From: an uncultured virus (IMG/VR IMGVR_UViG_3300023202_000249)
Lineage: Duplodnaviria > Heunggongvirae > Uroviricota > Caudoviricetes
Virus record (IMG/VR): IMGVR_UViG_3300023202_000249
Strand: one strand, 5' to 3'
Length of the DNA stretch: 64,000 nt
Position numbers and translations under genes: made by a program
Part shown: one piece after another, positions 1 through 64,000 of the stretch
Layout: the number at the start of each line of letters is the position of its first letter
How positions within the stretch are numbered: position 1 is the first letter of the stretch
The notes under the pieces: generated by a model
Told to the model about the DNA's origin: nothing
The model's input: the letters and a program-made list of their open reading frames with translations, nothing else
Database searches by the model: none

Positions 1-416
1 CGCGCCGGCATCGAGCAGGACGCGCGCAACATCTAGTTCGCCCCGCTTCGCTGCCCGATGCAGCGACGTACGCTGCCTATGGTCGCGGGCGTCAACATCC
101 GCGCCATGTTGCAGCAGGATGCGCGCGATTGAAGAATGGCCGTACTCTGCTGCCCAATGCAGCGGCGTGGACTTCTCAATATCCCGCGCGTTGACCTTCG
201 CGCCGGCATCGAGCAGGACGCGCGCAACATCTAGTTCGCCCCGCTTCGCTGCCCGATGCAGCGACGTACGCTGCCTATGGTCGCGGGCGTCAACATCCGC
301 GCCATGTTGCAGCAGGATGCGCGCGATTGAAGAATGGCCGTACTCTGCTGCCCAATGCAGCGGCGTGCACTCCTCAGCATCCCGCGCGTTGACCTTCGCG
401 CCGGCATCGAGCAGGA
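1..416. repeat. 198-bp near-perfect tandem repeat (two ankyrin units per copy)
   Basis: cgcgccggcatcgagcagga recurs at 1, 199 and 397. Confidence 0.95.
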
Positions 417-891
417 TACGTGTGGCTTCCTCGTCCAGAGCGCCGAGCGCCCAGGGCACGTACCTATCGATTGCGATGATGTCCTCGACCGCCCGCGGGT
501 TCGCCCGCAACCATCTGATAGCGTCCTTGCAGGCACCGGCTTGTGCAGCACGGGCTATCCAGTTCTCGATTTGCATGGTTTTCTCCGAATAGAATAAGTG
601 ATAAAAGCGTTGCCCCACGTGAAATGAACCGACATGAGCGCCAATCTTATCAGGCAAAAAGTCCCCTGCCTCAAAAAACCTGAAGTAACATGGAACCAGT
701 TCGTGATCTGGATTGCCAATCGCCCAGATGCAAGGCCGATCCTCTCGGCACGCGAAATGAAGGACCTCGGCACCTTTCGGCATGAGAATACAGATATTGT
801 CGCTAAGAATTGCGGAAGTCGCAGCTAGTGCGCGAATCGCATTGACTGGAAAATCGTATTGGAAGATTTTCCTATTCCTAGATCTTTGCAT
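1..891 (-). CDS. Ankyrin-repeat protein, running off the window edge. A small phage-type domain (891-577) is fused in frame ahead of an internal RBS/ATG at 576.
   Basis: Manual translation (absent from the ORF track because it is open-ended): MQRSRNRKIFQYDF...ILMPKGAEVLH...CIWAIGNP...YSEKT-MQIENW...TPLHWAAEYGHSSIARILLQHGADVDARD repeats. GGAG precedes both ATGs. Confidence 0.85.
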   Translation of the reverse strand, partial: MQRSRNRKIFQYDFPVNAIRALAATSAILSDNICILMPKGAEVLHFACREDRPCIWAIGNPDHELVPCYFRFFEAGDFLPDKIGAHVGSFHVGQRFYHLFYSEKTMQIENWIARAAQAGACKDAIRWLRANPRAVEDIIAIDRYVPWALGALDEEATRILLDAGAKVNARDAEECTPLHWAAEYGHSSIARILLQHGADVDARDHRQRTSLHRAAKRGELDVARVLLDAGAKVNARDIEKSTPLHWAAEYGHSSIARILLQHGADVDARDHRQRTSLHRAAKRGELDVARVLLDAGA

Positions 892-904
892 GTCTTTCTC
901 CTCT

Positions 905-1117
905 TTAAAACATTGCCTCAATGGCTGAGACCTCTTCAAGGTACTTGGTCTCGTCCATTACTCCCGACAAAACCAGTGCCTCCAAAAAACCCTGTAGCTG
1001 GCTGTATGTGAGCAATAGCGAAACGCGATTCTCGCTGTCGGGCGATTGCTCGTATACGCCAGCAGCGTGTCGCAGCTTGGCCCTAAGAAACGCAAGACGT
1101 TGCTTGTAACAACTCAT
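905..1117 (-). CDS. hypothetical protein
   Basis: GAGGAG RBS; overlaps the upstream gene (ATGA); operon context. Confidence 0.7.
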   Translation of the reverse strand: MSCYKQRLAFLRAKLRHAAGVYEQSPDSENRVSLLLTYSQLQGFLEALVLSGVMDETKYLEEVSAIEAMF

Positions 1118-1398
1118 GGTTTTCTCCTCTTTCTGGACGCGCTTGCGGCGTCCAAATTTACAGAAACGGGAGGAAGCCTGACCAACTTCCTCCCCCCGGC
1201 ATCATCGGGCACGACCCTGACTCCGGGGACGAATACTACAGATTGCGTAAACTGTCCCTTTACCTGCTGCGTCGCCACCTGGACGATGGCTCCAACACCT
1301 TCAATCTCACACGCTTTGGCCCAATGCACCCATTGCGAGGTGCTCTCGAAATGCAACAACTGAAACCTGTCGTTGCCAATGTTAATAGTGTTACTCAT
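1114..1398 (-). CDS. hypothetical phage protein
   Basis: GAGGAG RBS; coupled to the next gene. Confidence 0.75.
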   Translation of the reverse strand: MSNTINIGNDRFQLLHFESTSQWVHWAKACEIEGVGAIVQVATQQVKGQFTQSVVFVPGVRVVPDDAGGRKLVRLPPVSVNLDAASASRKRRKP

Positions 1399-1422
1399 GG
1401 TCTTGCTCCTCTGTGTCGATTC

Positions 1423-2184
1423 TCATGTTCTTGTTCCTTTCGGTTCGGCGCAGGCTAGCATGCGGCAAATTGCGATATTCACATTTGGGGCATGAATCAC
1501 AAGGGGAATATTGCGCTTGGTCGATCCTACTTTTTGCGGTGGAGCGTAGACTGTGATATACCCTTCAGGCTTTCTTCCATTCCGATAACCCACGGCAGCC
1601 TTGATAACCTTTAGTGCATCTATCAGGAAATTCCCGTTTACGTTAACTTCGCCTGGAGCCGGATTATCCTCCAGGTCCTTCATTTCCGATATCGACATAG
1701 ATTTTTTGGTGAATCCCAGCGTTACGATTTTATCCTCTATTTCCTTCGGTTTGAACATATCCAGAATTCCTTCTAAATGGATATTTTTTATCTCCCTGTG
1801 CATCTTGTGCGCGCAGAGCACCTTTCGTATTGGTGGAATACGCGCGCCAGTACCCTTGTAGCATACAGACTCGAAAATATCATCGCGTAGTAGCGTGTAG
1901 AATTGATTTGTATCGATATCTATATTTCTGATGTGAAGCACGTCCTGCCGATACATTTGTCCAAGACGGTCACGGGTTTTTCTGTTAACCAAGACATCCA
2001 GGCTGCCCGGAACATCAAAATTAGCCTTGAAAGAAACTGCTCGAACGCCATCGGTAGCATATGCCCTATCCCCGTACACATGGACGTTAGATGTACAGTA
2101 GTGAGAGGTATCGGGTTTAGATGTGAATGGCATCACCTTTTTTGTAACGTACAGGAACTCCTTAAAAGGGACTTTAATGCTCAT
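1423..2184 (-). CDS. DNA sliding clamp (beta-clamp)-like protein, divergent
   Basis: AYATDGVRA motif and VNGNFLIDALK resemble DnaN subdomains; AGGAG RBS. Confidence 0.5.
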   Translation of the reverse strand: MSIKVPFKEFLYVTKKVMPFTSKPDTSHYCTSNVHVYGDRAYATDGVRAVSFKANFDVPGSLDVLVNRKTRDRLGQMYRQDVLHIRNIDIDTNQFYTLLRDDIFESVCYKGTGARIPPIRKVLCAHKMHREIKNIHLEGILDMFKPKEIEDKIVTLGFTKKSMSISEMKDLEDNPAPGEVNVNGNFLIDALKVIKAAVGYRNGRKPEGYITVYAPPQKVGSTKRNIPLVIHAPNVNIAICRMLACAEPKGTRT

Positions 2185-2231
2185 GATCTCGATCTTCTCC
2201 TTTTGGTTGTGGCTTCGCTCGCAGCCATGAG

Positions 2232-2323
2232 GCTGGAGATAGTGCCCCCATGTATCCCAGGGAGGGGGCCAGCCCTGATGAGCCTACCGCCGCGTCGTGA
2301 GGGGGAGATACGCGGCGGCAGGG
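2232..2323. repeat. Structured intergenic element B, copy 1
   Basis: Similar to 7367-7460; its left half also matches 29843-29890. Confidence 0.85.
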
Positions 2324-2326
2324 GAT

Positions 2327-2920
2327 CTAACCGTCTTCTTTGACCCAAAGAGAACACCCCTTGCGTCGCTGGACGCGAGCCGGGCACTTTCGCCAGCCGT
2401 AGTCGTGCGCCATGCGGGCCAGCGCGATGTCGGCGAGCTTTCGGGCGTCTGGCATGTAGTGCCCGCCCGCGTCCAGCGCTGCCTGAACCTCTTCCGTTGC
2501 CTCGCGGATGATCTCCCCATCCTCCGCGATCTCGCGCGGGAAGTGCCGAATAGCGTGTCCAAAAACCGTGTTGCGTGCTACGTGCGGTTTATCGGCTACC
2601 GACCAGTCTGCTCGGAACTCAGCCGCCCACAGGACCGCGTCGTCCACGCCGACGAGCGACAGCGCTACGGCGTTTTCTAGGTCGCGCTTGCGCAGAGATG
2701 CGCAAGGGAGATACGTCCACGCCTTCGGACGCCGACGGAAAAGAAGGCGAATGCGCTCAGCTCCGTCATACTTCCCCCGCTTTTGGGATACTTGGCGCAG
2801 CGAAAATCGGTCGCACCAGACAGTGGGAGCGAGTGCCACGCGGTCAGGGTGTTGGAACAGCAGAAGAGCTTCGCGAAAATCACGGTCGAGTGTTACAGTG
2901 ATGATTGTACACGGTTTCAT
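2327..2920 (-). CDS. hypothetical protein
   Basis: GAGGAG RBS; ATGA overlap with 2917-3309. Confidence 0.7.
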   Translation of the reverse strand: MKPCTIITVTLDRDFREALLLFQHPDRVALAPTVWCDRFSLRQVSQKRGKYDGAERIRLLFRRRPKAWTYLPCASLRKRDLENAVALSLVGVDDAVLWAAEFRADWSVADKPHVARNTVFGHAIRHFPREIAEDGEIIREATEEVQAALDAGGHYMPDARKLADIALARMAHDYGWRKCPARVQRRKGCSLWVKEDG

Positions 2921-3309
2921 CTTTGTCTCCTCTTTCTGGCCGCCGCGCTTGCGGCAGCCGCTTTTTGTGCGCGAGCGCGCCGCGCCTCTGGGGTCATCTT
3001 CATCGCCGCCTCGCGCTTGCGGCGGCCTCGTGTGTGTCTGTACCCATCAGCTACGGCGAGCGCCGTGTCGTACGGATCGACACCACACTCTAGAAGCGAG
3101 AGAGCGCGGAATTCGCGCAGCCACCTGCGCCCTTGTTGGGTGCGGATACGTACCCAGCCGAGATCCCGCAGCAGCAGGTCTAGCTGAGAGGTGAGCGCGC
3201 GACGCGCCGCGCGCCCAGCGCCGTGTAACCAAATCGCTAAGGCCTGCTCTTGCATCGCGTCCTGCCGCGCGACGCGATACGCGAAGTGGTGGCAAATAGG
3301 CCGATTCAT
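2917..3309 (-). CDS. hypothetical basic protein, possibly DNA-binding
   Basis: GAGGAG RBS; C-terminal MTPEARRARAQKAAAA. Confidence 0.7.
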   Translation of the reverse strand: MNRPICHHFAYRVARQDAMQEQALAIWLHGAGRAARRALTSQLDLLLRDLGWVRIRTQQGRRWLREFRALSLLECGVDPYDTALAVADGYRHTRGRRKREAAMKMTPEARRARAQKAAAASAAARKRRQR

Positions 3310-3331
3310 GCCTTTCTCCTCTCGATGTATC

Positions 3332-4975
3332 TCAATATCCGAAATGGTGAATGGAGCCCCAACGAGTAACCAATTTCTCCAGGGCTACTTCGCTACGCCA
3401 GTATCTCCCATTTAACTCGACTGCTACCGGAATCTTACTGTAGGCGGTGAGCTTCCTGAGGGACGAAATCCGGCTCTTGATCAAGATATTTACCCCATCC
3501 CTGGAGCGCCTGGCTGATAATACCGAAAATCTTGTTCGCCTGGATTCTCCGAAATCTATCAATTCCTCCCCGATCATTGCGCGCATACCATTAAATGGCT
3601 GGGCCTTGATGGTCAGGAGGATGCCGATATACGGCCTATGCCACCAGGCATCAGGGATGCGCAGGTATACTTTACTTACCTGAAGCAATCCGCCGAAGGT
3701 CTCGCTCGACTCAGCACGTAACATCCATCGCGCGCCCTCCAAAGATAGACGCCTGTAGGTATGCTCTGAGTGCGTCACGTTATCGGCTTCGTCGTCTCCA
3801 TCGTATACTGGGTATCCGGATCTCTTCAAAATGCTGGCCCATTCATCGCGCGAACGTCTACCAAACTCCAGGGAGAGCTGATAGATCGCCTTGGCGACTG
3901 AGGCAGCAGCACCGGTTGTGCCGTGACGACTAGAGGGCGTTCCATCGAGCCGCAGCCCCACATACGGCGCGCCAACTGCCATGAGTGTGGTCAGGTCCGG
4001 ATGTCGTTGTGCAAAAGGGCAGATCTGATCGACCACGGCGTGGGCAAGTTTAGCGCCGGTGAAATAGGTGAGCTTGGGTTGCGAAGCCCCGTACACCGCG
4101 GATACCGCTAAAACACCTGGAGTTGTAGCGGGCCACCCAATTCCGAGCGCCGATTCAGGGCCATGGTTGTTTCCGCATGATATGACCACTGGCACATCTA
4201 ATTGTTCGAGCGCCCGAACGCGATCCTCGAAATCTCTGCTGCTTAGCGGGTAGTCCCAGTTCCCCGCTGACACGGTAATGAGAGCCACTCGTATATCGTG
4301 CCTCTCTACATGATCTCTAACCATCGAGAGCGCCGCGATCAGATCTCGCGCATGGGCGCGACGCTTATACGCGCGATAGGATACGACCGGAACCTGCATG
4401 TTGGTGATTATCCCGGTGGCGTGCCCGTGGAGGTCCTCGGTTCCCCCAACAACGGAATACTTGGCCTCGATGAACTTCTCGGCAACGTCGGATGCCCCGG
4501 AGTCAATGACTGCAACCGTTTGCGCTTGAGTAGGAAAAATAGAGATGGCCAATACCAAAAGTACAATCATGGAGATGTTCATAAATCCGCGTCGCTTTAG
4601 TTCTTCCACCAATACTTCGGTTTTGAAGCCCTCAAGCGGATTAATCTCGTCGGAAGACTTGAGGGCAGCCGCGACGGCATTCCGAAATGAGATGAAGCTT
4701 TTTTTCCAGTCGTACGCGTCCTCTTCCCAAGATGTCGTGCCGTCTGGCTGCACGCGACCAAATCGTCCGGAATACCATGCATTCTTTACGGACCCTTCAG
4801 GGTTCTTTTGGACAAGGATCGACCCTGCTTTAATTTCATTTTCCCCTTCCTCCAAAAATAGGCCTTCAAACGCGTATCCATCGGATAATTCTTCTCGCAC
4901 GTTTGTGACCAACTTCGTCCAGCCCTCGCGTCGGCCAGAATTTACCTCATTGCAGATTTCCACGATGACTTTCAT
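3332..4975 (-). CDS. Subtilase (S8)-like protein. An unrelated ~130-aa domain is fused ahead of a signal-peptide-like segment.
   Basis: VAVIDSG, HGHAT, SCGN and HGTTGAAA correspond to the S8 Asp/His/oxyanion/Ser regions, with Thr in place of Ser. Confidence 0.75.
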   Translation of the reverse strand: MKVIVEICNEVNSGRREGWTKLVTNVREELSDGYAFEGLFLEEGENEIKAGSILVQKNPEGSVKNAWYSGRFGRVQPDGTTSWEEDAYDWKKSFISFRNAVAAALKSSDEINPLEGFKTEVLVEELKRRGFMNISMIVLLVLAISIFPTQAQTVAVIDSGASDVAEKFIEAKYSVVGGTEDLHGHATGIITNMQVPVVSYRAYKRRAHARDLIAALSMVRDHVERHDIRVALITVSAGNWDYPLSSRDFEDRVRALEQLDVPVVISCGNNHGPESALGIGWPATTPGVLAVSAVYGASQPKLTYFTGAKLAHAVVDQICPFAQRHPDLTTLMAVGAPYVGLRLDGTPSSRHGTTGAAASVAKAIYQLSLEFGRRSRDEWASILKRSGYPVYDGDDEADNVTHSEHTYRRLSLEGARWMLRAESSETFGGLLQVSKVYLRIPDAWWHRPYIGILLTIKAQPFNGMRAMIGEELIDFGESRRTRFSVLSARRSRDGVNILIKSRISSLRKLTAYSKIPVAVELNGRYWRSEVALEKLVTRWGSIHHFGY

Positions 4976-4995
4976 GTCTGGTCTCCCATTCTATG

Positions 4996-5073
4996 GCTCT
5001 TATTGGTGCCCCGTTGGTGTCGCGCCACGGGCAACGGCGCTCCAAACAGGCTGATTAGCCAGCCTGGGACATC
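4996..5073. repeat. ~78-bp direct repeat D, copy 1 (two hairpins)
   Basis: Matches 6070-6148 except for one G. Confidence 0.95.
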
Positions 5074-5082
5074 AGGCATCTC

Positions 5083-5511
5083 CTACCGCCCAGCGGCAGC
5101 CCAGTAGGAGTCCTTAAGTAGCTCGACCGGCTTGAATCGGCACGGGACGATCGACCAGCCACAATCCAGGTTTCCGCAAAGCTTCTTGCGGAGCTTCGCA
5201 AGGCTCTGCCGCTCGCCCTTCAGGTAGTGCTTGCCGTTACCGACAATGCAGGCATACATCGTCTTGCCGAGTATAGTCTCGCCCAGCGCGTCGACGGCCA
5301 TGTCCGCCGTGCATCCCCATTCCTGTTCGATTCGCCCAAGGTATTTACAGATCGCGAAGTCGCGCATTTTGCTTACGCCCTTGTCGCTGTACTTCAGGTG
5401 CTTCCGGTATTCCGGATTGCCCTTTAAAAGCGAGACTAAATGCTGCCCAAGTAGCCTGATCGTCTCGCCGCTTACTGACCTTACGGGTGTTTTTCTCTTT
5501 CGCTTTGCCAT
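5083..5511 (-). CDS. hypothetical protein
   Basis: GAGGAGG RBS; operon context. Confidence 0.75.
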   Translation of the reverse strand: MAKRKRKTPVRSVSGETIRLLGQHLVSLLKGNPEYRKHLKYSDKGVSKMRDFAICKYLGRIEQEWGCTADMAVDALGETILGKTMYACIVGNGKHYLKGERQSLAKLRKKLCGNLDCGWSIVPCRFKPVELLKDSYWAAAGR

Positions 5512-5526
5512 CTGCCTTCCTCCTCT

Positions 5527-5805
5527 TTACAGTAGTTTACTCAACTCAACTAGAGCGCCGAATGCCATCACAGTGAGCATCGGTAGCCATCCAAAACCCA
5601 CGACGTGGGCGCGCTTGCGTCGCCACGACAAGGGCACAACCCAGTATCCACTATCCGAGTCGCGAACCTCGAAGGGTTCATCCCATGACTCGGATAGAAT
5701 TCGCGCCGTGTAGCGCGCCGCGACTGGGCATTGCTCGCGGGCGCTGCGCGCGTTTGTATCTACGATGAAATCATACTGACTGAGTTGCATCTCGAATGCT
5801 TCCAT
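5527..5805 (-). CDS. hypothetical protein with a C-terminal transmembrane segment
   Basis: GGGAG RBS before ATG 5805; hydrophobic C-terminus. Confidence 0.65.
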   Translation of the reverse strand: MEAFEMQLSQYDFIVDTNARSAREQCPVAARYTARILSESWDEPFEVRDSDSGYWVVPLSWRRKRAHVVGFGWLPMLTVMAFGALVELSKLL

Positions 5806-5829
5806 TGTCGTTCTCCCGTTTTGCGGAGC

Positions 5830-5889
5830 GCCCAACAAGGCGCTCCAGTTTACGCTCGTTCCTCGCGAAACTGAGCTTGATCGTTAGCT
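5830..5889 (+). other. attC-like recombination site
   Basis: GCCCAAC aaggcgctCcagtttAcg...cgaaactgagcttgatc GTTAGCT: 60-bp imperfect palindrome with extra C and A in the 5' arm. Confidence 0.8.
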
Positions 5890-6069
5890 GTCTTCTTCCA
5901 CTTCTACCCACTCACCATCTACGAATTGCGCCTAGCGCGGGAATAAAACTAGCCCTAAATCTGTCCATCTCTCTAGCCTCCACAGCTAACAATTAATTGG
6001 CAACAGGTGAGGAACGCACGCGGCAACGACGGCCACGGGATCGTCCATGTCAACGCCTTCCATTCCCGC

Positions 6070-6148
6070 GCTCTTATTGGTGCCCCGTTGGTGTCGCGCC
6101 ACGGGGCAACGGCGCTCCAAACAGGCTGATTAGCCAGCCTGGGACATC
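6070..6148. repeat. direct repeat D, copy 2
   Basis: See 4996-5073. Confidence 0.95.
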
Positions 6149-6206
6149 TTGAAATGCAACAGCCCTGGCGATGTCCTAGATTATTCGAGCGCACCCTGTG
6201 GGGCTC

Positions 6207-7217
6207 CTACAAATCCCAGCGAGCCGTGAGGGACACGCCGGACGGATGATGCCATACCAGCTTCGCGTAGGTGCCGTTGTTCACGTACACCTCGTCGTCG
6301 TGGTCGATGTCTTCGGGGTCGTCGGTGTCTTCAGCCGGCCTGTGATAGGCCCACGAGACAGGCTCCACATCCACGTCTCCTTCCAGGTTTAGGGCCGCAA
6401 TCGATTCCCGGATCCCAGACAAGCACTTATATTGCCTGTCTGTCAGTGACTCTGCCGCCCCCGCCTCCCATTTATAGACGCGCTCCCAGCCTTCGGGCAA
6501 TCTCTCACAGAGCAGCGCCTTCAATTTGCCCTCGATTTCCGAAGCCGGCGCGAACCCGGCTGCATCGCGCTGCCGGAGCACCTCCGGTAGCTGCTGATAC
6601 AGCTGATCGTAGGCGTCCTTTTGCGCGCGCGCGGCCTCGGCGCGCTCTGCGAGCTTAGCGCGAAGCTCCGGCAACAACCGCTCTCGTGCCGCATCTAGTA
6701 TTCTTTCGCGCTCGGCTATGGCCTCAGCCTTGCGAGCCTCATATTGTGCGCGCAGATCGCCATCCACATACTGTAGGTGGCCATCCAAATCCGACGAAAT
6801 CATAGGGACCTCGACCGTGGTCGACACCACGGCGTCACGGGGGTAGCTCGTACCCCCCCCATTCTTGTCTAGCTGCACAATTTCGCGCTCGCGGCGCGTA
6901 GTTAGCGCCGCGCGAATGCGCGCGGTGGCATCCTCTTTGCGGGCCTCCACTCTGGCCTGCTCCTCGCGCTCGATGCGCTCCAGTTCGAGCGTGAGGCCCT
7001 CCACCGAGGGCTCCGTGAGCATGATACGAAAGGAGTGGCCGGATTCCGTCCAGAATGGCCTCGTGCAGTCGTGGCCATCCCACAAGCAACGAGCCAGCAG
7101 ATCGCGCTGACTCTGGGTGAGATTCGTTGGGTCCACGTCTAACAAAACCGTGCTAGAGGGGGCGTCGATGCCCAAGCGCAACGCCTCTTCCTGGTTTACT
7201 TTAAATAGCATCTTCAT
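6207..7217 (-). CDS. hypothetical protein
   Basis: AGGAGGAG RBS before MKMLFK (7217); long ORF. Confidence 0.8.
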   Translation of the reverse strand: MKMLFKVNQEEALRLGIDAPSSTVLLDVDPTNLTQSQRDLLARCLWDGHDCTRPFWTESGHSFRIMLTEPSVEGLTLELERIEREEQARVEARKEDATARIRAALTTRREREIVQLDKNGGGTSYPRDAVVSTTVEVPMISSDLDGHLQYVDGDLRAQYEARKAEAIAERERILDAARERLLPELRAKLAERAEAARAQKDAYDQLYQQLPEVLRQRDAAGFAPASEIEGKLKALLCERLPEGWERVYKWEAGAAESLTDRQYKCLSGIRESIAALNLEGDVDVEPVSWAYHRPAEDTDDPEDIDHDDEVYVNNGTYAKLVWHHPSGVSLTARWDL

Positions 7218-7366
7218 GATGTCTCCTCCTTTGCCGGGTTGTCCGGCATGTGTGTGTCCCTGTCCGCCAGCTGCCCATTGCAGCCGCCCAGCGCGCACCG
7301 CGTGGAGGTAGGGTTTCCTTGCGCGCCATCGCTCCGAGCCCCAGCGCGACTTCACGCGCGCCAGGG

Positions 7367-7460
7367 GCTGGAGATAGGTGCCCCCATGTATCCCAGGGAT
7401 GGGGCTGGCCCTGATGAGGCCGTAGCCGCGCCGTGAGGGGGAGATGCGCGGCTACGGCAG
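7367..7460. repeat. Structured intergenic element B, copy 2
   Basis: Same loop as copy 1 (cgtgagggggagat) on a stem of different sequence. Confidence 0.85.
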
Positions 7461-7466
7461 GATATG

Positions 7467-8528
7467 TTACTCCTCGGCGTACCCGCCGGCGAACCCGCGG
7501 ACGGGATCGCCGTAGATTCCCACGAGCCCGTTGGCCGGCGCCCACAACTCCATGAATAATTTCACCTGTTCGAATGTTCCCGAGCAGGTGTATTTCTCAC
7601 GGCCGTCCGGGGCCGGGATCGGGCCAGCAATGTACCCAAGGCCAAGCCGCGTAGCGGCCTCGGGTAATTCTGGGATAGGCTTATCTCGCCGCATGTCGCG
7701 GACCTCGTGCAGCGTCCACCCGCCTATAGTGAGCTTTTTTGCTGTGCGCAACTCCTGCTGCGCGTAGCGGATGTCCGCCAACACATCCGCCACCTGGCGA
7801 CCCTGGTACTTGGCGCGACTCTCTGCGCGCCATTCCATCAGATCGTCCGGTTCCACGCCCGGGCACTCGCCCCGGTAGGCGGCGCCGAGGCAGTGATCCG
7901 CGGCGGCGGCGAGAACGAGATCGTGCGGCACGATGGCATAGTCCCAGCAGCCGCCACACTCGTGGCCGGCAGTGTAGGTTCCGACGAGCCACCCCACGTC
8001 CCGCACCCGGACATATGCCCCTGGATGTATGCCATCTTCGATTTCGCTGGGAACGGTGCAGAGTTCGCGGCGCTGTTCTGAAACGACATGAGCGGAGTAC
8101 TCCCCGTCATGGCTGCCGGCGGAGACATGATCCCAGTCGAGGATGCGGTAAGAAGAGGCTGCAAAAGCCAGTCGCGCTAGCTCCGCTATCAATTGTCCGA
8201 TCGACGATGCCGGCAAAAACTCCGCCGGCGGCCGACCGTAGCCGGTGTCGCCGGGGCGGTGGTGGTCGATGACATGATCACGGGGCAATCCCGGGATCTC
8301 GCACTCGACCCACCGGATCGAGTGCGGGTCCACGCCGCCAGGCAGCGGTGTGTACACGGCGCCATCGGCACCGATCACACCATCGGCCCGGTAGGCGGAC
8401 CCGGGGTGCACGCGGCGACCGTCAGCCGTCGCGTAGAGGACGGCCTCGTCGGCCGCCCGGAGGATGCGCTCGATCGCCTCCATTTCGGGGTCGGGTGCCC
8501 CGAGGGCCCATATGCGGGATCTGTTCAT
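7467..8528 (-). CDS. Hypothetical protein with a DHH-like motif, possible phosphoesterase
   Basis: LGAPDPEM, VECE, IDHH and terminal YGDPVRGFAGGY. Confidence 0.75.
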   Translation of the reverse strand: MNRSRIWALGAPDPEMEAIERILRAADEAVLYATADGRRVHPGSAYRADGVIGADGAVYTPLPGGVDPHSIRWVECEIPGLPRDHVIDHHRPGDTGYGRPPAEFLPASSIGQLIAELARLAFAASSYRILDWDHVSAGSHDGEYSAHVVSEQRRELCTVPSEIEDGIHPGAYVRVRDVGWLVGTYTAGHECGGCWDYAIVPHDLVLAAAADHCLGAAYRGECPGVEPDDLMEWRAESRAKYQGRQVADVLADIRYAQQELRTAKKLTIGGWTLHEVRDMRRDKPIPELPEAATRLGLGYIAGPIPAPDGREKYTCSGTFEQVKLFMELWAPANGLVGIYGDPVRGFAGGYAEE

Positions 8529-8540
8529 GATTTTCTCCTC

Positions 8541-8646
8541 TCGTTCGGCGCGGGCTCATTCCCGCGCTCTCTCACTGCCCCGAGCCCCTGCGCGCCGTCA
8601 CGCGCGCCAGGGGCTGGAGTCGACCTTGCCGGGGTCAGGCCTCGGC
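8541..8646 (-). repeat. Leader repeat A (two hairpins next to the RBS), full copy
   Basis: Identical to 10832-10937 and similar to 8893-8998; partial copies at 7335-7373, 10280-10300, 11133-11168, 11757-11795 and 28238-28275 (+). Confidence 0.95.
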
Positions 8647-8874
8647 AAGGTCGACTCCAGCCTCGTCAGCGTCGCACGCAATAATGACATGCGCGTCGTC
8701 TCCGTTGTCTCGGATGACGAGCCTCCACGCCGGCGGCTCGTTCTGCAGCAGGTTTACTGCTGCCTCGGTCTCGAGTCTCGCCAGCGTGGAGGCGTTCTCC
8801 ACTGCCACATAGATATCTATGTGGCGGGGCAATGACTTAATAATGTCTCTCAATGCCTCATGCTTGTATCGCAT
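8635..8874 (-). CDS. hypothetical protein
   Basis: Lies between two A repeats; GGGAG RBS. Confidence 0.7.
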   Translation of the reverse strand: MRYKHEALRDIIKSLPRHIDIYVAVENASTLARLETEAAVNLLQNEPPAWRLVIRDNGDDAHVIIACDADEAGVDLAEA

Positions 8875-8892
8875 GTCTGTCTCCCTCTGCTC

Positions 8893-8998
8893 TCGGCGCC
8901 GGGCTCATTCCCGCGCCGCTCTCAATGCCTCGAGCCCCTGCGCGCCATCACGCGCGCCTGGGGCTGGAGTCGACCTTGCCGGGGTCAGGCCTCGGCGC
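8893..8998 (-). repeat. Leader repeat A, second full copy
   Basis: Direct comparison with 8541-8646. Confidence 0.95.
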
Positions 8999-9608
8999 CT
9001 TCATCCAGCAGGATGCCGGCGATCTCGGTGTAGCCGCAACGGCGCGCCAGCTCCAGCGGCGTGCGGCCGCCGGCGTCGCGGGCGTCGACCTCCGCGCCGG
9101 CATCCAGCAGCCGGCGGACGATCTCGGCGTGGCCAAACATAGCCGCCAGGTGCAGCGGCGTGCGGGCGCCGGCGGCGGTGCGGGCGTCGACCGAGGCGAG
9201 GACATCCAGGAGGATGCGCACGATCTCGGTGCGGCCCGTCTTCGCCGCCAGATGCAGCGGCGTGCGGGAGTCGTCCTCGGCGCGGGCGTCGACGACCGCG
9301 CCGGCATCGATCAGCTGGCGGACGATCTTGGCGTGGCCCTCCTCCGCCGCCCAGTGGAGCAGCGTTTGGCCGCCGGCGTCGCGCGCGTCGACGTCCGCGC
9401 CGGCAGCGATCAGCCGGCGGAGCCACTCTATGGCCTCCTCGCAGGCCTCCGCAGTCTGCGCGAGGTCGCGGGCGTCGGTCTCATCGTCATCCTCGATGGC
9501 CTCGCGCAACCCCTGCCGCAGATCGTCGATGTCCACAGACAGGGAATCTACGTCTACGTCTCTGATCGTGATGGCCACATCCCGAGGGCCTGTGACTTCT
9601 ATTTTCAT
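8985..9608 (-). CDS. Ankyrin-repeat protein
   Basis: Four TPLH-type ankyrin units (TLLHWAA, TPLHLAA x2, TPLELAR) with GAxVDAR linkers. Confidence 0.95.
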   Translation of the reverse strand: MKIEVTGPRDVAITIRDVDVDSLSVDIDDLRQGLREAIEDDDETDARDLAQTAEACEEAIEWLRRLIAAGADVDARDAGGQTLLHWAAEEGHAKIVRQLIDAGAVVDARAEDDSRTPLHLAAKTGRTEIVRILLDVLASVDARTAAGARTPLHLAAMFGHAEIVRRLLDAGAEVDARDAGGRTPLELARRCGYTEIAGILLDEGAEA

Positions 9609-9650
9609 GGTTTTCTCCTCTCTCTCGCGGACGCGATTCCAAGACGCCGC

Positions 9651-10262
9651 TCAACGGGCGTCGTCCATCGCCCTGTCAATCCCTCGGCGGCGAGCCTCCT
9701 CTATGAGCTGGGCGTCCGACACGGACGCCAGATGCGGATCGGACGGACCGGCCGACCGCCTGAGCTGACGTTCGAGCCGAATGCGGAGGTCCCGCCGGTC
9801 GTCGGGGTCGTCGAGCCACGCGACGACCTGCCCGCCGGCGCGGACGGACGATCGACCGCCGTCCCCGTGGTCGATCAGACCGCGAATGCGGGCGGCCTCC
9901 GCGAGGGCCACGTCCGCCCACTCGACGGACTCGGGCATCCCGGCGAGGGCCTCTTCGACGGCCGCCGCGAGGTCGTCGGCGTGCTCCTCGGGGACGACGG
10001 CCAGGGCGGCCAGGGCGGCCTCGCGCGGCGTGTCGCCTCGCGCGACCCAAGGGCCGTGCGAGTAATCGATTTGAAAGTACCCCTGATTTCCTCCGTACTG
10101 CGCCGCTAGTTCGGCGCGGTACGGACGACCGCGCCGGCAGACGTCGATCTCGCAGGTGATCGACGACTGGAATCCGCCGGGCGGATCGCAGCGCCCAGCG
10201 TCGGCGGATCCGAGGCGGAGGCGCGATATTTTCGGGGTCGTGGTGGTGGTCGTGGTGCTCAT
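9651..10262 (-). CDS. hypothetical protein
   Basis: GAGGAG RBS after the A hairpin; very GC-rich ORF. Confidence 0.75.
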   Translation of the reverse strand: MSTTTTTTTPKISRLRLGSADAGRCDPPGGFQSSITCEIDVCRRGRPYRAELAAQYGGNQGYFQIDYSHGPWVARGDTPREAALAALAVVPEEHADDLAAAVEEALAGMPESVEWADVALAEAARIRGLIDHGDGGRSSVRAGGQVVAWLDDPDDRRDLRIRLERQLRRSAGPSDPHLASVSDAQLIEEARRRGIDRAMDDAR

Positions 10263-10288
10263 GGTTGTCTCCTCTCTCTGGCGCGGGC

Positions 10289-10462
10289 TCATTCCCGCGC
10301 CTTTCCTGCGTTCATGGTTAATGGCAGCCCGCTAACGCGGAAGCATTTTCCGTCCTCTAATCGCTCGACGTCGATTGTGCCCATGCCGTGATGCTCGAGG
10401 ATCCGGCAGCGCTCGACCGACTCGCCGTAGATCTTGATGTAGATGTAGTCACCTGGTTTCAT
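10289..10462 (-). CDS. small hypothetical protein (57 aa)
   Basis: Manual translation MKPGDYIYIKIYGE...GKARE*; stop lies in the A hairpin loop; GGGAG RBS. Confidence 0.65.
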   Translation of the reverse strand: MKPGDYIYIKIYGESVERCRILEHHGMGTIDVERLEDGKCFRVSGLPLTMNAGKARE

Positions 10463-10566
10463 GTCTGTCTCCCTTGCGCGCCCCGATTGGGCGCGCTCTC
10501 TCTCAATGCCCCATTTATAAGCGTGGGGCGCGGCTTATCCCTGGACTGTGCGCATACGCTGCGGGA

Positions 10567-10815
10567 TCACAGCGAGCCGGAACTTACGGCCATAGCGTAG
10601 CGCAGTGCTTCCGCAGCCTTCTCACTTTCATTCGCATCCCCATCCCGCTCTATGCGGGCTAGCTCTCCCAGATCGAGTGCTTCCGCCAATTCTTTGGGAG
10701 TGCTTTGGACAACGTCTCCCTCTGAATCCAGAAAAGCCAGCGTGAATGTTTCGCACGTTCGCAGGCAGAGCGTCCTACCGTCTTTCCCGCGCACCTGTGT
10801 TATCTTTATTTTCAT
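10567..10815 (-). CDS. hypothetical protein
   Basis: MKIKITQ start after an A repeat and GGGAG. Confidence 0.7.
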   Translation of the reverse strand: MKIKITQVRGKDGRTLCLRTCETFTLAFLDSEGDVVQSTPKELAEALDLGELARIERDGDANESEKAAEALRYAMAVSSGSL

Positions 10816-10831
10816 GGTTTTCTCCCTCGTT

Positions 10832-10937
10832 TCGTTCGGCGCGGGCTCATTCCCGCGCTCTCTCACTGCCCCGAGCCCCTGCGCGCCGTCACGCGCGCCA
10901 GGGGCTGGAGTCGACCTTGCCGGGGTCAGGCCTCGGC
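10832..10937 (-). repeat. Leader repeat A, third full copy
   Basis: Identical to 8541-8646. Confidence 0.95.
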
Positions 10938-11126
10938 GCCGGCATCCAGCAGGACACATTTTCGATCCTGAAAGTCTGCCGGTATTCCACAGTCCTGGAA
11001 TGCCTCTACGATCTCGCCTTCGGTCCAGGTGCCTCTCTCTCGGGCGGCGGCCAGGATCTCTGAGGCCGAATGCCCGGCCTCAAGGGCCCGGCGGATACTT
11101 CGACCACCTCGTATTTTCAGTTCCAT
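10926..11126 (-). CDS. Hypothetical protein with an ankyrin-gene-like tail
   Basis: Ends LLDAGAEA*, like 8985-9608 (LLDEGAEA*). Confidence 0.7.
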   Translation of the reverse strand: MELKIRGGRSIRRALEAGHSASEILAAARERGTWTEGEIVEAFQDCGIPADFQDRKCVLLDAGAEA

Positions 11127-11156
11127 GGTTTTCTCCCTCTGCTCTTGGCGCCGGGC

Positions 11157-11744
11157 TCATTCCCGCGCTTTCCCTTCGATCGCTCCAAAATCCCACGATG
11201 CAACGCGCATCTTGCGGGCTAACCCATCATCTCCAGCAATGGCGACTAGTTCGCAGCTGGCTGGAGCGATCCAATATTCGGGTCTGGATTGGTTCCCTAC
11301 GCGCGTTCCGGCGTAGCGCGTATTTTTATACAAAAAACTATGGCAATCGTAATCATAGGCGTACTCAGGTACGCCTTTCAGGACAACGGCTAGCTTTTTG
11401 GCGCGCACAAACTGCGCCGCGCCAATATCGGTAGCACAGATGTGGCCACCGATGTCCATGAAATCATCACGCCAGCCATCATTCAGCACATGTACATAAT
11501 ATCCCACCTCCTTCGGAGCGCGGATACGCGCTCCGCGCATGGCATATTCATCGTACAAAGCGTAAAAATAAAACTCGTCTCCATCGTCATCTTCAATGCA
11601 TATTATTTCAGTACTATACTCGCTTTCATCCGCGCATGGCATAACGTACAGCAACGGGTGCCGTTCCGCCGCTTGGATTACGTACTTCAGCATCCCGGCT
11701 GAAGCTTTCGCGCGAATATATTTTGCTACGTTTTCAATATTCAT
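11157..11744 (-). CDS. hypothetical protein, first gene of the leftward operon
   Basis: Follows the promoter and an A hairpin; ends GKARE* in the next A hairpin. Confidence 0.8.
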   Translation of the reverse strand: MNIENVAKYIRAKASAGMLKYVIQAAERHPLLYVMPCADESEYSTEIICIEDDDGDEFYFYALYDEYAMRGARIRAPKEVGYYVHVLNDGWRDDFMDIGGHICATDIGAAQFVRAKKLAVVLKGVPEYAYDYDCHSFLYKNTRYAGTRVGNQSRPEYWIAPASCELVAIAGDDGLARKMRVASWDFGAIEGKARE

Positions 11745-11812
11745 GGTTTTTTCTCACTCGTTTCGTTCGGCGCGGGCTCATTCCCGCGCTCTCTCTCTAA
11801 CCTTCTTAATCC

Positions 11813-11840
11813 ATAATACAGCATGGATCGGCGGTGTCAA
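11813..11840 (-). promoter_or_regulatory. sigma70-type promoter of the leftward operon
   Basis: TTGACA-16 bp-TATTAT on the minus strand. Confidence 0.7.
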
Positions 11841-11841
11841 C

Positions 11842-12032
11842 TTCAGAAAATGACCATTTTCTGAAATATCTTATAAACCCTTGCCATATAAGGGTTTATA
11901 AGAATGAAGTTTTTATGGCTTCTCATAACTCATCTGCCTGAAAGGGTTTACAAGAATGGCCCATCGGCCCTCGCCTAGGATCTACAGTATAAAATAGGTA
12001 GCCTGGAATAGGTAGCCTAAAAATAGGTAGCC
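11842..12032. promoter_or_regulatory. Two palindromes plus three AATAGGTAGCC direct repeats (operator/iteron-like)
   Basis: ttcagaaaat..attttctgaa; tcttataaaccctt..aagggtttataaga; repeats at 11993, 12007 and 12022. Confidence 0.55.
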
Positions 12033-12506
12033 CGGCGTGGTTTCACCCTCCGTATCACAGCAAATATAATCCGATAGAAAGGTCATGGGGCATCTTAGAG
12101 CAACACTGGGGCGGCGAACTCCTAGATTCAATCGAAAAGACTCTCGGACTGGCCAGAAGCATGACCTATCGCCAAATGCACCCCATTGTCCGATTGGTAA
12201 GAAAGGTCTACAAAAAAGGGGTCCGTGTTGGAAAATCAACAATGAGGAAAATAGAGGAGGCCATTCAAAGAGATCCCAAACTGCCACGATGGTCCATCAC
12301 CATTCCGCCATATACATAAAAAGGAATCTGGGATTTTTGGCAGTCGCCCTCGCTAGAAAACCTCCCGACAGTACAGAACGTCAAATCCATGGCCAGGTGC
12401 GTACTGGGCGCACGCACCTATTTCGTGCTTGACCGCTGCGCTACCTGCTGTAGATTCATACGAGGAGCGGCGCTGGGCGCCGGAAGTGCTGGACCAGGAG
12501 GAATAA

Positions 12507-12664
12507 AGATCAGGGGGGTTCGGGCGTTGGTGCCCGTTCCAGCCTGTTAGCGCAGGAAGGGGCAGTGGCCAATGTCGGCAGTGGCAGTCGCGAATGCCAA
12601 CCGGCAGACCACGAAACGGTGAAAGGCCGTTCCTCGAGGGTTCGATTCCCTCCCCCCCTGATCT
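12507..12664 (+). ncRNA. tRNA-like RNA with an extended acceptor stem and a large internal domain
   Basis: 12-bp stem agatcagggggg/cccccctgatct; D-like arm cgggc-gttggt-gcccg; T arm gaggg-TTCGATT-ccctc. Confidence 0.65.
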
Positions 12665-12895
12665 CAGTAGACTACTGCGGAGCGGAGCATCGGCATGGGT
12701 AAACGTAGTCTGGCTAACGTCCAAGGTCACCGGGCCGCGGCCGATGACCTCGACCTCAATTAAACGCGCCGACCGCGGCTCCGGTGCACCGTTTTGTTCA
12801 CCCATTCTTCGGAGTCTCCCATGTTGTTTCAAGAATCACTATCAATCGCGGACGGTGTACATCGCTGGTGTGCGGCCGCATCCACTGCGGGAGCA

Positions 12896-13297
12896 ATGTT
12901 GCCTGCTTACGTCCAGGATTTTATTCAGCGTCTCGATTGGGACGCGGAAGGCGATGAGCGTGTCGATATGTACGACATCGTCGAGGCCGTCACGGATGCG
13001 TGCCGTGAATGCCAAGAGCAGCACGTCGATGATTGCGATGGGACGTATTTTCCGTGTCCTCGTGGGGTCAGCGTTCATTGCAGCCCGAACGGAGGCGTGG
13101 ACATCGTGTGGGATAGCGATTCCCACAACACAGTGTTGCGATTCGTTGCCGAGTCCCGTGACCGAGCGACGATGGTGGGCGGATTCGCGAATCACGGCAG
13201 CGGTCTGCGTCGGGATTACGTTGTTTTGCTGTGCGAGACAGAGCATGAGGATTCCGACCGGCTCCGCGCGTGCCGTGGCGAGTTGGTATCGGGGTGA
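12896..13297 (+). CDS. hypothetical protein (start uncertain)
   Basis: Part of ORF 12794-13297; GGGAG before ATG 12896. Confidence 0.5.
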   Translation: MLPAYVQDFIQRLDWDAEGDERVDMYDIVEAVTDACRECQEQHVDDCDGTYFPCPRGVSVHCSPNGGVDIVWDSDSHNTVLRFVAESRDRATMVGGFANHGSGLRRDYVVLLCETEHEDSDRLRACRGELVSG

Positions 13298-13299
13298 AC

Positions 13300-13626
13300 A
13301 TGAGAATATACGAACTTCGCGTTGACGGCGTGGACTGCTACTACTCCCTCGGCCTGTCCGCGTCCTTAGAGGCCCTCAAGCAACAAGTTGAGGCAATGGA
13401 CGGCCCGGCGCATGAATACGCACACGGAACAGAGCAGCTGGAAATCTACGCGCGAGAATTAGGAGAGCTGCAGAGCGATTGCGCTGCCCCCGGCGTGCTA
13501 GTCTGCTCTGCCAAACGCTATTCGTATGTGTCGGATGATGACAAACTCAAATGGCGCACTGAGTGGGCGGCTGATGCGGATAACGCCCAAGTTGAGTTTC
13601 AAGAAGGGAGCGAAAACAAGAAATAG
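13300..13626 (+). CDS. hypothetical protein, duplicated in inverted form at 17400-17673
   Basis: MRIYELRVD...KLKWR occurs twice. Confidence 0.75.
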   Translation: MRIYELRVDGVDCYYSLGLSASLEALKQQVEAMDGPAHEYAHGTEQLEIYARELGELQSDCAAPGVLVCSAKRYSYVSDDDKLKWRTEWAADADNAQVEFQEGSENKK

Positions 13627-13655
13627 CTGAAAAAACTTCCTACGGGGTGAGAACA

Positions 13656-13922
13656 ATGATTCAGAGAAAAGTAACCCTGCATGTAGAGCCGACGCCGCAA
13701 GAGTTGGCTTTTGAATTCTCCCAGATGAGCGACAAGAATCAAGCCGTATTCTTCAATGAGTTGGCGCGTCTGGTGGCCGAATGGGAAAAGCCGTTTTGCT
13801 TTCAGTTGCAATACATAACGGATCACCCGGCATTGACCAGTGAAGGCCGCGAAGTGATGCGCCAGATTGGCGAGTACGGCGAAGTGATCTCGCCCAACGC
13901 AGAAAGTGAGGTTTCGGAATGA
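13656..13922 (+). CDS. hypothetical phage protein
   Basis: Ends inside the attC-like site with an ATGA overlap. Confidence 0.75.
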   Translation: MIQRKVTLHVEPTPQELAFEFSQMSDKNQAVFFNELARLVAEWEKPFCFQLQYITDHPALTSEGREVMRQIGEYGEVISPNAESEVSE

Positions 13923-13958
13923 CAGAGCGAAGGCGTTGCCTCCCTCGCCTTGTTCTGT
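13892..13958 (-). other. attC-like site
   Basis: Minus strand ACAGAAC aaggcg...GTTGGGC; imperfect palindrome. Confidence 0.65.
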
Positions 13959-14236
13959 GGACTTGGCAGGGTTGCGGGTATCTGGAGGGCTACGGCTACC
14001 ATCCCGGCTCGGGAAGCATGGCGTTTCTAATCGCCCTTGGTGCCGCTGCTGGCGCGGATGGAGGATGGGCTGGGTCGCTCTTTGGAGCAGGCGCAATGGC
14101 TACAACCTTCGGCTCTCTCTACCTCGTCGGAGCTTACTGTAGAGCGAAGGATTTTCATTCACATAACGACCAAGGTAACCGGGTGCCGGAGAAAGACTAT
14201 GGATTCAGAAACGACGCCGACCGGCACTCCGGTTGA
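13919..14236 (+). CDS. small membrane protein in a cassette
   Basis: Two hydrophobic segments; starts and ends within attC-like sites. Confidence 0.6.
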   Translation: MTERRRCLPRLVLWTWQGCGYLEGYGYHPGSGSMAFLIALGAAAGADGGWAGSLFGAGAMATTFGSLYLVGAYCRAKDFHSHNDQGNRVPEKDYGFRNDADRHSG

Positions 14237-14250
14237 CCGCCTTGTTCGCC
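14161..14250 (-). other. attC-like site
   Basis: Minus strand GGCGAAC aaggcggtCaaccggAgtgccgg...ccggcacccggttaccttggtc GTTATGT. Confidence 0.8.
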
Positions 14251-14654
14251 AGTTTCAGTGCCCGGGGTGCGTCTGCGGGGGAGACACTGACTGCGGCGTT
14301 TACACGTACGACCAGAACGAGCGCCGATGCGTAAGTCATGTTCTTGGGACGATGATCGGGCTGGGCAATTCGATTGCCCTCGGATTACCGAAGGGCTTCC
14401 ACAAGCCAGGTTGGGACAAGGAACGCAAGCGGGCACGCAACAGGATTGACGTGCGGCTGTGGCCGCAGGGCGATCATCCAGAGTGGGACCGCCTGAACGT
14501 CGCTGTGTGGGCGATGGAGCAAGACGGCCACTTGTTCGTTCGCACATTTGCGCCCCGTGTAAACGTGTCGTGGGTGGACGTGATAGAAGGAGGAACGCTT
14601 GCGATGGTTCCAGATGCGATCAACGTGGCCGAGTTTATTGACGAGATTGATTGA
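14199..14654 (+). CDS. Cys-containing hypothetical protein in a cassette
   Basis: GGAG and ATG lie in the attC loop; FQCPGCVCG motif. Confidence 0.75.
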   Translation: MDSETTPTGTPVDRLVRQFQCPGCVCGGDTDCGVYTYDQNERRCVSHVLGTMIGLGNSIALGLPKGFHKPGWDKERKRARNRIDVRLWPQGDHPEWDRLNVAVWAMEQDGHLFVRTFAPRVNVSWVDVIEGGTLAMVPDAINVAEFIDEID

Positions 14655-14657
14655 CCT

Positions 14658-14716
14658 GGCGAACGTTTCGGGTGAGAGTCGCGGTACTCCGCGTACTCTC
14701 GACCCGGTTGTTGGCA
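14658..14716 (-). other. attC-like site (59 bp)
   Basis: Minus strand TGCCAAC aaccgggtCgagagtAcgcgg-agta-ccgcgactctcacccgaaac GTTCGCC, with the two classic extrahelical positions. Confidence 0.85.
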
Positions 14717-14735
14717 GTTCTTTGGAGGACACGGA

Positions 14736-15491
14736 ATGAAGATCGCATACGAAAACGAGAACGTCCAGTTGTGGCACGGCGACTGCCGGGAGTGGTCCGG
14801 TAAGGCCGATGCCGTGCTGACTGATCCGCCATACGGCATTGAAGGCGCACGCGGCACGATCAACCGGGCCCGCAACAAGGGCGGATATGGTGAAGAATGG
14901 CAAGACACGCCGGATTATGTGGCCGACGTGTGCGCCGCCACGGTGCGCCGACTGATTGAGGCATGCGAGGCTGTGGTGTTGACGCCAGGCATCAAAAACA
15001 TGATGTGGTATCCGCAACCGGACAGCTTCGGATGTTTCTACCAACCGGCAGCGGTTGGATTGCAGTCGTTCGGGAACATGGACGCACAACCGATCTTTTA
15101 CTATGGCCGCAACTTGACCGGAAAGAACATGGGGAAGCGATGCAGTTTCACGTTGACCGAGGCACCGGAGAAGAACGGGCACCCGTGCGTCAAGCCGTTG
15201 CAAGCGTGGAAGGTGTTGCTGTGCCAGTTCACGAACGAGGGCGACACCGTGCTGTGCCAGTTCACGAACGAGGGCGACACCGTGCTGTGCCAGTTCACGA
15301 ACGAGGGCGACACCGTGCTTGACCCGTTCTGCGGGAGCGGCACGACGCTGATCGCCGCGCTGGAGACCGGGCGCAAGGCCATCGGCATCGAGATTGACGA
15401 GCGGTGGGTTGACGTAGCGGTGAAACGCCTTGAGCGGTGGCACGCGCAAGGGCGGTTCGACTTTGGTACTGCCAACGAAGAATTATCATAA
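14736..15491 (+). CDS. DNA N6-adenine/N4-cytosine methyltransferase (beta class)
   Basis: TDPPY, HPCVKP, VLDPFCGSGTT, GIEI. Confidence 0.95.
   Translation: MKIAYENENVQLWHGDCREWSGKADAVLTDPPYGIEGARGTINRARNKGGYGEEWQDTPDYVADVCAATVRRLIEACEAVVLTPGIKNMMWYPQPDSFGCFYQPAAVGLQSFGNMDAQPIFYYGRNLTGKNMGKRCSFTLTEAPEKNGHPCVKPLQAWKVLLCQFTNEGDTVLCQFTNEGDTVLCQFTNEGDTVLDPFCGSGTTLIAALETGRKAIGIEIDERWVDVAVKRLERWHAQGRFDFGTANEELS
15217..15319. repeat. 33-bp perfect triple tandem repeat inside the methyltransferase gene
   Basis: LCQFTNEGDTV x3. Confidence 0.95.
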
Positions 15492-15670
15492 TCATCAAGC
15501 AGGGTGATCGACGCTGAGCATTTTATAGACAATCACTCTCGTAAAATAAAGCAACGCGATAAACATCGCCATGTATTGCCAGCTGAATCCCTGCATCGCC
15601 TCGATACCAACGGCGCCCATGTACACGCCGTTAATAAATAGTACCGCTAAAAGAATCAGTTGCTGAATCA

Positions 15671-16042
15671 CTAACATTGCTGTCCCCTCCACTCGGTGTA
15701 AGACTGGTATTGCTGCCACAGCGAATACCACTGGGCGTCCATGTACTGTCGCCAATGGCCCGGGAATGCCTTGGCGACTTCCATGTCATCTGCGAGTGCA
15801 AGCTTGTCCATCGGGACGATCTTGTTGATCTCCTTGGCTACCGCTCGGGCTGTATCGTGGCCGCGTACCACGCCAACGGTTTTCTTGGTTGGAATATGCA
15901 GAATGCATGCGTCTTCGTCGCGGTCCTTGTCGTGCCACCAGGTCAACACGGCGAGAAAGAAGCCGACGTTGCGGCCAATGCCGATCGGTGTGTAAGGCGG
16001 CTCGTCCGATCCAAGCGCGACACTCATCTCGTAAACAGTCAT
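15671..16042 (-). CDS. hypothetical protein
   Basis: GGAG RBS; operon context. Confidence 0.7.
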   Translation of the reverse strand: MTVYEMSVALGSDEPPYTPIGIGRNVGFFLAVLTWWHDKDRDEDACILHIPTKKTVGVVRGHDTARAVAKEINKIVPMDKLALADDMEVAKAFPGHWRQYMDAQWYSLWQQYQSYTEWRGQQC

Positions 16043-16092
16043 CTCAATCTCCAGCCTTAAGGGGCACCTATTCTATCGCCAAAGCGGAAAAC

Positions 16093-16485
16093 TCAAAGAT
16101 GTTTTTGAATGCCCCTCAGATAGCAGAACGATTGAGGTGGGCGTGCCACACAAAATGCGGAAAGGCTAAGGGGAGTCGTGTATCGCTTCGGATGCGCCAC
16201 TTCGATCGCGTATCCCACGTCCCGGTTCTTGAAGTATTCGTCAAAGAAATCCCGCGCTACGCAAGCTCCGTCTCGGGTCCGTTCCCATAGATCGTCTGGG
16301 TGTGCCTCGATGATGCCCTTGACCTCGACCTCCCCTACGACGCGCTTGACCGGGCTCGATGCATAAATTACGACGCGGGTCACACTTCTGTCTCGGAAAA
16401 TCTTGCGTCGCAGCTCGAATCGCTTCTCGCCATCGAGAATTGCTTCGGCATACTCGGGCTTGATGGACAATAAAACGCGGGCCAT
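16093..16485 (-). CDS. ASCH/PUA-domain protein
   Basis: LLSIKPEYAEAILDGEKRFELRR, IYASSP and PPQSFCY are typical of ASCH proteins. Confidence 0.9.
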   Translation of the reverse strand: MARVLLSIKPEYAEAILDGEKRFELRRKIFRDRSVTRVVIYASSPVKRVVGEVEVKGIIEAHPDDLWERTRDGACVARDFFDEYFKNRDVGYAIEVAHPKRYTTPLSLSAFCVARPPQSFCYLRGIQKHL

Positions 16486-16646
16486 GTGCTATCTCCCCTT
16501 CGGCGGGCTTGGACTATGAGATCCGGGGCGCGACTTCCCAAGAGCAACCCTTGCCGAACTCTGCATCTGCGCTTTTCGTAAGTCCTTTCTGCTCATATTT
16601 CTACATCCTGTTTTCTGTTAACCAAATGCCCCTGTTAACCCGTGGG

Positions 16647-17033
16647 TCAAGAGTTCGCAGATTCAAATTTCTCCATAAATTGGCATTTCATTTTTGGGTG
16701 CGCCAGGATGAAGTCCAAAAGACACACTAATTTGCAACGGTAGCCAACTCCTTCTCCTTGGCCTAAGCATGCGTTTGGACCCATGCGGCCACCGTTATCT
16801 TTCCACTTCCAGCCATTAGAGGTACGAAACACCTCACCCAAATAGGTACGCCCGTTTTCTGCAACTTCTGGCGAACGCTTACGATAAATCTTGTGTGTCG
16901 CGCCGCGCTGCACTGAAAGCCACCAATTGCGACCCTCAAGAGCTTTCTTGCGTTCATTCCAACTCATACGCGCAAAGTATCCACGCAACCACAATTCTGG
17001 GCATCGCATTCTATGACTGTTAACCATTTTCAT
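16647..17033 (-). CDS. hypothetical protein
   Basis: ORF with a purine-rich RBS. Confidence 0.6.
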   Translation of the reverse strand: MKMVNSHRMRCPELWLRGYFARMSWNERKKALEGRNWWLSVQRGATHKIYRKRSPEVAENGRTYLGEVFRTSNGWKWKDNGGRMGPNACLGQGEGVGYRCKLVCLLDFILAHPKMKCQFMEKFESANS

Positions 17034-17084
17034 GTTTCTTTCCCCTTCCCGAAGTCGGCGACATTGGTATCCCAGACGACGCGC

Positions 17085-17333
17085 TCAACTTCCGGCATCG
17101 CGGATCTCCTCGATCGCCTCTTCGGCGGGCAGACCATCCGTTAAATCCATTATTCCGCGCCGCTGCGCCTCCTTCAGTCGCTCGAGAAATTCATCGCCCT
17201 GGGGCGTCGGACGTGCAACGGCCCTTTCCGCTTCTCGAACGCACGCATGGCACGCCGACTGATCGCCAGCGTAAAACGCCATGAGTTTGTACGGCTTCCC
17301 ACAAATCGGGCACTTCACAGTTTTATCCAACAT
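17085..17333 (-). CDS. small Zn-finger-like protein
   Basis: CPIC...CHAC. Confidence 0.65.
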   Translation of the reverse strand: MLDKTVKCPICGKPYKLMAFYAGDQSACHACVREAERAVARPTPQGDEFLERLKEAQRRGIMDLTDGLPAEEAIEEIRDAGS

Positions 17334-18264
17334 GATTGATACTCCAACCGCCGCCTAACAAATCGGTCAACGGGAGCGGCGGTATCCCCGTTACCTTACT
17401 GCGCCATTTGAGTTTGTCATCATCCGACACATACGAATAGCGTTTGGCAGAGCAGACTAGCACGCCGGGGACAGCGCAATCGCTCTGCAGCTCTCCTAAT
17501 TCTCGCGCGTAGATTTCCAGCTGCTCTGTTCCGTGTGCGTATTCATGCACTGGGCCACCGTCGGGTCCGTCCATTGCCTCAACTTGTTGCTTGAGCGCAT
17601 CTAAGGACGCTGACAGGCCGAGGGAGTAGTAGCAGTCCACGGCGTCAACGCGAAGTTCGTATATTCTCATGTTGTGCTTACTGCATTTGCGCGCCAGTTC
17701 CACCAGCCATCGGGCGAACCCCGGCGGGGTGGCCTCGCGCTCCCATTGCGGAACCCGCGACTTGAATCGCGGATGCCCAATCCGCACGCCATGCCCTTGC
17801 GAAATGCAGTGCGTCGGCTCGCCTTCTCTGTGCGGCATTGCCGGCACGTCCACTGGCTCGCATCCGACCACGTAGAGCCGCGTCGGTTTTTTGGCCCGGT
17901 GTCCCCAATGGAATTGATCCACCGTCAGGAGAAATCCAACGTCGCCAGCGGCACCACACCCGCAGTGCTCAAACAACGCGCTACCCTTTGGGTGTTCCAG
18001 CACGCCACCGCATCGCCTCACCTGCTTCACCGCCCACGGACCAAGGGCATGTTCTTCCGGCCGCTTGGGTATTTGGTGACGAAAGTTTCCCCACGTCCGA
18101 CACGGTGGATGTGCAATCACCGGCCCCGTGCCAGCAAACGTCCGCGCATCCCGCCAGCGGTCGTAACAGTCAAGCCCCATCGCCTTGTAGATGCTCTGCT
18201 CTCGAACAAACAGCACAACAAGACGGTCGAGCGTACTGCCAATTCCGCTTCGCTCCATTGTCAT
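17323..18264 (-). CDS. C5-cytosine methyltransferase-like domain fused to a copy of the 13300 gene
   Basis: IAHPPC, VLEHP, GHRAKKPTRLY and REATPPGFARWL, followed by MRIYELRV... Confidence 0.7.
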   Translation of the reverse strand: MTMERSGIGSTLDRLVVLFVREQSIYKAMGLDCYDRWRDARTFAGTGPVIAHPPCRTWGNFRHQIPKRPEEHALGPWAVKQVRRCGGVLEHPKGSALFEHCGCGAAGDVGFLLTVDQFHWGHRAKKPTRLYVVGCEPVDVPAMPHREGEPTHCISQGHGVRIGHPRFKSRVPQWEREATPPGFARWLVELARKCSKHNMRIYELRVDAVDCYYSLGLSASLDALKQQVEAMDGPDGGPVHEYAHGTEQLEIYARELGELQSDCAVPGVLVCSAKRYSYVSDDDKLKWRSKVTGIPPLPLTDLLGGGWSINHVG

Positions 18265-18285
18265 CCGCTCACCTCATCGTTGGGC
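18213..18285 (+). other. attC-like site
   Basis: GCACAAC aagacggtCgagcgtA...cgcttcgct...cgctcacctcatc GTTGGGC. Confidence 0.85.
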
Positions 18286-18554
18286 AGCTCAATGCAGGCA
18301 CCGACAGCATCGCCGCCAGGGGTGGGGAAGGTAGAGCCTGTGCACCACTTCCAGCCGTGCGCGACCCTAATCCAGTATCCACCCATAATGGCGTGCGCCT
18401 TGGTCCCGATAGGGTATTCGCTCCAGGGGCGATCTACGGGCACGCGCACGCCGAACATGCGGGTGAGCGCCCAGCCCCCTTGCGGAACCGGCAAGCCGAG
18501 GGCCTTGCGTGCGTCCGCTGCCTGTTGTTCTTTAGCTTCAATGTGGTCGTACAT
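18261..18554 (-). CDS. hypothetical protein in a cassette
   Basis: GGAGG RBS; bounded by matched cores at 18279-85 and 18578-84. Confidence 0.75.
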   Translation of the reverse strand: MYDHIEAKEQQAADARKALGLPVPQGGWALTRMFGVRVPVDRPWSEYPIGTKAHAIMGGYWIRVAHGWKWCTGSTFPTPGGDAVGACIELPNDEVSG

Positions 18555-18577
18555 TTTTCCTCCGGTTGAAAGTTGCT

Positions 18578-18714
18578 GCCCAACAAGGGCAATTCAGCGG
18601 ACGCTACCGCGCCGCAGAGTCCGCGTTCATCGGAAAGGATGATGCGCGGCATGCTGATTCGTTTGGCATCACTTTTTCCTTTGGCCCATCGGGCCGGTTA
18701 TCGGCAGCGTTCGC
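18578..18714 (+). other. attC-like site (right boundary uncertain)
   Basis: GCCCAAC aagggcaattcagcggacgctaccgcgccgc; candidate ends GTTTGGC at 18661 or GTTCGCC at 18708. Confidence 0.55.
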
Positions 18715-19098
18715 CATATACACAGTCCCACCACCTTTGCGTATCAGCGCGTAGAATCGTTCCATCGTTGTCCCCGCCGGTATTACGACGGGCTTCCCGG
18801 GGCTGTATCGACTTGTCCGCAACCACGCGACAGCCCCGGCATTAATCTGTTCCACACTCCACGGGCTATTGCAATGCCCGAAGGATGGCGTCTCGAAGTC
18901 GCCGTCCCACGCGACCTTGATAATCTCAAACTTTTCGTGCTTGCAAGGACCGTATGGCGTTCCCGCGTTGTGTTCATACGGTGCATCGTCAAAATCATCT
19001 CCCCATGCATCTTCCAGCGCCTGCGTCGTAAAGTAGGCCCACGGCCCGTCTACATAACACAAAACGGGGTTGTCTTTATTTGGTGCAGTCATATTCAT
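18604..19098 (-). CDS. hypothetical phage protein
   Basis: GAGGAGG RBS; LCYVDGPWAYFT, WGDDFDDAPYEHNAG, NSPWSVEQIN. Confidence 0.75.
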   Translation of the reverse strand: MNMTAPNKDNPVLCYVDGPWAYFTTQALEDAWGDDFDDAPYEHNAGTPYGPCKHEKFEIIKVAWDGDFETPSFGHCNSPWSVEQINAGAVAWLRTSRYSPGKPVVIPAGTTMERFYALIRKGGGTVYMANAADNRPDGPKEKVMPNESACRASSFPMNADSAAR

Positions 19099-19104
19099 CC
19101 TCCT

Positions 19105-19275
19105 CAATAGCTCTCGCTGTGTTCTGCTCGATGACAAATGGCACACAGCAAGTCGCATTTGTCCAATTCAACGCGGCATTTTCCCATGCGTAGTTTTTAC
19201 TTGTTGGCAAAAACAACTTGGTTGCTGGGTCTCTGTGGTGAAAGTCAAAAGCAAAGGCGTTACTCCCGGTGTACG
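19105..19275 (-). pseudogene. HNH endonuclease fragment, frameshifted
   Basis: FDFHHRDPATK in one frame and ELDKCDLLCAICHRAEH in another. Confidence 0.6.
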
Positions 19276-19279
19276 CGTA

Positions 19280-20155
19280 TCAGGCGAAAAGTAATTGCTG
19301 CTCGATACGTTTACGAGCGATTTCGCAATACTCTTCATTTATCTCGATTCCGAGAAACTTGCGGCCAAGCTCTCTGGCCATCTTTGTCGTCGTTCCGCTG
19401 CCGTTGAATGGATCTAAGACTATGTCTCCGGGGTTGCTCCAAGACAAGATATGATCGCGGGCTAGTGCCTCGGGGAATATGGCGGGATGCTTGTGTGCTA
19501 TGGTATCTGTTGACGAGTGCCTGAAGCCTGCTTCATATTCCCACACATTTCCCCTTGCTCCCATTTCAGGAGCTATTCGACCAAAGCTATGGCTTTTTTT
19601 CATGCTCCCGTCTTTGCATCGCAGGGTGGGTGAATACTTTTTCCCTGCGTATGAATTCGGCTTATCCCTCAAAAGGTGAAGCGTCTTTGGCCTGCCTCTG
19701 GAAAACACAAACATATATTCGTGCACTTGCGGATAAACGCGATGCCCGTGACGTGGAAATTCACCCTTTTTTCGGTAAATCATCGTATCAAGCAACTTCA
19801 TCCCGCCGTCGACAAATGCAATGGCTTGCTTGAATGAAGTCAGGCTTTCGCAGTGGTCCCTACTTGTGTCTGACACTACCCAAACAATAATTGCTCCATC
19901 CTTTATAATGCGGCACAAATTCCTGCGCACCGAATCGAAGTCAAAGACAAATCCTCCGTATTCTCTGGCGTCGTCGTATGGTGGCGAGGTAACTACAAGA
20001 TCGATGCACTCGCGAGGCAGTTGGCCCATTACGTCACAGTTGTCACCGCATACGATCTTGTCGCCTGACAACAAGTCATTGCAGCGAACACTATCAGCCG
20101 TTCCGCTTGGAGCGTCGGTCGTGTCAGCCTGGGTTTTAGTTTGTTCGTCGTTCAT
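19280..20155 (-). CDS. DNA N4-cytosine/N6-adenine methyltransferase (beta class)
   Basis: VTSPPY, HPAIFP, LDPFNGSGTT. Confidence 0.95.
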   Translation of the reverse strand: MNDEQTKTQADTTDAPSGTADSVRCNDLLSGDKIVCGDNCDVMGQLPRECIDLVVTSPPYDDAREYGGFVFDFDSVRRNLCRIIKDGAIIVWVVSDTSRDHCESLTSFKQAIAFVDGGMKLLDTMIYRKKGEFPRHGHRVYPQVHEYMFVFSRGRPKTLHLLRDKPNSYAGKKYSPTLRCKDGSMKKSHSFGRIAPEMGARGNVWEYEAGFRHSSTDTIAHKHPAIFPEALARDHILSWSNPGDIVLDPFNGSGTTTKMARELGRKFLGIEINEEYCEIARKRIEQQLLFA

Positions 20156-20166
20156 CGTGTTAGTCG
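20066..20166 (+). other. attC-like site containing the methyltransferase start codon (right end uncertain)
   Basis: TGACAAC aagtcattgcagcgaac...GTTAGTC. Confidence 0.5.
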
Positions 20167-20211
20167 CTCTATTTCTCTATGCCAACGCTCGTTCCCACAC
20201 TGGCCTACAGT

Positions 20212-20514
20212 TCATCTCGCTGGCACCAAACGCAACCCAGAACCTTTGCACGACCAGCAAACAACGTCGCATTCTTCTATGTAGTCGTAGAGATTTTTTT
20301 TCCCATCACAGATTCGACATGCATCCCTAGCTCGGCACGTCCAACACTCATAGTACTGTCGCGGATCTATTTGGTCTCCCATGTCCTCGGTCATTAGCCC
20401 GCATTTGCTCGTCGCGTGGCCTTCCTCGAAACCGTGAGCAATGCCATTGGGGTGGCACCGCCAGATAACAATCGGTTGCACGGGCTCCGTGGACGACGTG
20501 TTTTCTGTACTCAT
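20212..20514 (-). CDS. Cys-rich hypothetical protein
   Basis: Three CxxC pairs; start lies inside an attC-like site (AGATAAC at 20463). Confidence 0.65.
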   Translation of the reverse strand: MSTENTSSTEPVQPIVIWRCHPNGIAHGFEEGHATSKCGLMTEDMGDQIDPRQYYECWTCRARDACRICDGKKNLYDYIEECDVVCWSCKGSGLRLVPAR

Positions 20515-20582
20515 GGTCTTTCACTCCCCAGAAGGTGGCGCTGGTTCATAGTTGGCGGCGAAGAACTCGGCCGCAACATACA

Positions 20583-20993
20583 TTACTCCTCCACGCGCTC
20601 TCCGGACTTTATAATGTACCATCCGCCGATATTGAGCCGGTCGATTTCTCCGTCTAGCCGGCGCACCTTAACGACCTTCTCTTCGGCGACGAACGGCGTC
20701 CGTAGTCCGCGAGCAACCGCGATGTCCGGACGGATGACGTTGTAGCCTTCGAGGTCACGCTCCTCGGTGCGGTGGTCGAGGTCGCCATCAACCTTGACCG
20801 CGATCAGCACCTTGACGTCATCAAGAACCTTCGCGACCTCGACCACGCGCTGGCGCTTCGTCGTCTGCTCTACCAACGTGATCCGATCCTTCACCTTCGG
20901 TCCGATCGTCACGCACGCCGTCAAGGCCACCAAGAGCGTCATTGAGATCGCTGCGGCTATCGATCTCAGGGTCTTTATCTCTCCTCCCGACAT
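20583..20993 (-). CDS. putative lipoprotein
   Basis: Signal peptide with LTAC lipobox; GGAGG RBS. Confidence 0.65.
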   Translation of the reverse strand: MSGGEIKTLRSIAAAISMTLLVALTACVTIGPKVKDRITLVEQTTKRQRVVEVAKVLDDVKVLIAVKVDGDLDHRTEERDLEGYNVIRPDIAVARGLRTPFVAEEKVVKVRRLDGEIDRLNIGGWYIIKSGERVEE

Positions 20994-21087
20994 GATTCAC
21001 CTCCGTGGTTGCTGGATTGTCCATCCCAAGTAGCTTCTTCAAGCCGGTGATGATCACACCGACGATTCCCGCGATCGCGCTCCACAT
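20821..21087 (-). CDS. Small N-anchored membrane protein overlapping the lipoprotein gene
   Basis: MWSAIAGIVGVIITGLKK; GGAG RBS. Confidence 0.5.
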   Translation of the reverse strand: MWSAIAGIVGVIITGLKKLLGMDNPATTEVNHVGRRDKDPEIDSRSDLNDALGGLDGVRDDRTEGEGSDHVGRADDEAPARGRGREGS

Positions 21088-21258
21088 GCTTCTTACTCCC
21101 GATACAGGCTGACAATCTAAGCGCGGACCCTCACCGAAGCGGCCTATTTGCCCCGCGGGTCCTCGATCAGTAAATGTAACAAGCGCGACATCCACCCAGC
21201 ACAGTGCCAACAGCATCCAAGAAAGAACGGTGAATGCCGCGCTCGAACTCGAATGATC

Positions 21259-21750
21259 TTACGCACTCGGCGTCGTCGATTCATCCTTCGCGGTAAACGG
21301 ATGATCTCCACGCATGGCCTTTAGGATGTCCGGGACGCCTTCCAGGGCAACGGACGCCAGCTCGACGCCTTCTTCGGCTTGGATGTCCTTCACCTCGCTG
21401 GGCACCTTCGATATTCCGTCTGCCGCCGCTTGAATTTTGGCCTTCACCTCCGGGTTCCCGGAGATGTCAGCCCAGACGTTCATGGCGTCCTTGCCGGCTT
21501 GAAGTCCATCGTGTAGGTGGAACAGAATGATCGCCGTCAGCGCATTGGCGCCGATGAGCGCTTCCTTGGTTTCCTTGATGCCGTGTTCTCCAGCCATTAC
21601 CTCGATCCTCCTTGCAAGGCCCTCAATCTGTTGTTGACGCGCCTTCCAGGGCCACATCCAGCGCGCCAGTGTGAACAACTTGCTCGCGATCCACAGCGCC
21701 AATGCAGGGCGCTTTCGTATCAACTTCCAGACCAATCGCAGCGCGAACAT
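21259..21750 (-). CDS. hypothetical protein (possible internal start at MAGEHG)
   Basis: ORF; GAGG before the internal ATG. Confidence 0.65.
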   Translation of the reverse strand: MFALRLVWKLIRKRPALALWIASKLFTLARWMWPWKARQQQIEGLARRIEVMAGEHGIKETKEALIGANALTAIILFHLHDGLQAGKDAMNVWADISGNPEVKAKIQAAADGISKVPSEVKDIQAEEGVELASVALEGVPDILKAMRGDHPFTAKDESTTPSA

Positions 21751-21826
21751 GACTTCGATTCTACCAGATATCAGAGGGACGGAACAGACATCTCGAATCG
21801 CATTGCAGATAACAAGCGCATGATCT

Positions 21827-22381
21827 TCATGCTCCCATCCTCCTTCTTAGTTTTTCTCTCCAACGCTCAAGCGTAGCGCACAGCGCGCTACAGCACTCCT
21901 TCCAAAATGATTTAGGCGTGAACGCGAGTCTGAAATAAAACGGCTTCTGTCGCCATGCATGTACGAGCATGACCTCGCCAGCGCTTGTATATATCAGCGC
22001 GCCTTTTTCGCAAAGATCGTGCATGGCGCACAGCAGGGCGTACTTGTATTTCTGGCGTTCTGCTGGCCTGTTTGAATGTACGGCATACTTGAGCCTCAGG
22101 CATTGATCGATCAGGCCCGCAGAGTCGCAGTACTCCATCCGATCGCAGTACTCCATCTGATAAAGCTCCCCTAAGATATCCATCTTCGCTGAGAAGACTG
22201 TATCTCGGAAGCAGACAGCCTTGGGCTCCGGATTGCATTGTGGGAGAAATGGGCCAACCAAACGTGGCGATCGACAGGCCAGCGTGGACTGCGTATCGAT
22301 TAATGGACTCTCTTCTGCGATCATTCCCAGATGTATGAGTTGCTGTTTACTGAGGCTCATGTCAAGCGGATGATTACTCAT
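21827..22381 (-). CDS. hypothetical protein
   Basis: GGAGGAGG RBS; ATGA coupling. Confidence 0.65.
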   Translation of the reverse strand: MSNHPLDMSLSKQQLIHLGMIAEESPLIDTQSTLACRSPRLVGPFLPQCNPEPKAVCFRDTVFSAKMDILGELYQMEYCDRMEYCDSAGLIDQCLRLKYAVHSNRPAERQKYKYALLCAMHDLCEKGALIYTSAGEVMLVHAWRQKPFYFRLAFTPKSFWKECCSALCATLERWREKLRRRMGA

Positions 22382-22764
22382 CGTTTTGCCTCCTCCTTGA
22401 CCGTCCCGGCCGGCGGCCGATCATGAGTGCGCCTGCAATTGCAGTGTGTGATCTGCCCGAGCAGGCCGCCCATCATGTACCCGCTACCGCCGCATCGCGG
22501 ACAATCTTTCGAAGGCATGCCGGCCTTCAAGTCGCTGTCGTAGTTCTTGCGCTTTTCCGGATCAACAAGCGTATGATACGCCTCTTTGATGCGCTTGAAC
22601 TTGGCCGCGGCACGCCGCTTACGCTTGTTGTTGTGTCGATCAGGATGCCAGACCTTGGCAAGTTTGCGAAATGCCTTCTTGATATCCGCCTGGTCGGCGT
22701 CCTGAGCAATGTTGAGGCGCTCGTAATGATTCAACCCGTTCTCCTTGAATGATGCTTCACTCAT
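22378..22764 (-). CDS. DnaJ (J-domain) protein with a Zn-finger remnant
   Basis: HYERL...IKKAFRKLAKVWHPD...AYHTLVDPEKRKNYD; CPRCGGSG. Confidence 0.92.
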   Translation of the reverse strand: MSEASFKENGLNHYERLNIAQDADQADIKKAFRKLAKVWHPDRHNNKRKRRAAAKFKRIKEAYHTLVDPEKRKNYDSDLKAGMPSKDCPRCGGSGYMMGGLLGQITHCNCRRTHDRPPAGTVKEEAKR

Positions 22765-23014
22765 CGATCCTCCCCGTCCGGTACAGGAACTCGATCAGAT
22801 CCTCTTTTTTGATCGTCCACTTACCCTTGGTGAGCTCGTATTTAGCTTTCAGCCTCCTTCTCGGCTTCGTCGCTCTCACCCACTTTTGTATGGATGACAG
22901 CGACGTGCGCAGCAACTGTGAGCACGCGAAAAGAGACATCTCTTCCGGCAACGGCTGAATCATGCTGTTCCGGAACTTTTTCACACCGGTCAGTGGTCTC
23001 CCAAGGTGTGACAT
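22757..23014 (-). CDS. Excisionase/MerR-like HTH protein
   Basis: SIQKWVR...GKWTIKKEDLIEFL. Confidence 0.6.
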   Translation of the reverse strand: MSHLGRPLTGVKKFRNSMIQPLPEEMSLFACSQLLRTSLSSIQKWVRATKPRRRLKAKYELTKGKWTIKKEDLIEFLYRTGRIDE

Positions 23015-23535
23015 TACATTCCTCGCTTTACGTCTTTTTCCAGATCATCGAAGAACGGAGAAGCGAGGAGGCTTTGCGCGCAAAGATGCTCCTTAAGCTC
23101 CTTTGCGCGCTCCTCTCGATTCTCCAGCGTCTTGCGCCAGTCGAATCTTCCGCGAGCTCTTGGGCATAGGTATAACAGGTCGGTCCGGAGTTTACTGATG
23201 AGGCGTTGGACGGCGTCCTGGTCAACCGCCCCTTTCGTCTGGAAAAGATTTATGACCGATTCTATGTATAAGAACAACCGGTGCACTTCGGTCTCCTCTA
23301 CCTGTTTGTAATACCACCCGTTGAGGGGGTCGTGTTCAAGCGCGAATTCGAGCCACGGTCTAATCCATTCGGGGAATGGGTTTTGATCCCGTACAAGCTT
23401 TTTAAGTTCCTCTTCCCCGTATCCCGGATCATTCTGCTGCCGGTCTAGAATCTCCTTGATCCGATCTTTGAATCTTTCTCCGGTGCGCGCATCAAGGTTG
23501 CGGTTCCAGAAGACGGTGAATAGAACCTTGGACAT
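23014..23535 (-). CDS. hypothetical protein
   Basis: GAGGAG RBS before MSKVLF. Confidence 0.7.
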   Translation of the reverse strand: MSKVLFTVFWNRNLDARTGERFKDRIKEILDRQQNDPGYGEEELKKLVRDQNPFPEWIRPWLEFALEHDPLNGWYYKQVEETEVHRLFLYIESVINLFQTKGAVDQDAVQRLISKLRTDLLYLCPRARGRFDWRKTLENREERAKELKEHLCAQSLLASPFFDDLEKDVKRGM

Positions 23536-23558
23536 TGTCGTTCTCCTCAAAGGTTTTT

Positions 23559-24875
23559 TTAAAGGTTTTCCTTGACTACTTGAGCGGTGAGCTTGAGCGT
23601 CTGCAGCGGCCAGCGCGCGACGATGCTCTGTTTTAGTTGTTCATGCTCTTCGACTTCGAATGCCTCGCGAAATGCTGAGATGGTGTCGTCCGGTATGTTT
23701 TGCAGAATCATCCACACCGCATCGGCCGCCTCGGACTGTGACAGCTCATCGCTCTCGATCTTTTCAATGAGACTTACTACGTCAACGTCAGAGCTTTTGC
23801 TGATCTTCTTCTCCGTCTTCTTTTGCGGCTTCTCGGGCGCGTCGTCCGGAGGCGTTGGCACTTCGTCGGGATCGGGCGCCTTAGTCTTACCAGCTTTCTT
23901 CTTCTTATTCTTGGAACCCTTCGGTCGCCCGCGCTTTTTCTTCTTGGGCGGATCAGGATCCTCTTTCTGATCGTCTTCCTCTTTCTGATCGTCTTCCTCT
24001 TTCTGATCGTCTTCTTCTTTCTGATCGTCTTCTTCTTTCTGATCGTCTTCTTCTTCGATAGGCGCATTCTCTTCAAGGTCTAGGACCTGCTCCTCTTCGT
24101 CGTGCGGTTCGGGCGTCTCGTCCTCCGGATGCGCTGCCGCGGTATGGGGAAGCGCGTGCTCGTCTTCCTCAAGCACCTCGCCGGTCTCGGGGTCAACCAG
24201 GTCATCTTCTATGACGCGCCCTTCGACTTCGCTCGGAATCGTGGATATCTCGCTTACATCACCGTCCAGGAGGCCTTTCACGCCCGTCAACGTCTCGTAA
24301 AGCCACTTGGACGCCTTTCTCTCGGCCTTACCGACGCCGGCCTCATCGGGCGACTTGTCATGCAGCCGGACGCGGCATTCGATGGTCTCTGTGCGCGTCT
24401 TCTTCTCGCCCTCCAGCTGGAATTTAACTTCCATATTGATGATCGCATACCCGCGCTTATCGCGGCGGGGATGATCAACGGTGCGTAGCGCCCAGTGCTT
24501 CAGCTTGCGGCAGTTCTTGTCAAGCAAATGCCGAAAACCCTCTCGTGTGATGTAGCAGTTCCCGCCAATTACGTTGAACTGATTGCCCACTGGCAGCACG
24601 CCGGTAAGCAATGCCTCAAGTAATGCGTCGACAAGGACCGCTCGAGGATACCCTGGATTGTCGACCTTGAAGCCTAAACGGCTCCCCCTCAAGCTGAGCA
24701 GGCTATCGATATGCTTGCTCGACTCGATCATTTTCCGGAGCTTATACATACTTTGCCCGGCGGCCATCATGGCCATGAAGGGATTGTCGGCGGTTTCGGC
24801 TTTACAGAATGCCTGAAAAGCCTTGACCCGGACATCGTTCAGATCGGTACAAAATTGTGCCAATTCGTTAGACAT
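23559..24875 (-). CDS. Putative ssDNA-annealing (RecT/Redbeta-like) protein with an acidic repeat tail
   Basis: GVLPVGNQFNVIGGNCYITREGF core; VDPETGEV motif; near a PD-(D/E)XK nuclease; 18-bp EEDDQK x5 repeat at 23960-24056. Confidence 0.55.
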   Translation of the reverse strand: MSNELAQFCTDLNDVRVKAFQAFCKAETADNPFMAMMAAGQSMYKLRKMIESSKHIDSLLSLRGSRLGFKVDNPGYPRAVLVDALLEALLTGVLPVGNQFNVIGGNCYITREGFRHLLDKNCRKLKHWALRTVDHPRRDKRGYAIINMEVKFQLEGEKKTRTETIECRVRLHDKSPDEAGVGKAERKASKWLYETLTGVKGLLDGDVSEISTIPSEVEGRVIEDDLVDPETGEVLEEDEHALPHTAAAHPEDETPEPHDEEEQVLDLEENAPIEEEDDQKEEDDQKEEDDQKEEDDQKEEDDQKEDPDPPKKKKRGRPKGSKNKKKKAGKTKAPDPDEVPTPPDDAPEKPQKKTEKKISKSSDVDVVSLIEKIESDELSQSEAADAVWMILQNIPDDTISAFREAFEVEEHEQLKQSIVARWPLQTLKLTAQVVKENL

Positions 24876-25215
24876 GTAAGTGTCCTTTCTTTGGGTTGCT
24901 TTGGGGGGCCTCTACCTCGTTCCCCCACACCGTCCAGCCTTCTCGCTGGCGTCTTGCGAAGATGTCCAGTCGGTTCGTTCCAAGCGGCTCCACCATGCGG
25001 TAGAACTCGTCAGGCTTTGCGCTGTGCCGTTCAGATTTCCCCGCAAACACGGTCGGGATTGCCTTTCGGCGCGGGTACATTTCGATCTTGCCGCGATACT
25101 CAAATAGGCAGAACTCCGTGCGGTGGTGAAACCCGAATAGACACATCCCGTTTGCCTTGTCCCAAGTCAACGTCCGTTGGTAGCGGAAACCGTAGGCTTC
25201 CATTACGTTCCTCAC
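24868..25215 (-). pseudogene. MT-A70-family adenine methyltransferase, C-terminal half only
   Basis: LTWDK, TEFCL, HSAKPDEFY, LDIFARR, GWTVWGNE; the DPPW-containing N-terminal half is absent. Confidence 0.75.
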
Positions 25216-26162
25216 TCATAGCTCATGGTCTTTCTGCCTCGGAAATACGGACACCTATCCGCATATCCACACCACTTTTCAGAACACACCCAATGATCGG
25301 AGGGCGCCGGCGGAAACACACCTTTTTTGACGGCTTTATGCATCGCATCTACGCGATTCAATGCTACTCGGAAGTCTTCCGAGTCCCGCCTCGTCTCCTG
25401 GGTCACTACTTTAATAGGTGACCCCTTCTTTTTCGAGGCCTTTTTCAGGGCTTTTCTATCCGCATCCTTGATGGCCGGCCACTTTTTGGACCACGTCTTG
25501 GTAGCAACCAGGTAATCTTGCTGGATGCTGGGGATTTCGCCGTCGAAGGCATTCAAAACCATCGCGTATATCGTCAATTGGTCGCTTTTGTGCGCTCGGT
25601 CCTTTTCGGGGCTGCGGGATGTAGTCTTGGTGTCGCGCAGGCACCCATTTTGGTCTTGGAGGTCGATCGTGCCGGCAAGCTTGTATGGCCGCTGAGGCAA
25701 CGAAACCACCCAAGGCCATTCCACTCGCCTTGGGCGAATGAAGGGCGCCAGCACCTTCCAGTGAATCGTGGCCAGCGCAACGGCGCGATCGACGGCCTCG
25801 CCGATGATGACGTTCTCGCTCCGCTCGCGCTCCTCTTTTGAGAGCATTACGCCTTGCCTGTCGATGCGGGCCTTAACGGCAGTGGCCGCGATCTCTTGCA
25901 CGGCTTCCAGCGCAATGCGCTTATCATGGCCGTGTTCGAGCTTAACCTTCATGTTCGCTTCGATGCCACGGTGCACGCCCGTACCGACATGCGCGGCGAT
26001 GCCGGGCGGCGCCTTGATTCCCTTGACGTAGCGGTAATAGTACTGCTGACCGCAGAGGAGGAATGTGCTGAGTTGGGATTGATGGTATTTATTCATAAGC
26101 GATTTCCCACTCCTGCTGTAGACACTGCCGCGCATCGTCGCCGATGCATCACCTAAAGTCAT
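25212..26162 (-). CDS. PD-(D/E)XK RecB/Cas4-like exonuclease (likely start 26096, MNKYH)
   Basis: SQLSTFLLCGQQYYYRY, GTGVH, AGTIDL, DTKT, QLTIY, CSEKWCGYADRC. Confidence 0.88.
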   Translation of the reverse strand: MTLGDASATMRGSVYSRSGKSLMNKYHQSQLSTFLLCGQQYYYRYVKGIKAPPGIAAHVGTGVHRGIEANMKVKLEHGHDKRIALEAVQEIAATAVKARIDRQGVMLSKEERERSENVIIGEAVDRAVALATIHWKVLAPFIRPRRVEWPWVVSLPQRPYKLAGTIDLQDQNGCLRDTKTTSRSPEKDRAHKSDQLTIYAMVLNAFDGEIPSIQQDYLVATKTWSKKWPAIKDADRKALKKASKKKGSPIKVVTQETRRDSEDFRVALNRVDAMHKAVKKGVFPPAPSDHWVCSEKWCGYADRCPYFRGRKTMSYE

Positions 26163-27069
26163 TCGTATTCTTTCCGTAAAAGGTACACGGCCGATGTTAT
26201 ACCGCCGTCGGCAGATAATCGAAAGTGAAAAAGGCTATTTTTAGAAATCGCCTCAACTCACTCTGCGAGTAGCAAGGTGCCTCCAGCTTCGCACCGTTGG
26301 GCACCAAGCCCTCTCAGAACCGGACAAGCGGCTTTCGACCACAACGCCGTCCAACAAAATTCCGGCTTTCAGCATGCGGACGATCAGCCGGAGGACGTTG
26401 GTCCCCGATCCGACCGCCGCAGGAAACGCAACAACCAAAGTCACGCTGCTCGGAAGTGAAAGTCTACCGTGGCGTAAGCCAAGGAGAAGTGAAACGCGTG
26501 CTGCGAGGTGAAGGCCCTGAATCCGACACACAACCCCTTATGGGCGCAGGCCTATGCGACTTGGACGCGGAGAAACGACGATACGCATCCAGGCGTCTCC
26601 CCGGGGTCACCAGACGGCATCGAGCAAACGGCGACATGTAACTAAACCAGGCGTATGGCGGGAAGTAAACCGTAGCGGTCCCACTTCGTAAACTTGCGCG
26701 GGAAGTATCCGGTTCACTCATGAGATGAATTGACTTGAAATTAATTCGACAGGCCACCTATTAAATACCAATGTGCGCTAAATCTTACCTCGTTTTTACC
26801 AAGTAAAACTCAATCTTACCCAGGCAAACCTTTTCCTTACGAACAGAACCCAAAAAGAGCATATGTTTTTATACGTCGTAAGTTGAGATGGTAAAGACAC
26901 CATTGTGCAATTTCCATTTAAACGCGATATCAGGAGACTTCTTGTCCGCACCAATGACTTAAGCGTCTCGGGTGTAAAAAGTCTCCTGAGAGTACCCTGA
27001 ATTCGCTAGGAATACACCCTGGATTTTTCCTTACTTAGCTTAAGCGTTGTTGTTTTGTTTTTGCCGCTT

Positions 27070-27179
27070 GCCTAAGCGCGTTTATCGGACAGGGTTTTTA
27101 CCCCTCACTCTCCCTCCCGTAGGGAGGAGGGAGAGAGTGAGGGTAAAAAGCCCTGTGCCGCTAAACCGCGTCTTAAGGC
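27070..27179. other. 110-bp bulged inverted repeat in a 1.2-kb AT-rich divergent intergenic region
   Basis: Arms align over ~50 bp with several single-base bulges. Confidence 0.85.
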
Positions 27180-27417
27180 GTTGTGATTATTAGATTTATA
27201 TGAATTGTTAGGGTGTTAGATTACGAAAAGCATAAAGTTTAGGGTATACCTAAAGTTAAAAACAAACATCTATACTGCATTAGAAGTAAGTTTTTAAGAT
27301 TTTCAGTATTAGCCTAATGCACATTGATTGCCTAAGCAAAAATAAAAAAGTGTCGGTAAGATTTTATAGACAAATGAACAGAAAATAGGTATACTGACTG
27401 CACGTGGAGATATCAAA

Positions 27418-28161
27418 ATGATACAGATTCCTGGGTATGATCCTGACCGGTACCGCGTCTCTCGGGACGGTTCGGTATGGTCATACAGTCTTAGATCGGG
27501 TTGGAAGCAACTTAAAGGATCGATCACCGCACAGGGACGCCGCGTGGTCCGGCTACGCAAGGACGGCAAGCACAAGGACTGGTACGTCCATCATCTAGTC
27601 TGGCGCGCATTCATCGGTCCGGTCGCCAAGCGCATGCGCATCGAGCACGTGGACGGCGTTTACACCAACTGTGCGCTCAAGAATCTGAGGATACACCGAA
27701 ATCTCCCGAAGGCGCGGTCGCCAAGCGCATGCGAATACGATACGATGTTCCGGCGATACCTTCGCGGTCGCGCCGAGGACGCCGATCTACGGGAGCCATT
27801 CCGCATGACGCGTGATAAGTTTCGATGGCGACTCGAAGCGTGGTTGCAGGCGCTCAATTGGCGCCGGCATGCGCTGGGGGTCTGGTGCGCGTCCAATGGC
27901 TTGATTGCCCTGCACCATCATGTCCTGGACGTCTACATCCAGGACATGCGCGAACATGTCGACTTGGGAGGCAAGTTGCATCGCGTCGACCGACTCATGC
28001 TTGAGGCATGGATGTGTCGCCGGCTCAAGCGCAGGGAAAAGGTCCGGCACCTCGATCTCGATCCGCTGAACAATGCGATCACCAACATAGCCGTGCTCGC
28101 CAACGATGGTGGCCTTAGGCGATTTGATGATGACGGCAAGAAATACAAGATTAAATATTGA
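27418..28161 (+). CDS. NUMOD4/HNH endonuclease-like protein
   Basis: IPGY...YRVSRDGSVWS, YVHHLVWRAF, HVDGVYTNCALKNL and a second HLDLDPLNN. Confidence 0.85.
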   Translation: MIQIPGYDPDRYRVSRDGSVWSYSLRSGWKQLKGSITAQGRRVVRLRKDGKHKDWYVHHLVWRAFIGPVAKRMRIEHVDGVYTNCALKNLRIHRNLPKARSPSACEYDTMFRRYLRGRAEDADLREPFRMTRDKFRWRLEAWLQALNWRRHALGVWCASNGLIALHHHVLDVYIQDMREHVDLGGKLHRVDRLMLEAWMCRRLKRREKVRHLDLDPLNNAITNIAVLANDGGLRRFDDDGKKYKIKY

Positions 28162-28180
28162 TAAACTTCCGCCTTAGGTA

Positions 28181-28209
28181 TTGACGCTTGTTGTGTTACC
28201 TATTATAGT
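28181..28209 (+). promoter_or_regulatory. sigma70-type promoter followed by an A-family hairpin (28238-28275)
   Basis: TTGACG-17 bp-TATAGT. Confidence 0.7.
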
Positions 28210-28310
28210 AGTAGCCCGCGCAATACGCTAGCACGCCTCAGCCCCATGCGCGCGTAATGGCGCGCTGGGGCTCGAGGTAGAGCGGAACTCACACCAAGGA
28301 GTGACTTGAA

Positions 28311-28574
28311 ATGAACGAAGGAGGAGTACATCTGACGCCCGAGGACATGGGCTTTGTCAGGGACTACATTAGGGCTTGCGAGGAGGCACCGGCCGAAGGA
28401 GATGGAGGCTGGGAATACACGGCCGAAACCTACCAGAAGTACGCGACCGCGAAGGGTTGGATCGACGGTCAGGAAGTTGTAAGAGATAAAGAGCAAGAGA
28501 TGTCGGAGTTTGAAGAAAAGATGTTAAGACTCGGAATAGACCTTCGAGACGCGGAAATTTTCGAGGGCATTTAG
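28311..28574 (+). CDS. hypothetical protein
   Basis: AAGGAG RBS. Confidence 0.7.
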   Translation: MNEGGVHLTPEDMGFVRDYIRACEEAPAEGDGGWEYTAETYQKYATAKGWIDGQEVVRDKEQEMSEFEEKMLRLGIDLRDAEIFEGI

Positions 28575-29072
28575 ATGCAAGTTCCAAAGCGAATCCAGAG
28601 CATCATCGACTCAATCGGGATGCTCGTGCGCATGGTCGATCCTGAGATCGCGACTAATATGGGGCGCGGCATGATACAGGCCATGTGGGCCTTGATTATG
28701 CAACAGGGCAAGGACAGCGATCTTACTGCGGATCAGTGGAACGATCTCATCGATGCGGTGGCGGCCGAATTATCGAAGGCCGTACCAAAAGATTACTTCG
28801 ATACGATATATATTAAACGCCAGGAAAACCGCAGTTTTCTTCAGATAGAGATCAACCGTATGTATAAAGGAGTGCCTCGTCTTACGAGGAAGCTCACCGG
28901 TCACTGGAAGATTATCGACAAACACCCGGTGTTTGTCGATGACGATAATCGGGAATGGACATTTGCTTCGTTCCTGCCGTCGGGGACGAAGTTTCATCAG
29001 CGCGTCACCGTCTGTGGCGTGTTCACCAATGAAGTAAAGGAGGATGAGAATGCCCAAGAAGAAAAGGAGTAG
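28575..29072 (+). CDS. hypothetical protein
   Basis: Directly abuts the previous gene. Confidence 0.7.
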   Translation: MQVPKRIQSIIDSIGMLVRMVDPEIATNMGRGMIQAMWALIMQQGKDSDLTADQWNDLIDAVAAELSKAVPKDYFDTIYIKRQENRSFLQIEINRMYKGVPRLTRKLTGHWKIIDKHPVFVDDDNREWTFASFLPSGTKFHQRVTVCGVFTNEVKEDENAQEEKE

Positions 29073-29262
29073 GAAGACCTTCGCGAAGTGGCTCGTGGAG
29101 CAGCGAAGGAAGAACGGATGGACGCAAGACGCCGTAGCCCGGTTTCTCGGCGTGAGTTCGCCGCGGATATCTGAATGGGAACGCGGGACGCGGACACCCA
29201 AGCCGCTTACGCAGATTGGCATTCAGGTGACGTTGGCGCAAGCACCGCCTCGCGGCCGGTAG
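29050..29262 (+). CDS. XRE-family HTH regulator
   Basis: WTQDAVARFLGVSSPRISEWERGTRTP. Confidence 0.9.
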   Translation: MPKKKRSRKTFAKWLVEQRRKNGWTQDAVARFLGVSSPRISEWERGTRTPKPLTQIGIQVTLAQAPPRGR

Positions 29263-29297
29263 CCGTCCTCTGGAACGTCTTCGCAAGGAGGTTGACT

Positions 29298-29375
29298 ATG
29301 GACGTGCATTTTTCAAGCAAGACCGACCTGTGGGACGCGGGGACCCCAAAGGTGCTTCCGCTCCTGGGAATCTGA
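29298..29375 (+). pseudogene. N-terminal remnant of a phage Dam-type adenine methyltransferase
   Basis: AGGAGG RBS and MDVHFSSKTDLW, then unrelated sequence and a stop. Confidence 0.55.
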
Positions 29376-30127
29376 TCAGCAGACTTTCTGCGCACGGCTC
29401 AGGGAATGTCGCCAAAAGAAATAGAGGAGGGGCGGCGCGGATAGCGCCGTACCCTCAATCCGCTGGTTGGCGGTTTCGTCGGCCAGCGGGGAAAGGACGA
29501 AATGAAAGCGAGATTGATTCGACTGCTGCTTGCCGGGGCGATGATCTTTGGCGGCTGCGCGATGGACAGCCGCAGGATGGCGCGTCGGCGTCGGCGTGTT
29601 TCTTGTGTTGTGGGGCCATTGCATGGAGAAGCATCAACGCTTCCGCGGCCGTTGGTAGACTTGTTCGTCAATGCATGGGATGGTCAACTTCCCAATACAC
29701 TTGATGCCTCCACTCGCGGACTGTGGCTTGGTTTCCTTGATGCCGTGTTCTCCAGCCATTACCTCGATCCTCCTTGCCTTGGGCCATGTGTGTGTGTCCC
29801 TGTCCGCCAGCTGCCCATTGCAGCCGCCCAGCGCGCACCGCGTGGAGATAGGTGCCCCCATGTATCCCAGGGATGGGGCTGGCCCTGATGGCGGAACAAC
29901 GGGCGAGTTTGATATTCATTGGTTCGAGTTGGCTGGCGCCCGCGTCCCGAAGTTGTGCGTGTACGACGATGCGTGGTCCGCATTGTGGCAATTCCGTGAC
30001 GTGCTGGAAGCGCTGAAGGACATTGACGGCCAGAGTGCGCCACCGGAAAAGATTTGCGAGTTGCTGGTGTCGTGCGGTGTCCACGACGCGAGTGCTAAGG
30101 CGCTAGCTAAGCAAAGGAGATAGAGCA

Positions 30128-31096
30128 ATGAAGGGAAGCAAAATGAAGGTTTGTCTCGAACTGACGGAGGAAATGCTTGGTACCGCATCGGTCGACCCGG
30201 AGATCCACCGGAAATACATCGCCGCGCGCGGACCCAACGCCAAAAGCAGAGAGGAGGAGATCGCCTCACTTGGGGAGTACGAATTCGCCAATAAATCGAT
30301 GACTATCTTCCCGCGTGAGGATAGGGATAAAGAGGGCCGTCCGGGTGGTAGACCCATCATGTGGGACTACCAAATAAAAGGATTTTTCAAGGACGCCTGC
30401 GGGATGCTTTCGAGGGTAAAGGGCGAAGGTAAGGGCACCCGTTCGAGTAAGATCAAAGCCTACCGTAAGGTAATCGACGGCCTAATCTTTGTCGAACCTC
30501 GAAAGATCCCCATCGTGCTTCCCGAAGGATACGACATGGATATCGAGGATGGCTACCTCAAGCTGCCGACATGCCAGCGCCCGCTACGAGCGCAGACCGC
30601 GCAGGGTGAGCGAGTGGCGCTCGCCGAGAGCGAGGTCGTCCCCGAGCGCAGCATCATGAATTTCAACGTCGTCCTCCTCGATCCCGCCTATGAGAATGTG
30701 GTTCGAGAGTGGCTGGATTACGGGGCGTTGCGAGGTCTAGGGCAATGGAGGAATAGCGGCAAGGGCCGATTCAAGTGGAGGGAAATAGAGGCGGGCGCAT
30801 TGCGTATGGAGACCGAGATCAAAGAAAACGTCGGTGATAGAAGAGAAGTAGAGCAGGTTCTGATAAAATTTTTCCCCTGTGACCCGCTCAGCGTGTACGA
30901 GAAGATGAGCGAATATGAGATTATGAGATCTACTACTCTGGACGGAATCGACCTGAATAAGGTAGATGTGTATAAACTCCCAGACAGAAACGTCTTGCTA
31001 CACGTGAAAGAGAGGATAAAATTGGGATATTACGGTAAATTTGGAGTAGATACAGAACCTGGATGCTACATTGTTAAGGGGTATCACGCTCGATAG
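30128..31096 (+). CDS. Stand-alone Cas7/RAMP-like protein with a ~100-aa C-terminal extension
   Basis: N-terminal strand VCLELTEEMLG, YQIKGFFKDAC helix, RPLRAQTAQGERVALAESE hairpin and Gly-rich loop YGALRGLGQWRNSGKGRF. Confidence 0.7.
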   Translation: MKGSKMKVCLELTEEMLGTASVDPEIHRKYIAARGPNAKSREEEIASLGEYEFANKSMTIFPREDRDKEGRPGGRPIMWDYQIKGFFKDACGMLSRVKGEGKGTRSSKIKAYRKVIDGLIFVEPRKIPIVLPEGYDMDIEDGYLKLPTCQRPLRAQTAQGERVALAESEVVPERSIMNFNVVLLDPAYENVVREWLDYGALRGLGQWRNSGKGRFKWREIEAGALRMETEIKENVGDRREVEQVLIKFFPCDPLSVYEKMSEYEIMRSTTLDGIDLNKVDVYKLPDRNVLLHVKERIKLGYYGKFGVDTEPGCYIVKGYHAR

Positions 31097-31268
31097 CGAT
31101 ATTCCTCCAGACTTAGGACTTGATTCACCCATGGGATTCTGAGGGCGCCATGCCTAAAAAAGACGAAGATTTGATCATTTCTGGAAAAAAAATATCCCCA
31201 TTAATCCGAGGGCTTACGCATACCGGAGCATATGTGCTGCATTCGGCGGAGAGGAGGAGTTTCGCGAG

Positions 31269-31697
31269 ATGCTAGATAACAAATTCAGTAATATCTACCT
31301 TACCACATTGGCGTCATATATGCTAGCTCGCATACAGATGGGGTCGTCTTTCTCCTCACAAGAGGAGAGAAGCAAGCTTGTAGCGGTGCTACGGATCAGC
31401 CAAACCACCTGCAGACGCGTGTTTAACGGGTATGTTGAGGGCGCTTGCGAGGAGGCTGCCGGTCTTTCATGGAAAGATGTCCAGTCCAATGGGGCGCTTA
31501 GCGATTTGCATGAGCAAATTGCTAAGCCAATCACCAACATGAAGATGTCAGCATATTGTGGATCATTAGACCCACAATTGACGCACCAGATAGTTGAGGA
31601 TTTCGAAGGGCTGGCTGATCATAAGGAGGATTTGATCAAGGTACAAAAGCAAAGCCGGGAGATGGCTGAGAAGAGGAGAAATAAGAGTGCTAGCTAA
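31269..31697 (+). CDS. hypothetical protein
   Basis: GAGGAGGAG RBS. Confidence 0.7.
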   Translation: MLDNKFSNIYLTTLASYMLARIQMGSSFSSQEERSKLVAVLRISQTTCRRVFNGYVEGACEEAAGLSWKDVQSNGALSDLHEQIAKPITNMKMSAYCGSLDPQLTHQIVEDFEGLADHKEDLIKVQKQSREMAEKRRNKSAS

Positions 31698-31785
31698 GCC
31701 TGTTTTGGAGTTGGCTGGGAGGCTGGACTCGATCGCTGAGGAGGTGACGCCTGCAAAAATGGCCTCTCTTAAGCCGTTTCAGAGG

Positions 31786-31892
31786 GCAGTATACGGGCGG
31801 CTGCTGGCAAACTGGCGTTACGCGGCGGGTTTGCGGAGTGCTTCCGCGTGTTGAAGCCGGAGGGTGTGCTGATTTTCAAACAAGGCGCTTGA
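31786..31892 (+). pseudogene. Internal fragment of a SAM-dependent methyltransferase
   Basis: YGRLLANWR, then a frame change to LRGGFAECFRVLKPEGVLIFK. Confidence 0.55.
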
Positions 31893-31895
31893 GAT

Positions 31896-32081
31896 ATGAT
31901 AGAAACACTGTATATCTTCTGGTTAATCTGTATCATATGCTGCATCAAAATATTAGTCGATAAACAATACGAAACCGGAGATCCAGACAATACACTATAT
32001 CACATATTTATAACATTTTGGGTAGCATTATTAGCACCATTATTTCTAATTGTTTTACTGATAATGAAATACAAGAAATGA
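31896..32081 (+). CDS. small two-TM membrane protein (AT-rich)
   Basis: Two hydrophobic helices and a KYKK tail. Confidence 0.65.
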   Translation: MIETLYIFWLICIICCIKILVDKQYETGDPDNTLYHIFITFWVALLAPLFLIVLLIMKYKK

Positions 32082-32199
32082 TAGATTGGCGCCCGCGAAA
32101 AGAGCCAACTACGTATGTCATCTTTCCTCCGATTCACCGCGCCTTTTTTCTCCTTTCGGGACATGGGGGGTCGTATCAGGCGACGCCGGCCAGTTAGCG

Positions 32200-32448
32200 T
32201 TAGCTGGCCGGCGTTGCGTTGAAGCTCGGCACTGATTCACGGTCCACTTCCCATCGTGACTCAATGCCACGATCATCGACCAAGGTAATGGTCATCGGCC
32301 AACCTGCCTCCCATCCGTCACGGCTGTTGTGTTCGTACTCTGCCGCTTCTTCCGCAGTAAAGCTGTCGTGGCCGTGCATGCCGTTTCCATCGCCAATGTC
32401 TACTGCGTCAGCGATGGTTTCTCCGTGGTCTTCGATGTAGTATGTCAT
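32200..32448 (-). CDS. hypothetical phage protein
   Basis: GGAGG RBS; DGWEAGWP; stop lies in an AGCTAAC core. Confidence 0.7.
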   Translation of the reverse strand: MTYYIEDHGETIADAVDIGDGNGMHGHDSFTAEEAAEYEHNSRDGWEAGWPMTITLVDDRGIESRWEVDRESVPSFNATPAS

Positions 32449-32735
32449 CTTTCCTCCGATTCCCCCCGCCTATACGTACCAGCAGGAGGCAACTCATTGT
32501 CTAGAAGGTTAGCGTTTTGCATTGCGGCAAAACATTCCGAATGCATCCTGGTGGTAACGTTTTCGCCATAAGTAAACCACTTTACGTATGCCCTGCCTCT
32601 TTCAATTCTTTCAGCGCACCAATTGCATGTGTAATTCTTGCGCGCTGCCTTTATGTGGTTGATAGGGTTATTCATCTTGCATGTCCTCGTATGGGTTAGG
32701 CTCACATCGTCGTGCTTCATCTTACATGTCCTCAA
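32445..32735 (-). CDS. small Zn-binding protein (probable start at MNNP)
   Basis: ARKNYTCNWC...HSEC. Confidence 0.6.
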   Translation of the reverse strand: MRTCKMKHDDVSLTHTRTCKMNNPINHIKAARKNYTCNWCAERIERGRAYVKWFTYGENVTTRMHSECFAAMQNANLLDNELPPAGTYRRGESEER

Positions 32736-32874
32736 CGCAATTCATGGTCAACGATCTCCCTGTACTCCCCTTTTGGCGGAACGTTATTCGTGCCTTTCGT
32801 TCCGCTATTGTCCAACAAATAGCTCTGGCACAGAGGTTTCACGGGAACCCCCGCGTGCGGGCCGCGTTCGCCGA

Positions 32875-34086
32875 TTACTCGCTGGCTCCGTAAGGCTCAC
32901 GGCTAAGATGCTGGCCGCCTTGCCGCGGTGCATGACGAACGTAGCAGTACTTTTCTGATAATGCCACATCGCGAAACGCCTTAAGATCTCTTTGCGGGAT
33001 CTTAAGCGGCCTGCTTCGGTCAATGACAACGCTCCATTGAACCTCCTTTCCAATCGGGATGAAGGTTTCTACAAATTTCTTGGCCTTTTCTTCGATAGTG
33101 CTATTATCCTTTACCCAATCAGGACGCTTTGCATCATAGTCGGCCTGCGGCTTTGTCGGTTGCGCCCTGTCCTCATTTGCGTAGGCAATCACGCCGTCCG
33201 GCTCGTAGATCCACTGCCAGTAGGTCTCGCTCCAACTCAATACGCGCGGACTGATATCGGGAAAGGACCGCGCTACGCCTTCCAAAATGGTCTTTTGGGG
33301 GTCTTCGTGCCGCCGCATGATGAGATGCGTGCCCGTGGACCGGGTAATACTTCCGGCACCGCTGCCAACATCGGTCACATTCTTGCCCGACTGAGATCCT
33401 TTGCTGGCGTGATGAATGACCATGACCGCCGCATCCATGCTGATAGCGATTTGGTCGAGGACGTTGTATATCTGGGCCATGTCCGTATTCTCGTTTTCTC
33501 GCATGCCCTGTGGAATCATGCGGTATAGCGCATCGATCGCGATAAAATCGAAGTCACCAGGCTCAAAATTCCTTTGAAGCCACTGGTTGATTTGATTAAT
33601 ATCTTCGAGTTGTCCACGACAAGCCTTATATTGCAATCTGTTTCCGTAGCGCGGCTTGGTTAGGTCGATACTCATAGCCTCGGATACGGTTTGTATGCGC
33701 CATTTCAAGAGCGTAGCATCAAGTTCGTTATCTATGATCATGATGCGTGGCTCTTGCAAGGGCATCTGAAAGCCAAGCCACGTGAGACCGGCAAGCATGG
33801 ACAGCGCGACTTGATCGCGAAGCCAGGTCTTTTTGCTTTTCGGATCGGAGGCTAATGTCATGACCTCTCCGCGCCGCAGGCAGCCTTCGATTACGGCAGG
33901 CTTAAGCTCGGGGTATTCTGTAAACAGCGTGCCAGCGGAAAGTAGGCCGGAGTTCGCGAAACGATCAAGGCGACGTTGCTCCTGCTTTGATTCAAGAACA
34001 GAGGTGACACGTGCCAATGCCTGCTCCAAGCCGTAAGCATTGGCGAAATCATTCCAGTCCTTGATGCGTGTTTCTGTCTCAGCCAC
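32875..34086 (-). CDS. RecA-fold AAA helicase (RepA/AAA_25-like)
   Basis: Walker A-like SDPKSKKT, IDNEL, Walker B FIAIDALY, VIHHASKG, GSGAGS. Confidence 0.85.
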   Translation of the reverse strand: MAETETRIKDWNDFANAYGLEQALARVTSVLESKQEQRRLDRFANSGLLSAGTLFTEYPELKPAVIEGCLRRGEVMTLASDPKSKKTWLRDQVALSMLAGLTWLGFQMPLQEPRIMIIDNELDATLLKWRIQTVSEAMSIDLTKPRYGNRLQYKACRGQLEDINQINQWLQRNFEPGDFDFIAIDALYRMIPQGMRENENTDMAQIYNVLDQIAISMDAAVMVIHHASKGSQSGKNVTDVGSGAGSITRSTGTHLIMRRHEDPQKTILEGVARSFPDISPRVLSWSETYWQWIYEPDGVIAYANEDRAQPTKPQADYDAKRPDWVKDNSTIEEKAKKFVETFIPIGKEVQWSVVIDRSRPLKIPQRDLKAFRDVALSEKYCYVRHAPRQGGQHLSREPYGASE

Positions 34087-35128
34087 TTAGGCACTCCCAA
34101 AAGGTCAATGCTTCGACATTGGTCGCCACAGTCCGAAGCGCTTCGAGACCTCGGTCTCGCCATTTCTCCCCCGGTTTCCATTGCGCGCCGGTGCGTTTAT
34201 TTATCTTTAATTCATCATCGTCATATATGAGGCACACCTTGCGCCCTTTAAATCGACCGAGCAGTTTAGGCGTCCACTCGAACGACTCACTGGCCGTGAT
34301 CGCGCATGCGTTCGCGCCAGCACTCAGCATAGACAGCGCCTTGAGTTCGCCCCCATGCAAAAATAGCCAATGTTCAGCATTGAACGTCTCGGGCGCTGGC
34401 CATGCCGTGATATAACGATGTATTGGCTTATCCTTGGGCATAGTCCCAAACTTCCTCCATAGGCACTTAGGAACCTTGCGTCCTGTCTTGGGATTGATGG
34501 GGCGGTTGCCCTCCCAGTGCGTCTTGACGCCGTAACATACTCCAGCATCGTTTGTGATAGGCAGCACCCACTGGCAACGCGTAATCCTTCCGCTATCGTC
34601 AAACGAAAGGCGGTCAACGCCGATGGAATACTCCGTGGCCACTTCGTCCGTGATTTTGCGCTTTTCATATAGGAATTCAATGGCGGTTTGCCCGTTTAGA
34701 TCGCGATACATGTCTTCGCGCTTTGACGATATGTATGCCTCCATCTTCTCCCCGTCAGGAACGGGAATTAAAGGTTCCGATGGTGTCTTGGGTTTGCGCG
34801 GTGGCGATCCATTGTTTACGGCATTGTTTACGGAAAGAGGCATAGGACGGTAGCCCTGCATCTCAATACCGAGTATCTGTGCCGCGCCTTTAAAATCTGT
34901 GTTTCGTAATTCCATAATTGCGTCAATGACCGTCCCTTTGACACCGCAACTGTGACACTTGAAATAATGTGTCCCGTCGTCCTGTACTCTGGTCATAAGC
35001 GATGGTGAGTTGCTACTCCCTCGCTCCTCACCATGAAACGGGCAATAGGCGTGGTCCGTTGGGTGCTTATCTATGCCCAACGTATCCAGAAAAAGCTTCT
35101 CATTGCGTACAGCCTCTTCTCGATTCAT
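34079..35128 (-). CDS. DNA primase (CHC2 zinc finger plus TOPRIM-like domain)
   Basis: CPFH...PSL...FKCHSCGVKG; GGELKAL; LIYDDD. Confidence 0.85.
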   Translation of the reverse strand: MNREEAVRNEKLFLDTLGIDKHPTDHAYCPFHGEERGSSNSPSLMTRVQDDGTHYFKCHSCGVKGTVIDAIMELRNTDFKGAAQILGIEMQGYRPMPLSVNNAVNNGSPPRKPKTPSEPLIPVPDGEKMEAYISSKREDMYRDLNGQTAIEFLYEKRKITDEVATEYSIGVDRLSFDDSGRITRCQWVLPITNDAGVCYGVKTHWEGNRPINPKTGRKVPKCLWRKFGTMPKDKPIHRYITAWPAPETFNAEHWLFLHGGELKALSMLSAGANACAITASESFEWTPKLLGRFKGRKVCLIYDDDELKINKRTGAQWKPGEKWRDRGLEALRTVATNVEALTFWECLSG

Positions 35129-35166
35129 CGTCCAATCAATCTCAATCCCAATGAAAGCATCTTCCT

Positions 35167-36741
35167 CTATCTCCCTTTTATGGTGGATGAAATCAACTGA
35201 CTAGCGTACTCGAATGTAAACTCGTTTGCGTCCTCATGGCCTTGGCGCGAAAGAAATCGGACCTGTGCCGGCGTGGCAAGTCCTGCGCGTTGCCTCGCGG
35301 TCAATTTAGATATCACTTTGGAGGCATGACCACGGCCCTTGATCGTATCCGTATCGATCTTGAATTTAGAGAGCAGCTTAAGTTGACCATCGGTGGCCTC
35401 CTTCCGCTCCCATTTAAAGACGGGCTCGTACTCAGCCAAGGAGGGACCACCGATGGACAGAAGGTACTCCATTGCATCGATGGATTTTCGCTTGCGGTTC
35501 TTGTTGGCAAGGATCTGCTCGCGCAATTTTCGCTCGCGTTCGGTAGCCGCTTGAGATTGCGCTTCAATCAAATCGACAGTGCCCTTCCTTCCGCCTCGTG
35601 GCTGTTTTTTAAGAACTTCGGTAATGCGCTTAACCTCCTCTTCGTTGTCGGAGACCAAATGCGCAGGACGAATCAAGTCCAAGTCTTCATGCAGATATAG
35701 CGGGTCGAGCAGAAGGCAGTCCTGCTTACCCGTACAGATACGATTGCCGCGCCCCACCATTTGCGCGTAAAGCGTGTAGGATCGGACTAGGCGCAAAATG
35801 AATACGCAATCGACCGATGGGCAATCCCATCCCTCGGTTAGCAACATCGAGTTGCACAGGACTTGATAGAATCCCTTCTGAAACTTATCTAGTATTCCTT
35901 CCCGGTCAGGATGCAGCCCATGAACGCACTTGGCTATTAACCCTTGACGCCGACAAGCCTTCGCGAACTTCTCGGCCGTCTCGACCAGTGGCAAGAAGGC
36001 AATGGTCTTGCGACCCGGTGCTTCTTCGGCAAGCGCCTTGGCGGCCGCATCCAAATGTGGGGTGAGTTCGTCGTGGAATTTCTCGTCAAGTTCTCCATCA
36101 GAGTCTTTATTTGAGAACGTAGACAGATCGATATCCAAAGGAATGCTTTTTATATTGATCGGCGATAGATATCCCTGCCGAATAAGCTTCGGCATCGTCT
36201 CTTCAAATGCCGTTGTCTCATAGTATCGGCCAAGATTCTTCTTATCACCACGGTGCGGCGTCGCGGTCAGGCCGAGTACTTTGGCGTTATGGAAGTGTTT
36301 AAGGATGTGCTGGTAAGAGGCGCCCAACGTACGATGCGCTTCATCGACGATGACAAGGCCGAAGTGGTCGGGGGCAAACTTTCCGCAGCGCTCGCGCATG
36401 GATTGCATGCTAGAGACCACGACGCGGGCATCAAGATCGGCGTGTTGTTCGGCCTTCTCGAATTGTGCGGTGATGCCGATGGCGGCGTAAAGCTTGTCGG
36501 CAGCCTGCTGGCAAAGCTCGTTGGTATGTGCCAGAAACAGTACTGAATCGCCCTGTTCTAGAAAGTGCTTGATGATGTAGGCACCCACGACCGTTTTACC
36601 AGAACCCGCAGGCAAGATTCCGAGCGCACGGCTGAATTCCCTGAAGGTTTCAATAGCACCAGAGACCGAGGACTCTTGATAGGGCCGAAGGGTAAAGTTA
36701 TCTTCGGGCGCCCTGTCTTCGCTTTCGAAGAGAGTGGGCAT
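35167..36741 (-). CDS. SF2 DEAH-box helicase
   Basis: LRPYQ, PAGSGKT, DEAH, GLTATP, LTEGWD, QMVGRGNR; GGAGG RBS before MPTLF. Confidence 0.95.
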   Translation of the reverse strand: MPTLFESEDRAPEDNFTLRPYQESSVSGAIETFREFSRALGILPAGSGKTVVGAYIIKHFLEQGDSVLFLAHTNELCQQAADKLYAAIGITAQFEKAEQHADLDARVVVSSMQSMRERCGKFAPDHFGLVIVDEAHRTLGASYQHILKHFHNAKVLGLTATPHRGDKKNLGRYYETTAFEETMPKLIRQGYLSPINIKSIPLDIDLSTFSNKDSDGELDEKFHDELTPHLDAAAKALAEEAPGRKTIAFLPLVETAEKFAKACRRQGLIAKCVHGLHPDREGILDKFQKGFYQVLCNSMLLTEGWDCPSVDCVFILRLVRSYTLYAQMVGRGNRICTGKQDCLLLDPLYLHEDLDLIRPAHLVSDNEEEVKRITEVLKKQPRGGRKGTVDLIEAQSQAATERERKLREQILANKNRKRKSIDAMEYLLSIGGPSLAEYEPVFKWERKEATDGQLKLLSKFKIDTDTIKGRGHASKVISKLTARQRAGLATPAQVRFLSRQGHEDANEFTFEYASQLISSTIKGR

Positions 36742-36880
36742 GACACCTCCAAGGTAAGCAACCGGGGCGCTGTACAGGTGTCGGCAGGAAACCCGCGCTG
36801 AAGAGGAGGAACAGCGACGCCCCGGTTGCATATTCAATTGTGTAAATCTGAAGATTGCCGATCTTCGTACAGCCTACTGT

Positions 36881-36958
36881 TGGTAGCGGGAACAGGATTC
36901 GAATCTGCAACCTCTGGGTTTAGCAGCCCAGCGCGCTGCCATATTGCGCCACCCCGCG
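36881..36958 (-). tRNA. Initiator-like tRNA body with an 8-nt anticodon loop CUGCUAAA (atypical or pseudo-tRNA)
   Basis: CGCGGGG/UCCCGCU acceptor with C1:U72 mismatch; GCGC D stem; CUGGG/CCCAG anticodon stem; UUCGAAU T loop closed by an A:C mismatch; encoded ACCA. Confidence 0.85.
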
Positions 36959-37003
36959 AGCGTTCAAATCAGGAATTTACCTAGCTTTCACACTTATGCA
37001 AGC

Positions 37004-37792
37004 CTAATCTTCTTTTTTTGCGAAGAGTATATCGCGGACCAACGAGTCCTTGTCGGTCCAGTAGCCCATATGGATGAGCAGCCGGCGGTTGAAGAGCTCG
37101 GCACTGTAGTTTCTCCGTATGCCATAGTGTATATACGTGAATCGGTGGTCTTTCCCCAAGTACCACGGCTCCTGATCTCGCCTTGCCTTCCGGACAGACC
37201 GCCTCACCGTCAGTAGGTCAGGCCACAATACATTCTCCCGAGAGCCATATGCCGATACGATATCGCAACAGTTCATCGTATTGATTTTCAATATGTCGGG
37301 ATTCCACATGCTAAGTTGGTAATAAAACTTGCCTTGTTTGAGGCCGTCGACGATCAACGGGTCTTCTGTTTCAATCAAAATACGCACGAAGTGTAGCAAC
37401 GCCAAGACAGCCGGCACATCGTCATAGGTGTCGCGGCGCTCGGGCGTCTTCCTGCGTCGCTTGATTGAGACCTCGGCGTCCTCTAGTGCCTGATAGGCAT
37501 CGTTGTACAAGTCAACGATGTACTTGCGCGCACCGCTCAGTGCGTTATCACGACGCTTGTAAAGCTTAAGCACCGCCTCGATCGAGTACCCGGCCTCACA
37601 CATGTGAAAGATGAAGGCTCGATCAAGGTCTTCTTTATTTGGCTCCCATATATTTATGGCTTTTCCAGCTTCAATTAGTTCTTTGACTGACATACCATCG
37701 ATGCCCTTAGCGGCGAAGTGTTTAAGGACGCGTTTGCCGTAGGGCAACGGTAGATGCCCTACCGGTGGAACGTGATGCAGGTCATTCTTCAT
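37004..37792 (-). CDS. hypothetical protein
   Basis: 262-aa ORF, divergent from the HTH gene. Confidence 0.7.
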   Translation of the reverse strand: MKNDLHHVPPVGHLPLPYGKRVLKHFAAKGIDGMSVKELIEAGKAINIWEPNKEDLDRAFIFHMCEAGYSIEAVLKLYKRRDNALSGARKYIVDLYNDAYQALEDAEVSIKRRRKTPERRDTYDDVPAVLALLHFVRILIETEDPLIVDGLKQGKFYYQLSMWNPDILKINTMNCCDIVSAYGSRENVLWPDLLTVRRSVRKARRDQEPWYLGKDHRFTYIHYGIRRNYSAELFNRRLLIHMGYWTDKDSLVRDILFAKKED

Positions 37793-37902
37793 TCATTCAG
37801 ACAATCCGAAGCTTCTCCAGTTTTTCTTTCTAGACAGACATCCGGTCGTGCAGTAAAACATCGCAGGCTGTAGCTTAGACCTTTTCGCGAAATAGTCAAT
37901 AT

Positions 37903-38181
37903 ATGCCGACATCAAAAAGATCACATCCAGGACTGGAACTCTGCGCCCAATTGAAGGCACTCGAGATCAGCCAGTGCGCATTGGCGACAAACTGCAAGAT
38001 CAGCCAAAGTACCCTCACCGACATCTGCAAGGGGAGGCGCCGCATCACGGTCAACATGAGCGTGAAGATTGGCAAGTCCCTTAACCAGGCGCCCGACAAT
38101 TGGGCGCTTAAGCAACTCGCCTACGATGTCCGTCAGGCGGGACGCAAGTACAGGCACCTTAAGCCCATCGTGGAAGGATGA
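37903..38181 (+). CDS. HigA-like HTH regulator
   Basis: HPGLEL...SQCALA...ISQSTLTDICKGRRRIT...W..Q..YD. Confidence 0.85.
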   Translation: MPTSKRSHPGLELCAQLKALEISQCALATNCKISQSTLTDICKGRRRITVNMSVKIGKSLNQAPDNWALKQLAYDVRQAGRKYRHLKPIVEG

Positions 38182-40052
38182 CGACAACAATGGCCGAAGC
38201 CAAAACCATCTCGCTCCCGCAGCCGAAAACGCCCGACGACTCCGCTCAGGTCAAAGAGACACGAGAGGTCACTTACAAGCGGCCGGTTACACCGGGCGAC
38301 GCGAAGAAAGAGCCGGGCGCGACAAAAAACAACGTGGAGCGCATCGCATGGCTGAATGGACACTGCAACGACGTCGACAAGAGTAACTGGTACCTGACTG
38401 TTCGGCGCAAGTTGCCGACGATGTGGAAGAACAAAGTCCTAAACACGCGCAGCGATCTGATCAAGATCAATAGCCTATGCTCCTACCGAGAGGTATATGA
38501 AGAAATCGAAGATAAGCTTGGCGGCGGATCATACCGCATCATCGTTTTCAGCAGTCAAGGCGCCGAAGAGAGCTCGATCGATCTTTCGATCGACACCGAA
38601 GACGTGCCGCCCAATATTAAACACAAAAAAAACATCATCGTGGATGACGAGGATGCGCCCAGCAACGGCAGATATGGCTCGGCAGCAGCGCTTCCCTTCC
38701 CCGGTGGATCGAGGGAGCTCCTGGAACTGCGAGAGAAGAAAGAGAAGCTCAAGCATCAACGGGAGATCGACGAAGAGGAGGCTAAGTTCGAAGATGCTCA
38801 GCAACGTCGAGAGGAGGAGAAGCGGCGCCGAGAGAAGGAACGTAAAGAGGCCGAGGAGCGCGAACGCAAGGAAAGGGAGCGTTCTAGCATGCAGCCCATC
38901 GAGCAGCTTCGATACGAGATGAAGGACATGATGAATTCCTTCGCATCGATGATGAAAGATACGATGCAGGCGATGGCGAATAACCAACCCAAAGAGGACG
39001 GTACGAAGGAAATTTTGCTCACCCTCCTCAAGAAGGAGCAGGATTCCGCCGAAGAGTCAGCGAAGGCGGCTGCGGAAAAAGCCAAAGCCGAAGCGGAAGC
39101 CCGAAAGTACGAGGCCGACAAAAACGCCGAAGTCCGCCTCCAGGAGGCGAAGATTAAGGCGGATGCCGATGCCAAGATTTCCTCGGCGAAGGCAGAGGCA
39201 GACCGAGAGCGCGAAGCCGAGCGCAAGCAAACCAATGAGATGTTCCTGAAGATGGTCCAAGCCGGCGAGAAGAACTCGGATCGACTGATGAATGAATTCT
39301 TCACCAAGATGATGGACAAGCGCTTCGGCGATCCCATGGAAGACTTCATGAAGTTCCAGCAGTTCGTGGATACCGTGCGCGGTACCGGCGGCGACGAAGA
39401 AGGCGGCGGAGGCAGCAGCATGTGGACGACGCTGGGTCAGTCGCTCGCGCAAGGACTAGCCGGGCGCCTGCTCAATCCTCCTACCCAGCAACTGCCAGCC
39501 CTTGGCAATCCGCAGCAACAAGCACCACCGCAGCAATTGCCACCGCCTCAGCAGGTGCCTTCCTTGGATGTATCTATCCCTGGCCAACCAGCGCCGCCGC
39601 AAGCACCGCAGCAGAATCCGCAAGCGCCGCAGCCAAATGCGCAGCCACAAGCCCAATCCGCTCAGAGCCAACAGCAGGCGCCGCAGCAGAGCAATCAGAT
39701 CAACCTGCCGCAGCTGGCCCCGGACTCCGAACAACGCTTAAGGGCGTCGCTCACGGAGTTGATGGAGATGGCGGTCCAGGACGCCAAGGATGGTTTGGTT
39801 AATCCGCGGTGGACCGGTATCGCGGCCGGCGAGCTGAACAATAAGTTCATGGACGCGATGCAGGCGCTCGGAAAGGGTACCGACAGTCACTACAAGAGGC
39901 TCCAGTTGGTCAATCATTACTGTCGGCAGGACGTCATGAGTAGTCTCGTTGACATTCTGCGTAATCCGGAGAACGCGAAGACTGCATATGTGCCGTTCAT
40001 GAACGCTTGGGATGTGGCAATCGACATGCACAGGGATCGCACCAATGGCTGA
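38178..40052 (+). CDS. Large coiled-coil, Gln/Pro-rich protein
   Basis: 624-aa ORF with E/K/R heptad stretches and a QP-rich linker. Confidence 0.85.
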   Translation: MTTTMAEAKTISLPQPKTPDDSAQVKETREVTYKRPVTPGDAKKEPGATKNNVERIAWLNGHCNDVDKSNWYLTVRRKLPTMWKNKVLNTRSDLIKINSLCSYREVYEEIEDKLGGGSYRIIVFSSQGAEESSIDLSIDTEDVPPNIKHKKNIIVDDEDAPSNGRYGSAAALPFPGGSRELLELREKKEKLKHQREIDEEEAKFEDAQQRREEEKRRREKERKEAEERERKERERSSMQPIEQLRYEMKDMMNSFASMMKDTMQAMANNQPKEDGTKEILLTLLKKEQDSAEESAKAAAEKAKAEAEARKYEADKNAEVRLQEAKIKADADAKISSAKAEADREREAERKQTNEMFLKMVQAGEKNSDRLMNEFFTKMMDKRFGDPMEDFMKFQQFVDTVRGTGGDEEGGGGSSMWTTLGQSLAQGLAGRLLNPPTQQLPALGNPQQQAPPQQLPPPQQVPSLDVSIPGQPAPPQAPQQNPQAPQPNAQPQAQSAQSQQQAPQQSNQINLPQLAPDSEQRLRASLTELMEMAVQDAKDGLVNPRWTGIAAGELNNKFMDAMQALGKGTDSHYKRLQLVNHYCRQDVMSSLVDILRNPENAKTAYVPFMNAWDVAIDMHRDRTNG

Positions 40053-40473
40053 TAAGAAGAAGCGGAAGGATTTTGAAGACGTCGAGTTTGTTGACGTTGA
40101 GACGAGCGGAAACTCCGGAGGAAAGAGTCGCGACAAAGAGATTGACGACTTCGTGGAGCGACTGGCCGAAAAGATAGGCACCTCGCCGAGGACGGTGGCC
40201 CTTCTTAAGGAGGGGGTCAATCAAATCTCGGCGATCGTGGCCAAACAAACCACTTCCGCGGTCTTGCGGTATCTCTATACCGTTCCAATGCGGGTCGATA
40301 ACGTTGAGAACCCTCAAGGCAAGACCGAAGCCGAGGTCTTCACGCTCCCCGAGATGCTGGTTGCGATCAAATACCAAGGCGAGCACATCATCGATGTGAA
40401 TGCTGATTTGATGGAGCGCCTTGACGATTTCATGGACGACATCGAAGAAACCGATGACGATGACGAAGATTAG
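40045..40473 (+). CDS. acidic hypothetical protein
   Basis: Overlaps the previous stop; MADKKKRK start. Confidence 0.7.
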   Translation: MADKKKRKDFEDVEFVDVETSGNSGGKSRDKEIDDFVERLAEKIGTSPRTVALLKEGVNQISAIVAKQTTSAVLRYLYTVPMRVDNVENPQGKTEAEVFTLPEMLVAIKYQGEHIIDVNADLMERLDDFMDDIEETDDDDED

Positions 40474-40735
40474 AAGGCGCAACCGATCAGCAGCATGTCA
40501 CACCAAAGATGGAAAAGTTTTTTGCCCCGATTGCAAAAAATTTTTATTCCGTATCGAAGCTCTCATTCTTCCGCAAGGCGGATTCGGTATTCTCGTGGAC
40601 TTGAATTGCTCTAAGTGCCATACAGCACAAGAGGTTATGATCATAAATGGGAAGACGCCAGAGAAGCAGAGACAGCTTTTAGAAAAGATACGCAAAAGCG
40701 GAAATTCGTACAATGCGAGGATAGTAGCCGGCTAG
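40421..40735 (+). CDS. Zn-ribbon protein
   Basis: CPDC...CSKC. Confidence 0.6.
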   Translation: MTISWTTSKKPMTMTKIRRRNRSAACHTKDGKVFCPDCKKFLFRIEALILPQGGFGILVDLNCSKCHTAQEVMIINGKTPEKQRQLLEKIRKSGNSYNARIVAG

Positions 40736-40881
40736 AAAAGTGTTGACAACAAGGGCAGCGCCCCGTATTCCTGACTGCCGACATATGAATACCTGCTGGG
40801 CAAATTGAAGGCCCAATTAAAACCCGATCGCGTCCTGCGACGGTCCATTGCTACAACAAAAAACCAAGAGTACGTCGATGC

Positions 40882-42300
40882 ATGCTGTTCACTGGACAGC
40901 TCAATCCGATTGCAGCCGGCCTCCCGAAGTCGCACCAGCGCAAGTCGATTCCTTCGGGCAACGCCGGCACCGCTCAAACGATCGCGGGCATGCAAATGCT
41001 TGTCGGCAAGGGCAAGCGCGATCAGCGCGTGCGGCAACTGGCCATCAGACTAGCCAGTCAATGCAAAAAGAAGGACTACGCCTGCTACGCGCAAAAATGC
41101 TACGAATTTTGCCGCGACAAAATTCAGTACGTCTACGATCCGGTCAATGTGGAATACGTCGAGCATCCGCGCAAGCTTCTGGAAGCGGGCGGCGGGGACT
41201 GCGACAGCGTCTGCGTGCTGCTGGCTTCGATGCTCGAAGGTATTGGACTGCCCTGCCGGTACATTACCATCAAAGCCGATCCAAGCAAACCCAACGAGTT
41301 CTCACACGTCTATCTTCAAGTCGGTCTGCCGCGCAAAGGTGGGGGGGTGCGCGATTGGAAGGGCATGGACGTTACGATGGAACCTCGCGTTCCTTTCGGC
41401 TGGGAACCGCCAAAGCGGTTTCCGCGCAAGGCGTGGCCTGCATCAACCGATCCGATGCAGGAAGAGGGGGATGCTAGCGTAATGGGATTAGCCGAAGGCC
41501 CCATTCCAGGCGTCGTTGACCTTGACCGTAACGTCCAAGGTCCATCCGCCGATTACCGCCAGATCGATTATGCCGGTGGGCAGCCCAGCGGCCAGACGCC
41601 GGGCATGGGCGACCTCGCACTGGTAGACGACACGTCGATCGGCATACCCGATCAAGGTACGATTTCCACCATCTACAGCGTCGCCGATGGCTCCATGTAC
41701 GGCGACCTTGTAGAGGCGCAGCGCAACTACGAAAAGATGCGCAAAGAACTGGCACAACGCCGCATCGACATCGCAAAAATGCCGAAAGGCCCCAAACGCG
41801 TCGAAGCTGAAGGGCTTTGGCAGCAGGCCAACGACTCGCTCCAACAGATGCTTCGCAAGCTGAACGAAGCATTGGAGAAATACAATTCCGTGGCGCAGGC
41901 TGTAAACATCGCCACGGCAAGCACCGTCAATCCGCAGCGGTTTCGCAATCTGCCATATACGGGACTGGGCGCCATACAGGCGTTGCCCGTGGCCGCCATT
42001 ATCGCCGCAGCCGGACTTGCCGCGCTGGGGCTTTCGGCACTGGTCGATTCATTGCGCGGCAACTCGGCATCCTCGCGCGGATACCTGGACCAGCTTGCCA
42101 ATGTGATTCGCTCCAGCGGCGTAGCCATCGATAAATCAACGGATTTTGTGCGCACGGCGATGTGGGCGGCTCTTGCAGCCGGAGCTGCCTACATCGCATA
42201 TGACGTCTTCAAAGGCCCGCGTCGTCGCGCCACCGCGCTCGCGCGCAGCCAGCCCAAGACTTCCGCGATCAAAACAGCCAAAGGAAGGGTTCTCGCGTGA
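40882..42300 (+). CDS. Transglutaminase-like cysteine protease with a C-terminal membrane region
   Basis: GDCDS (Cys), FSHVY (His) and MDVT (Asp) triad; two C-terminal hydrophobic helices. Confidence 0.85.
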   Translation: MLFTGQLNPIAAGLPKSHQRKSIPSGNAGTAQTIAGMQMLVGKGKRDQRVRQLAIRLASQCKKKDYACYAQKCYEFCRDKIQYVYDPVNVEYVEHPRKLLEAGGGDCDSVCVLLASMLEGIGLPCRYITIKADPSKPNEFSHVYLQVGLPRKGGGVRDWKGMDVTMEPRVPFGWEPPKRFPRKAWPASTDPMQEEGDASVMGLAEGPIPGVVDLDRNVQGPSADYRQIDYAGGQPSGQTPGMGDLALVDDTSIGIPDQGTISTIYSVADGSMYGDLVEAQRNYEKMRKELAQRRIDIAKMPKGPKRVEAEGLWQQANDSLQQMLRKLNEALEKYNSVAQAVNIATASTVNPQRFRNLPYTGLGAIQALPVAAIIAAAGLAALGLSALVDSLRGNSASSRGYLDQLANVIRSSGVAIDKSTDFVRTAMWAALAAGAAYIAYDVFKGPRRRATALARSQPKTSAIKTAKGRVLA

Positions 42301-42893
42301 TGCACGAATACGAGGCCACTCCAGAAAGCCTTGTCGGACCGCGGCTCTTGCCGCAACGAAATCCGCTTTGTACATGCCCTATCCACGGGCATGCAATGAA
42401 TGGGGGATACCGTACTGTGCGCAATCCCGAACTCATGATCGTCCACAACCCTTACGGAAGAAAGGGGAAACCCATGGCACGAAAGAAACGGCGAACCACG
42501 CGCGGCAGACGCCGCAGCACCTATAAGCTTCGGGCGAAAATCGGGAAGAAGCACTACACCCATCCCGAATTCATTAAGCGCAAGGTTGCCGCCTACAAAC
42601 GGCGTCACAAGCGCACGCGGGGGAAAGCCGCGTTGCGCTGGGCGCGAAACCAGTGGAAGCGGTCCGTTAAGATACTCGGTAAGGGTAAAAAAGGTCGCCC
42701 ACACTGCTACCCCTCGCGCCGCACGAAGCGTATCCGTTACGCCAATCCGCGCCGGCGCCGCCGGACGCGTCGATCCAGTTGGCAGAGCCTGGTCAAGAAA
42801 CACGGCGTTCAAAAAGCCGCGCGAATCTATCGCGGACGCAAGCAAGGCGGCCGGAAGGGGGGGCGCCGGCGAAGGCGTTCGTTTCGCTACTAA
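42297..42893 (+). CDS. Arg/Lys-rich NP-motif protein, putative genome-condensing protein
   Basis: Poly-Arg blocks; RNP, HNP and ANP motifs. Confidence 0.75.
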   Translation: MMHEYEATPESLVGPRLLPQRNPLCTCPIHGHAMNGGYRTVRNPELMIVHNPYGRKGKPMARKKRRTTRGRRRSTYKLRAKIGKKHYTHPEFIKRKVAAYKRRHKRTRGKAALRWARNQWKRSVKILGKGKKGRPHCYPSRRTKRIRYANPRRRRRTRRSSWQSLVKKHGVQKAARIYRGRKQGGRKGGRRRRRSFRY

Positions 42894-43557
42894 AGAGTCC
42901 GCGAAAGAGCGCTACGGCAAGCTCATCCGCGAAGCAGCAGCGCTAAGGCAAGAGTTCATTGGGTACAACAGGCATCATGACGAAGATGACGATCCACCGC
43001 CGGAATACGACGAAGACTTGGAAGACTCCATGCCAGAGCCTTACAAGCAAGCTTTGTCGAATTATGCGGCGACTAAAGAAGGGCGTAAAGCGCTCGCTCG
43101 TTATCGCAAGTTTTGGGGCGTCCCGTACCCGGTCGAACTCGATGATTACGAAATCCCAGGACCAAACAAAACCGTACGCATGGTCGGTCTTGGGACTACG
43201 CCGCACGCGTACATCTCCGGCAAGCCGCAAGGCAAAGGCGGTCGCGCCCGGAGGATTAAAGGACCGTTCCTTGTCGTGGCTGATGCCAACGGTAAGCAGG
43301 TCATGCTGCTGCGCAAACGTAAGAGCAAACAAAGAAGAGGCAACCGCCGGAAAAAGAAGTTCCTTGGGTGGGTGCCTCAAACGGATTACGTGCCGAGCGC
43401 CGCGCTCGAAAAGGCAGGAACTTTTAAGCGCGGAAAATACTGGGTCCATAAGCACGACGATGAAGGCGGTACATGGCCCAAGGCTTGGCAGGACCAACAA
43501 GGCAACATCATTTACGGGCCGTCTACGCTTCGCGTAGATAAGTGGATGCGGAGATAG
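42894..43557 (+). CDS. Hypothetical basic virion-module protein (start unclear; first ATG at 43030)
   Basis: Open frame 42586-43557; protein-like after 42894. Confidence 0.7.
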
Positions 43558-43559
43558 GA

Positions 43560-44318
43560 ATGGCAACTCGGATCATGGTCGCAAATCCAGGCGGAAAACC
43601 AATTCGAAGGGGTAGTAAAATGAAACGACGCAAGCGAAGACGAAGGAAGAACCCGCTTTACCGCAACCGCAAGCGCAAGCGTCTAACACGACGCAAGTCG
43701 CGCCGCATGCCCGGGCGCAAGCGCAAGCGTCTAACACGACGCAAGTCGCGCCGCTACAACTACCGTCCGCGTCGGCGCAACTACCGCGGCGCTTCGCTGG
43801 CGCAGAATCCCGTCGCGGCGCTGACCAAAGGCTTCAAGCTCAAGAATATCGGAGATGCGGTCCCGATCGTCGGCGGCGTCATCGGAAATGGATTCCTCGC
43901 ATCCAATGTTTCCAACTTCCTGCCGAGTCAACTGCAGACGCAGCCGGTGCGGTGGGGCATCGGTCTCGCCACAGCAGGCGTGACTGGCTTACTGGTCGGT
44001 TTCCTCCCGGGCATGAAGAAGTACCAGACCAATGTCACGCTCGGCGGTCTGGCCTATGTCCTTAGCGACGTGGCCAACGCCTACCTGGCCGGTCCGCTGC
44101 AGCAGGCGCTGACCGGACTGGGTTGTCCTGGATGCATGGGCGACTACGTGACGAGCAATCAGGCCGCTCGGGCACGCCAGATTGACAACAATCTCCAAGG
44201 TATGGGCGGTATGGGAGACTACGTGACGAGCAATCAGGCCGCTCAGGCACGCCCGATTGATAACACCCTTCAAGGCATGGCAAGCTTTGACGGGATAAAC
44301 GATATGCCGGAAACCTAA
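43560..44318 (+). CDS. Arg-rich NP-motif membrane protein with MGDY repeats
   Basis: Basic N-terminus, three hydrophobic segments, duplicated MGDYVTSNQAA. Confidence 0.85.
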   Translation: MATRIMVANPGGKPIRRGSKMKRRKRRRRKNPLYRNRKRKRLTRRKSRRMPGRKRKRLTRRKSRRYNYRPRRRNYRGASLAQNPVAALTKGFKLKNIGDAVPIVGGVIGNGFLASNVSNFLPSQLQTQPVRWGIGLATAGVTGLLVGFLPGMKKYQTNVTLGGLAYVLSDVANAYLAGPLQQALTGLGCPGCMGDYVTSNQAARARQIDNNLQGMGGMGDYVTSNQAAQARPIDNTLQGMASFDGINDMPET

Positions 44319-44355
44319 GCCGGTTCCGGTTCAGCTCAAAAGAAAGGATAGGCAC

Positions 44356-45027
44356 ATGGCCAGGAAAAGACGCAAAACGCGCCGGCGCCGCCGGCGAAAC
44401 AAAGGTTGGGGCTACGCGAGCAATCCGCGTCGTCAACGTCGACGCACGCGGCGTAAATCTCGGAGTCGTAATCCGCGCCGGCGCCGCCGGAGCTACCGCT
44501 ACAACCCCAAGATCACCAAGGCGCTCACCAGCGGATTCGATCTGAGCAAGATCGGCGATGCGGGCATCTTGGTCGGTGGCGTGGCCGCCAACGCGTTCCT
44601 CACCAATCAACTCGCGGGCATGACATTCATGCCGCAGTTCCTCCGCGCCGGTGTTGGCCGGTACGTGGTCGGACTGGTAGGCGCGGGCGCGATCGGTGGC
44701 GCGGCGCGATATGTACCGGGGGTCAAGAAGTACAGCGACCTCCTGTTCACCGGCGCGCTGGCCCAGGTCGTCTCCACCGCGGTTGATCAGTTCTTCCCGC
44801 GCGTGGCGCAGATGACCGGGCTCGATAACGTGGGCGACTACGCGACCGAGACCACGATTGCACAGGCCCGCTCGATCGACAGCGGCGCCCTCAACGGAAC
44901 GGATGGCATGGGCGACTTCGCCACCGTTCCAAAGGTCATGGCCGCACCGGCCAACTCCGTGGACAACGCGATGCTGCAAGGCCTGGGCATGAGCGAGTTC
45001 ACCGGCGGCGGCGGCGACGCTTGGTAA
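44356..45027 (+). CDS. Paralog of 43560-44318
   Basis: NP..ALT.GF.L..IGDA and the GDY/GDF repeats are shared. Confidence 0.85.
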   Translation: MARKRRKTRRRRRRNKGWGYASNPRRQRRRTRRKSRSRNPRRRRRSYRYNPKITKALTSGFDLSKIGDAGILVGGVAANAFLTNQLAGMTFMPQFLRAGVGRYVVGLVGAGAIGGAARYVPGVKKYSDLLFTGALAQVVSTAVDQFFPRVAQMTGLDNVGDYATETTIAQARSIDSGALNGTDGMGDFATVPKVMAAPANSVDNAMLQGLGMSEFTGGGGDAW

Positions 45028-45138
45028 TCAGTTGTTTTGACAGCGCTCTAGCATAGGGCCGGAGCGCATTTGTTAACCCTTAAATGAGTGACACCGAGTG
45101 ACACCTATTTAGGGCGCTCTAAGAAAAGGAGAAGCGTT

Positions 45139-45801
45139 ATGCCTGGACAGGCACAGTTCGAAGAAGAGGTTGGTGGTCAGGTATTCGCCAAGGGCTACCC
45201 CCTCAGCACCATCATGTACCAGGGCAAAAAGGTTGTCCTGCGTCCACTCAAGCAGCCGTTGTACGATACCGAATCGTACCCGAACAGCTCCGTTACCTCG
45301 CGCAAATGGTTCAGCCGCGCGCAGGGTAGCGCCGATGCCTCGGGGGGGATCTCGAGCAAGTCGAAAAGTGAGACAAATCTCACCCAGACGGGACAGCTTT
45401 CCGCGCCAGACACATTTTCCCTCTTTGGCTTCAATGTTGTCATCGAGTACGGTACCACGCTGGCGGACATGCGCCTGATCTTAAATACCGGCGCGTTCGT
45501 CTTCACCTTCACGGGATCTCGGGTCTATCTGGAGATCCCGGTCAACCGGATTCCTGCGGGCATCAAGCCCGAAGGTCCGTTGGCCGCCGATGGCGCGACG
45601 AGCGCGGTGGTATACACCGAAGTACAAAACGGAAGCGGCCACATGTCGAACGTTTATCCGTTCAACATTCGCGACCGTACGCTGTGGATTCAGCCGAACG
45701 AAAACTTCGGCGTCGAAATCACCTATCCGTCCGGCATCACCGTTTCGGCGGCGACGCGCGTTCAGGTTTTCTTAATCGGGATGTTGTACAAGGCCGTCTA
45801 A
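45139..45801 (+). CDS. Putative major capsid protein, single jelly-roll type
   Basis: 220-aa beta-rich protein (QPLYDT, TNLTQTGQL, IQPNENFGVEI, VQVFLIG); strong AAGGAG RBS; flanked by hairpins. The fold is inferred. Confidence 0.6.
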   Translation: MPGQAQFEEEVGGQVFAKGYPLSTIMYQGKKVVLRPLKQPLYDTESYPNSSVTSRKWFSRAQGSADASGGISSKSKSETNLTQTGQLSAPDTFSLFGFNVVIEYGTTLADMRLILNTGAFVFTFTGSRVYLEIPVNRIPAGIKPEGPLAADGATSAVVYTEVQNGSGHMSNVYPFNIRDRTLWIQPNENFGVEITYPSGITVSAATRVQVFLIGMLYKAV

Positions 45802-45820
45802 ACAAGGCGTCTAGACGCGA

Positions 45821-45860
45821 AATGGGATGGGTGTTTATCGCACCCATCCCATTCTTAAAT
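45821..45860 (+). terminator. Strong hairpin after the putative major capsid gene
   Basis: aatgggatgggtg-tttatcg-cacccatcccatt, 13-bp stem. Confidence 0.7.
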
Positions 45861-45899
45861 AACCCGGCTTCGGGGAACCAAACCCGTCAGGAGTCCACC

Positions 45900-46865
45900 G
45901 TGGGAATTTTCAAGAACTACGTCAAAGACCAGCAGGGCAACGTCTATCTCAACCAGTTGCTTCGATACGCTAAGGGAACAATTCTTGTTCCCGCGGATGC
46001 CCGCCAGCCGATTGTCACGTCCACCAATTCAACCAGCGCTCCGGTCATCATCGAAGGACCACAGGATGGCGTTGCGGAACTGTTTGCTTTGTACGGTCAG
46101 CACGGAGGCAGCGATAACAGCGCGGTCACCAACCGGCTTGAGGTGCAAATTACGGATATCATGTGGCGCCGCCGCATGATGAATCGGCACATCCTCGCCG
46201 ATCATATCTTTGGCAATAACCTTCAACAGTTTGAGTTGTTGGAGACCATACTCATGCAAGGCCAGCAAGCGCTTGCATTCGAGTTCCAGAACAACAGCGG
46301 CGTGGGGAGTTCGAATTTCAACTTCGGCGCACGCGCATACAAGATTCAGAACGCGGATCTGTCGCATCGCTACGCAGAGATGCGGTACAACCAGATTCGA
46401 GAGCGGAAAGTCCATCTCTATCCTTACTGGATGACCACCGACAACGCAGTGACGGTAGCCGCCAGTTCGACAGTCAAGGCATTTCTCTCGAATACGACCG
46501 ACATCGAGGTCGCGTTCTTCCAATTGATGGGGCGCGGGCTTAGCACTGGTGCTGCCGGCGATACAACGGAAATGTTCACGGTCAAGATCATCGATCCACA
46601 GACCGAAGATCCGCTACAGTCCGAACCGATCAGCCTCAATAACGGATTCGGCACAGCGAACTTTCCGTATCCGTTGCCGGCACCGATTTTGATGCCGCCC
46701 AATACGCAACTCGAATTGGAAATTACGAACCTGATAACTGACCAGAGCACCGAGGTCTACCTCACTTTCGCCGGCGTGGCCAACTACCTTGGCCTTTCGC
46801 TTGATCGCGTAATGAACAAGGGTCGGGTAACGAAGGCGCCGTTTTTGGTGCAGGGAGCTAACTGA
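45900..46865 (+). CDS. Tandem two-domain beta protein 1 (double jelly-roll-like)
   Basis: GTG start with AGGAG; two related halves; GTANFPYPLPAP...VYLTFAG. Confidence 0.7.
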   Translation: MGIFKNYVKDQQGNVYLNQLLRYAKGTILVPADARQPIVTSTNSTSAPVIIEGPQDGVAELFALYGQHGGSDNSAVTNRLEVQITDIMWRRRMMNRHILADHIFGNNLQQFELLETILMQGQQALAFEFQNNSGVGSSNFNFGARAYKIQNADLSHRYAEMRYNQIRERKVHLYPYWMTTDNAVTVAASSTVKAFLSNTTDIEVAFFQLMGRGLSTGAAGDTTEMFTVKIIDPQTEDPLQSEPISLNNGFGTANFPYPLPAPILMPPNTQLELEITNLITDQSTEVYLTFAGVANYLGLSLDRVMNKGRVTKAPFLVQGAN

Positions 46866-47905
46866 TGCCGACTCGAGGCGACGTCAACAAGATATTCAAG
46901 CCAAGCCCGAACGGCTTTGAGATGCAGACTTGGCGGCGATCCATCAAGCCGTACTGGTTGTATTTTGATGGTCAGGATGGCGCACTGACCTTTTCTGCCG
47001 GCGCGGCCAACAACACGCAACGCCCAAAGTACCGGCAGCAGTCATCTTCGAATAATTGGTTGGATGCATCTCTGCGTACGCCGTTCCTAATCCAGCAGAT
47101 TGTGCATACCGAAAGCGAAAATGGCACGGCCAATAGCAACTTTACGATCCAGATCCGGCAACGCGCGGCCGCTCGAGACCTGATGAGCAGGCCGATCCAT
47201 ATCAGGACTTTTGCCGGTACCGCACAGACGCCAGCACTGTTGCGGGAGCCGTTGCTTTTCCCGTCGAACAGCTTTTTGGATTGCACAATCACGCGCATCG
47301 AGAACACCAATCTGCGCAATCTACGCATGTACCTGTGCGGATCGTTCTACACGCCATGGGCAAACGACCTCACAATAAATCCGGACTGGAAGGCGCGCAT
47401 CGTCGATATCGTCAAGCGATGGGAGGTTCGCAATAGATATGTAATTCCGTACTGGATTACGCCCGACACCGATGTGGAACTAACCGCCGATACTGCGTCC
47501 GAGTTCTTCTTCAAAAACAGCGACGACTCCTGCATCGAGATCTTCGGCGCGACCGCGGTCTCCGACGGCGCCTTCTCCATGGAGATATCCGAAACGCGCA
47601 CGCGTACGTTGCTCCAGAATGGCGTGGTTACCAACACCAACGCGATCGGTAACGCCAACTTTCCGGCGATCTGGCCGACGACGTACCTTCTGTATCCCGG
47701 ATACCGATTGCGATTCAAACTAACCGACCTTTCCAGCAGCGGAAATACCGTCTACTTGACGCTATTTGGGCGCAAGATCTACGCCAAGCCCGACAAGGTA
47801 CTCCAGGTCTTGAAAGACACGGAAGTCGGGACGCCGCAGTCGCCCTCGGATCAGCAGCGCGTCTTCGAAAAGCTTGACTTCCAGTCGCCCGTAGGGAGAA
47901 CGTAA
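46865..47905 (+). CDS. Tandem two-domain beta protein 2
   Basis: PYW...GTAQTPALLREP and PYW...GNANFPAIWP...NTVYLTLFG. Confidence 0.7.
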   Translation: MPTRGDVNKIFKPSPNGFEMQTWRRSIKPYWLYFDGQDGALTFSAGAANNTQRPKYRQQSSSNNWLDASLRTPFLIQQIVHTESENGTANSNFTIQIRQRAAARDLMSRPIHIRTFAGTAQTPALLREPLLFPSNSFLDCTITRIENTNLRNLRMYLCGSFYTPWANDLTINPDWKARIVDIVKRWEVRNRYVIPYWITPDTDVELTADTASEFFFKNSDDSCIEIFGATAVSDGAFSMEISETRTRTLLQNGVVTNTNAIGNANFPAIWPTTYLLYPGYRLRFKLTDLSSSGNTVYLTLFGRKIYAKPDKVLQVLKDTEVGTPQSPSDQQRVFEKLDFQSPVGRT

Positions 47906-48816
47906 TGCGAAATATACTGCATGGGCCACGTCCTACGATAAATCGATTCGCTACGCTGCGCGAACCGCCGGAGCGAGACGGGCGCGTATTGGCGGTGGCC
48001 TCCCAGAAATCGCATGAGCGACCGTTCTTTTTGACCGGGGATCAGCCCGATACGTCGCTGAGCGTATCTGCGGATCTATCCGCTCAGTTCACGATGACCA
48101 ACAGCGGCGACGGTCCAATCGAGATTACTCGTCTGGCCGCGCACCGTACGGGCGCGATGACGGTGCTTCTCTCGCTGGGTAGCGGACGGCAGCCCTTCTC
48201 GCTGATGAATGCGCCGGTCCACATCGATACCATGATGGGCAGCGGCGCCAACCCGTACATCCTGCCCGAGGCACTCTACCTGCATGCCGGCCACAGCCTC
48301 TCAGCGGCGTTCCAGGACGTCTCAGGTAGCGCGAACAACGTCCGGCTGGCTTTCCCTTCAGCCAAATACACCTCGGTCATCTACGATCCACGGCTCGAGG
48401 AGGTAAAGCGGCGATTCCAGGACAAAGAGCGCATGTCGATGCCGTTCTGGTATACATTCAACCAGGGCGCTGTCACGCTTAGTGGAGATGCAAGCAGCCA
48501 AGTACCGATCGACATCAACGGTGGGCATCACTTTCTGCTCACGCATATCAGCGGCACGAGTACGGGCCGGTATTCGCTGAATATTTTGGATGCGTACCGA
48601 AACTTCTCGGTGATCGATGCGCCAGAAGGCACGACGTACCGCATTCCGGATAACCTGATTGTCGGAGACAACAACTATCCCTTCAGGTTTGAGCAGGGCA
48701 TTTTCTTTGAGGAGGGCAGCCGGCTCATTGTGGACATGCTCGATACGAGCGGGAGCAGCAACACCATTTACCTAACCCTCGGCGGGATTGTTCTGGCCGA
48801 CAAAATGTGGAAATAA
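47905..48816 (+). CDS. Tandem two-domain beta protein 3
   Basis: PFF...GSGANPYILPE and PFW...GDNNYPFRF...NTIYLTLGG. Confidence 0.7.
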   Translation: MRNILHGPRPTINRFATLREPPERDGRVLAVASQKSHERPFFLTGDQPDTSLSVSADLSAQFTMTNSGDGPIEITRLAAHRTGAMTVLLSLGSGRQPFSLMNAPVHIDTMMGSGANPYILPEALYLHAGHSLSAAFQDVSGSANNVRLAFPSAKYTSVIYDPRLEEVKRRFQDKERMSMPFWYTFNQGAVTLSGDASSQVPIDINGGHHFLLTHISGTSTGRYSLNILDAYRNFSVIDAPEGTTYRIPDNLIVGDNNYPFRFEQGIFFEEGSRLIVDMLDTSGSSNTIYLTLGGIVLADKMWK

Positions 48817-48819
48817 ACC

Positions 48820-49431
48820 ATGGGTAGAAAAGGCATGGGCGACTTCACGAGCCCGCTTTACAATAAAACCAACAGGCCGCAAGGTCACGCGCCTGCCGGA
48901 CGCGTTGTCCAGCCCACGATACCCGTCGATCCGTCCGATGACTTCACTGAGATGCAGCGGATGCGGGAACTGATATCCCTGCTATGGCAAGAGAAGCATA
49001 TCCAGTTCCTTAAGGAGCGACCGCGCGAAGCGGCAACGTTCATCTCGGGCGGGGATGAGGTATCAGTCTCTTCGTCCAGCACGAGCACGGCGACGACCTT
49101 CACGGTCCCAAACAACTACGCCGGCCAGATTGAACACATTCAATTGATGGTCTTTGCGCCAAGCTTCTATCCCGACATCACGTGGCGTCTAAAGCTCGGT
49201 GGCGCGCTGTACCGGCCGTTTGGCGGCGACGGCGGACTCGTTGTTTCCGAAGGTCTTAACGCCTTTGATTTCTCATTAGAGTTGGTCAGCGGGCAGACCG
49301 TGACCATCGAAGCAGCCAATGGCAACGCCAGTGTCTCGGTGACGGTCGCGGCGCAGGTCAGAGGATGGTATGAGCAACTCACCGAGTGGAAAAGAGAAGA
49401 GTTTGGGCGTACGCCGAAGGGAACCATTTAA
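48820..49431 (+). CDS. Beta-rich virion protein (vertex/penton candidate)
   Basis: MGRKGMGDF start; FTVP...GQTVTIEA...VRGW. Confidence 0.6.
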   Translation: MGRKGMGDFTSPLYNKTNRPQGHAPAGRVVQPTIPVDPSDDFTEMQRMRELISLLWQEKHIQFLKERPREAATFISGGDEVSVSSSSTSTATTFTVPNNYAGQIEHIQLMVFAPSFYPDITWRLKLGGALYRPFGGDGGLVVSEGLNAFDFSLELVSGQTVTIEAANGNASVSVTVAAQVRGWYEQLTEWKREEFGRTPKGTI

Positions 49432-49748
49432 TGGCTGCCAACGATCCACAGCAGAAGTATGTACAAGGCGTTACTGGAGGCGCAAGTATCACCTTCACGC
49501 GTGCGGTTTACGAGATCACCGTGACGGCGGGGAACTTCTCAAGCTCAGACGCGGTGGCGTACATCGAACTCAACGGAACGCCGGCGGCAGCGGCAGCAGC
49601 CGATGACCGCTACAGTTTGCGTGACGGAGAATCGCGTAATATCACAGGCAAGATTACGTCGGTAGGCGTGCGAATGACCGCTGGAACCTGTGACTTGGAG
49701 GTCACAGGGTACGAGACGAAACAAGCCGATGTCGGGAAGGCTGGATAA
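49431..49748 (+). CDS. small beta-rich virion protein
   Basis: TAATG coupling; 105 aa. Confidence 0.7.
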   Translation: MAANDPQQKYVQGVTGGASITFTRAVYEITVTAGNFSSSDAVAYIELNGTPAAAAAADDRYSLRDGESRNITGKITSVGVRMTAGTCDLEVTGYETKQADVGKAG

Positions 49749-50818
49749 TGGCCAGAGGCAAGACGGGGCAAGCGCCTAATTCTAATTCTGATATCGCCAA
49801 TGGGAGCGTAACGTTTGCCAAGCAAGCGTTGTCTGCCCGTGCGCCCCAATATAACCTCATGACCAATCCGCACCTTTGCGAAAATCTTAACGGAACGCCC
49901 TACGACATCGCTTCAGCGGAAGACCAATACGGCGCCGACGGATGGAAGTTTGCGACGGAGAACGATAGCGTAAGGTACAGCAAGACTACTTCCGGCGCGC
50001 CTATCGATGCTGATTGCTCGATGCGAGCGACCAAGCTCACCAATACGGGCAAGGTCATGTTCTACCAATTCCTTGATACGCAGACCGGATTCCAGAGTAA
50101 TCAGTGGGGTAGCACCGGCGTTCAAGTGCAGGTGCGCGCCAGCAAGAGCTTGACATTGCGAGGTGCTTACGTCACCAACGACAATAGCAACGACAACGCC
50201 CCCGATAACCCGCTTGTAGACGTGTGGGGCGGCGATGGCACAGACCCTACACTAAACAACGCCACGCTTTCGGACGAGATCGACCTTGGTGTAACCACAT
50301 CCTGGCAGACGGCTATCTTCGGCGACGGTGCACTGGGCTTGACTAACAAGGGCGTTGCCTTCTTCACCGACGAGCAGGTCGAGGCTGGCGACTGGATAGA
50401 AATTGCGACGCCCCTATGGGTTAACGATCCTACTACACGGCAAGTTCAGATGCCGACGCTTGGCGAGGCCTTGGCGCAGGTCGCTCAGTTCGGAGAAAAG
50501 AGCTATGCCAATGACAATTCTCCCGGCGATGCCACGACCACAGGCCAGCTTCGCGTAATAGTTCCATCGGGCGATACTTTGCTGCACCCTATTCGGTTCA
50601 GGCAGAAGATGGTCAAGACGCCGACCATCGAAATCTATTCACCAGACGATGGTGCGGGCGGAAGCGGTGGAAGCGCCCGACTCTACAATGCGACGGCGGG
50701 CAGCAATGAGACGCCTTCGGTAACGGACATAAGCCAGACCGGCTTTGTCCTCGAGCACAGTGCAGGTGTAGCGGGCGAAGAGTTGAACTTCCATTACGTA
50801 GCGAGGGCCGGGATATGA
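49748..50818 (+). CDS. Spike/fibre-like protein
   Basis: YNLMTNP...YGADGW and EKSY...IRFRQKMVKTPTI resemble phage fibre head domains; MARGKTG start. Confidence 0.65.
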   Translation: MARGKTGQAPNSNSDIANGSVTFAKQALSARAPQYNLMTNPHLCENLNGTPYDIASAEDQYGADGWKFATENDSVRYSKTTSGAPIDADCSMRATKLTNTGKVMFYQFLDTQTGFQSNQWGSTGVQVQVRASKSLTLRGAYVTNDNSNDNAPDNPLVDVWGGDGTDPTLNNATLSDEIDLGVTTSWQTAIFGDGALGLTNKGVAFFTDEQVEAGDWIEIATPLWVNDPTTRQVQMPTLGEALAQVAQFGEKSYANDNSPGDATTTGQLRVIVPSGDTLLHPIRFRQKMVKTPTIEIYSPDDGAGGSGGSARLYNATAGSNETPSVTDISQTGFVLEHSAGVAGEELNFHYVARAGI

Positions 50819-51117
50819 TGATGAGCAATCTTGCCCTCTCTCCTGAGACGCGTTCTGTCTTGGCCGACCAGGTATCCGGATGGAAGGATCGCATCCTCGA
50901 CTGGGAGAGGGAGTACGGCGACCGCACTACCGCGCTACTTATCCTGGGCGCACTTTCGGCGGCGGGTGGCTCGGTGGGGCTGGTCATCGGCGGCGGCAAA
51001 GCGGCTGGTCTTGGAGCATTTGCCCTGCCGCTTGCGGCTGTGGCGCTGGCGACATGGAACGATCAACAGCGTTTTGGACGTCCAATTAGAGGAGCGATGC
51101 TTGATGCTACTGCATGA
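50815..51117 (+). CDS. two-TM membrane protein
   Basis: Two hydrophobic helices. Confidence 0.7.
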   Translation: MMMSNLALSPETRSVLADQVSGWKDRILDWEREYGDRTTALLILGALSAAGGSVGLVIGGGKAAGLGAFALPLAAVALATWNDQQRFGRPIRGAMLDATA

Positions 51118-51250
51118 CCTTACAGGAGGCGAAGACGCCCGCAAGGCAAAAGCATTCCAAGCCTTCGCCGTAGTAGGGCTAGGCCTTGCGGCACTCTGGA
51201 TGGTTCTTTACCTCGGAGAGAAAGCCGCGAAGAGAAAGAGTGTACTATGA
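51104..51250 (+). CDS. small single-TM protein
   Basis: GAGGAG RBS; AFAVVGLGLAALWMVLYLG. Confidence 0.6.
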   Translation: MLLHDLTGGEDARKAKAFQAFAVVGLGLAALWMVLYLGEKAAKRKSVL

Positions 51251-52506
51251 ATAAAGATCTAATCAAAGCTGGTGCGGTGCTTGGAGGCCTTTGGGCCTTG
51301 GGCGCTTATATCCATCATAAAGGTCGGAAACGCATTCAAGATGAAGCCGCGCTCGAAGGACTCGGCGTCGTTCTACCTGGCTCTGGCGCTTCCGATCCCG
51401 GCGGCGTGAAGCAAAGCAGCGAGCCGTCTTCGACGGCAACCATTGTTTTGGATCGCCCAGGCATGCAGGCCGTGGGCGGAACCATTCTCGGCGGCGGCGC
51501 AGGACGCAATCCGCTGAAAAGCGTGAAAGAGGTGTTTATCCCTCAGCCTCGTCCACAACGACAACCTCAGCAGACGCGGCAGGGACCACAAACGCGAAAC
51601 CTGCTTCCACAACGACATCAGACGCAGCAGGGACAACCAGATCGAAGCCTGCTGCCGCAAGGAGTAGGAAACCCCCTTTGCAAGCTTGGTCGCAGCGGAT
51701 GCAACCATGGCACCACACGGGTTCCTGGTCCAAGCCGCGGCCGCGGGACTCCAATTGGAGTCCAACGCCGAATCGTATCGCCCGAGTCGCAACGAGAGCG
51801 AGCAGTATATGCGGGATTCCCCAAGAATAAGAAGAGCACGAAACCAGTTCATCCAGATTGTCGCTGGCAAGATCGCTACGGCGCCGAATGCCGCAGGCGT
51901 GGTGGTCATGCCAGAATGACCCTTATGGGCTGCCCAGAGGACTATCCATGCTGTAATACGGCCAGGTGCAATGTAGACATGGATGACTGGGTGCGTGCCA
52001 ATCCGGACCCCAGCGGCCGCATTGATCCGGACAAGGTGAGGCCTACGCCAAAGCAGGTGAGGCCTGCGCCAAAGCAGAAATCCGTGATCAAAAAAGAGGA
52101 GTGTCTCAGTCAAGGCGGAAAATGGAATCCGCTGGTTGGATGCCTGATGACACAGGCCAAACCTGAACCCAAACCTGAACCCAAACCTGAACCCAAACCT
52201 GAACCCAAACCTGAACCCAAACCTGAACCCAAACCTGAACCCAAACCTGAACCCGATATCGCATCGGTCGCTCCCGATGCGCCCTCGACACCGACGACGC
52301 CGGGTTCATCTTTTGAATTTGTGCCGTTCCAGCCCGATCATCCTATGGACGCCCCGGAGCCAGTCCGATCACAGGAGATGGTTGATTCCAGCAACGGTGT
52401 GACCGTTGAAGGCAATGGCGATACGCCGTCTCCCCAGAAACAGTCGTCCTCTGGAAAATGGATAACCGGTGGACTTGTCGCTTTAATGATGCTGAAAGGC
52501 CTGTAA
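51247..52506 (+). CDS. Pro/Gln-rich membrane protein with a 12-bp (KPEP)x8 repeat at 52158-52254
   Basis: N- and C-terminal hydrophobic segments; LEGLG motif. Confidence 0.8.
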
Positions 52507-54386
52507 TGTTTGGTGCGCTCGAAAAACTTGGAGCAGGTAGCGCTCAAGACCAGTTTGGGCGAGAGGGCGAGGTGTCAGCGGAGCAAGCGCGGAAACGCCC
52601 TGCGTGGGAAGGACGACTGGACTTTGGTCCGCCAGCGCCGCGCCGAGATCCCGGCTACGACTTCAGCTCGGGTCAGACTTTTGTCGGCCCGGAGCCTGAG
52701 TGGCAAACTACCGAAGGCGGTGGACCACAGCAGCAGCAGTTGCCAAGTCCATCACCTGGCCCCAAGCCGGTGGACCACTTTGACCCTCAAGGCGGCCGAT
52801 TCCAATCGCACGTTACATATGCGCCGCCTGCGAATGTGGACGTTGGGCAGCCCGTAGGGTTCGACTTCTTTCGACGTCCGCAACGTGCGACGTCGCAGAC
52901 TGGTGTACATCAAAGGCGTCAGCAGGAACTTGCCATAGCGGAGCGCCATCGCATCCAGTCTATTTGGGATGTACGCCCCGGAGAAAGTCTTTCCGAATGG
53001 ATGCGGCGCCATAATATCATTGCATACGATGCATCGGTTACCGGCGAAGCGCGCATGCAATTTAATCGCGCCAAGAAGGCGGCCAAATCGATCCGTCCTT
53101 CCCTACCCGAGCAGACGCCCATCGAGAAAGAGCGTGCGCGACTTCAAACCAAGCGCAGCGTCGAAAGAGGGCTTGAGCCACCTCCAGGATCAAGTTTCGC
53201 TACCGATCCGCAGCCCGCACCGCAGCAGGAGCCTGCACCGCAGCAGGAGCCCATACAGGAATCCGAAGATCTCAAGGAGACTGTCCGCGCGACAGAAGAA
53301 CTTCTTGGCCGTGAACTCGCATTGGCCGAGAAAATCCCCGTAGGCGTGATTGACGCCAATGTACGGGTCGGAGCTAAGCAGGCACCGAAGAAGACTCAGA
53401 CACGCATTGCTGCCCGGGTGGCCGAAGCATACGTCCGAACCCTAGACAAGACCGAATCCAGAGAAGCGGCGCATGCGGCGGCCAAGCGCGAGATGGGTCA
53501 GGCTAACATTGCCACAAGAGCACTAAGCGCCGCAGAAAGTACGGTACAGAGCCTGTTCGATGCGATGGGTGTCGATATCACCGTAGGGCGATTTCGAAAG
53601 GAAAAGAAAAGCCCAATAAGTGTTTTCACCGACCCCTTGAATATTCCCACGCCTACGGACGAAGAGCCGGATCAGGCTGCGTCGGACAGGATGGAATGGG
53701 AGGTGCAGTGGGACAAGAAGGGCATAGGCGTTTTCAGCAACCCGCTTGGCATTAATAAGCCTCCTGCCATCGACACCGCATCGATTGAGTCCGAAAACAG
53801 GGCGCCCGCGATAGAGGCGGCATCGATCACGCCTGATAATGTGCCCCCTAAAATTCTTTCGGCTTCGATCGAGCCCGATGAGGAACCCGAGGTCGCGGCG
53901 ATCAATCTGTTCAGCAACCCGCTCGTGATCAATATTCCCGTCGAGCCGGTGGATATCACGGCGGATGTGACGCAGCCCGAGCCGAGCGAAGATGAATTCG
54001 GGCAGTTGCTCCCGCCGCCCCAAGACATCGTCTCGCTCGACACGGCCGAAGATGGTCCGGATGAGTTTGGCACGTTACTCCCGCCACCTCGAGAAGCCGC
54101 GATAGAGCGAGATGATGAACAAGTTAAACAGGAGCGGATTGCCGAGGAAAAACGCCAAGAGCGCATTCGGCAACAGAGGCAAATGGAGCGCGAAATACGC
54201 TCGTCGGAAAATAAGATTGCGCAACTTGAGCATGTCATTCGGATGTCCACCATCGGGCCGGTGGCCGGCAGTGACCTGGAGGCTGATCAACGCGTGCGGG
54301 AAGCGCAACGCCAAATCAAGAGTTTAAAGGTTCAAGTGGCCAATCTTCGGGATAGAATCCCAAGTACAACGGTCGCGCAGAGGTAA
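52506..54386 (+). CDS. Large low-complexity virion-module protein
   Basis: MFGALEKLG start; internal FSNPL repeats; C-terminal coiled coil. Confidence 0.8.
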   Translation: MFGALEKLGAGSAQDQFGREGEVSAEQARKRPAWEGRLDFGPPAPRRDPGYDFSSGQTFVGPEPEWQTTEGGGPQQQQLPSPSPGPKPVDHFDPQGGRFQSHVTYAPPANVDVGQPVGFDFFRRPQRATSQTGVHQRRQQELAIAERHRIQSIWDVRPGESLSEWMRRHNIIAYDASVTGEARMQFNRAKKAAKSIRPSLPEQTPIEKERARLQTKRSVERGLEPPPGSSFATDPQPAPQQEPAPQQEPIQESEDLKETVRATEELLGRELALAEKIPVGVIDANVRVGAKQAPKKTQTRIAARVAEAYVRTLDKTESREAAHAAAKREMGQANIATRALSAAESTVQSLFDAMGVDITVGRFRKEKKSPISVFTDPLNIPTPTDEEPDQAASDRMEWEVQWDKKGIGVFSNPLGINKPPAIDTASIESENRAPAIEAASITPDNVPPKILSASIEPDEEPEVAAINLFSNPLVINIPVEPVDITADVTQPEPSEDEFGQLLPPPQDIVSLDTAEDGPDEFGTLLPPPREAAIERDDEQVKQERIAEEKRQERIRQQRQMEREIRSSENKIAQLEHVIRMSTIGPVAGSDLEADQRVREAQRQIKSLKVQVANLRDRIPSTTVAQR

Positions 54387-54390
54387 AGCC

Positions 54391-54546
54391 ATGTTTGCAG
54401 GACTAGAAAACTTGGGACAGACCCGAATCGCGACGCTTCCGCCGGTGTCACAAAAGACGCAGAATTATGTCATCGGCGCCGTGGCGCTCGCGGTTACCGG
54501 TGCGGTGGCACTCCTGGTTTACAAGCAAATTGTGAGGAAGAAATAA
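54391..54546 (+). CDS. small membrane protein (51 aa)
   Basis: Manual translation MFAGLENLGQ...VIGAVALAVTGAVALLVYKQIVRKK. Confidence 0.75.
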   Translation: MFAGLENLGQTRIATLPPVSQKTQNYVIGAVALAVTGAVALLVYKQIVRKK

Positions 54547-54924
54547 ATGTCTTCGCAATCCTCACTTTACAGTAAATTTGGCATGAGTCCCCCCACACCT
54601 GGATCGTCTGTCGTGAGCTTCGATCCGCTGGCTTCGGTTACGGCCGGACTCAATGCGGTATCGACAGTTGCCGCCGGGATCTTTGGCGCTCAGCAAGGGC
54701 AACGTCAAGCCGAATTAGCACGCGAACAGCTTCGCCAGCAGACACTGCAGGAGCGCGAGGCGAGAATCATGCTATTGCAGCGCCAAGACTTCGCTGCTCA
54801 GCAAGCGGCCTTCGAGGCGTCGCGCGAACTTCGTAATCAGCAGATTCTCGGACTACTAGCCGTGGGACTCGTGGGCGTAACGGTAGCCGGCGGGATCTTT
54901 TACGTAGCGACGAAACGGAGATAG
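54547..54924 (+). CDS. C-anchored membrane protein
   Basis: C-terminal TM plus KRR. Confidence 0.8.
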   Translation: MSSQSSLYSKFGMSPPTPGSSVVSFDPLASVTAGLNAVSTVAAGIFGAQQGQRQAELAREQLRQQTLQEREARIMLLQRQDFAAQQAAFEASRELRNQQILGLLAVGLVGVTVAGGIFYVATKRR

Positions 54925-54928
54925 GGCA

Positions 54929-55147
54929 ATGTTTCAAATTGCCAAGATCTTTGAGGTTCTCAATCAGACGCCGCAAGCGCAGCGCGACTTAAACACGATC
55001 GCGCAGCAGACGCCCCAGATCCGCCAAGACATTCAGCGCGCTGAAGAGGGGGTCAAACAGTTCGCGCTTGCAAGCCTCACGTTACAAGCGATCTCTACCG
55101 CAGCCATCGTCGTTATCGCCACGGCGGCATACAAGCGAGGTAAGTGA
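54929..55147 (+). CDS. C-anchored membrane protein
   Basis: C-terminal TM plus KRGK. Confidence 0.75.
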   Translation: MFQIAKIFEVLNQTPQAQRDLNTIAQQTPQIRQDIQRAEEGVKQFALASLTLQAISTAAIVVIATAAYKRGK

Positions 55148-55701
55148 TGTTCGGGAATCTCGGCGCAGTAGACAGACAAACGCACAAAATAGACAGACAC
55201 TTAAAGCGCATCTTGAGCAACCTGAGCCTGATCAAGATGCGGCTAAGAAGGCTCCGCTCCGCGCCGCAGGCGGAATCCACAAAGATTGACGGCGCGCCTG
55301 CATGGAAACAGATCGAAGTGCTTCAAGCTTTCGTGGATATGCATTTGATTCCAGCATTGCAGAAGGGAGAGGTCAAACGCGTTGAGGATGCGGTTGAGAA
55401 GATGGCGCAGCGCATCGGCGGCATTGAAAGCGGCTGGGGCATCAAGCCCCCGAAAAAGCAAACAAAGCCTGGACCTGGACGCAATGCGACAGAAGGGGAT
55501 TTCGAGCGCCCCTTCATTACTTCACCGGAAGAGCCGGTGGATCATGACGACTTGATGCCGGACTGGGCCAAGAGCCCATTCACGCAGACGCCGGAAAAGG
55601 CTGCGCCTGCGCCAGAGAAGCGCCGCAAGTTCAACTGGCTCCCGATCGCGGCGGTCGGTGGGAGTGTAGCGCTGGTCCTACTCCTTAAGAGGGTGATCTG
55701 A
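55147..55701 (+). CDS. C-anchored membrane protein
   Basis: MFGNLG start; WLPIAAVGGSVALVLLLKR. Confidence 0.8.
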   Translation: MFGNLGAVDRQTHKIDRHLKRILSNLSLIKMRLRRLRSAPQAESTKIDGAPAWKQIEVLQAFVDMHLIPALQKGEVKRVEDAVEKMAQRIGGIESGWGIKPPKKQTKPGPGRNATEGDFERPFITSPEEPVDHDDLMPDWAKSPFTQTPEKAAPAPEKRRKFNWLPIAAVGGSVALVLLLKRVI

Positions 55702-56102
55702 TGTACTACGGACTGATGGAGACCTCGCTTCCCGGCGCCAACAGCGCGCAGCGTCGCATCGACAATATCGTCCTGCGACTAGAGAAGCTCAAAGACAACG
55801 GGGCGATGTCCCGGTTCCCGAACCGGATGCGGTCGATCGAGGCTAATCTCAATCGGGCGCAGGTACTCATGATGGAGGGCGAGAACGACGCCGCCAACTC
55901 GCAAATTGATAATTGGGTTGTTGACTTGGTCGCGGACCTGGAAACGAAGATGCTCGGCGCCGACCAGGCGGTAACACCCTCTGGTGACGTTCGCGACGCA
56001 TCGGACGGTAAGCCGATTCCCGCGAAGACCGACTGGCTGCCTTTCGCCGTAGCCGGTGTTCTCGGAACAGCACTCGTACTCGGTCTAAGAAGGAGGCTCT
56101 AA
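55701..56102 (+). CDS. C-anchored membrane protein, distant paralog of the previous gene
   Basis: WLPFAVAGVLGTALVLGLRRR. Confidence 0.8.
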   Translation: MYYGLMETSLPGANSAQRRIDNIVLRLEKLKDNGAMSRFPNRMRSIEANLNRAQVLMMEGENDAANSQIDNWVVDLVADLETKMLGADQAVTPSGDVRDASDGKPIPAKTDWLPFAVAGVLGTALVLGLRRRL

Positions 56103-56254
56103 TGGACGCGGTTACCAAGGAAGATTGGAAGCAAGCCCAAAAGGATGTCGTTTGGACCTTCGGCATCCTTGGTACCATCGGCTTAACGGCGCTGGTGTTC
56201 GTAAACGGCATGAAAGCCATCGATAAGGCGCTCTTCTCAAGAAGGAGGCGTTAA
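56102..56254 (+). CDS. small membrane protein (50 aa)
   Basis: Manual translation MDAVTKEDW...FGILGTIGLTALVFV...SRRRR; AGGAGG RBS. Confidence 0.7.
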   Translation: MDAVTKEDWKQAQKDVVWTFGILGTIGLTALVFVNGMKAIDKALFSRRRR

Positions 56255-56782
56255 ATGCCCATTATCGACACGCGTAACTTTGGCGATCAGCTTGTCAATG
56301 CGGTCAGCAAGTTTTCCGACAATCTGCTTACGCTGCAAAAGCAACAGCATGGGCAAGTCGCATCCGCGATGCGAACGCAGGACATCAAGCGCCTTGTCGC
56401 CCAATGCCCGTATGCCGCGGATCTCGCGCGTCGCGCGTTGTCGTTGGAGACGCAGGGTCGGCAGCTGATCGCTAAGTCACGCTTGCCCAGTAGCGCGGCC
56501 ACCGAAATTCAGAACGGCGCGCCGGCCGTGATCGCCACGCAGCGCGCCGAACTCGAGAACCAAGGCAACGCGCAGATCGTGGCGGCCAAGGCGATCATGC
56601 GTGAAGTCGAGCAGCTCGCGCAGTGGCCCATCAGCGTGTGCCTACAGAAGGATTCAAGTCTGCCTGGCAATACCGCACAACCGGTCATGGTCGAAGAGTC
56701 ATTTTTCGAAAGGTACCAATGGCCGATTGTGTTTGGCCTTGGAGCGATTGGACTCGGCGCGGTCATGTACCTGCGCAGATAG
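56255..56782 (+). CDS. C-anchored membrane protein
   Basis: AGGAGG RBS; C-terminal TM plus RR. Confidence 0.8.
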   Translation: MPIIDTRNFGDQLVNAVSKFSDNLLTLQKQQHGQVASAMRTQDIKRLVAQCPYAADLARRALSLETQGRQLIAKSRLPSSAATEIQNGAPAVIATQRAELENQGNAQIVAAKAIMREVEQLAQWPISVCLQKDSSLPGNTAQPVMVEESFFERYQWPIVFGLGAIGLGAVMYLRR

Positions 56783-56790
56783 GAGCTACG

Positions 56791-57597
56791 ATGTTCGGCA
56801 CTCTTAATGTATCAATGGCATCCTCGACCGCCTTGGGCGCGCCCTGGAGCGCGCTTAAGGCAAAGATTGACGCCTTCATGCAGTTCAACAAGGCCAGTGA
56901 GGTCATTGTTCGTTTTGCCAATGGCGATATACAAAAGATCGAGCGTCGTGGCCCAGGGAACCGCGTCGAAATCTTCGTCAACTCCGCGGGCATTATCGAG
57001 AGCATCGCTCGCGACCAGCGCGTGGACTCCGAAGGACGTCCCTTGAACGTTCCGGACTTCAGAGATAATAATACGATCTCGCTTGGACCCGCACCCGATG
57101 ATGACTCCGGGCCACTGATTTCGGTCCAGCCGTCAGGTCCTTCAAGGCAGTTGCCGAAAGCCGAGATCGTTACACTTCCTCAGATCATGTCATCGACTGG
57201 TGACCGGCCATTCATGGTCACCCAAGAAGAGTTTTCTCCAGTCAAAGAGCAGGCCAGGGCCGATATCGTTCAGATCAGCCAGGCGCCGAACGCCAAGCAG
57301 GCGGCCGATATCCTGACCGCGCCGCGGCCGGCGACTGAGCCAAAGCCTTGGATGACGCTTGATCAGCTGTCACAAATCGCCTTCACCGTTTATAGGCATT
57401 GGAGCGACAACGAAAAGCGAGAACTCATCAAGGAATTGCAACAGAAGCAGGCGATGGGGCAGCGTATTCGTTTTCCGCGGAACGTACAAATCACGCAGCC
57501 CTCAAGGCTCAATCCGTGGCTCATCGCAGGCGCGGGACTCGCGGTACTCGCGCTGGCGGGGACCGCCATAGCGGTTACGAAAAGGGGGAAAGCATGA
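56791..57597 (+). CDS. C-anchored membrane protein
   Basis: AGGAG RBS; MFGTL start; PWMTLDQ domain shared with the next gene. Confidence 0.8.
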   Translation: MFGTLNVSMASSTALGAPWSALKAKIDAFMQFNKASEVIVRFANGDIQKIERRGPGNRVEIFVNSAGIIESIARDQRVDSEGRPLNVPDFRDNNTISLGPAPDDDSGPLISVQPSGPSRQLPKAEIVTLPQIMSSTGDRPFMVTQEEFSPVKEQARADIVQISQAPNAKQAADILTAPRPATEPKPWMTLDQLSQIAFTVYRHWSDNEKRELIKELQQKQAMGQRIRFPRNVQITQPSRLNPWLIAGAGLAVLALAGTAIAVTKRGKA

Positions 57598-58172
57598 TTA
57601 TTCGCCTAGGTGACTTTCGAGACCCGATCACCGGTGAAGTGCGCAGCGACAGCGAACTGGAATCGATGGTTCGCGAAGCCATCAACCGCGAATACCAGTT
57701 GCAGCCCGTTGGGTCGGATACGCAGCAGGAACTTGAGGATCGCATCGTCGAGGTATTCAGCGAGCGATATGCTTGGAATTGGAACAAGAATACGCAGCCC
57801 GATGAGATTATTGGCGACGTGAACTTCCATCGCGTGGTATCCGAGATCTCGCCGCTCAGTCGCCGCAAGGTCTCTTTCCAGGACGTCACCGGCAAGACCG
57901 GCACGGACGAAAACCAGCCGCCAAAACCCGGCTACGTGAAAGCGCCGTGGATGACCGCCGATCAAATGATGCAATTGGTCGATAAAGTGCTCCCCTTCTT
58001 TAAAGAGGAGCAGCGTCAGGCCATGTCGCAGGAACTGCTTAAGCGCCAGCAGCAGAATAAACCCATTTGGGTTCCGGTGTCGGAGACGCAGGGACTTGCC
58101 AATGTCGGCGTTGGGTTCGGCGTGGGTGCGCTTTTGGTGGGCGGTATCGTTTGGTTCATGAGGAACAAGTAA
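57594..58172 (+). CDS. C-anchored membrane protein
   Basis: MIIRLGDF start; PWMTADQ domain; C-terminal TM. Confidence 0.8.
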   Translation: MIIRLGDFRDPITGEVRSDSELESMVREAINREYQLQPVGSDTQQELEDRIVEVFSERYAWNWNKNTQPDEIIGDVNFHRVVSEISPLSRRKVSFQDVTGKTGTDENQPPKPGYVKAPWMTADQMMQLVDKVLPFFKEEQRQAMSQELLKRQQQNKPIWVPVSETQGLANVGVGFGVGALLVGGIVWFMRNK

Positions 58173-58174
58173 CA

Positions 58175-58357
58175 ATGGCTTTTTCAGCATTGGAAGGAAG
58201 TCCGGTGCAGATCGCGGAAAATCCGGAGCCCACGCGGAAGGTACCTCAACAGCCGTCGCAGCAGGTCGCCGCTCAAAGCACGGATGTTCGTCTTGCGCTG
58301 TTTTTGGGAATTGGGCTGATCGCGCTATCGGTGATCGTCTACAAAAAGGTAAAGTGA
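58175..58357 (+). CDS. small C-anchored membrane protein
   Basis: MAFSALEG...LALFLGIGLIALSVIVYKKVK. Confidence 0.75.
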   Translation: MAFSALEGSPVQIAENPEPTRKVPQQPSQQVAAQSTDVRLALFLGIGLIALSVIVYKKVK

Positions 58358-58365
58358 GGTCTACC

Positions 58366-59778
58366 ATGTTTGGTTCGCTTGAAAATCTAGGAAAACTGTC
58401 TCCCGCGGCGGAGCGGAAACTGAAGGCCGCCTGCGAGCGCGTGGGCGGAAAGCTTCAAGTCGCCAGCTCCCCGCAAGGCGATGTGTACTCGTGCCTATAC
58501 AACGGGAAGAAGCTACTCAATCATATTCAAGTCACCGACGAATGGCGTAAATGGAAGCAGGAGCAGGCGCAAGCGCAACGGCAGGATCGCGTTGACGCGC
58601 GCCAGGATGCGCGCGCCGAAGCCCAGCAACAAGCCTTGAATCGCCAGATCGATCGTGGTTGCCGTGAAGGCGAGGTCGTCATTGTTGGTCAGACTCCCGG
58701 CGGCACACCGATCAAGGCATGCCGTTTCAAGGGCGTAGATCACTTGACCATGCGTGATGCCAACATCGCATGGCGTAAATGGAAGCAGGAGCAGGCGCAA
58801 GCGCAACGGCAGGATCGCGTTGACGCGCGCCAGGATGCGCGCGCCGAAGCCCAGCAACAAGCCTTGAATCGCCAGATCGATCGTGGTTGCCGTGAAGGCG
58901 AGGTCGTCATTGTTGGTCAGACTCCCGGCGGCACACCGATCAAGGCATGCCGTTTCAAGGGCGTAGATCACTTGACCATGCGTGATGCCAACATCGCATG
59001 GCGTAAATGGAAGCAGGAGCAGGCGCAAGCGCAACGGCAGGATCGCGTTGACGCGCGCCAGGATGCGCGCATGATCCAGGCACAGCGCCGTAAAAACACC
59101 GTAATTCGACGTCGATGCCGCGAAGGAACTGTAGTCGAGGTTGGGCAAACTGACGAAGGCGAGCCGATCCTTGCCTGTGAATTCCAAGGCGTCAAATACA
59201 CCGACATGCGTGAGGCTATGCTGGCATGGCGCGAATGGAAGAAGCAGCAAAACCTTGTTGATGTCGGCGAAAATATGTTTCCGGGTCTGGATTTAGATTC
59301 GGTTTTTTTTGATGAAAATAAACACACGCTTCCTGGAGATGCGACCGAGACGCCCGATGATATCATCGACACGATAATCCCGAATGGCGACGGCGCCGAC
59401 GGCCAAGACACTGCAGACACCTTCGCTCCACCCACGATCGATGACGGCGGCGGCTTACCATGGCCCCAAGGGATAGTAGTGTTCCCCAGTGGCGGGGACG
59501 GAGGCTTCCAGCCTCCGGTATTTGGCGGTGGACAACCTCCAGTAACGCCGTTGATGCCCGATGGCGGCGGTGCGCAAGGCGGCGCGCCGACCGGCCCCGT
59601 GGATGAATGTATCTATCCGTTCGATGGCCATCCTGTCATCTATAATGACGGCTATGGCGAGATGTCGGTACTCCGGGTTGTCTGTGGCCCAAACCACCTG
59701 AATCCGCAGGGCAGCACGAAAACGATTGGAGACGACTTTTTCACATCACAGGGGTCAAGCCCCTTTGGAGGGATTTAA
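58366..59778 (+). CDS. Repeat-containing protein (228-bp perfect tandem repeats at 58542-59070)
   Basis: MFGSLENLG start; 76-aa Cys-containing unit, with diverged flanking copies. Confidence 0.85.
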   Translation: MFGSLENLGKLSPAAERKLKAACERVGGKLQVASSPQGDVYSCLYNGKKLLNHIQVTDEWRKWKQEQAQAQRQDRVDARQDARAEAQQQALNRQIDRGCREGEVVIVGQTPGGTPIKACRFKGVDHLTMRDANIAWRKWKQEQAQAQRQDRVDARQDARAEAQQQALNRQIDRGCREGEVVIVGQTPGGTPIKACRFKGVDHLTMRDANIAWRKWKQEQAQAQRQDRVDARQDARMIQAQRRKNTVIRRRCREGTVVEVGQTDEGEPILACEFQGVKYTDMREAMLAWREWKKQQNLVDVGENMFPGLDLDSVFFDENKHTLPGDATETPDDIIDTIIPNGDGADGQDTADTFAPPTIDDGGGLPWPQGIVVFPSGGDGGFQPPVFGGGQPPVTPLMPDGGGAQGGAPTGPVDECIYPFDGHPVIYNDGYGEMSVLRVVCGPNHLNPQGSTKTIGDDFFTSQGSSPFGGI

Positions 59779-59779
59779 C

Positions 59780-60262
59780 ATGAAGGTCAAAAGCGTAGTC
59801 TTTCTCGGAGCCACCGCTGGCGCATTATACCTGATCTATCGGCAGTTCTTCGCCGAGGATCAAGTGTCAAGGGTTGCCTCGACGGCGCCGGCACGGGATG
59901 TGTCTCTACCGGCAGATCAAGCACTGCCCACGTCGCTCCAGCCCGGAGGCGAATCGCCATTCGTCCAGTCCGCGGGGCCGCTTCAGCAGGCCGAAGACGT
60001 CAATCAGGCGATCGAACTCAATGCCATCGTGCCCGAAGTCGAAGCGCAGACGCCCAAGCTTCCCAAGCTGGTCAGCACGGGGCTGAAGGTCCAGACCAAT
60101 GAGGGTACCAAGACCATAAAATGGGATTGCCCGAAAATCAACCAGATGAAGCGCACCTATCATCGGTTGTCGAAGAAGGACAAGAAGCCGGAGACGATTC
60201 AGCGCGCTCGCTTGGCGGCGCAATTCCTGCATAAGGTAGAAGAGGTGAAGTGCAATGCCTAA
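59780..60262 (+). CDS. N-anchored membrane protein
   Basis: GGAGG RBS; N-terminal TM. Confidence 0.75.
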   Translation: MKVKSVVFLGATAGALYLIYRQFFAEDQVSRVASTAPARDVSLPADQALPTSLQPGGESPFVQSAGPLQQAEDVNQAIELNAIVPEVEAQTPKLPKLVSTGLKVQTNEGTKTIKWDCPKINQMKRTYHRLSKKDKKPETIQRARLAAQFLHKVEEVKCNA

Positions 60263-60704
60263 TGGCCGTGAGTCCAGTCACAAGAATAGCAGCATCTCAA
60301 AGTGGGCGAGAGAAAATCCGCCGCTGTTTCACGGCGTAGTACTGGTCCTTCTCAGCGGCATCTTCACCGGTGTCATCGTAATCCTTCACGACGACATCAA
60401 GAGCGATATCGCCATCGAAAAGGCCGAGCGCAAGGAACAGGTGAATAAACTGCAAAAGAGCCTCGCCCTCCGGACCAGCGCCATTCGCGAGGACATGGCC
60501 AAGGAGATCGGCAAGCTACAAAAGTCGTATGAGATGCACCGCATCGACATGCGCGACATGAGTGAGCAGTTGACTAAGATGCAGACAGTCACCAATCTCT
60601 ACGTGATTCCAACGCTCAATGAGATCAAGTCCGAAGTCAAAAGACTGCGGGCAGATAAGCTTGGGCAACTCGAAAACGGAAGGAACGACCATGGCGACGG
60701 CTAA
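60255..60704 (+). CDS. Single-TM coiled-coil protein, possibly lysis-related
   Basis: TM segment followed by heptad repeats. Confidence 0.7.
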   Translation: MPNGRESSHKNSSISKWARENPPLFHGVVLVLLSGIFTGVIVILHDDIKSDIAIEKAERKEQVNKLQKSLALRTSAIREDMAKEIGKLQKSYEMHRIDMRDMSEQLTKMQTVTNLYVIPTLNEIKSEVKRLRADKLGQLENGRNDHGDG

Positions 60705-61035
60705 GACCAAACTTAAAAAGGCATTGGGCAATAAGAAGGTTCTCGCGGTCGGCGCCGCCGGGATCGCCGCGTACTTCCTGCTACGCAAGCCATCCAGTGG
60801 AAATCCGGACATCACGCTCAGCGACGCGCTCAAGCCCGTCAAAGTCGGCGACGCCGAGCGTGTGCGTACACACTTCTACCGGCAGCTCTCGATGCGTCGC
60901 CCAAACATGCGCTACACCTCCGTGGCCGCCGGTACTTTGGGGAATGAATTGACGCTGGTCGGGCCGGAAGGCGGAGGCACCTTTACGCGCAACGTCGTCC
61001 AGGCAGACCAAGGTCTCGAGGCCGAATTTGCGTAA
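60691..61035 (+). CDS. N-anchored membrane protein
   Basis: KKVLAVGAAGIAAYFLLRK. Confidence 0.75.
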   Translation: MATAKTKLKKALGNKKVLAVGAAGIAAYFLLRKPSSGNPDITLSDALKPVKVGDAERVRTHFYRQLSMRRPNMRYTSVAAGTLGNELTLVGPEGGGTFTRNVVQADQGLEAEFA

Positions 61036-61044
61036 GGGATTAAC

Positions 61045-61452
61045 ATGGCGCGTGGCAAGACAGGAACCGGTGGAACCGGGACGTCGGAAATTCTCAAACG
61101 ACTTGGCGAGGTTGTTGACCTTGGCGATGGTGATACGCCATATGCACTCAGCGATGATGATCGCTTCAAGACGCTCACCAACAAAGACGGTACCGGCGAT
61201 ATTGATGTTACGCTGCCTGCGTCCGGCATAACGCCCGCGGAATTCACCTTCATCGTGGAGGCCACGCAGGACTTTAACCTCAAACCTGATAACGGCGCGA
61301 TTATCTACGGAGGTGAGACTGAAGTTGTAGATGGCGCGTCAAGCGAGTTCTACCAGGCATCCGCGCAGAAAGCTTTGATTAAGATCAGACTCACGAGAGA
61401 CGGCGTGTATGTCGTCTCTTCCGTTCTCGGCACATGGACCAAGACTTACTAA
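61045..61452 (+). CDS. Small beta-rich spike-associated protein
   Basis: MARGKTG start shared with 49748; VTLPA motif. Confidence 0.7.
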   Translation: MARGKTGTGGTGTSEILKRLGEVVDLGDGDTPYALSDDDRFKTLTNKDGTGDIDVTLPASGITPAEFTFIVEATQDFNLKPDNGAIIYGGETEVVDGASSEFYQASAQKALIKIRLTRDGVYVVSSVLGTWTKTY

Positions 61453-61462
61453 GGAGCACAAG

Positions 61463-63463
61463 ATGCGAGCAATACTACCTTTGATTGTACTGTCTTTATT
61501 TGGTGCGGCGCCAGCCTTCGCCCTTACCGGCGGTGGCTCCAAAAGCGTCGATCTCGACGAGCAATCCAGCGTTCCCGGAGGATCGCCAGCCTCCGGGAAT
61601 GGTAAGATATGGGTACGAGACGATGCTCCAAATGTTTTGGTTTACACTGATGACGGAGGCACCGACACGGTATTGGGGCAAGGCACAGTGTCGGGTAGCG
61701 GAAGTACCAACAAAATTCCTAAGTTTACTGGTGCATCGACCATAGGAGATTCCACGTTCCAAGATGACGGAACAAACCTAACAAGCAGCACCTCTACCCC
61801 CGCTACGCGTACTTTTAGATTCGCGAACACCAATAGCGGAGGCACGGCATCCACTGAGATGCAACTTGAGGTACAGGCAGGCGCAGGCGATCCGTTCTTG
61901 TCTTGGGATGTGTCAGGGACACAGCAGTTTGCAATGGGGGTTGATAACGATGATTCAGACGTCTGGAAGTTTTCTAAGGCCGCAAATCTAGGCTCGGACA
62001 TTCGGATGACGTTCGATGCCTCTTCTGATGAATTCTCATTCTTTGAGAGTGATGTGCTTGTAGGCGGGAATAAGCTAAATGGATTCGGTTCGCGAACGCT
62101 ACTGGTCTCCCAGAGCGATGATGAAGGAGATAGGGCGACTGTATTAGAGATTCAGACAAATGGCTCTTCCAATATATTATTCACGTCTCAAGACTCTACG
62201 GAAAACAACGGAAGACTAGCGCAGATTTCAAGCGTTCAAGACACGGTTGATGTTGATGCTGGACGATTGCAATTTTACACCACAGATGCTGATGCATCGT
62301 CCACCGAGCGCATGAGAATAGATAGCGCTGGCCATGTAGGAATAGGCCGCACGCCCGACTCATGGGGAAGCTCGTGGAGCTCAGTTAGTCTGGGCGGCAA
62401 TGGCGGTTTTATGAGCAACACAACGCCAGGCGCGAGCAACGGATTATTCTCGTTGCAGAATGCGTATTTTGATGGAACAAACTATAAATATATTTCGACC
62501 GACGAAGCCGGTCGAGTGGCAATGAGCGATGGGAACTTTGCTTTTGCAAATGCCTCCAGCGGAACAGCGGGAAATAATATAACATTTACTGAGCGATTCA
62601 AAATCGATAGCAATGGAGTGGTGCGAGTAGGCGCTGGCGGATTTACAGACACAATAGGCAAAGCCGGCATCAAACTAGATAATGGAACGTCGAATACGCC
62701 GGGCATACATTTTTATGACGGAAACGACACTAATTTTGGAATTGATGTGTCTGGAGCGGATCTTCGATTCGTTGATAATCTTAACGAGGCCGGAGGCACC
62801 GTAGTTGCGAGAATAGATAGAAATGGATTGGTGGAAGTAGGTGGTGGCGGATTTACAGACACAATACCCGGTACCGGAATCAAACTAGATAATGGAACGT
62901 CGAATACGCCAAAACTTTTTTTCTATGACGGAAACAACACTAATTTCGCAATTGATGTGCAGGGCTCGGATTTGCGATTCACTCAGAATAACGACGAGGT
63001 CGGAGGCACCGTAGTTGCTAAGATCGAACGTAGTACAGAGGATTTCTTTACCAATGATGGAACCGTATCGAGTCTGTCCGATAGGAGACTGAAGCAGAAG
63101 GTAGAAGAATTGAACGCCGATATACTAGGTAAAGTGATGCGCCTGCGGCCGAAAAAATTCGAATATAAACGTAGGCCGGGGGACCAGAGGGTTGGGTTTA
63201 TCGCGCAGGATGTGGAACAAGTGTTCCCGGATCTGGTGCACGAAACAAATCATAAAGGCGGAAAGTACAAAGCGATCAAACACGCTTGGGGGCCGATTCT
63301 AATCAAGGCCATTCAGCTACAGCAGACCCGAATCGAGGCCCTCGAAAACCAACAAGCCGGCATCGGCACCGGCGAGGTTATCGGCGGCGCGGTGCTGGCG
63401 GCGTTGGCACTGGGCGGTGCAGCAGAAGCACGTCGTCGAAAGCGCGAGAAAGTCTCTGCGTAG
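61463..63463 (+). CDS. Fibre/spike protein with a peptidase S74 (intramolecular chaperone) domain, signal peptide and C-terminal TM
   Basis: AAGGAG RBS; ERMRIDSAGHVGIG repeats; SDRRLK, GFIAQDVEQVFPDLV, LIKAIQ; 210-bp internal duplication at about 62606-63025. Confidence 0.9.
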   Translation: MRAILPLIVLSLFGAAPAFALTGGGSKSVDLDEQSSVPGGSPASGNGKIWVRDDAPNVLVYTDDGGTDTVLGQGTVSGSGSTNKIPKFTGASTIGDSTFQDDGTNLTSSTSTPATRTFRFANTNSGGTASTEMQLEVQAGAGDPFLSWDVSGTQQFAMGVDNDDSDVWKFSKAANLGSDIRMTFDASSDEFSFFESDVLVGGNKLNGFGSRTLLVSQSDDEGDRATVLEIQTNGSSNILFTSQDSTENNGRLAQISSVQDTVDVDAGRLQFYTTDADASSTERMRIDSAGHVGIGRTPDSWGSSWSSVSLGGNGGFMSNTTPGASNGLFSLQNAYFDGTNYKYISTDEAGRVAMSDGNFAFANASSGTAGNNITFTERFKIDSNGVVRVGAGGFTDTIGKAGIKLDNGTSNTPGIHFYDGNDTNFGIDVSGADLRFVDNLNEAGGTVVARIDRNGLVEVGGGGFTDTIPGTGIKLDNGTSNTPKLFFYDGNNTNFAIDVQGSDLRFTQNNDEVGGTVVAKIERSTEDFFTNDGTVSSLSDRRLKQKVEELNADILGKVMRLRPKKFEYKRRPGDQRVGFIAQDVEQVFPDLVHETNHKGGKYKAIKHAWGPILIKAIQLQQTRIEALENQQAGIGTGEVIGGAVLAALALGGAAEARRRKREKVSA

Positions 63464-63639
63464 GCGTCTATTCATCTTGGGCACCCGAATCAATCACGGC
63501 AACCGTTTGCCCGAAGGACAACGAACAAGCCAGCCCGAGGGCGACAAGCAAAAATCTTCTTCATGGATGATGTCCCCGGATTTGAGACTTCGTTATGTGT
63601 AACCGCAAATGAGACATGATGTAAATTCCATTTTTCTTA

Positions 63640-63668
63640 TTGACAAGGGTATCTTGCCTCCCTAAGGT
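63640..63668 (+). promoter_or_regulatory. sigma70-type promoter
   Basis: TTGACA-17 bp-TAAGGT. Confidence 0.55.
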
Positions 63669-63701
63669 GAATTCGCAGAAAAAGAATACTGGGAGCAGGG
63701 C

Positions 63702-63947
63702 ATGCCTCATAACGGCTACATAAGTGCGGTGCAGGCGCATTACCTAAGGCTTCAAAAGCGTCTTTGGTTGCTCGGACTGGATCAACTTGTCCGAGAGGCC
63801 GCGCAACTTACCGAGATGGGATTCAAGCGCGCTGCGCAGATCTGCCGTTGGGGCAACAGCCACTACTGGCGTGCTTACTTTGATGTAATGACCGACTTTC
63901 ATTCAAGGCATACGCAACCGACCATTGAGGAGGGTCGTCGATGGTAG
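63702..63947 (+). CDS. hypothetical protein
   Basis: Follows the promoter; GGGAG RBS. Confidence 0.6.
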   Translation: MPHNGYISAVQAHYLRLQKRLWLLGLDQLVREAAQLTEMGFKRAAQICRWGNSHYWRAYFDVMTDFHSRHTQPTIEEGRRW

Positions 63948-64000
63948 ACCCGATCAAAGGGCATCTGGTTCTGGCCAAGTATCGCGAGGATACCTCTTGG

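Follow-up and report, generated by a model that had tools for sequence, protein, structure and literature searches.

The window, by which we mean the whole 64,000-nt stretch analysed, comes from a tailed phage, and among its accessory genes integron gene cassettes probably form two short clusters that point in opposite directions and have no integrase close by (a CALIN). The cassette genes run antisense to the attC sites. Viral contigs that encode the integron integrase IntI share this reversed build, and for this reason we think it likely that the window derives from, or is a client of, a phage-type integron, lacks the integrase and has partly decayed.

Identification of attC sites

Sites were located with covariance models, all of them home-made and giving rough E-values. 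At E<=1e-4, R1 found attC in 65 of 80 intI loci (15 short loci were left out), 90 sites in all and every one on the expected array strand. R2 was built from 90 genuine attC sites adjoining intI genes and R3 from the 15 attC of intI-bearing viral contigs. When R2 was applied to phage TJE1 it recovered three attC in canonical sense orientation, the number given in the text describing that CALIN. Run on the window with filters off, R2 produced six matches at E<=0.1; R3 (E<=5) returned the same six and none extra:

5830-5889, + strand: attC; cores R'' GCCCAAC, R' GTTAGCT; R2 37.1 bits, E 3.3e-7; R1 34.6 bits; R3 29.2 bits
12712-12802, - strand: attC; cores R'' GGTGAAC (12802-12796), R' GTTAGCC; exact partner core at 13293; R2 31.8 bits, E 7.8e-6; R1 27.1 bits; R3 16.4 bits, E 0.12
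14161-14250, - strand: attC; cores R'' GGCGAAC, R' GTTATGT; exact partner core at 14658; R2 27.2 bits, E 1.3e-4; R3 23.0 bits
14658-14716, - strand: attC; cores R'' TGCCAAC, R' GTTCGCC; exact partner core at 15470; R2 19.3 bits, E 0.014; R3 21.4 bits, E 0.0063
17353-17400, + strand: truncated attC (R2 match 17353-17413); R2 16.4 bits, E 0.081; R3 16.7 bits, E 0.11
18213-18285, + strand: attC; cores R'' GCACAAC, R' GTTGGGC; R2 40.4 bits, E 4.6e-8; R1 38.6 bits; R3 39.2 bits

Judged by their sequence, these are integron-type attC. In the R2 alignments, five of the six have the extra C that follows base 3 of the L'' stem. The best-scoring site is 18213-18285, and 5830-5889 stands alone, outside both clusters. 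The gene-sense strand of 14658-14716 has a DNA fold energy of -19.6 kcal/mol. The truncated site at 17353 keeps the R'' core (GCCTAAC in the model alignment) and the L''/L' stem without the R' core; alignment of a duplicated gene described below, U2, places the beginning of U2 copy 2 at the position expected for that core.

An earlier note on this DNA had listed nine places with attC-like palindromes. Four of these (18213-18285, 5830-5889, 14161-14250 and 14658-14716) coincided with R2 matches to the base, and the one at 17353 survived as a half site. The remaining four, 13892-13958 and those beginning at 18578, 20066 and 20463, gave no match with R2 at E<=10 or R3 at E<=5, and we do not retain them as attC. 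At 13892-13958 a hairpin (13922-13958; DNA fold energy -10.4 kcal/mol) is flanked by AAC and GTT cores and may be a decayed site. The attC at 12712-12802 was absent from that list.

Complementary cores at cassette ends

All the 7-mers quoted in the earlier note were found where it had placed them when the sequence was read directly. Exact pairs are GTTCGCC 14244/GGCGAAC 14658, GTTGGCA 14710/TGCCAAC 15470, GTTGTGC 17671/GCACAAC 18213, GTTGGGC 18279/GCCCAAC 18578 and GTTAGCT 5883/AGCTAAC 5984; GTTCTGT 13952/ACATAAC 14161 pair with one mismatch. Such pairs are by themselves no evidence, because 67 GTTNNNN/NNNNAAC pairs 150-1500 nt apart occur in the window and 64 +/- 9 were obtained in 200 second-order Markov simulations of it. 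The model-positive sites were more informative: four of the six have an exact partner core belonging to their own cassette, 408-754 nt off, against a background of 90 in 1569 seven-mers (5.7%; binomial P ~1.3e-4). The proposal that cassettes here have complementary cores at both ends is thus upheld at these four sites. Three of the partners are R' cores standing alone:

13293-13299, - strand: orphan R' core GTTCACC; exact reverse complement of the R'' core of attC 12712-12802, 491 nt off
15470-15476, - strand: orphan R' core GTTGGCA; pairs exactly with the R'' core of attC 14658-14716
17671-17677, + strand: orphan R' core GTTGTGC; pairs exactly with R'' GCACAAC at 18213

The first marks the start of the cassette ending in attC 12712-12802 and has no hairpin beside it. 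At the second a methyltransferase cassette begins and the left array has its origin end; neither a hairpin nor an attI-like motif was found there, and the adjacent 70 nt fold with only -2.6 to -3.2 kcal/mol. The third is the start of a cassette carrying a gene of the phrog_12600 family. For attC 5830-5889 no exact partner core was present within 3 kb upstream, and AGCTAAC 5984 lies merely 95 nt downstream.

Genes of the region and their orientation

The genes in and between the two arrays are as follows:

12794-13297, + strand (uncertain): candidate cassette ORF, 167 aa; stop TGA within the core GGTGAAC 13293-13299
13300-13626, + strand: gene U2, copy 1
14199-14654, + strand: cassette ORF, 151 aa; codon score +0.21 (antisense ORF -0.25)
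14736-15491, + strand: cassette ORF, DNA methyltransferase (N6_N4_Mtase); PF01555 E 5.5e-22, phrog_67 E 1.9e-40
15495-15680, 15671-16042, 16093-16485, 16647-17033 and 17085-17333, - strand: five small genes between the arrays
17323-18264, - strand: fused reading frame, 313 aa; two genes joined without a stop at GCACAAC|ATG
18261-18554, - strand: ORF, 97 aa, between GTTGGGC 18279 and GCCCAAC 18578; codon score +0.24
19280-20155, - strand: second DNA methyltransferase; PF01555 E 2.5e-44

The cargo had been described as phage-like, and Pfam and PHROG searches agreed, identifying two N6_N4 DNA methyltransferases, phrog_12600 and phrog_3136. The latter matched gene 16093-16485 together with PF04266, an ASCH domain. 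ORFs between the arrays are 61-130 aa long and matched no recombinase family in Pfam or PHROG; nor did R2 or R3 match any attC at E<1 in 15495-17333. No Pfam or PHROG family was found for ORF 14199-14654. ORF 12794-13297 had no Pfam family at E<=0.001 and one chance-level match at E<=1, and its strand is ambiguous: its codon score is +0.11, and that of ORF 12842-13246 on the - strand is +0.09.

The first methyltransferase contains an in-frame tandem repeat of 33 nt x 3 at 15217-15329 (repeat family D14). The second is flanked by GTTGGCA 19203 and TGCCAAC 20180, a pair of cores that also encloses the first, with no attC detected by R2 or R3 in 19203-20186; the two enzymes are similar over one 51-aa stretch only. 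The ORF at 18261-18554 looks like a cassette with a decayed attC.

The fused frame comprises the phrog_12600-family cassette gene (18264-17671) and U2 copy 2 (17670-17323). Its phrog_12600 match (E 3.1e-55) covers residues 15-200 only, and homologues in loci L004 and L006 stop near the U2 fusion point. U2 belongs to an inverted duplication, 13297-13563 being 93% identical to 17395-17673, with the shared part of both copies opening at AAC|ATG. The inverted repeats of the duplicate show 97% (I1) and 95% (I2) complementarity, and one of its boundaries falls at no recognisable site.

All cassette ORFs had been claimed to run antisense to the sites, and this was true of all six model matches. Gene strands were fixed by Pfam and PHROG for both methyltransferases and phrog_12600, codon scores favour the antisense ORFs, and in both arrays the cassette ORFs are co-directional with local phage transcription. 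The gene closest to the solitary attC 5830-5889 (5527-5805; codon score +0.15 bits/codon) starts at ATG 5805 with a ribosome-binding site and lies on the - strand, so it too is antisense. Within attC 14161-14250 the upstream gene reaches its stop codon and the downstream gene has its ATG (14199), and attC 18213-18285 contains the position (18264) at which the phrog_12600 gene starts. The same orientation was seen elsewhere: around the phrog_12600-family gene in L004-L006 all 14 R2 matches (E<=1) were antisense to the gene, as were 29 of 29 matches (E<=0.05) in metagenome loci carrying this family, where sites were present in 17 of 79 loci.

If the cassettes recombined at their cores, homologous genes elsewhere should break there. 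In blastn comparisons the phrog_12600 cassette was 82% and 80% identical to L104 and L105 from 18259 to exactly 17671, and in alignment A6 all five contexts diverge directly past GCACAAC. For this cassette gene, breakage of homologues at the core is thus found in five contexts.

Viral contigs encoding IntI

In the window no tyrosine recombinase was detected, in agreement with the earlier note as far as this was tested, and the phage attI-like motif had no match. Twelve viral contigs (L090-L101) encode IntI proteins, all above the TIGR02249 cut-off, and attC were detected in nine of them. All 15 of these attC are located upstream of intI and on the strand opposite to it, which is the canonical geometry, and 11 have exact partner cores. 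The cassette ORFs, often DNA methyltransferases, are antisense to attC, and share one direction with intI and the downstream phage genes; on the intI strand, 18 of 49 ORFs had PHROG matches, compared with 2 of 49 on the other. Next to intI are genes for terminase, portal or GemA.

These contigs thus resemble the window in antisense ORFs, methyltransferase cargo and complementary cassette ends, and the phrog_12600 family is common to both (50% amino-acid identity). They differ in possessing intI and, upstream of this gene, an attI-like motif that is conserved, both lacking in the window, and in their phage backbones. The phrog_12600 gene is the only window cassette with relatives in intI-bearing contigs; the methyltransferases match at the family level only.

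Comparison with known systems

The sites of the window follow the same plan as those of the class 1 integron of plasmid R46 and of chromosomal integrons adjoining IntI relatives: a 7-nt R'', a spacer of about 5 nt, an L'' stem with one extra base, a variable loop, an L' stem, a 5-6-nt spacer and the R' core. Shared, too, is the complementarity between an R'' core and the opening bases of the cassette to which it belongs. In R46, cassette genes and attC occupy one strand and diverge from intI1, whereas the window yielded neither intI nor attI, has its ORFs reversed and shows several junctions that consist of a core alone, with no hairpin. T4-type phages have promoter stem-loop (PeSL) mobile cassettes, in which small accessory genes lie between repeated stem-loops, the proposed agents of their shuffling. 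These elements are promoter-plus-hairpin units and not attC; the window differs from them in that attC models recognise its sites and cassettes homologous to its own adjoin IntI.

Altered mutual orientation, with intI co-directional with the cassette genes, is described in the text of PMC4889954 for "inverted integron-integrase" integrons of Treponema and others. The phage contigs, in contrast, keep intI opposite to attC, and it is the ORF within the cassette that is turned. Also comparable to the window are the CALINs of tailed phages described by Qi et al. 2023 (PMC9892861), which likewise are attC clusters without intI and carry DNA methyltransferases, N6_N4_Mtase among them. That text includes one phage with divergent attC directions and reports that IntI1 recombined five of six phage attC sites tested. 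In TJE1, the published example checked, attC and ORFs have the same sense, whereas every attC of the window is antisense and overlaps gene starts or stops.

Alternative explanations

Under a first alternative, the phage passively acquired part of a bacterial chromosomal integron through illegitimate or homologous recombination, and no phage-specific pool exists. Such a route was put forward by Qi et al. for certain phage CALINs (PMC9892861); it would suit the lack of intI and attI in the window and the patchy regional GC (48-62%). Such a fragment is, however, predicted to show canonical sense orientation, as R46 and TJE1 do. Here the ORFs of both arrays follow local phage transcription, the cargo falls in PHROG families and the reversed build also adjoins intI in contigs bearing terminase and portal genes. 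We consider this origin unlikely.

That the hairpins are mimics of attC, serving another phage recombinase or nuclease, might be suggested by the lack of an IntI in view and by the small ORFs of unassigned function at 15.5-17.3 kb. Yet those ORFs are the ones of 61-130 aa without a recombinase family match, models built only from intI-adjacent attC give 19-40 bits on one strand only, and a homologous cassette lies in an array adjoining a bona fide IntI, which makes mimicry very improbable. The third reading, in which they are ordinary intergenic terminators or regulatory stem-loops with coincidental core matches, is disfavoured, and we give it hardly any credence. It could draw on the view that attC are weak terminators (discussed in PMC9892861) and on the chance-level frequency of GTT/AAC 7-mer pairs across the window; against it, none of the six model-positive sites was among the eight terminator-like sites at 12-21 kb (shuffles 9.1 +/- 3.2), no Rfam family was matched in 12600-18400 at E<=1, and neither the core pairing at four of six sites vs the 5.7% background nor the breakpoints at the core in 5/5 contexts would be accounted for.

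Proposed origin and movement of the cassettes

On the reading of the window as an integrase-less derivative or client of a phage-type integron, the cassettes would have entered and moved via IntI-catalysed exchange at G|TT, with IntI supplied in trans from an unseen part of the same genome, a co-infecting phage or the host. Relative to a bacterial cassette, each is inside out: its attC hairpin stands, in gene sense, upstream of the ORF, carrying or directly preceding the ribosome-binding site and start codon, and the ORF closes at or near the terminal core. The gene-sense strand thus corresponds to the bottom strand of attC, the one that folds and that IntI cuts. The reversed build may make the cassettes readable within a phage operon.

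The earlier note had envisaged a virus-specific cassette pool shuffled by a host-supplied or distantly encoded IntI. A virus-associated pool of reversed cassettes fits what was found in other viral contigs; for shuffling of the window array, contigs of four runs from one study contained no rearranged joints. Related viral contigs encode their own IntI, an observation that bears on the idea of a host-supplied enzyme. The array may be a fossil, because the R' core of one attC is missing, two genes have been fused into one ORF across a junction and one U2 boundary coincides with no recognisable site.

Integrase-less attC clusters on phages are not new, having been published by Qi et al. 2023 (PMC9892861). 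The reversed orientation of the cassette genes appears to be new relative to the main text of that paper, in which the words "antisense", "opposite" and "reverse" do not occur. Since this layout is also present in IntI-encoding phages, it suggests that the gene-capture system of bacteria has a phage version. It is not universal in phage CALINs, TJE1 being canonical.

Results

The 64-kb window encodes a helicase, a primase, a PD-(D/E)XK exonuclease, an HNH endonuclease, a tail-fibre protein and an ankyrin-repeat protein, and its region 13000-21000 is 100% identical to a 49-kb IMG/VR record, G001. The gene content and this identity therefore assign the window to a tailed-phage genome. Between about 12.1 and 15.49 kb the genes are on the + strand; from 15.495 kb to past 26 kb they are on the - strand, and the convergent blocks meet at 15491/15495. 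No match was obtained when 12000-22000 was compared by megablast with 50,697 phage records. Relatives that would allow cassette gain and loss to be compared in a shared frame were sought among viral contigs for the proteins 23559-24875, 25212-26162 and 13300-13626, and none was found; metagenome contigs gave no relative for the protein 20583-20993.

attC models and attC sites in the window

Rfam detected only a tRNA in the whole window at the gathering score and nothing in 12600-18400 at E<=1. Because the sites matched no Rfam family, an attC covariance model was made here. The attC of plasmid R46 were read, and the R46 IntI1 was used as a query to collect 80 genome loci with intI1 or its relatives (68-100% identity). 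A fold-based screen of these loci produced 117 candidate sites, of which 19 clear top-strand sites were picked by hand and aligned to give model R1. With 15 short loci of the 80 left out, R1 found 90 sites at E<=1e-4 in the other 65, and all 90 had the strand orientation expected of a cassette array. Model R2 was built from these 90 sites and run with filters off; a further model, R3, was built from the attC of intI-bearing viral contigs alone. As an outside control, R2 found three attC on Tetrasphaera phage TJE1, all in the same sense as orf1-3; this phage carries a published CALIN (attC cluster without an integron integrase), for which three attC are reported in the legend of figure 2 (PMC9892861). 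Polaribacter phage P12002L, which the same paper names, gave a single weak match (30005-30059, +, 13.8 bits, E 0.29), placed between two - strand methyltransferases; its score is too low to weigh for or against. A first motif, GACCGNNTTGTT, had 9 matches with at most one mismatch against 3.8 +/- 2.0 expected; it was dropped in favour of the models because it had been derived from the sites themselves.

attC sites in the window. Scores and E-values are those of R2, a home-made model (not the IntegronFinder model) with shortened calibration and hand-picked seed sites.
18213-18285, + strand: 40.4 bits, E 4.6e-8; coordinates identical to those of the earlier note
5830-5889, + strand: 37.1 bits, E 3.3e-7; coordinates identical to those of the earlier note
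12712-12802, - strand: 31.8 bits, E 7.8e-6; new, absent from the earlier note
14161-14250, - strand: 27.2 bits, E 1.3e-4; coordinates identical to those of the earlier note
14658-14716, - strand: 19.3 bits, E 0.014; coordinates identical to those of the earlier note
17353-17413, + strand: 16.4 bits, E 0.081; without R' core

The seventh-best R2 match in the window had E 0.78, and R3 found the same six sites and none besides. Of the nine attC-like places listed in the earlier note, four were thus recovered to the base, whereas 13892-13958 and those beginning at 18578, 20066 and 20463 were unmatched by R2 and were not rescued by R3. The alignments revealed the canonical attC plan on the top strand: a 7-nt R'', a 5-nt spacer, L'' with one extra base, a loop, L', a 5-6-nt spacer and R'. 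Both cores are present in five of the six sites (17353 lacks R'), and an extra C follows the third L'' base in five of six; the strict R/Y core pattern is broken in some, for example in GGTGAAC. Assignment to attC is based on a covariance-model score on one strand only, which all six sites have. A CALIN is defined by at least two attC of the same strand, spaced by less than 4 kb and with no intI nearby (PMC4889954). The sites 12712-12802, 14161-14250 and 14658-14716 on the - strand and 17353 and 18213-18285 on the + strand are arranged in this way.

Arrays in the window, read along the attC top strand.
Left array (top strand -): bare core 15476-15470, methyltransferase cassette, attC 14716-14658
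Left array, next: cassette with ORF 14199-14654, attC 14250-14161
Left array, next: stretch with three small ORFs and a weak hairpin only (13892-13958)
Left array, end: gene U2, bare core 13299-13293, one cassette, attC 12802-12712
Right array (top strand +): truncated attC 17353-17400, second copy of U2, bare core 17671
Right array, next: phrog_12600 cassette, attC 18213-18285
Right array, end: matching cores without detectable hairpins, 18279/18578 and 19203/20180

Orientation of the cassette genes

Family matches are firm for the methyltransferases 14736-15491 (+) and 19280-20155 (-) and for the phrog_12600 gene (-), and codon-usage scores of the remaining ORFs prefer that same strand, 12794-13297 being the one ambiguous exception. 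The adjacent ORFs are antisense to attC at all six model-positive sites, in agreement with what had been noticed from the sequence alone. The canonical cassette form, in which ORF and attC top strand share one sense and attC lies downstream of the ORF, was not found in the window. Read in the sense of the gene, the window cassettes consist of attC, a ribosome-binding site and the ORF. The start codons ATG 14199 and ATG 18264 fall within their own attC, and the ORFs stop at or near the terminal core, as with TGA 13295-13297 in GGTGAAC. A Pfam search at E<=1 with 13 cassette proteins gave chance-level matches only.

Cassette ends

The earlier note had quoted 7-mer cores that pair as reverse complements, one pair with a mismatch, and all of these are present where it placed them. 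Across the window, GTTNNNN/NNNNAAC pairs 150-1500 nt apart numbered 67, against 64 +/- 9 in second-order Markov simulations, and there was no window-wide enrichment. As such pairs are no commoner than simulated, a test independent of the original choice of sites was needed. Chains of pairs numbered 15, against 5.4 +/- 2.8 simulated (maximum 16), a count left unused because it includes redundant chains. When only the model-positive sites were considered, an exact reverse complement of R'' was found at the start of the site's own cassette for four of the six (13293, 14658, 15470 and 17671), 408-754 nt away. As background, 90 of 1569 NNNNAAC words (5.7%) have a partner 150-1000 nt upstream, giving a binomial P of ~1.3e-4. 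A partner core at the cassette start is the trace of a once-circular form, and cassettes bearing this trace are present in the window. Around each of the two methyltransferase genes the flanking cores are GTTGGCA and TGCCAAC (14710/15470 and 19203/20180); the two proteins share a 51-aa stretch only.

If the units are cassettes, their homologues should break at the cores, a test that the earlier note had named and whose outcome is positive here. Blastn of the phrog_12600-family gene (17671-18264) against two metagenome loci, L104 (82%) and L105 (80%), gave alignments running from 18259 to exactly 17671. The window, L104, L105 and two more loci with relatives of this gene (L106 and L004) share sequence up to GCACAAC and diverge directly after it (5/5), a result that covers one cassette, that of the phrog_12600 family; for the other window cassettes no traceable relatives were found.

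Relatives encoding an integron integrase

A homologue of the phrog_12600 gene, 50% identical to that of the window, is present on the viral contig L006, flanked by attC 120-178 and 751-807. Two more attC lie at 1161-1216 and 1564-1622, and all attC matches on this contig are antisense to the ORFs. Adjoining the array is a gene for a 333-aa protein that matches the integron integrase family TIGR02249 with 288 bits (cut-off 265) and is 37% identical to IntI1 over the full length; a GemA-like gene comes after it. Used as a query, this IntI led to 12 viral contigs, whose 12 IntI proteins all passed TIGR02249 (271-327 bits). At E<=0.1 R2 found 15 attC in nine of the 12. All are upstream of the intI 5' end with their strand opposite to that of intI, as is usual for the geometry of intI and attC. 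Exact partner cores within the same cassette were found for 11 of these 15 attC, including cores ~90 nt upstream of intI next to a shared attI-like motif.

Among ORFs of at least 75 aa upstream of intI in eight loci, PHROG matches were obtained for 18 of 49 on the + (intI) strand and for 2 of 49 on the - strand. The PHROG-positive ORFs immediately adjacent to an attC number nine; all are on the intI strand, and four of them are DNA methyltransferases; ORF strands in these and other loci come from PHROG matches and ORF geometry rather than gene annotation, and the viral contigs are predictions from metagenomes. The neighbours of intI are terminase, portal, primase or transposase genes. In 79 metagenome loci of the phrog_12600 family R2 found 29 attC at E<=0.05 in 17 loci, and all 29 are antisense to the gene.

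A conserved attI-like motif, TTAGAnAGCC ... TAAT ... AT|GTT, is present ~90 nt upstream of the phage intI (L090/L006, ~1897-1990), with equivalents in L091, L093, L094, L097 and L100. Its GTT core is complementary, as an exact partner, to the R'' of the first cassette's attC in four of the six loci (L090, L091, L097 and L100).

Integrase and attI in the window

No tblastn match below E 1 was obtained in the window for IntI1 or the L006 IntI, and PF00589 had 0 matches in G001, which corresponds to ~324-49776. A Pfam scan took in 78 of the 95 ORFs of at least 140 aa and showed no recombinase among them; three more were scanned too, the remaining 14 being overlapping ORFs. Within this scope the observation that no tyrosine recombinase is in view still stands. 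The attI-like motif of the intI-bearing viral loci had 0 matches in the window, other attI types being unrecognisable by sequence alone. Thus, of the two components of a complete integron, intI beside the array and attI at its origin, these searches found neither. Assembled contigs from four runs of one study with this stretch contained no joints, and thus no trace of ongoing movement, although contigs cannot show rare excised or rearranged forms; the contigs break at the U2 duplicate and at a 33-nt repeat.

Discussion

Integrons are bacterial gene-capture devices. The substrate of IntI is the bottom strand of attC in its folded form, and strand exchange takes place between A and C of the bottom-strand AAC core, corresponding to G/TT on the top strand; exchange at attC releases or inserts circular cassettes. 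In the window cassettes the bottom strand is the gene-sense strand. In the phage contigs with intI, reversed cassettes would allow a single direction for intI, cassettes and late genes. The intI-attI-attC geometry would be kept as the reaction requires, at the price of an ORF reversed inside each cassette. The window cassettes have the reversed build and, because they have no enzyme in view, any movement would need IntI supplied in trans.

The arrays might represent passive capture of a bacterial array, but this does not explain a uniform reversed build that follows phage transcription in both arrays. The attC-like hairpins could alternatively be transcription terminators; against this, none of the six sites was among the terminator-like sites in a test for a G+C-rich hairpin with a T run. 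Model scores, the statistics of the cores and the positions of the breakpoints together rule out chance. Recognition by another, unknown recombinase is an unnecessary assumption, since the homologues are linked to IntI.

Overall, a cassette design reversed so as to fit one-directional phage transcription is suggested by the window together with its relatives, a design linked to phage-encoded integron integrases and loaded with DNA methyltransferases. We consider it somewhat more probable than its opposite that tailed phages own a distinct form of integron in which the following features are combined. The intI gene may belong to a phage operon in which packaging or replication genes come directly after it; attC may be canonical towards intI, with every cassette reversed (attC, ribosome-binding site, ORF). 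As the cassettes are all reversed, the whole bank may be transcribed with the phage, and DNA methyltransferases and other anti-restriction functions may be abundant in its cargo. The window itself would belong to this form without an integrase and draw on the same cassette pool. If this is so, the arrays would form a counter-defence gene bank, the mirror of bacterial chromosomal integrons that store anti-phage defence genes, and the same enzyme family by which bacteria shuffle defence genes would serve phages for counter-defence genes. The reversed design also places attC in the 5' leader of each gene, which bears on how cassettes are created and on their expression without the integron Pc promoter.

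Large chromosomal integron arrays have recently been shown to store anti-phage defence genes, and phage-borne attC clusters have been reported before, as look-alikes of bacterial arrays. In 10,705 phage genomes Qi et al. (2023; PMC9892861) reported three complete integrons, one In0 (an integrase without cassettes) and 17 CALINs. Five methyltransferase cassettes were described in that survey, and five of six phage attC tested recombined with IntI1 (PMC9892861). The words 'antisense', 'opposite' and 'reverse' are absent from its main text, and its supplements may show orientations. In full-text searches, with most subscription journals outside their reach, this was the one paper found on integron parts in phages, and nothing was found on phage-encoded integrons with reversed cassettes.

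State of the arrays and other observations

U2, a gene of 108-115 aa whose family was not recognised and for which no relatives were found in viral contigs, is present as an inverted duplicate (13297-13563 and 17395-17673; 93-97% identity, 12-nt indel). The common sequence begins exactly at AAC/ATG, with a different neighbouring cassette for each copy; the other boundary has no recognisable site. The two copies could drive inversion of the intervening 3.8 kb. The phrog_12600 ORF, whose stop codon is lost, reads through into U2 as a fusion. In the first methyltransferase an in-frame 33-nt unit occurs three times at 15217-15329 (100%, 100% and 91% identity), repeating 11 residues just before the DPFCGSGTT motif. 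Together with the truncated attC and the bare cores, these features suggest that the array is no longer well maintained.

The best sigma-70-like promoter in 12-21 kb, matching 10 of 12 positions, is at 12042-12070 (+). Its position is an AT-rich gap, and the short + strand gene block with the left array lies immediately downstream. The sole tRNA of the window, at 36881-36958 (-; Rfam tRNA, 46.1 bits), was given no type by ARAGORN, which reads a four-base anticodon 'gcta'; if the anticodon is CTA, this may be a tRNA of amber-suppressor type whose anticodon loop is enlarged. A 75-nt repeat family holding CTGATGAG occurs at 2242-2316, 7378-7452 and 29852-29926, the latter two being 87% and 61% identical to copy 2242-2316; for copy 7378-7452, an Rfam scan by E-value gave chance-level matches only. 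Several G+C-rich hairpin repeat families lie in 7300-11800 (for example ~8527-8576, 10818-10867 and 11749-11798), within a block of 64-70% GC that includes the ankyrin-repeat ORF 8985-9608, and adjoin a repeated start region of - strand genes.

Follow-up and report, generated by a model that had tools for sequence, protein, structure and literature searches.

The gene cassettes of integrons are generally considered to rely on the platform promoter Pc and to require insertion in a single orientation, and the hairpins that attC sites form in mRNA are usually regarded as obstacles to translation. Clusters of at least two attC sites that lie close together, with no integron integrase nearby, are called CALINs.

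In canonical cassettes the gene occupies the top strand and attC lies downstream of it (PMC11511950). Qi et al. (2023; PMC9892861) reported CALINs in phages, virulent and temperate alike, as well as a complete integron in a Mu-like Shewanella prophage; the terms "start codon" and "translational" do not occur in their main text, and "stop codon" occurs there once, in an unrelated context. A translational role near an integron crossover has been described for ORF-11 and ORF-18, which span the crossover point in attI1, receive an in-phase stop from the incoming cassette, and have been proposed to promote termination-reinitiation for the next gene (PMC8876359). Integrons with a reversed integrase gene are also on record and are typical of Spirochaetota (PMC9668308).

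The locus analyzed here lies in a stretch of 64,000 nucleotides from an uncultured virus (IMG/VR record IMGVR_UViG_3300023202_000249), called the window below. Like the phage CALINs of Qi et al. (PMC9892861), it contains an integrase-less cluster of attC sites in a phage genome and carries an N6_N4_Mtase methylase as cargo. It differs from the canonical attC arrangement of mobile integrons in that its genes occupy the bottom strand and attC lies upstream of them, and its loops are long (up to ~30 bases), with a Shine-Dalgarno motif and a start codon. In phage TJE1, a case treated in the same paper (PMC9892861), our covariance model (see below) places the bottom strand opposite the genes and the attC sites at the 3' ends of ORFs, which is the canonical layout, whereas the window genes are on the bottom strand. 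The scheme proposed below shares with ORF-11/ORF-18 (PMC8876359) an ORF that runs over the crossover, a stop supplied by the incoming cassette, and a proposed termination-reinitiation step. Those ORFs, however, are a short attI leader peptide on the top strand that affects the first cassette only, while here cassette proteins cross an attC crossover on the bottom strand at each such junction. Phage attC clusters are known from the literature, in which we found no description of genes reversed with respect to normal cassettes such that some sites hold the stop of one gene together with the start of the next.

Identity of the attC sites

Five places in the window are, by sequence and predicted structure, genuine attC sites: W6 at 5830-5889 (minus strand), W1 at 12712-12802 (plus), W2 at 14161-14250 (plus), W3 at 14658-14716 (plus) and W4 at 18213-18285 (minus). 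The initial annotation had described elements of the window as attC-like. The combined evidence of structure, covariance model R3 and a rule-based scan supports attC identity for the five sites above, of which W6 lies outside the range covered by that annotation, but not for several of the other sites that it named.

R3 was trained on 12 sites from the viral contigs L001 and L003 only, none of them from the window. A search of the window with this model recovered all five robust sites at E 8.5e-8 to 3e-4 (these and the other covariance-model E-values are rough), with far higher bit scores on the gene-sense strand than on the opposite strand. The class 1 array estX-psp-aadA2-cmlA1-aadA1-qacL (NC_011092) served as a control, in which R3 found 6/6 attC sites (E 4.8e-7 to 2.6e-3, the next match having E 1.2), all six on the intI1 strand, antisense to the cassette genes. 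One covariance model recognizes both groups, which have in common the R and L boxes, spacers that are 5-6 bases long, the extrahelical base at 16, the 6-bp stem and the T at 23; the window sites span 59-91 bases.

The rules for the scan were those in Nivina 2016 (PMC5027507): position 16 is occupied by an extrahelical base, usually G, and beyond a stem of 6 bp comes a conserved extrahelical T at 23/24, all on the arm opposite the AAC of the recombined (bottom) strand. As coded, the scan looked for AAC followed by a spacer and an L box that contains a single extrahelical base, then for a 6-bp stem and a T, and it required the bulges to be on the arm facing AAC. It recovered the five robust window sites and 6/6 class 1 control sites, and gave 6 hits in the window compared with a mean of 0.4 per window in 10 mononucleotide shuffles. 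In the robust sites the spacer between the R and L boxes is 5 or 6 bases long on the AAC arm and 5 bases long on the opposite one (4-6 being permitted by the scan), 8 or 9 of 9 pairs are Watson-Crick, the base at position 16 is G in four and C in one, and T is at 23 in 5/5. Their lengths are 59, 60, 73, 90 and 91 bases and their loop sequences are variable; attC sites in general have a variable terminal structure and an overall length of 57-141 bases.

Alignment provided further evidence. When 17 hand-picked sites were aligned on sequence alone, 92.3% of the pair cells were paired, both sides had changed in 7/8 L-box pairs, and covariation was 0.417, against 0.114 in shuffles (0/500 as high) and at most 0.122 for slid partners. 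Among the 12 sites from outside the window covariation was 0.532 against 0.136; these comparisons should be read with the knowledge that the sites of alignment A2 were chosen by eye and that alignment A4 was made with a model already exposed to window sites. The AAC and GTT triplets of the inverted 7-base R' and R'' boxes are invariant in 17/17 and 12/12 aligned sites, and present in all five robust window sites. Folding energy by itself is unremarkable for W1, W4 and W6 (z -0.89, -1.43 and -1.03).

At all five robust sites the genes and the attC bottom strand coincide, opposite to what holds in canonical cassettes and in TJE1, and in this respect the initial annotation, which had described the cassettes as antisense to canonical ones, was correct. 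The cassettes of the window do not have the canonical form, in which the ORF is on the top strand and attC closes the cassette at the 3' end; their sites lie upstream of the ORFs. Three of the robust sites lie within 2 kb (12712-14716), and no integron integrase was found in the 64-kb window (best tblastn E 1.7) or in the nearest record, G001, so that the cluster is a CALIN; an intI with an IntI-specific domain adjoining the array, as in a complete integron, was likewise not found in the window.

Starts, stops and reading phase at the sites

W6 (R3 32.8 bits, E 8.9e-6; matched by the rule scan) is preceded by ~320 bases of non-coding DNA, and its downstream gene begins at ATG 5804. W1 (26.5 bits, E 3e-4; 9/9 pairs in the rule scan) is the first site of the plus-strand gene block; the DNA 5' of it is non-coding and the next gene starts at ATG 12822. 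W1 and W2 are 82% identical, and three pairs of the distal stem differ between them by compensatory changes. W3 (39.1 bits, E 2.6e-7, versus 12.9 bits on the opposite strand; 9/9 pairs with G16 and T23; fold z -4.67) is wholly intergenic, between the stop of the preceding ORF at 14652-14654 and the methylase start, ATG 14736, which follows GGAGG. None of these three sites has a start or a stop inside it, the neighboring starts being ~20-26 bases past the site.

The other two robust sites are entered by an ORF and contain a start. W2 (27.4 bits, E 1.7e-4; 9/9 pairs; fold z -4.08) has the boxes R' ACATAAC and R'' GTTCGCC, and, numbering from the 3' end, has an extrahelical G at 16 and T at 23. 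Its loop holds GGAG at 14188-14191, seven bases 5' of ATG 14199. The ORF entering W2 reads AAC 14165-14167 as Asn and continues to a TGA at 14234-14236 in the 3' arm, so that the upstream and downstream frames overlap by 38 bases and stop and start do not meet. W4 (41.1 bits, E 8.5e-8, versus 19.0 bits on the plus strand; matched by the rule scan) has R' GCCCAAC and R'' GTTGTGC, and its minimum-energy fold (z -1.43) pairs the R and L boxes with their bulges. The ORF at 18261-18554 enters W4 with AAC as Asn and has the C-terminal end ...PNDEVSG; its TGA overlaps ATG 18264 of a 313-aa ORF as ATGA, directly 3' of the L' box GGTGAGCGG.

The initial annotation had proposed that the attC sites as such carry the translation signals, which is true of two of the five robust window sites (W2 and W4) and not of W1, W3 and W6. 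The ATGs that it placed inside sites, at 13919, 14199, 18264 (minus), 20155 (minus) and 20514 (minus), are all first ATGs of real open frames; those at 14199 and 18264 lie in the loops of robust sites, 13919 lies only in the doubtful candidate W7, and 20155 and 20514 are in no supported site. Both of the stop/start overlaps that it described in site loops, at 13919-13922 and 18264-18261 (minus), exist as ATGA, the latter in W4 and the former again only in W7. Its four upstream frames do read AAC as Asn, with tails ...PNAESEVSE, ...HNDQGNRVPEKDYGFRNDADRHSG, ...ANEELS and ...PNDEVSG, each followed by a stop, but no site follows the AAC of the ...ANEELS tail. ATGA-type overlaps and junctions with a Shine-Dalgarno motif inside an ORF also occur in the window where no site is supported, for example at 13295-13302 and near 20155 and 20514.

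AAC is an in-frame Asn codon (phase 0) in 11/11 sites of L001 and in both robust window sites that are entered by an ORF; because the sites of one array may share descent, the 11/11 count does not represent 11 independent trials. Among the start-bearing sites, the phase-0 stop falls -2 to +5 bases from the start in 9/10, and a purine-rich motif is directly 5' of the start in 10/10. The other phases give either an early stop or a run-on of hundreds of bases, and only phase 0 sets the stop on the start. Contigs L003, L016 and L022, which carry an integrase, mostly have the ORF closed by TAA inside the R' box and the next start outside the site, so that the start-in-loop design is not general but one variant. 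In L001 the sites at 202-257 and 2020-2082 are read through along their whole length.

Cargo genes

Directly 3' of W3 is a gene for an N6/N4 DNA methylase (14736..15491, plus strand; PF01555, E 5.5e-22; phrog_67), which ends with the ...ANEELS tail. The 313-aa ORF that starts in W4 (17323..18264, minus strand) has a phrog_12600 domain at residues 15-200 (E 3.1e-55). A phrog_12600 gene is a cassette in L001 and L003 too, and by blastp among the cassette proteins its neighbors are unrelated among the window, L001 and L003. In the window this gene runs on in frame, from its AAC, into a copy of the gene at 13300-13626 that forms an inverted repeat with it, the fusion point being 17673. The 151-aa Cys-rich protein encoded at 14199..14654 (plus strand) derives its first 14 residues from the W2 loop and 3' arm.

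Homologs of these proteins bear on a prediction of the initial annotation, that conservation should end at the Asn of the core and resume after the GTT core, and they agree with it. The phrog_12600 proteins of the window and L001 are identical as far as ...AGCACAAC and diverge beyond it. Relatives of the 151-aa protein in L004 and L005, which have no site 5' of them, match over residues 15-151 only, beginning at the Leu-Val of CTTGTT.

Related viral contigs

The window with its CALIN is one of a group of viral contigs, among them Mu-like phages that have a gene for an integron integrase. L003, which bears Mu-type phage genes, has such an integrase at 1991-2992 (TIGR02249, 288.3 bits against an NCBIfam cut-off of 265), and relatives of it with 54-65% identity are encoded on 11 further viral contigs. 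R3 matches were found in 4/11 of these integrase loci, and all of them (5/5) lie upstream of intI and share its strand. The ORFs of L001, L003 and L016, like those of the window, lie on the strand that the model recognizes (the bottom strand) and have the site 5' of them; the controls L010 and TJE1 are arranged the other way round. The geometry of integrase and attC in L003 is canonical, since model strand and side are as in the class 1 control, and it is the ORFs that are reversed. Integrase and cassette ORFs running in the same direction is a feature shared with the reversed-integrase integrons of Spirochaetota, known here by their description in PMC9668308 only, but in L003 it is the ORFs and not the integrase-attC geometry that depart from the canonical.

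A natural cassette-block indel was observed between two of the related contigs. L006 equals L001 minus 1079 bp, which comprise three genes, and the remaining 3962 bases are 100% identical; the junction lies inside a CGAAC common to the R' boxes of two sites, and it preserves the reading frame. The sites of the window itself showed no such indel. The related contigs support recombination, and the 1079-bp indel fits, without proving, integrase action between the AA and the C of the bottom-strand core.

Proposed mechanism and alternatives

The reading that we favor, with a probability of roughly 0.75, is that the window carries a phage CALIN of genuine attC sites with its genes on the bottom strand, and that in the start-bearing sites the AAC-phased upstream ORF stops at or near the loop start, in a manner suited to termination-reinitiation. 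The gene strand is the one that folds as an attC bottom strand, unlike that of canonical cassettes. Because the genes are on the bottom strand, a cassette in mRNA sense begins with the C, continues through the remainder of the attC hairpin and the body of the ORF, and finishes with a sequence of the form ...RYYYAA. With the crossover falling between AA and C at the 5' edge of each site, each cassette would carry its own site, Shine-Dalgarno motif and start, and would give a stop to its upstream neighbor. This polarity reverses the earlier suggestion that an inserted cassette itself gains a stop.

Where a site bears a start, its terminal loop, which is unpaired, contains the Shine-Dalgarno motif and the cassette's own start. 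The preceding ORF passes the crossover in fixed phase, with AAC read as Asn, continues for ~6 to 23 codons into the 5' arm of the next cassette, and ends on or beside the next start as ATGA, GTGA or TAATG. Such a geometry would fit termination-reinitiation, in which a translating ribosome would open the hairpin. Adjacent cassette genes would then be translationally coupled, and this coupling may be the reason for the antisense orientation. The cassettes in the window's phage are probably moved by an integron integrase.

If this mechanism operates, the same type of site would be used in reverse in phage operons, with the hairpin 5' of the gene and the loop offering a ribosome-binding site and a start to an upstream ribosome of fixed phase. 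It would provide a route for the expression of promoterless cassettes in phages without Pc, and phages could exchange anti-restriction methylases and small accessory genes by integron recombination. The recombination site would double as a coding adaptor that tolerates, and even creates, in-frame fusions.

A broader version of the model can be put forward only tentatively. It envisions a phage integron lineage with phase-locked bottom-strand cassettes, all ending in ...AA before a crossover at the C, with AAC always a codon and every attC a translated adaptor. A site with stop plus start could serve coupled expression driven by the promoter of a phage operon in the absence of Pc, and a loop lacking both would be an in-frame linker. 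Integrase recombination would reorder genes and in addition join protein modules in frame, much in the manner of exon shuffling. The two L001 sites that are read through, the in-frame L006 junction and the 313-aa fusion at 17673 fit such a lineage.

It is also conceivable, though we judge it unlikely, that real attC sites are here as passive passengers, so that overlaps, short tails and in-loop starts are those of any compact phage operon with hairpins at its junctions, and neither phase nor coupling is selected or functional. The absence of translation signals from 3/5 robust window sites agrees with this interpretation, as do the overlaps and Shine-Dalgarno junctions away from any supported site and the other layouts of the integrase-bearing relatives. 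It does not account well for the constant AAC phase in L001 beside unrelated upstream ORFs, for the placing of the stop on the start by phase 0 only (9/10), or for the location of start and Shine-Dalgarno motif in the unpaired loop (10/10).

More radical alternatives deny the integron connection. The sites might be attC look-alikes, boundary sequences left by general or microhomology-mediated recombination between phages with no integron integrase acting; the lack of an integrase in the window and G001 would be expected, microhomology could also explain an L001/L006 junction that shares only 5 bases, and neither the junction at the half site W5 (see below) nor the 17673 fusion is a clean site-to-site event. 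The complete attC grammar, including the asymmetric bulges at 16 and 23, the cross-recognition of the class 1 integron (6/6 sites) and the integron integrases that adjoin the same site type in canonical geometry in related viral contigs make this highly improbable. We attach still less credence to hairpins that act in RNA only, as terminators, RNase processing sites or regulator binding sites unrelated to integrons: no Rfam family matched and no T-run follows the hairpins, and a role in RNA alone would not explain why the AAC/GTT ends are conserved, where the bulges lie, the indel at the cores or the association with integrases, even though the hairpins are on the mRNA-sense strand, W2 and W3 fold strongly, and one outer W1 pair is kept through G-U alone.

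Weaker candidate sites

W7 (13892..13958, plus strand) has the cores GCCCAAC and GTTCTGT, the ...PNAESEVSE tail and the ATGA at 13919-13922. In its minimum-energy fold another local hairpin forms, R3 gave it 10.4 bits (E 2.3) and the rule scan missed it, so that it is at best an eroded site; its 29 bits with model R2 reflect a training set that included W7. No site was supported at ATG 20155 or ATG 20514, where the nearest match is 20463-20506 on the minus strand (R3 10.9 bits, E 1.7), and the AAC at 15476-15478 in the methylase gene is followed by neither a hairpin (z +0.39 for 15465-15530) nor a model match. A weak candidate at 18578..18667 (minus; R2 15.8 bits, E 0.09; R3 11.2 bits, E 1.4) is entered by the ORF at 18604-19092, which reads AAC as Asn and ends within it as ...PNESACRASSFPMNADSAAR and a stop. 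W5 (17353..17405, minus; R1 19.5 bits; R2 15.1 bits, E 0.14; absent from the R3 matches) is a half site that begins exactly at the end of the inverted duplication, with the 3' half intact (ACC, G, CCCGTT, T and R'' GTTAGGC) and the R' box and spacer absent. Finally, 29411..29472 (plus) is probably a decayed attC in which AAA replaces AAC, with 19.9 bits from R3 (E 0.011) and a fold z of -3.24.

Identification of attC sites

The start codons, stops and tail peptides listed in the initial annotation are all present in the sequence where it had placed them. Folding by itself was a poor discriminator among these places: against shuffled sequences, 14160-14255 and 14650-14725 gave z scores of -4.06 and -5.43, and the other places -0.6 to +0.8. 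Scripts that ranked AAC...GTT pairs by folding energy were dropped as unspecific. Two 90-base elements, 12712-12802 and 14161-14250, are 82% identical and have a distal stem with three compensatory pair changes; their likeness falls outside any common reading frame. A covariance model built from two sequences (R1) served as a lead only.

Relatives of the phrog_12600 protein led to other viral contigs in IMG/VR, namely L001, L002/L006 and the Mu-like L003, and nearly every gene junction of L001 holds an element of this kind. Seventeen elements were chosen by hand and aligned with MAFFT. Every one of the 17 keeps AAC close to its 5' end and GTT close to its 3' end, both without variation, and has an inner helix of 8 bp that contains a single bulged base; 92.3% of the alignment cells are paired, and both sides have changed in seven of the eight inner pairs. 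The covariation score was 0.417, compared with 0.114 after shuffling (0 of 500 shuffles reached 0.417) and at most 0.122 with slid partners. Megablast of 12500-20600 against the phage collection returned no match, nothing in viral contigs matched the 3' arm consensus of the two 90-base elements when it was scanned for as an exact pattern, and a search for relatives of a long L001 ORF (4164-5942), presumably a terminase as judged by eye, returned only two already-known contigs.

The third covariance model, R3, was built exclusively on sites of L001 and L003, 12 in all, and was run over both strands of the window. A MAFFT alignment of the non-window sites (A3) was left unused because in short sites it put the 5' L box in the wrong place; the alignment used instead (A4) was made by the preceding model, R2, which had been trained with window sites. 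E-values from these models are rough. R3 matched 18213-18285 on the minus strand (W4; 41.1 bits, E 8.5e-8), 14658-14716 on the plus strand (W3; 39.1 bits), 5830-5889 on the minus strand (W6; 32.8 bits), and 14161-14250 (W2; 27.4 bits) and 12712-12802 (W1; 26.5 bits, E 3e-4), both on the plus strand. A further match lies at 29411-29472 (plus strand; 19.9 bits, E 0.011), and weak ones at 18578-18715 and 20463-20506 (both minus strand; 11.2 and 10.9 bits). The opposite strands of the matched sites gave far lower scores or none. The first site of the initial annotation, 13892-13958, reached only 10.4 bits, with an E-value of 2.3, and R3 found no match at 15478 or 20155 on either strand. Rfam, which may not include such a family, returned no attC-like match over the window, only one tRNA at the gathering threshold and two chance-level matches in 11700-15600. 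The nearest record to the window, G001, has the same sites with the same scores and is thus not independent; between 12 and 30 kb the two show no cassette differences.

Three tests identify the five robust window elements as genuine attC sites: published rules, cross-recognition of a known integron, and an integrase in a related contig. According to Nivina 2016 (PMC5027507), the bottom strand of attC, which is the recombined strand, has an R' box with 5'-RYYYAAC and a five- to six-base spacer; position 16 holds an extrahelical base, most often G, after which come a 6-bp stem and, at position 23 or 24, an extrahelical T that is conserved. Bulged bases are on the arm opposite AAC, and sites measure 57-141 bp. 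When coded into a scan, these rules recovered the five robust sites of the window plus one other match (55939-56064), with a mean of 0.4 matches in ten shuffled windows. Position 16 is G in four of the five robust sites and C in one, and all five have T at 23. As a control, a Salmonella plasmid (NC_011092) with a class 1 integron was located by tblastn with the L003 integrase; R3 found all six attC sites of that integron (E 4.8e-7 to 2.6e-3; next match E 1.2), as did the rule scan (6/6).

Against the NCBIfam integron-integrase model, whose cut-off is 265, the L003 integrase (1991-2992) reaches 288.3 bits; it is 36.6% identical to IntI1, and its contig also encodes a terminase, gp27 and GemA of Mu type. 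Relatives of this integrase, at 54-65% identity, occur in 11 more viral contigs. R3 gave five matches (E up to 0.05) at four of these 11 loci, all five upstream of intI and on the integrase strand. The 44.9-kb viral contig L016 contains exact duplicates of one unit, an attC plus a 203-aa ORF, at 3755-4468 and 5201-5914 of its array, and the duplicate units are flanked by two N6/N4 methylase cassettes that differ from each other, next to an integron integrase.

Orientation of the cassettes

In the class 1 control, the strand matched by the model is the intI1 strand, antisense to the cassette genes, and thus the bottom strand. The three sites of TJE1, a phage with a published cluster of attC sites lacking integrase (CALIN), are likewise antisense to the genes, whereas the modelled strand coincides with the gene-sense strand in the window, L001, L003 and L016. 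This comparison bears out the antisense orientation that the initial annotation had proposed. The integrase-to-site geometry of L003 equals that of the class 1 integron; what is reversed in L003 is the ORFs. Since the sense strand here is the bottom strand, the crossover point AA|C falls at the 5' edge of the site, so that each cassette bears its own site ahead of its ORF; attC sites have been placed at the 3' region of each cassette in one account (PMC11511950). The cassette ORFs are reversed relative to attC in the phage CALIN of the window.

Translation signals within the sites

At all 11 sites of L001, the ORF that comes from upstream reads AAC in frame as Asn (phase 0). The start of the next gene lies in the loop of seven of them, two are read through wholly in frame, and at the remaining two the ORF runs on past the site, for 11 and 20 bases. 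In the window, W2 and W4, the robust sites entered by an ORF, are in phase 0, as are two weak candidates; an ORF stops just before W3, and W1 and W6 are preceded by non-coding DNA. The start-bearing set comprises ten sites: the seven from L001, W2, W4 and the doubtful site at 13892. In nine of the ten, the distance of the phase-0 stop from the start is between -2 and +5 bases, the exception being W2 at +35, and the remaining two phases either meet an early stop in the 5' arm or stay open for hundreds of bases. A purine-rich motif stands just ahead of the start in 10/10, and in W4 the L' box (GGTGAGCGG) occupies the Shine-Dalgarno position. The integrase-bearing contigs L003, L016 and L022 have a different layout, in which the ORF terminates right at the crossover, on a TAA inside R' (...TAA|C).

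Some sites act as stop-plus-start adaptors in fixed phase, and their geometry suggests that the genes on either side would be translationally coupled. The initial annotation, which held that an inverted cassette gains a stop codon and coupling to the next gene, is partly confirmed as to what it saw and partly supported as to what it concluded. Homologues without the palindrome do not conserve the terminal peptides at the protein level, and the refutation test set by the initial annotation came out in its favour. Relatives of a 151-aa protein in two other viral contigs (L004 and L005) match only residues 15-151, with unrelated leaders, and no site lies upstream of them. The tails are weakly alike (Asn, a few variable residues, then Val/Ile-Thr/Ser-Gly), and this likeness is the L' box translated in fixed phase, with bases that co-vary with the opposite arm. 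Two L001 sites, 202-257 and 2020-2082, lie wholly within ORFs with in-frame read-through, and the flanking modules form one predicted protein.

A survey of 10,705 phage genomes reported three complete integrons, one In0 and 17 CALINs, with cargo that included methylases, and phage sites were recombined under IntI1 (Qi 2023, PMC9892861); the terms "start codon" and "translational" are absent from its main text. ORF-11 of attI1 takes its stop from the cassette that is inserted and couples the first cassette's translation, and short ORFs within attC have also been described (PMC8876359). A limited search of the open-access literature, which does not prove absence, found no description of bottom-strand cassette ORFs with starts in the attC loop.

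Evidence for recombination at the site cores

L006 and L001 share two segments at 100% identity, the first of 105 bases and the second of 3962, and the 1079 bp between these segments in L001, which hold three genes including one for a Dam-type methylase, are absent from L006. The junction lies within the five bases CGAAC common to the R' boxes of L001 sites 941-1009 and 2020-2082. An attC x attC excision or insertion would give exactly this difference, which is no proof of integrase action. The phrog_12600 gene has unrelated neighbours in the window, L001 and L003, and its copies in the window and L001 have the same sequence through ...AGCACAAC and part immediately thereafter. The analysis shows the identity, strand and geometry of the sites; that an integrase acts on those of the window we infer.

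The window contains an inverted duplication, 13297-13563 and 17395-17673 (95-97% complementary), in which the homology of both copies begins right after an AAC; its other end is the 5' edge of the half site 17353-17405 (minus strand). A 313-aa ORF at 17323-18264 (minus strand) contains a copy of the gene at 13300-13626 fused in frame to a phrog_12600 domain.

Genome setting

The window looks like a phage genome. Genes for a helicase, a primase zinc ribbon, a PD-(D/E)XK nuclease and HNH proteins lie at 25-37 kb, and a long plus-strand block of large ORFs, the last encoding a Peptidase_S74 protein, at 38-63 kb. Small accessory genes occupy 5-26 kb and encode two N6/N4 DNA methylases, an ASCH protein and the phrog_12600 protein; genes are on the plus strand at 12.8-15.5 kb and on the minus strand from 15.5 to about 26 kb. 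Two ankyrin-repeat proteins are encoded on the minus strand at 1-957 and 8985-9650 (Pfam Ank, E 2e-39 and 2e-36).

The sole tRNA gene, 36881-36958 on the minus strand (Rfam 46.1 bits), was assigned no amino acid and a four-base anticodon, gcta, by ARAGORN, and could be of the suppressor or frameshift type. This odd tRNA raised the idea of stop-codon reassignment, which was set aside as the gene map is coherent under the standard genetic code. A stretch resembling a tRNA T arm (GGTTCGATTCC) lies at about 12620-12660 (plus strand) in the non-coding region upstream of W1, where neither ARAGORN nor Rfam called a tRNA gene.

Several repeats are present. In an N6/N4 methylase gene, a 33-base unit in three tandem copies (15217-15329) repeats the peptide LCQFTNEGDTV immediately ahead of the DPFCGSGTT motif. 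Four DNA sequencing runs, all from a single study, contain this stretch of phage DNA, and no RNA run is listed for it; the public contigs from these runs show no joints and break at the inverted duplication and at this tandem repeat. A repeat of roughly 100 bases occurs at about 4990-5079 and 6060-6140, with near-identical peptides in spurious ORFs, and one copy sits in non-coding DNA upstream of W6. Six copies of a 20-base hairpin motif, GCGCGGGCTCATTCCCGCGC, including four exact ones, lie in 8548-11789 on the plus strand, between minus-strand genes, with 0.02 copies expected by chance; the copy near 11770-11795 is a branching point of public contigs.

What the first reader, a model, noticed from the sequence alone, without database searches (positions are those of the whole stretch)
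45139..48816. Capsid module with one single-domain and three tandem-duplicated jelly-roll-like proteins
Seen: three consecutive genes each contain two copies of a ~150-aa beta-rich unit, approximately P[YF][WF]...G.a..P..lp......p...L.......s...n.vyl...G. That gives six homologous units in total. They follow a 220-aa single beta-domain gene that has a strong RBS and a 13-bp downstream hairpin, the pattern expected for the most abundant capsid protein. No HK97 capsid, portal or terminase is visible. Established: tailless viruses use either single or double vertical jelly-roll capsid proteins. Inference: a single-jelly-roll major protein plus a heterotrimeric pseudo-hexamer of double-jelly-roll proteins, which would be an intermediate architecture in an unusually large (>64 kb) tailless genome.
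Basis: partly seen in the sequence, partly recalled or inferred. Interest (0 to 1): 0.75.

Follow-up and report, generated by a model that had tools for sequence, protein, structure and literature searches.

The report
Capsid genes of a tailless phage
These four genes look like the shell proteins of a large, little-known group of tailless phages: one single jelly-roll protein and three related double jelly-roll proteins that are predicted to fit together into one six-lobed building block.

Summary
Genes 45900-46865 (A), 46865-47905 (B) and 47905-48816 (C) are paralogs. Each carries an internal duplication detectable by sequence (profile-profile probability 98% for each N half against its C half). 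They follow a 220-aa beta protein, which is followed by a 14-bp hairpin.

The fold model of B matches double jelly-roll (DJR) capsid proteins across both domains (STIV MCP Z 11.7, PRD1 P3 9.6, PM2 P2 8.2). The 220-aa protein is weakly single-jelly-roll-like.

A+B+C is predicted to form a head-to-tail ring (ipSAE 0.89, best control 0.54). A/B and B/C overlap stop and start codons.

The module keeps this order in five larger related contigs. A complete 59.8-kb relative has the same pair with a single DJR gene.

I found no terminase, portal, HK97 capsid or FtsK/A32-type ATPase in the window, in that complete genome, or in a 77-kb relative. Three protamine-like basic proteins sit just upstream in every relative.

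The closest characterised virus is Salisaeta phage SSIP-1 (T=49, internal membrane). It shares a transglutaminase-like virion protein and the arrangement of SJR-like gene, hairpin, DJR-like gene.

Still unresolved: whether the three form a heterotrimer or three homotrimers, and whether the small protein is the penton or a second major protein.

The parts
38178..40052 (+). 624-aa coiled-coil, low-complexity protein at the head of the conserved virion module. It may be a scaffold-like protein; this is a guess.
   Evidence: No Pfam or PHROG hit. Sequence seen. Homologues at the same place in L002, L004 and C68.
40882..42300 (+). Transglutaminase-like (papain-fold) protein with a hydrophobic C-terminal part, homologous to SSIP-1 virion protein gp34.
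   Evidence: Pfam PF01841, E 1.2e-9. BLASTP to SSIP-1 gp34: 28% identity over 141 aa, E 1e-16. Conserved in L001/G002, L002, L004 and C68.
42297..42893 (+). 198-aa protamine-like protein, 34% Arg+Lys overall.
   Evidence: Analogous very basic ORFs lie at the same place in L002, L004, C68 and G002.
43542..44318 (+). Protein with an Arg-rich N terminus (66% R+K in the best 50 aa) followed by a hydrophobic Gly/Ala-rich part.
   Evidence: Homologues in L002, L003, L004 and C68.
44356..45027 (+). Paralog of the previous protein: Arg-rich N terminus (58% R+K in the best 50 aa) plus a hydrophobic part.
   Evidence: jackhmmer also reaches G002 13999-15099.
45126..45131 (+). Shine-Dalgarno AAGGAG, 7 nt before the ATG at 45139.
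   Evidence: Read directly.
45139..45801 (+). 220-aa single jelly-roll-like capsid protein. It is either the penton base or a second major capsid protein.
   Evidence: AF2 pLDDT 57, pTM 0.58. VIA: SPV1 6oj0_T Z 7.1 (120 aa, rmsd 3.3), P23-77 VP16 Z 6.4, HHIV-2 Z 6.2. Foldseek BFVD top hit I1ZBH9, E 4.6e-4. Orthologues lie next to the DJR genes in 6 of 6 contigs that cover the place.
45821..45853 (+). 14-bp GC-rich hairpin directly after the SJR gene, read as a leaky terminator or mRNA 3' stabiliser.
   Evidence: Hairpins at the same place, with unrelated sequences, in L002, L003, L004 and C68, 3 of these 4 followed by a U-rich run, and after SSIP-1 gp46. None in G002.
45900..46865 (+). DJR paralog A, 321 aa, GTG start with AGGAG at 45889-45893.
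46865..47905 (+). DJR paralog B, 346 aa. Its start overlaps the stop of A (TGATG).
   Evidence: AF2 pLDDT 75, pTM 0.76. VIA: STIV MCP Z 11.7 (231 aa, rmsd 4.0), PRD1 P3 Z 9.6 (237 aa, rmsd 5.0). Junction.
47905..48816 (+). DJR paralog C, 303 aa. Its start overlaps the stop of B (TAATG).
48820..49431 (+). 203-aa conserved beta-sandwich protein that always follows C. It is a candidate second small capsid or vertex protein.
   Evidence: Orthologues after C in L002, L004, L007, L008 and C68. The Atlas model (pTM 0.57) resembles jelly-roll/GOLD/GH172 domains only at TM 0.43-0.60, so this is a lead only.
49386..49748 (+). 120-aa conserved small protein that follows the previous gene.
   Evidence: Homologues in L002, L004, L008 and C68.

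Best explanation
The four genes are the shell module of a tailless icosahedral dsDNA phage, probably one with an internal membrane. It belongs to a large uncultured lineage whose only characterised relative is Salisaeta phage SSIP-1.

Shown by sequence and models:
- A, B and C are double jelly-roll proteins. They arose from one DJR gene by two gene duplications, after an older internal duplication that is still visible in sequence.

Inferred:
- They are made in equal amounts through stop/start-coupled translation.
- They assemble head-to-tail (N barrel of one against C barrel of the next) into a pseudo-hexagonal A-B-C trimer, which is the capsomer.
- The 220-aa single jelly-roll protein upstream is produced in excess, because a leaky terminator or stabilising hairpin follows it. 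It supplies the pentons, or a second abundant shell component, or both.
- The genome (60-77 kb in this group) is condensed by the three protamine-like proteins encoded just upstream, not pumped in by a terminase or an FtsK-type ATPase.
For: - Paralogy and internal duplication.
- DJR fold of B across both domains: STIV MCP Z 11.7 (231 aa, rmsd 4.0), PRD1 P3 Z 9.6, PM2 P2 Z 8.2, FLiP Z 8.2, PBCV-1 Z 7.7.
- SJR-like fold of the small protein: SPV1 Z 7.1, P23-77 VP16 Z 6.4, HHIV-2 Z 6.2. The nearest named Atlas clusters are PM2 P2 and PRD1 P3 at 0.76-0.77, which is a lead only.
- Complex A+B+C: ipSAE 0.89 (runs 0.89, 0.89, 0.91) against a best control of 0.54. Partner pLDDT is 78 or more and the runs agree in at least 67% of contacts. 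In the calibration this mark was reached by 116 of 157 solved complexes and 2 of 215 mismatched pairs. C's N half touches B's C half, and C's C half touches A's N half.
- Stop/start overlaps with SD sequences at A/B and B/C.
- Order SJR-A-B-C kept in 5 of 5 related contigs that span it: L002, L003, L004, its near-duplicate L006, and C68. Four short contigs (L005, L007, L008, L009) carry parts in the same order.
- A, B and C form three separate, populated clades among 150 family representatives. The family has 1286 clusters at E<=1e-3.
- The complete relative G002 (59,782 nt, terminal repeat) has SJR plus one DJR.
- No head or packaging family: window 46 ORFs on Pfam and 58 on PHROGs; G002 65 on Pfam and 60 on PHROGs; C68 62 on Pfam.
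- Hairpin after the SJR gene in 5 of 5 distinct triple-DJR genomes and in SSIP-1.
- Basic proteins upstream in every relative.
- SSIP-1 link: gp34 E 1e-16. gp47 is the top SSIP-1 hit of all 5 DJR profiles tried; with 2 of the 3 profiles tested against decoys (family and C) it scores 14.5 and 13.2 bits, against best decoys of 4.6 and 4.3 among 861. Foldseek best-TM hits I1ZBI0 and I1ZBH9 have the lengths of gp47 and gp46.
Against: - No virion data exist for this lineage. The whole case is models and context.
- The same two-barrel fold also matches cellular proteins nearly as well: GH172 arabinofuranosidase Z 10.6, DUF2961 Z 10.3, PHM Z 9.8, PNGase F Z 9.0. Foldseek against the PDB ranks PHM first.
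- The SJR model has low confidence (pLDDT 57) and all its matches are under Z 8, a range the tool calls common.
- The complex test cannot separate a heterotrimer from homotrimers of paralogs. With B replaced, the score was still 0.54.
- If the SJR protein were only the penton (60 copies), a terminator that lowers DJR expression would be the wrong way round.
- A virus of 60-77 kb with no packaging ATPase has no precedent that I know of. A divergent enzyme may have been missed: the ATPase search used HMMs and a Walker-A pattern only. About 13 kb of the window's own 76,917-nt contig was not seen.
- With the third profile tested against decoys (B), gp47 scored 9.5 bits, below the best decoy at 11.4. 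hhalign to gp47 reaches only 49% probability.
- SJR and gp46 show no sequence similarity.
Confidence: 0.6

Rival explanations
1. Same capsid role, but A, B and C each form homotrimers that occupy different places in a large lattice (for example peripentonal, edge and facet), as capsid-protein paralogs are thought to do in some giant viruses.
For: - Paralogs of a true partner often pass the complex test; the tool's own note gives 10 of 12 colicin cousins.
- The single-DJR relative G002 shows that one protein can do the job as a homotrimer.
- Conservation of all three as separate clades fits this reading as well as the heterotrimer.
Against: - One-base stop/start overlaps at both junctions suggest equimolar synthesis, whereas lattice classes would rarely need 1:1:1.
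- The heterotrimer model is confident at both of C's interfaces.
- No homotrimer was modelled, because only one complex job is allowed.
Confidence: 0.2
2. The 220-aa single jelly-roll protein is the only major shell protein, as VP4 is in portoglobovirus SPV1. The DJR-like paralogs would then form a vertex, turret or spike complex, or be glycan-binding or glycan-cleaving virion proteins related to GH172/PNGase F-type cellular DJR proteins.
For: - A hairpin after the SJR gene marks it as the most expressed gene of the block in 5 of 5 distinct triple-DJR genomes and in SSIP-1.
- The best SJR match is SPV1, followed by P23-77 VP16 and HHIV-2, all vertical-SJR shells.
- Cellular DJR enzymes match B at Z 9.0-10.6.
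- STIV's turret protein also matches one domain: 4ind Z 8.3.
Against: - The top match covering both domains is a capsid protein, STIV MCP at Z 11.7.
- No Pfam GH172, PNGase or other enzyme family matches: B at E<=0.01, A and C at E<=0.1.
- The predicted closed ring with alternating N and C barrels is the capsomer geometry.
- The DJR family is as conserved and as widespread as the SJR partner.
Confidence: 0.12
3. The element is a tailed phage whose HK97 capsid, portal and terminase are too divergent for HMMs. The jelly-roll proteins would then be decoration, baseplate or fibre parts.
For: - Most ORFs of the late region have no family.
- A fibre with an S74 chaperone domain is present at 61409-63463.
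- Jelly-roll domains occur in tail proteins; Agrobacterium phage 7-7-1 tail fibres match one domain of B at Z 8.0.
Against: - There are zero head or packaging hits in three genomes, one of them complete, although replication genes are recognised easily.
- No Walker-A protein exists in G002 at all.
- The genes conserved between distant relatives are the SJR/DJR pair, the transglutaminase-like protein and the basic proteins. None of the larger late ORFs (for example 52458-54386 or 58354-59778) is conserved, although portal and terminase would be expected to be.
- The cultured relative SSIP-1 is described as tailless in a review.
Confidence: 0.05

Closest known systems
[quoted passage not shown]
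   Same: - A transglutaminase-like virion protein: gp34 against 40882-42300, 28% identity, E 1e-16.
- An adjacent small beta protein and a larger two-barrel-like protein, both annotated as structural: gp46 (211 aa) and gp47 (256 aa).
- A strong hairpin between those two genes.
- gp47 is the best SSIP-1 hit of all 5 DJR profiles tried.
- The best-TM viral Foldseek hits of my two models, I1ZBI0 and I1ZBH9, have exactly the lengths of gp47 and gp46 and consecutive accessions. That they are those proteins is my inference.
- No terminase-like gene.
- Reviews say it has PRD1-type architecture and two MCP types (passages read).
   Different: - SSIP-1 has two small paralogs (gp45 and gp46, E 1e-12) and one larger protein. 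This lineage has one small protein and one or three larger ones.
- SSIP-1 has an AAA_25 protein annotated as structural (gp40). No such gene lies in the virion module here.
- The genomes here are 60-77 kb.
- Sequence similarity of the capsid candidates is marginal.
- The primary paper (Aalto et al. 2012, PMC3344969) is not held, so I could not see which SSIP-1 proteins are its MCPs.
[quoted passage not shown]
   Same: Two jelly rolls side by side in one chain (Z 11.7, 9.6, 8.2, 8.2). A predicted trimer with alternating barrels. A small jelly-roll gene next to it.
   Different: - No sequence match to any Pfam DJR family or to any solved chain.
- The two barrels are still recognisably similar in sequence. 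I recall no such similarity reported for classical DJR MCPs; this is recalled, not tested here.
- The gene is triplicated.
- No FtsK-HerA ATPase was found. The 2022 PNAS paper notes that FLiP and the Odin group also lack one (passages).
Vertical single jelly-roll capsids (Helvetiavirae: P23-77 VP16/VP17, HHIV-2, HCIV-1; Portogloboviridae: SPV1)
   Same: The 220-aa protein's best structural matches are these (Z 7.1-5.9). A small-then-large capsid gene order. SPV1 also lacks a packaging ATPase (passage).
   Different: The larger partner here is a side-by-side double barrel. It is not a single barrel with a tower: P23-77 VP17 matches one domain only (Z 8.5, 114 aa). No ATPase gene precedes the pair.
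Cellular DJR proteins (DUF2961/GH172, PNGase F, PHM)
   Same: Same fold and relative barrel orientation (Z 10.6, 10.3, 9.0-9.3, 9.8). DUF2961 also forms pseudo-hexagonal trimers (passage).
   Different: No family hit by sequence. The genes sit in the core of a virus morphogenesis block, next to an SJR partner.

Membership tests
[quoted passage not shown] | Two eight-stranded jelly rolls side by side in one polypeptide | tested here: met
   AF2 model of B (pLDDT 75, pTM 0.76) aligns over both domains to STIV MCP (Z 11.7, 231 aa, rmsd 4.0), PRD1 P3 (Z 9.6, 237 aa) and PM2 P2 (Z 8.2, 213 aa). Cellular DJR proteins score 9.0-10.6 in the same list.
[quoted passage not shown] | Trimer with pseudo-hexagonal outline, N and C barrels alternating | tested here: met
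   In silico only. A+B+C ipSAE 0.89 against a best control of 0.54, partner pLDDT >=78, contacts agree >=67%. The contacts are C(N)-B(C) and C(C)-A(N). Homotrimers were not modelled.
[quoted passage not shown] | Barrel axes vertical to the capsid surface; the protein is the main shell component | not testable with these tools
   Needs a virion structure or virion proteomics.
[quoted passage not shown] | Sequence membership in a described DJR family (Pfam P3_N/P3_C, P2_N/P2_C and others) or similarity to a solved DJR MCP | tested here: not met
   No Pfam family for A, B or C, nor for 20 distant family members. No PDB chain at E<1 with profile A1.
[quoted passage not shown] | FtsK-HerA (A32/P9-type) packaging ATPase in the genome | tested here: not met
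   No such Pfam or PHROG hit, and no plausible Walker A, in the window's late region or in complete G002. C68 has only an AAA (PF00004) protein and a thymidylate kinase. Some DJR groups are known to lack the ATPase (passage).
SSIP-1-like phages | Homologue of the transglutaminase-like virion protein gp34 | tested here: met
   BLASTP 28% identity over 141 aa, E 1e-16. Both carry PF01841.
SSIP-1-like phages | Homologue of structural protein gp47 | tested here: inconclusive
   gp47 is the top hit among 41 SSIP-1 proteins for 5 of 5 DJR profiles, best E 2.4e-5 at 14.5 bits. It is above all 861 decoys for 2 of the 3 profiles tested against them. hhalign gives 49% probability over 159 columns.
SSIP-1-like phages | Homologue of structural protein gp46/gp45 | tested here: inconclusive
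   No sequence signal. The only support is a Foldseek top hit to a 211-aa BFVD entry, E 4.6e-4, TM 0.42-0.44, from a low-confidence model.
Helvetiavirae (two vertical single jelly-roll MCPs) | Two single-barrel MCPs encoded after an FtsK-type ATPase gene | tested here: not met
   The larger proteins are double barrels. No ATPase gene precedes the pair.
Caudoviricetes | HK97-fold capsid protein, portal and large terminase | tested here: not met
   Tested by HMM only. No hit in the window (46 ORFs on Pfam, 58 on PHROGs), in G002 (65 and 60 ORFs) or in C68 (62 ORFs on Pfam). The folds of the unassigned ORFs were not predicted.
GH172/DUF2961 cellular DJR enzymes | Match to the GH172 family models | tested here: not met
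   No Pfam hit for B at E<=0.01 or for A and C at E<=0.1. The fold similarity is Z 10.3-10.6.

The most novel reading that the evidence does not exclude
This lineage preserves a young or independent origin of the double jelly-roll capsid protein. The single-barrel unit was duplicated and fused recently enough that both halves still align by sequence. The fused gene was then triplicated to give an obligate A-B-C heterotrimeric capsomer. A separate single jelly-roll protein remains a major shell component, as in SSIP-1. These shells would enclose 60-77 kb of dsDNA with no packaging motor, around DNA condensed by protamine-like, membrane-anchored proteins. That would be the largest tailless prokaryotic virions known and a live test case for how DJR capsids arise.
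Probability: 0.2. Interest if true: 0.9.

Novelty: new variant of a known kind. Interest (0 to 1): 0.72.

Why it matters
How double jelly-roll capsid proteins arose is an open debate. One view is fusion of two viral single-barrel proteins; the other is capture of a cellular DUF2961-like protein (Krupovic et al. 2022, passages read).

This family bears on that debate for three reasons:
- Its two barrels are still alike in sequence.
- It exists both as a single gene and as three conserved paralogs.
- It sits beside a single-barrel partner.

The family is large: 1286 clusters at 50% identity. It is absent from Pfam and PHROGs, so these phages currently go unclassified or are labelled as tailed phages by default. 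The Atlas rows read 'Uroviricota'.

The family also gives SSIP-1, an orphan isolate, a set of relatives. It points to a way of packaging a large dsDNA genome without a recognisable motor.

Tried and rejected
- Own genome: no whole genome is held for the window. The nearest held record, G001, lies inside the window, so about 13 kb of the 76,917-nt contig stayed unseen.
- blastn of the four genes against GenBank phages: no match.
- Profile searches against PDB sequences with A1 and A4: nothing below E 1.
- hhalign of the SJR profile against the DJR profile and against each half: no relation detectable.
The narrower A3 and A4 worked. As a result, the metagenome and genome scans reached close relatives only.
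- RNA evidence: no RNA holder is listed. There are 4 DNA runs from one study, 3 of them possible sources of the window. Read laying was not used, because contigs cannot show expression levels.
- Walker-A pattern scans gave only implausible hits in frames that are probably non-coding.
- The window's AAA_25 protein (32875-34086) sits with the primase, matches primase/helicase PHROGs, and has a degenerate P-loop. I therefore rejected it as the packaging enzyme.
- Literature: five full-text searches found no paper on triplicated DJR genes or large SSIP-1-like phages. The terms were: 'double jelly-roll' with 'three major capsid proteins' and 'tailless'; with 'paralogous', 'heterotrimer' and 'capsomer'; with 'Varidnaviria', 'MCP paralogs' and 'arginine-rich'; with 'Acidobacteri' and 'prophage'; and 'SSIP-1'. 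Yutin et al. 2018 contains no 'paralog' or 'duplicat' (term search only).
- Aalto et al. 2012 is not held.
- The tree is FastTree, midpoint-rooted, and built from the 150 best hits of a B-centred profile, so clade sizes are biased and no root is claimed.
- I rejected the 45822 ATG as the start of A, because it lies inside the hairpin stem and orthologues align from 45900.

Full report
**What is there.** The region holds four co-oriented genes.
- The first (45139-45801, 220 aa) has AAGGAG 7 nt before its ATG.
- It is followed by a 14-bp GC-rich hairpin at 45821-45853. The MFE of 45800-45900 is -39.3 kcal/mol, z -4.47, and 0 of 200 shuffles fold as well.
- Gene A starts at GTG 45900, with AGGAG 6 nt upstream. 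The earlier ATG at 45822 lies inside the hairpin stem, and orthologues align from the residue that corresponds to 45900.
- A/B and B/C share one base between stop and start (TGATG, TAATG), each with GGGAG upstream.

**The repeat claim.**
- BLASTP shows A, B and C are paralogs (E 9e-14, 7.5e-13, 1.9e-7) and gives cross-half hits (E 4.6e-6 and 2.5e-10).
- I built orthologue alignments of each paralog (A5, A6, A7; 23, 25 and 20 rows) and cut them into halves. With these, the N and C halves of each protein match at 98.0-98.6% hhalign probability.
- All 15 of 15 pairings of the six halves reach 95.8% or more.
- N-N and C-C pairs score best (down to E 6e-33). The internal duplication therefore came before the gene triplication.
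P[YF][WF] is present in 5 of 6 units.
- The 220-aa protein's profile matches none of the six halves.

**Fold.** None of the four proteins hits Pfam or PHROGs or any PDB sequence.
- B, modelled with 10 sequences, gives pLDDT 75 and pTM 0.76.
- An all-against-representatives structural search puts STIV MCP first (Z 11.7, 231 aligned, rmsd 4.0). PRD1 P3 follows at 9.6, PM2 P2 at 8.2, FLiP at 8.2, phiCjT23 at 7.8 and PBCV-1 at 7.7.
- Cellular double jelly-roll proteins are interleaved: a GH172 enzyme at 10.6, DUF2961 at 10.3, PHM at 9.8 and PNGase F at 9.0-9.3.
- Foldseek against the PDB ranks PHM first.
- This is exactly the set of families that Krupovic et al. 2022 describe as sharing the DJR fold (passages). 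So the fold is a side-by-side double jelly roll, but fold alone does not separate capsid from cellular relatives.
- The 220-aa protein models poorly (pLDDT 57, pTM 0.58).
- Its best matches are vertical single jelly-roll shell proteins: SPV1 Z 7.1, P23-77 VP16 Z 6.4, HHIV-2 Z 6.2, HCIV-1 Z 5.9. All are under Z 8, so the match is only suggestive.

**Context.** The window is virus-like.
- It has a replication block (helicase, primase, DnaB-like protein, clamp-like protein, methylases, nucleases) and a late block with almost no known families. The exceptions are a transglutaminase-like protein and a fibre with an S74 chaperone domain.
- Its own contig is 76,917 nt.
- The DJR family is large: 1286 representative clusters at E<=1e-3, 508 at 1e-10 and 171 at 1e-30.
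- In a tree of the 150 best representatives plus reference genes, A, B and C form three separate, populated clades (FastTree, midpoint-rooted, biased towards B).

*Synteny.* Five related contigs span the whole place: L002 (from a 65-kb contig), L003, L004, its near-duplicate L006, and C68 (a 77,182-nt contig binned with an Acidipila MAG). All five keep the order: coiled-coil protein, transglutaminase-like protein, basic proteins, SJR, A, B, C, then the 203-aa protein. Four short contigs carry parts in the same order.

*A single-DJR relative.* A more distant, complete genome (G002, 59,782 nt with a 144-bp terminal repeat, CheckV 100%) has the SJR homologue (35% identity) followed by a single DJR gene. 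It also has the transglutaminase-like and basic proteins.

**Missing hallmarks.**
- No terminase, portal or HK97 capsid family appears among 46 (Pfam) and 58 (PHROGs) window ORFs, 65 and 60 G002 ORFs, or 62 C68 ORFs.
- No FtsK/A32-type ATPase appears either.
- G002 has no credible Walker A protein at all.
- The window's late region has none.
- C68 has only an AAA (PF00004) protein and a thymidylate kinase.
- These are HMM and motif searches. The folds of the unassigned ORFs were not predicted.
- In every relative, three proteins with protamine-like stretches (44-66% Arg+Lys over 50 residues) lie just upstream of the SJR gene. Two of them have hydrophobic tails.

**Assembly.**
- The one complex job (A, B and C with their alignments, 970 residues) gave ipSAE 0.89, 0.89 and 0.91. 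The controls gave 0.00 and 0.00 with the partner replaced, and 0.54 with B replaced.
- Partner pLDDT was 78 or more and contact agreement at least 67%.
- In the tool's calibration the mark was reached by 116 of 157 solved complexes and 2 of 215 mismatches. That calibration holds only roughly here.
- C's N half contacts B's C half, and C's C half contacts A's N half. This is the head-to-tail ring of a DJR capsomer.
- The test cannot tell a heterotrimer from homotrimers of paralogs.
- The coupled translation of A, B and C argues for equal amounts, and therefore for one mixed capsomer. This is an inference.

**Expression signal.**
- A strong hairpin sits directly after the SJR gene in the window and in L002, L003, L004 and C68, with unrelated sequences.
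- In L003, L004 and C68 the hairpin is followed by a U-rich run. G002 has none.
- This is the arrangement usually seen after a phage's most abundant structural gene.

**Closest known virus.**
- The viral Foldseek hit with the best TM score for B is I1ZBI0 (256 aa, TM 0.62 by target, E 2.6e-8). The top viral hit for the SJR model is I1ZBH9 (211 aa, E 4.6e-4).
- Their consecutive accessions and their lengths equal SSIP-1 gp47 and gp46. These are adjacent genes, both annotated as structural proteins. That the BFVD entries are those proteins is my inference.
- Independently, gp47 is the best of 41 SSIP-1 proteins for all five DJR profiles. With the family profile it scores 14.5 bits (E 2.4e-5), against a best decoy of 4.6 bits among 861. 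With profile A7 it scores 13.2 against 4.3. With A6 a decoy beat it.
- hhalign gives 49% probability over 159 columns.
- SSIP-1 virion protein gp34 is a clear homologue of the window's transglutaminase-like protein (E 1e-16).
- SSIP-1 also has a 13-bp hairpin between gp46 and gp47 (z -3.68).
- Reviews describe SSIP-1 as tailless and membrane-containing, T=49, about 100 nm, 44 kb, with two MCP types and an unresolved fold ('single jelly roll?') (passages). The primary paper is not held.

**Verdict.**
- The genes are best read as the shell module of an SSIP-1-like tailless phage lineage: a DJR gene triplicated into a probable heterotrimeric capsomer, and an abundant single jelly-roll partner.
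- No recognisable packaging motor was found, and a conserved set of DNA-condensing proteins is present.
- Two points remain open: heterotrimer versus homotrimers, and penton versus second major protein. All structural claims rest on predictions.

Noticed in passing
window 36881-36958 (-): A tRNA gene (Rfam RF00005, 46 bits) with an 8-nt anticodon loop (CUGCUAAA). ARAGORN reads this as a four-base anticodon, gcta. It could be a quadruplet or suppressor-type tRNA, or a Ser-like GCU tRNA with an extra base.
   Followed up: partly
window 42297-42893, 43542-44318, 44356-45027 (+); same place in L002, L004, C68, G002: Three proteins with protamine-like Arg/Lys runs lie directly upstream of the capsid genes in every relative. 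Two of them have hydrophobic Gly/Ala-rich tails and repeated GMGDY-type C-terminal motifs. I read them as membrane-anchored DNA-condensing proteins.
   Followed up: partly
window 42297-42893 vs 42586-43557 (+): Two long ORFs overlap in different frames. Only residues about 102-323 of the second are conserved in relatives, so its true start is probably near 42890, right after the stop of the basic ORF.
   Followed up: partly
window 32875-34086 (-): The AAA_25 / DnaB-like protein next to the primase has a degenerate P-loop (SDPKSKKT). SSIP-1 carries an AAA_25 protein (gp40) annotated as a virion structural protein.
   Followed up: partly
L013-L017 (G003:C68, 77,182 nt): A wholly virus-like contig with the same capsid module is binned in a MAG titled Acidipila sp. 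It also carries family A DNA polymerase, an SNF2 helicase, ThyX, thymidylate kinase and an integrase. This hints at Acidobacteriota as host, but binning is weak evidence. A 1193-aa late protein in it carries thioredoxin domains.
   Followed up: partly
L010-L012 (G002), 37357-37995 (-): The complete single-DJR relative encodes a tyrosine integrase, as do C68 and SSIP-1. The lineage may therefore be temperate.
   Followed up: no
window 51247-52506 (+): A 419-aa protein with an N-terminal hydrophobic segment and a run of PEPK repeats (about 11 copies). It matches no family and has no homologue in the relatives examined.
   Followed up: no
window 1-939 (-) and 3332-4975 (-): An ankyrin-repeat protein (open at the window edge) and a subtilase-like protein are encoded at the left end. 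Ankyrin repeats are unusual in phages.
   Followed up: no
window 61409-63463 (+): A fibre or spike protein with a C-terminal S74 intramolecular chaperone domain. Its N-terminal part is repeated three times in a 1547-aa protein of L002.
   Followed up: no
L018 (SSIP-1) 34635-35267 and 35324-35959: SSIP-1 gp45 and gp46 are paralogs (26% identity, E 1e-12). SSIP-1 has therefore duplicated the small protein, whereas the window's lineage triplicated the large one.
   Followed up: yes
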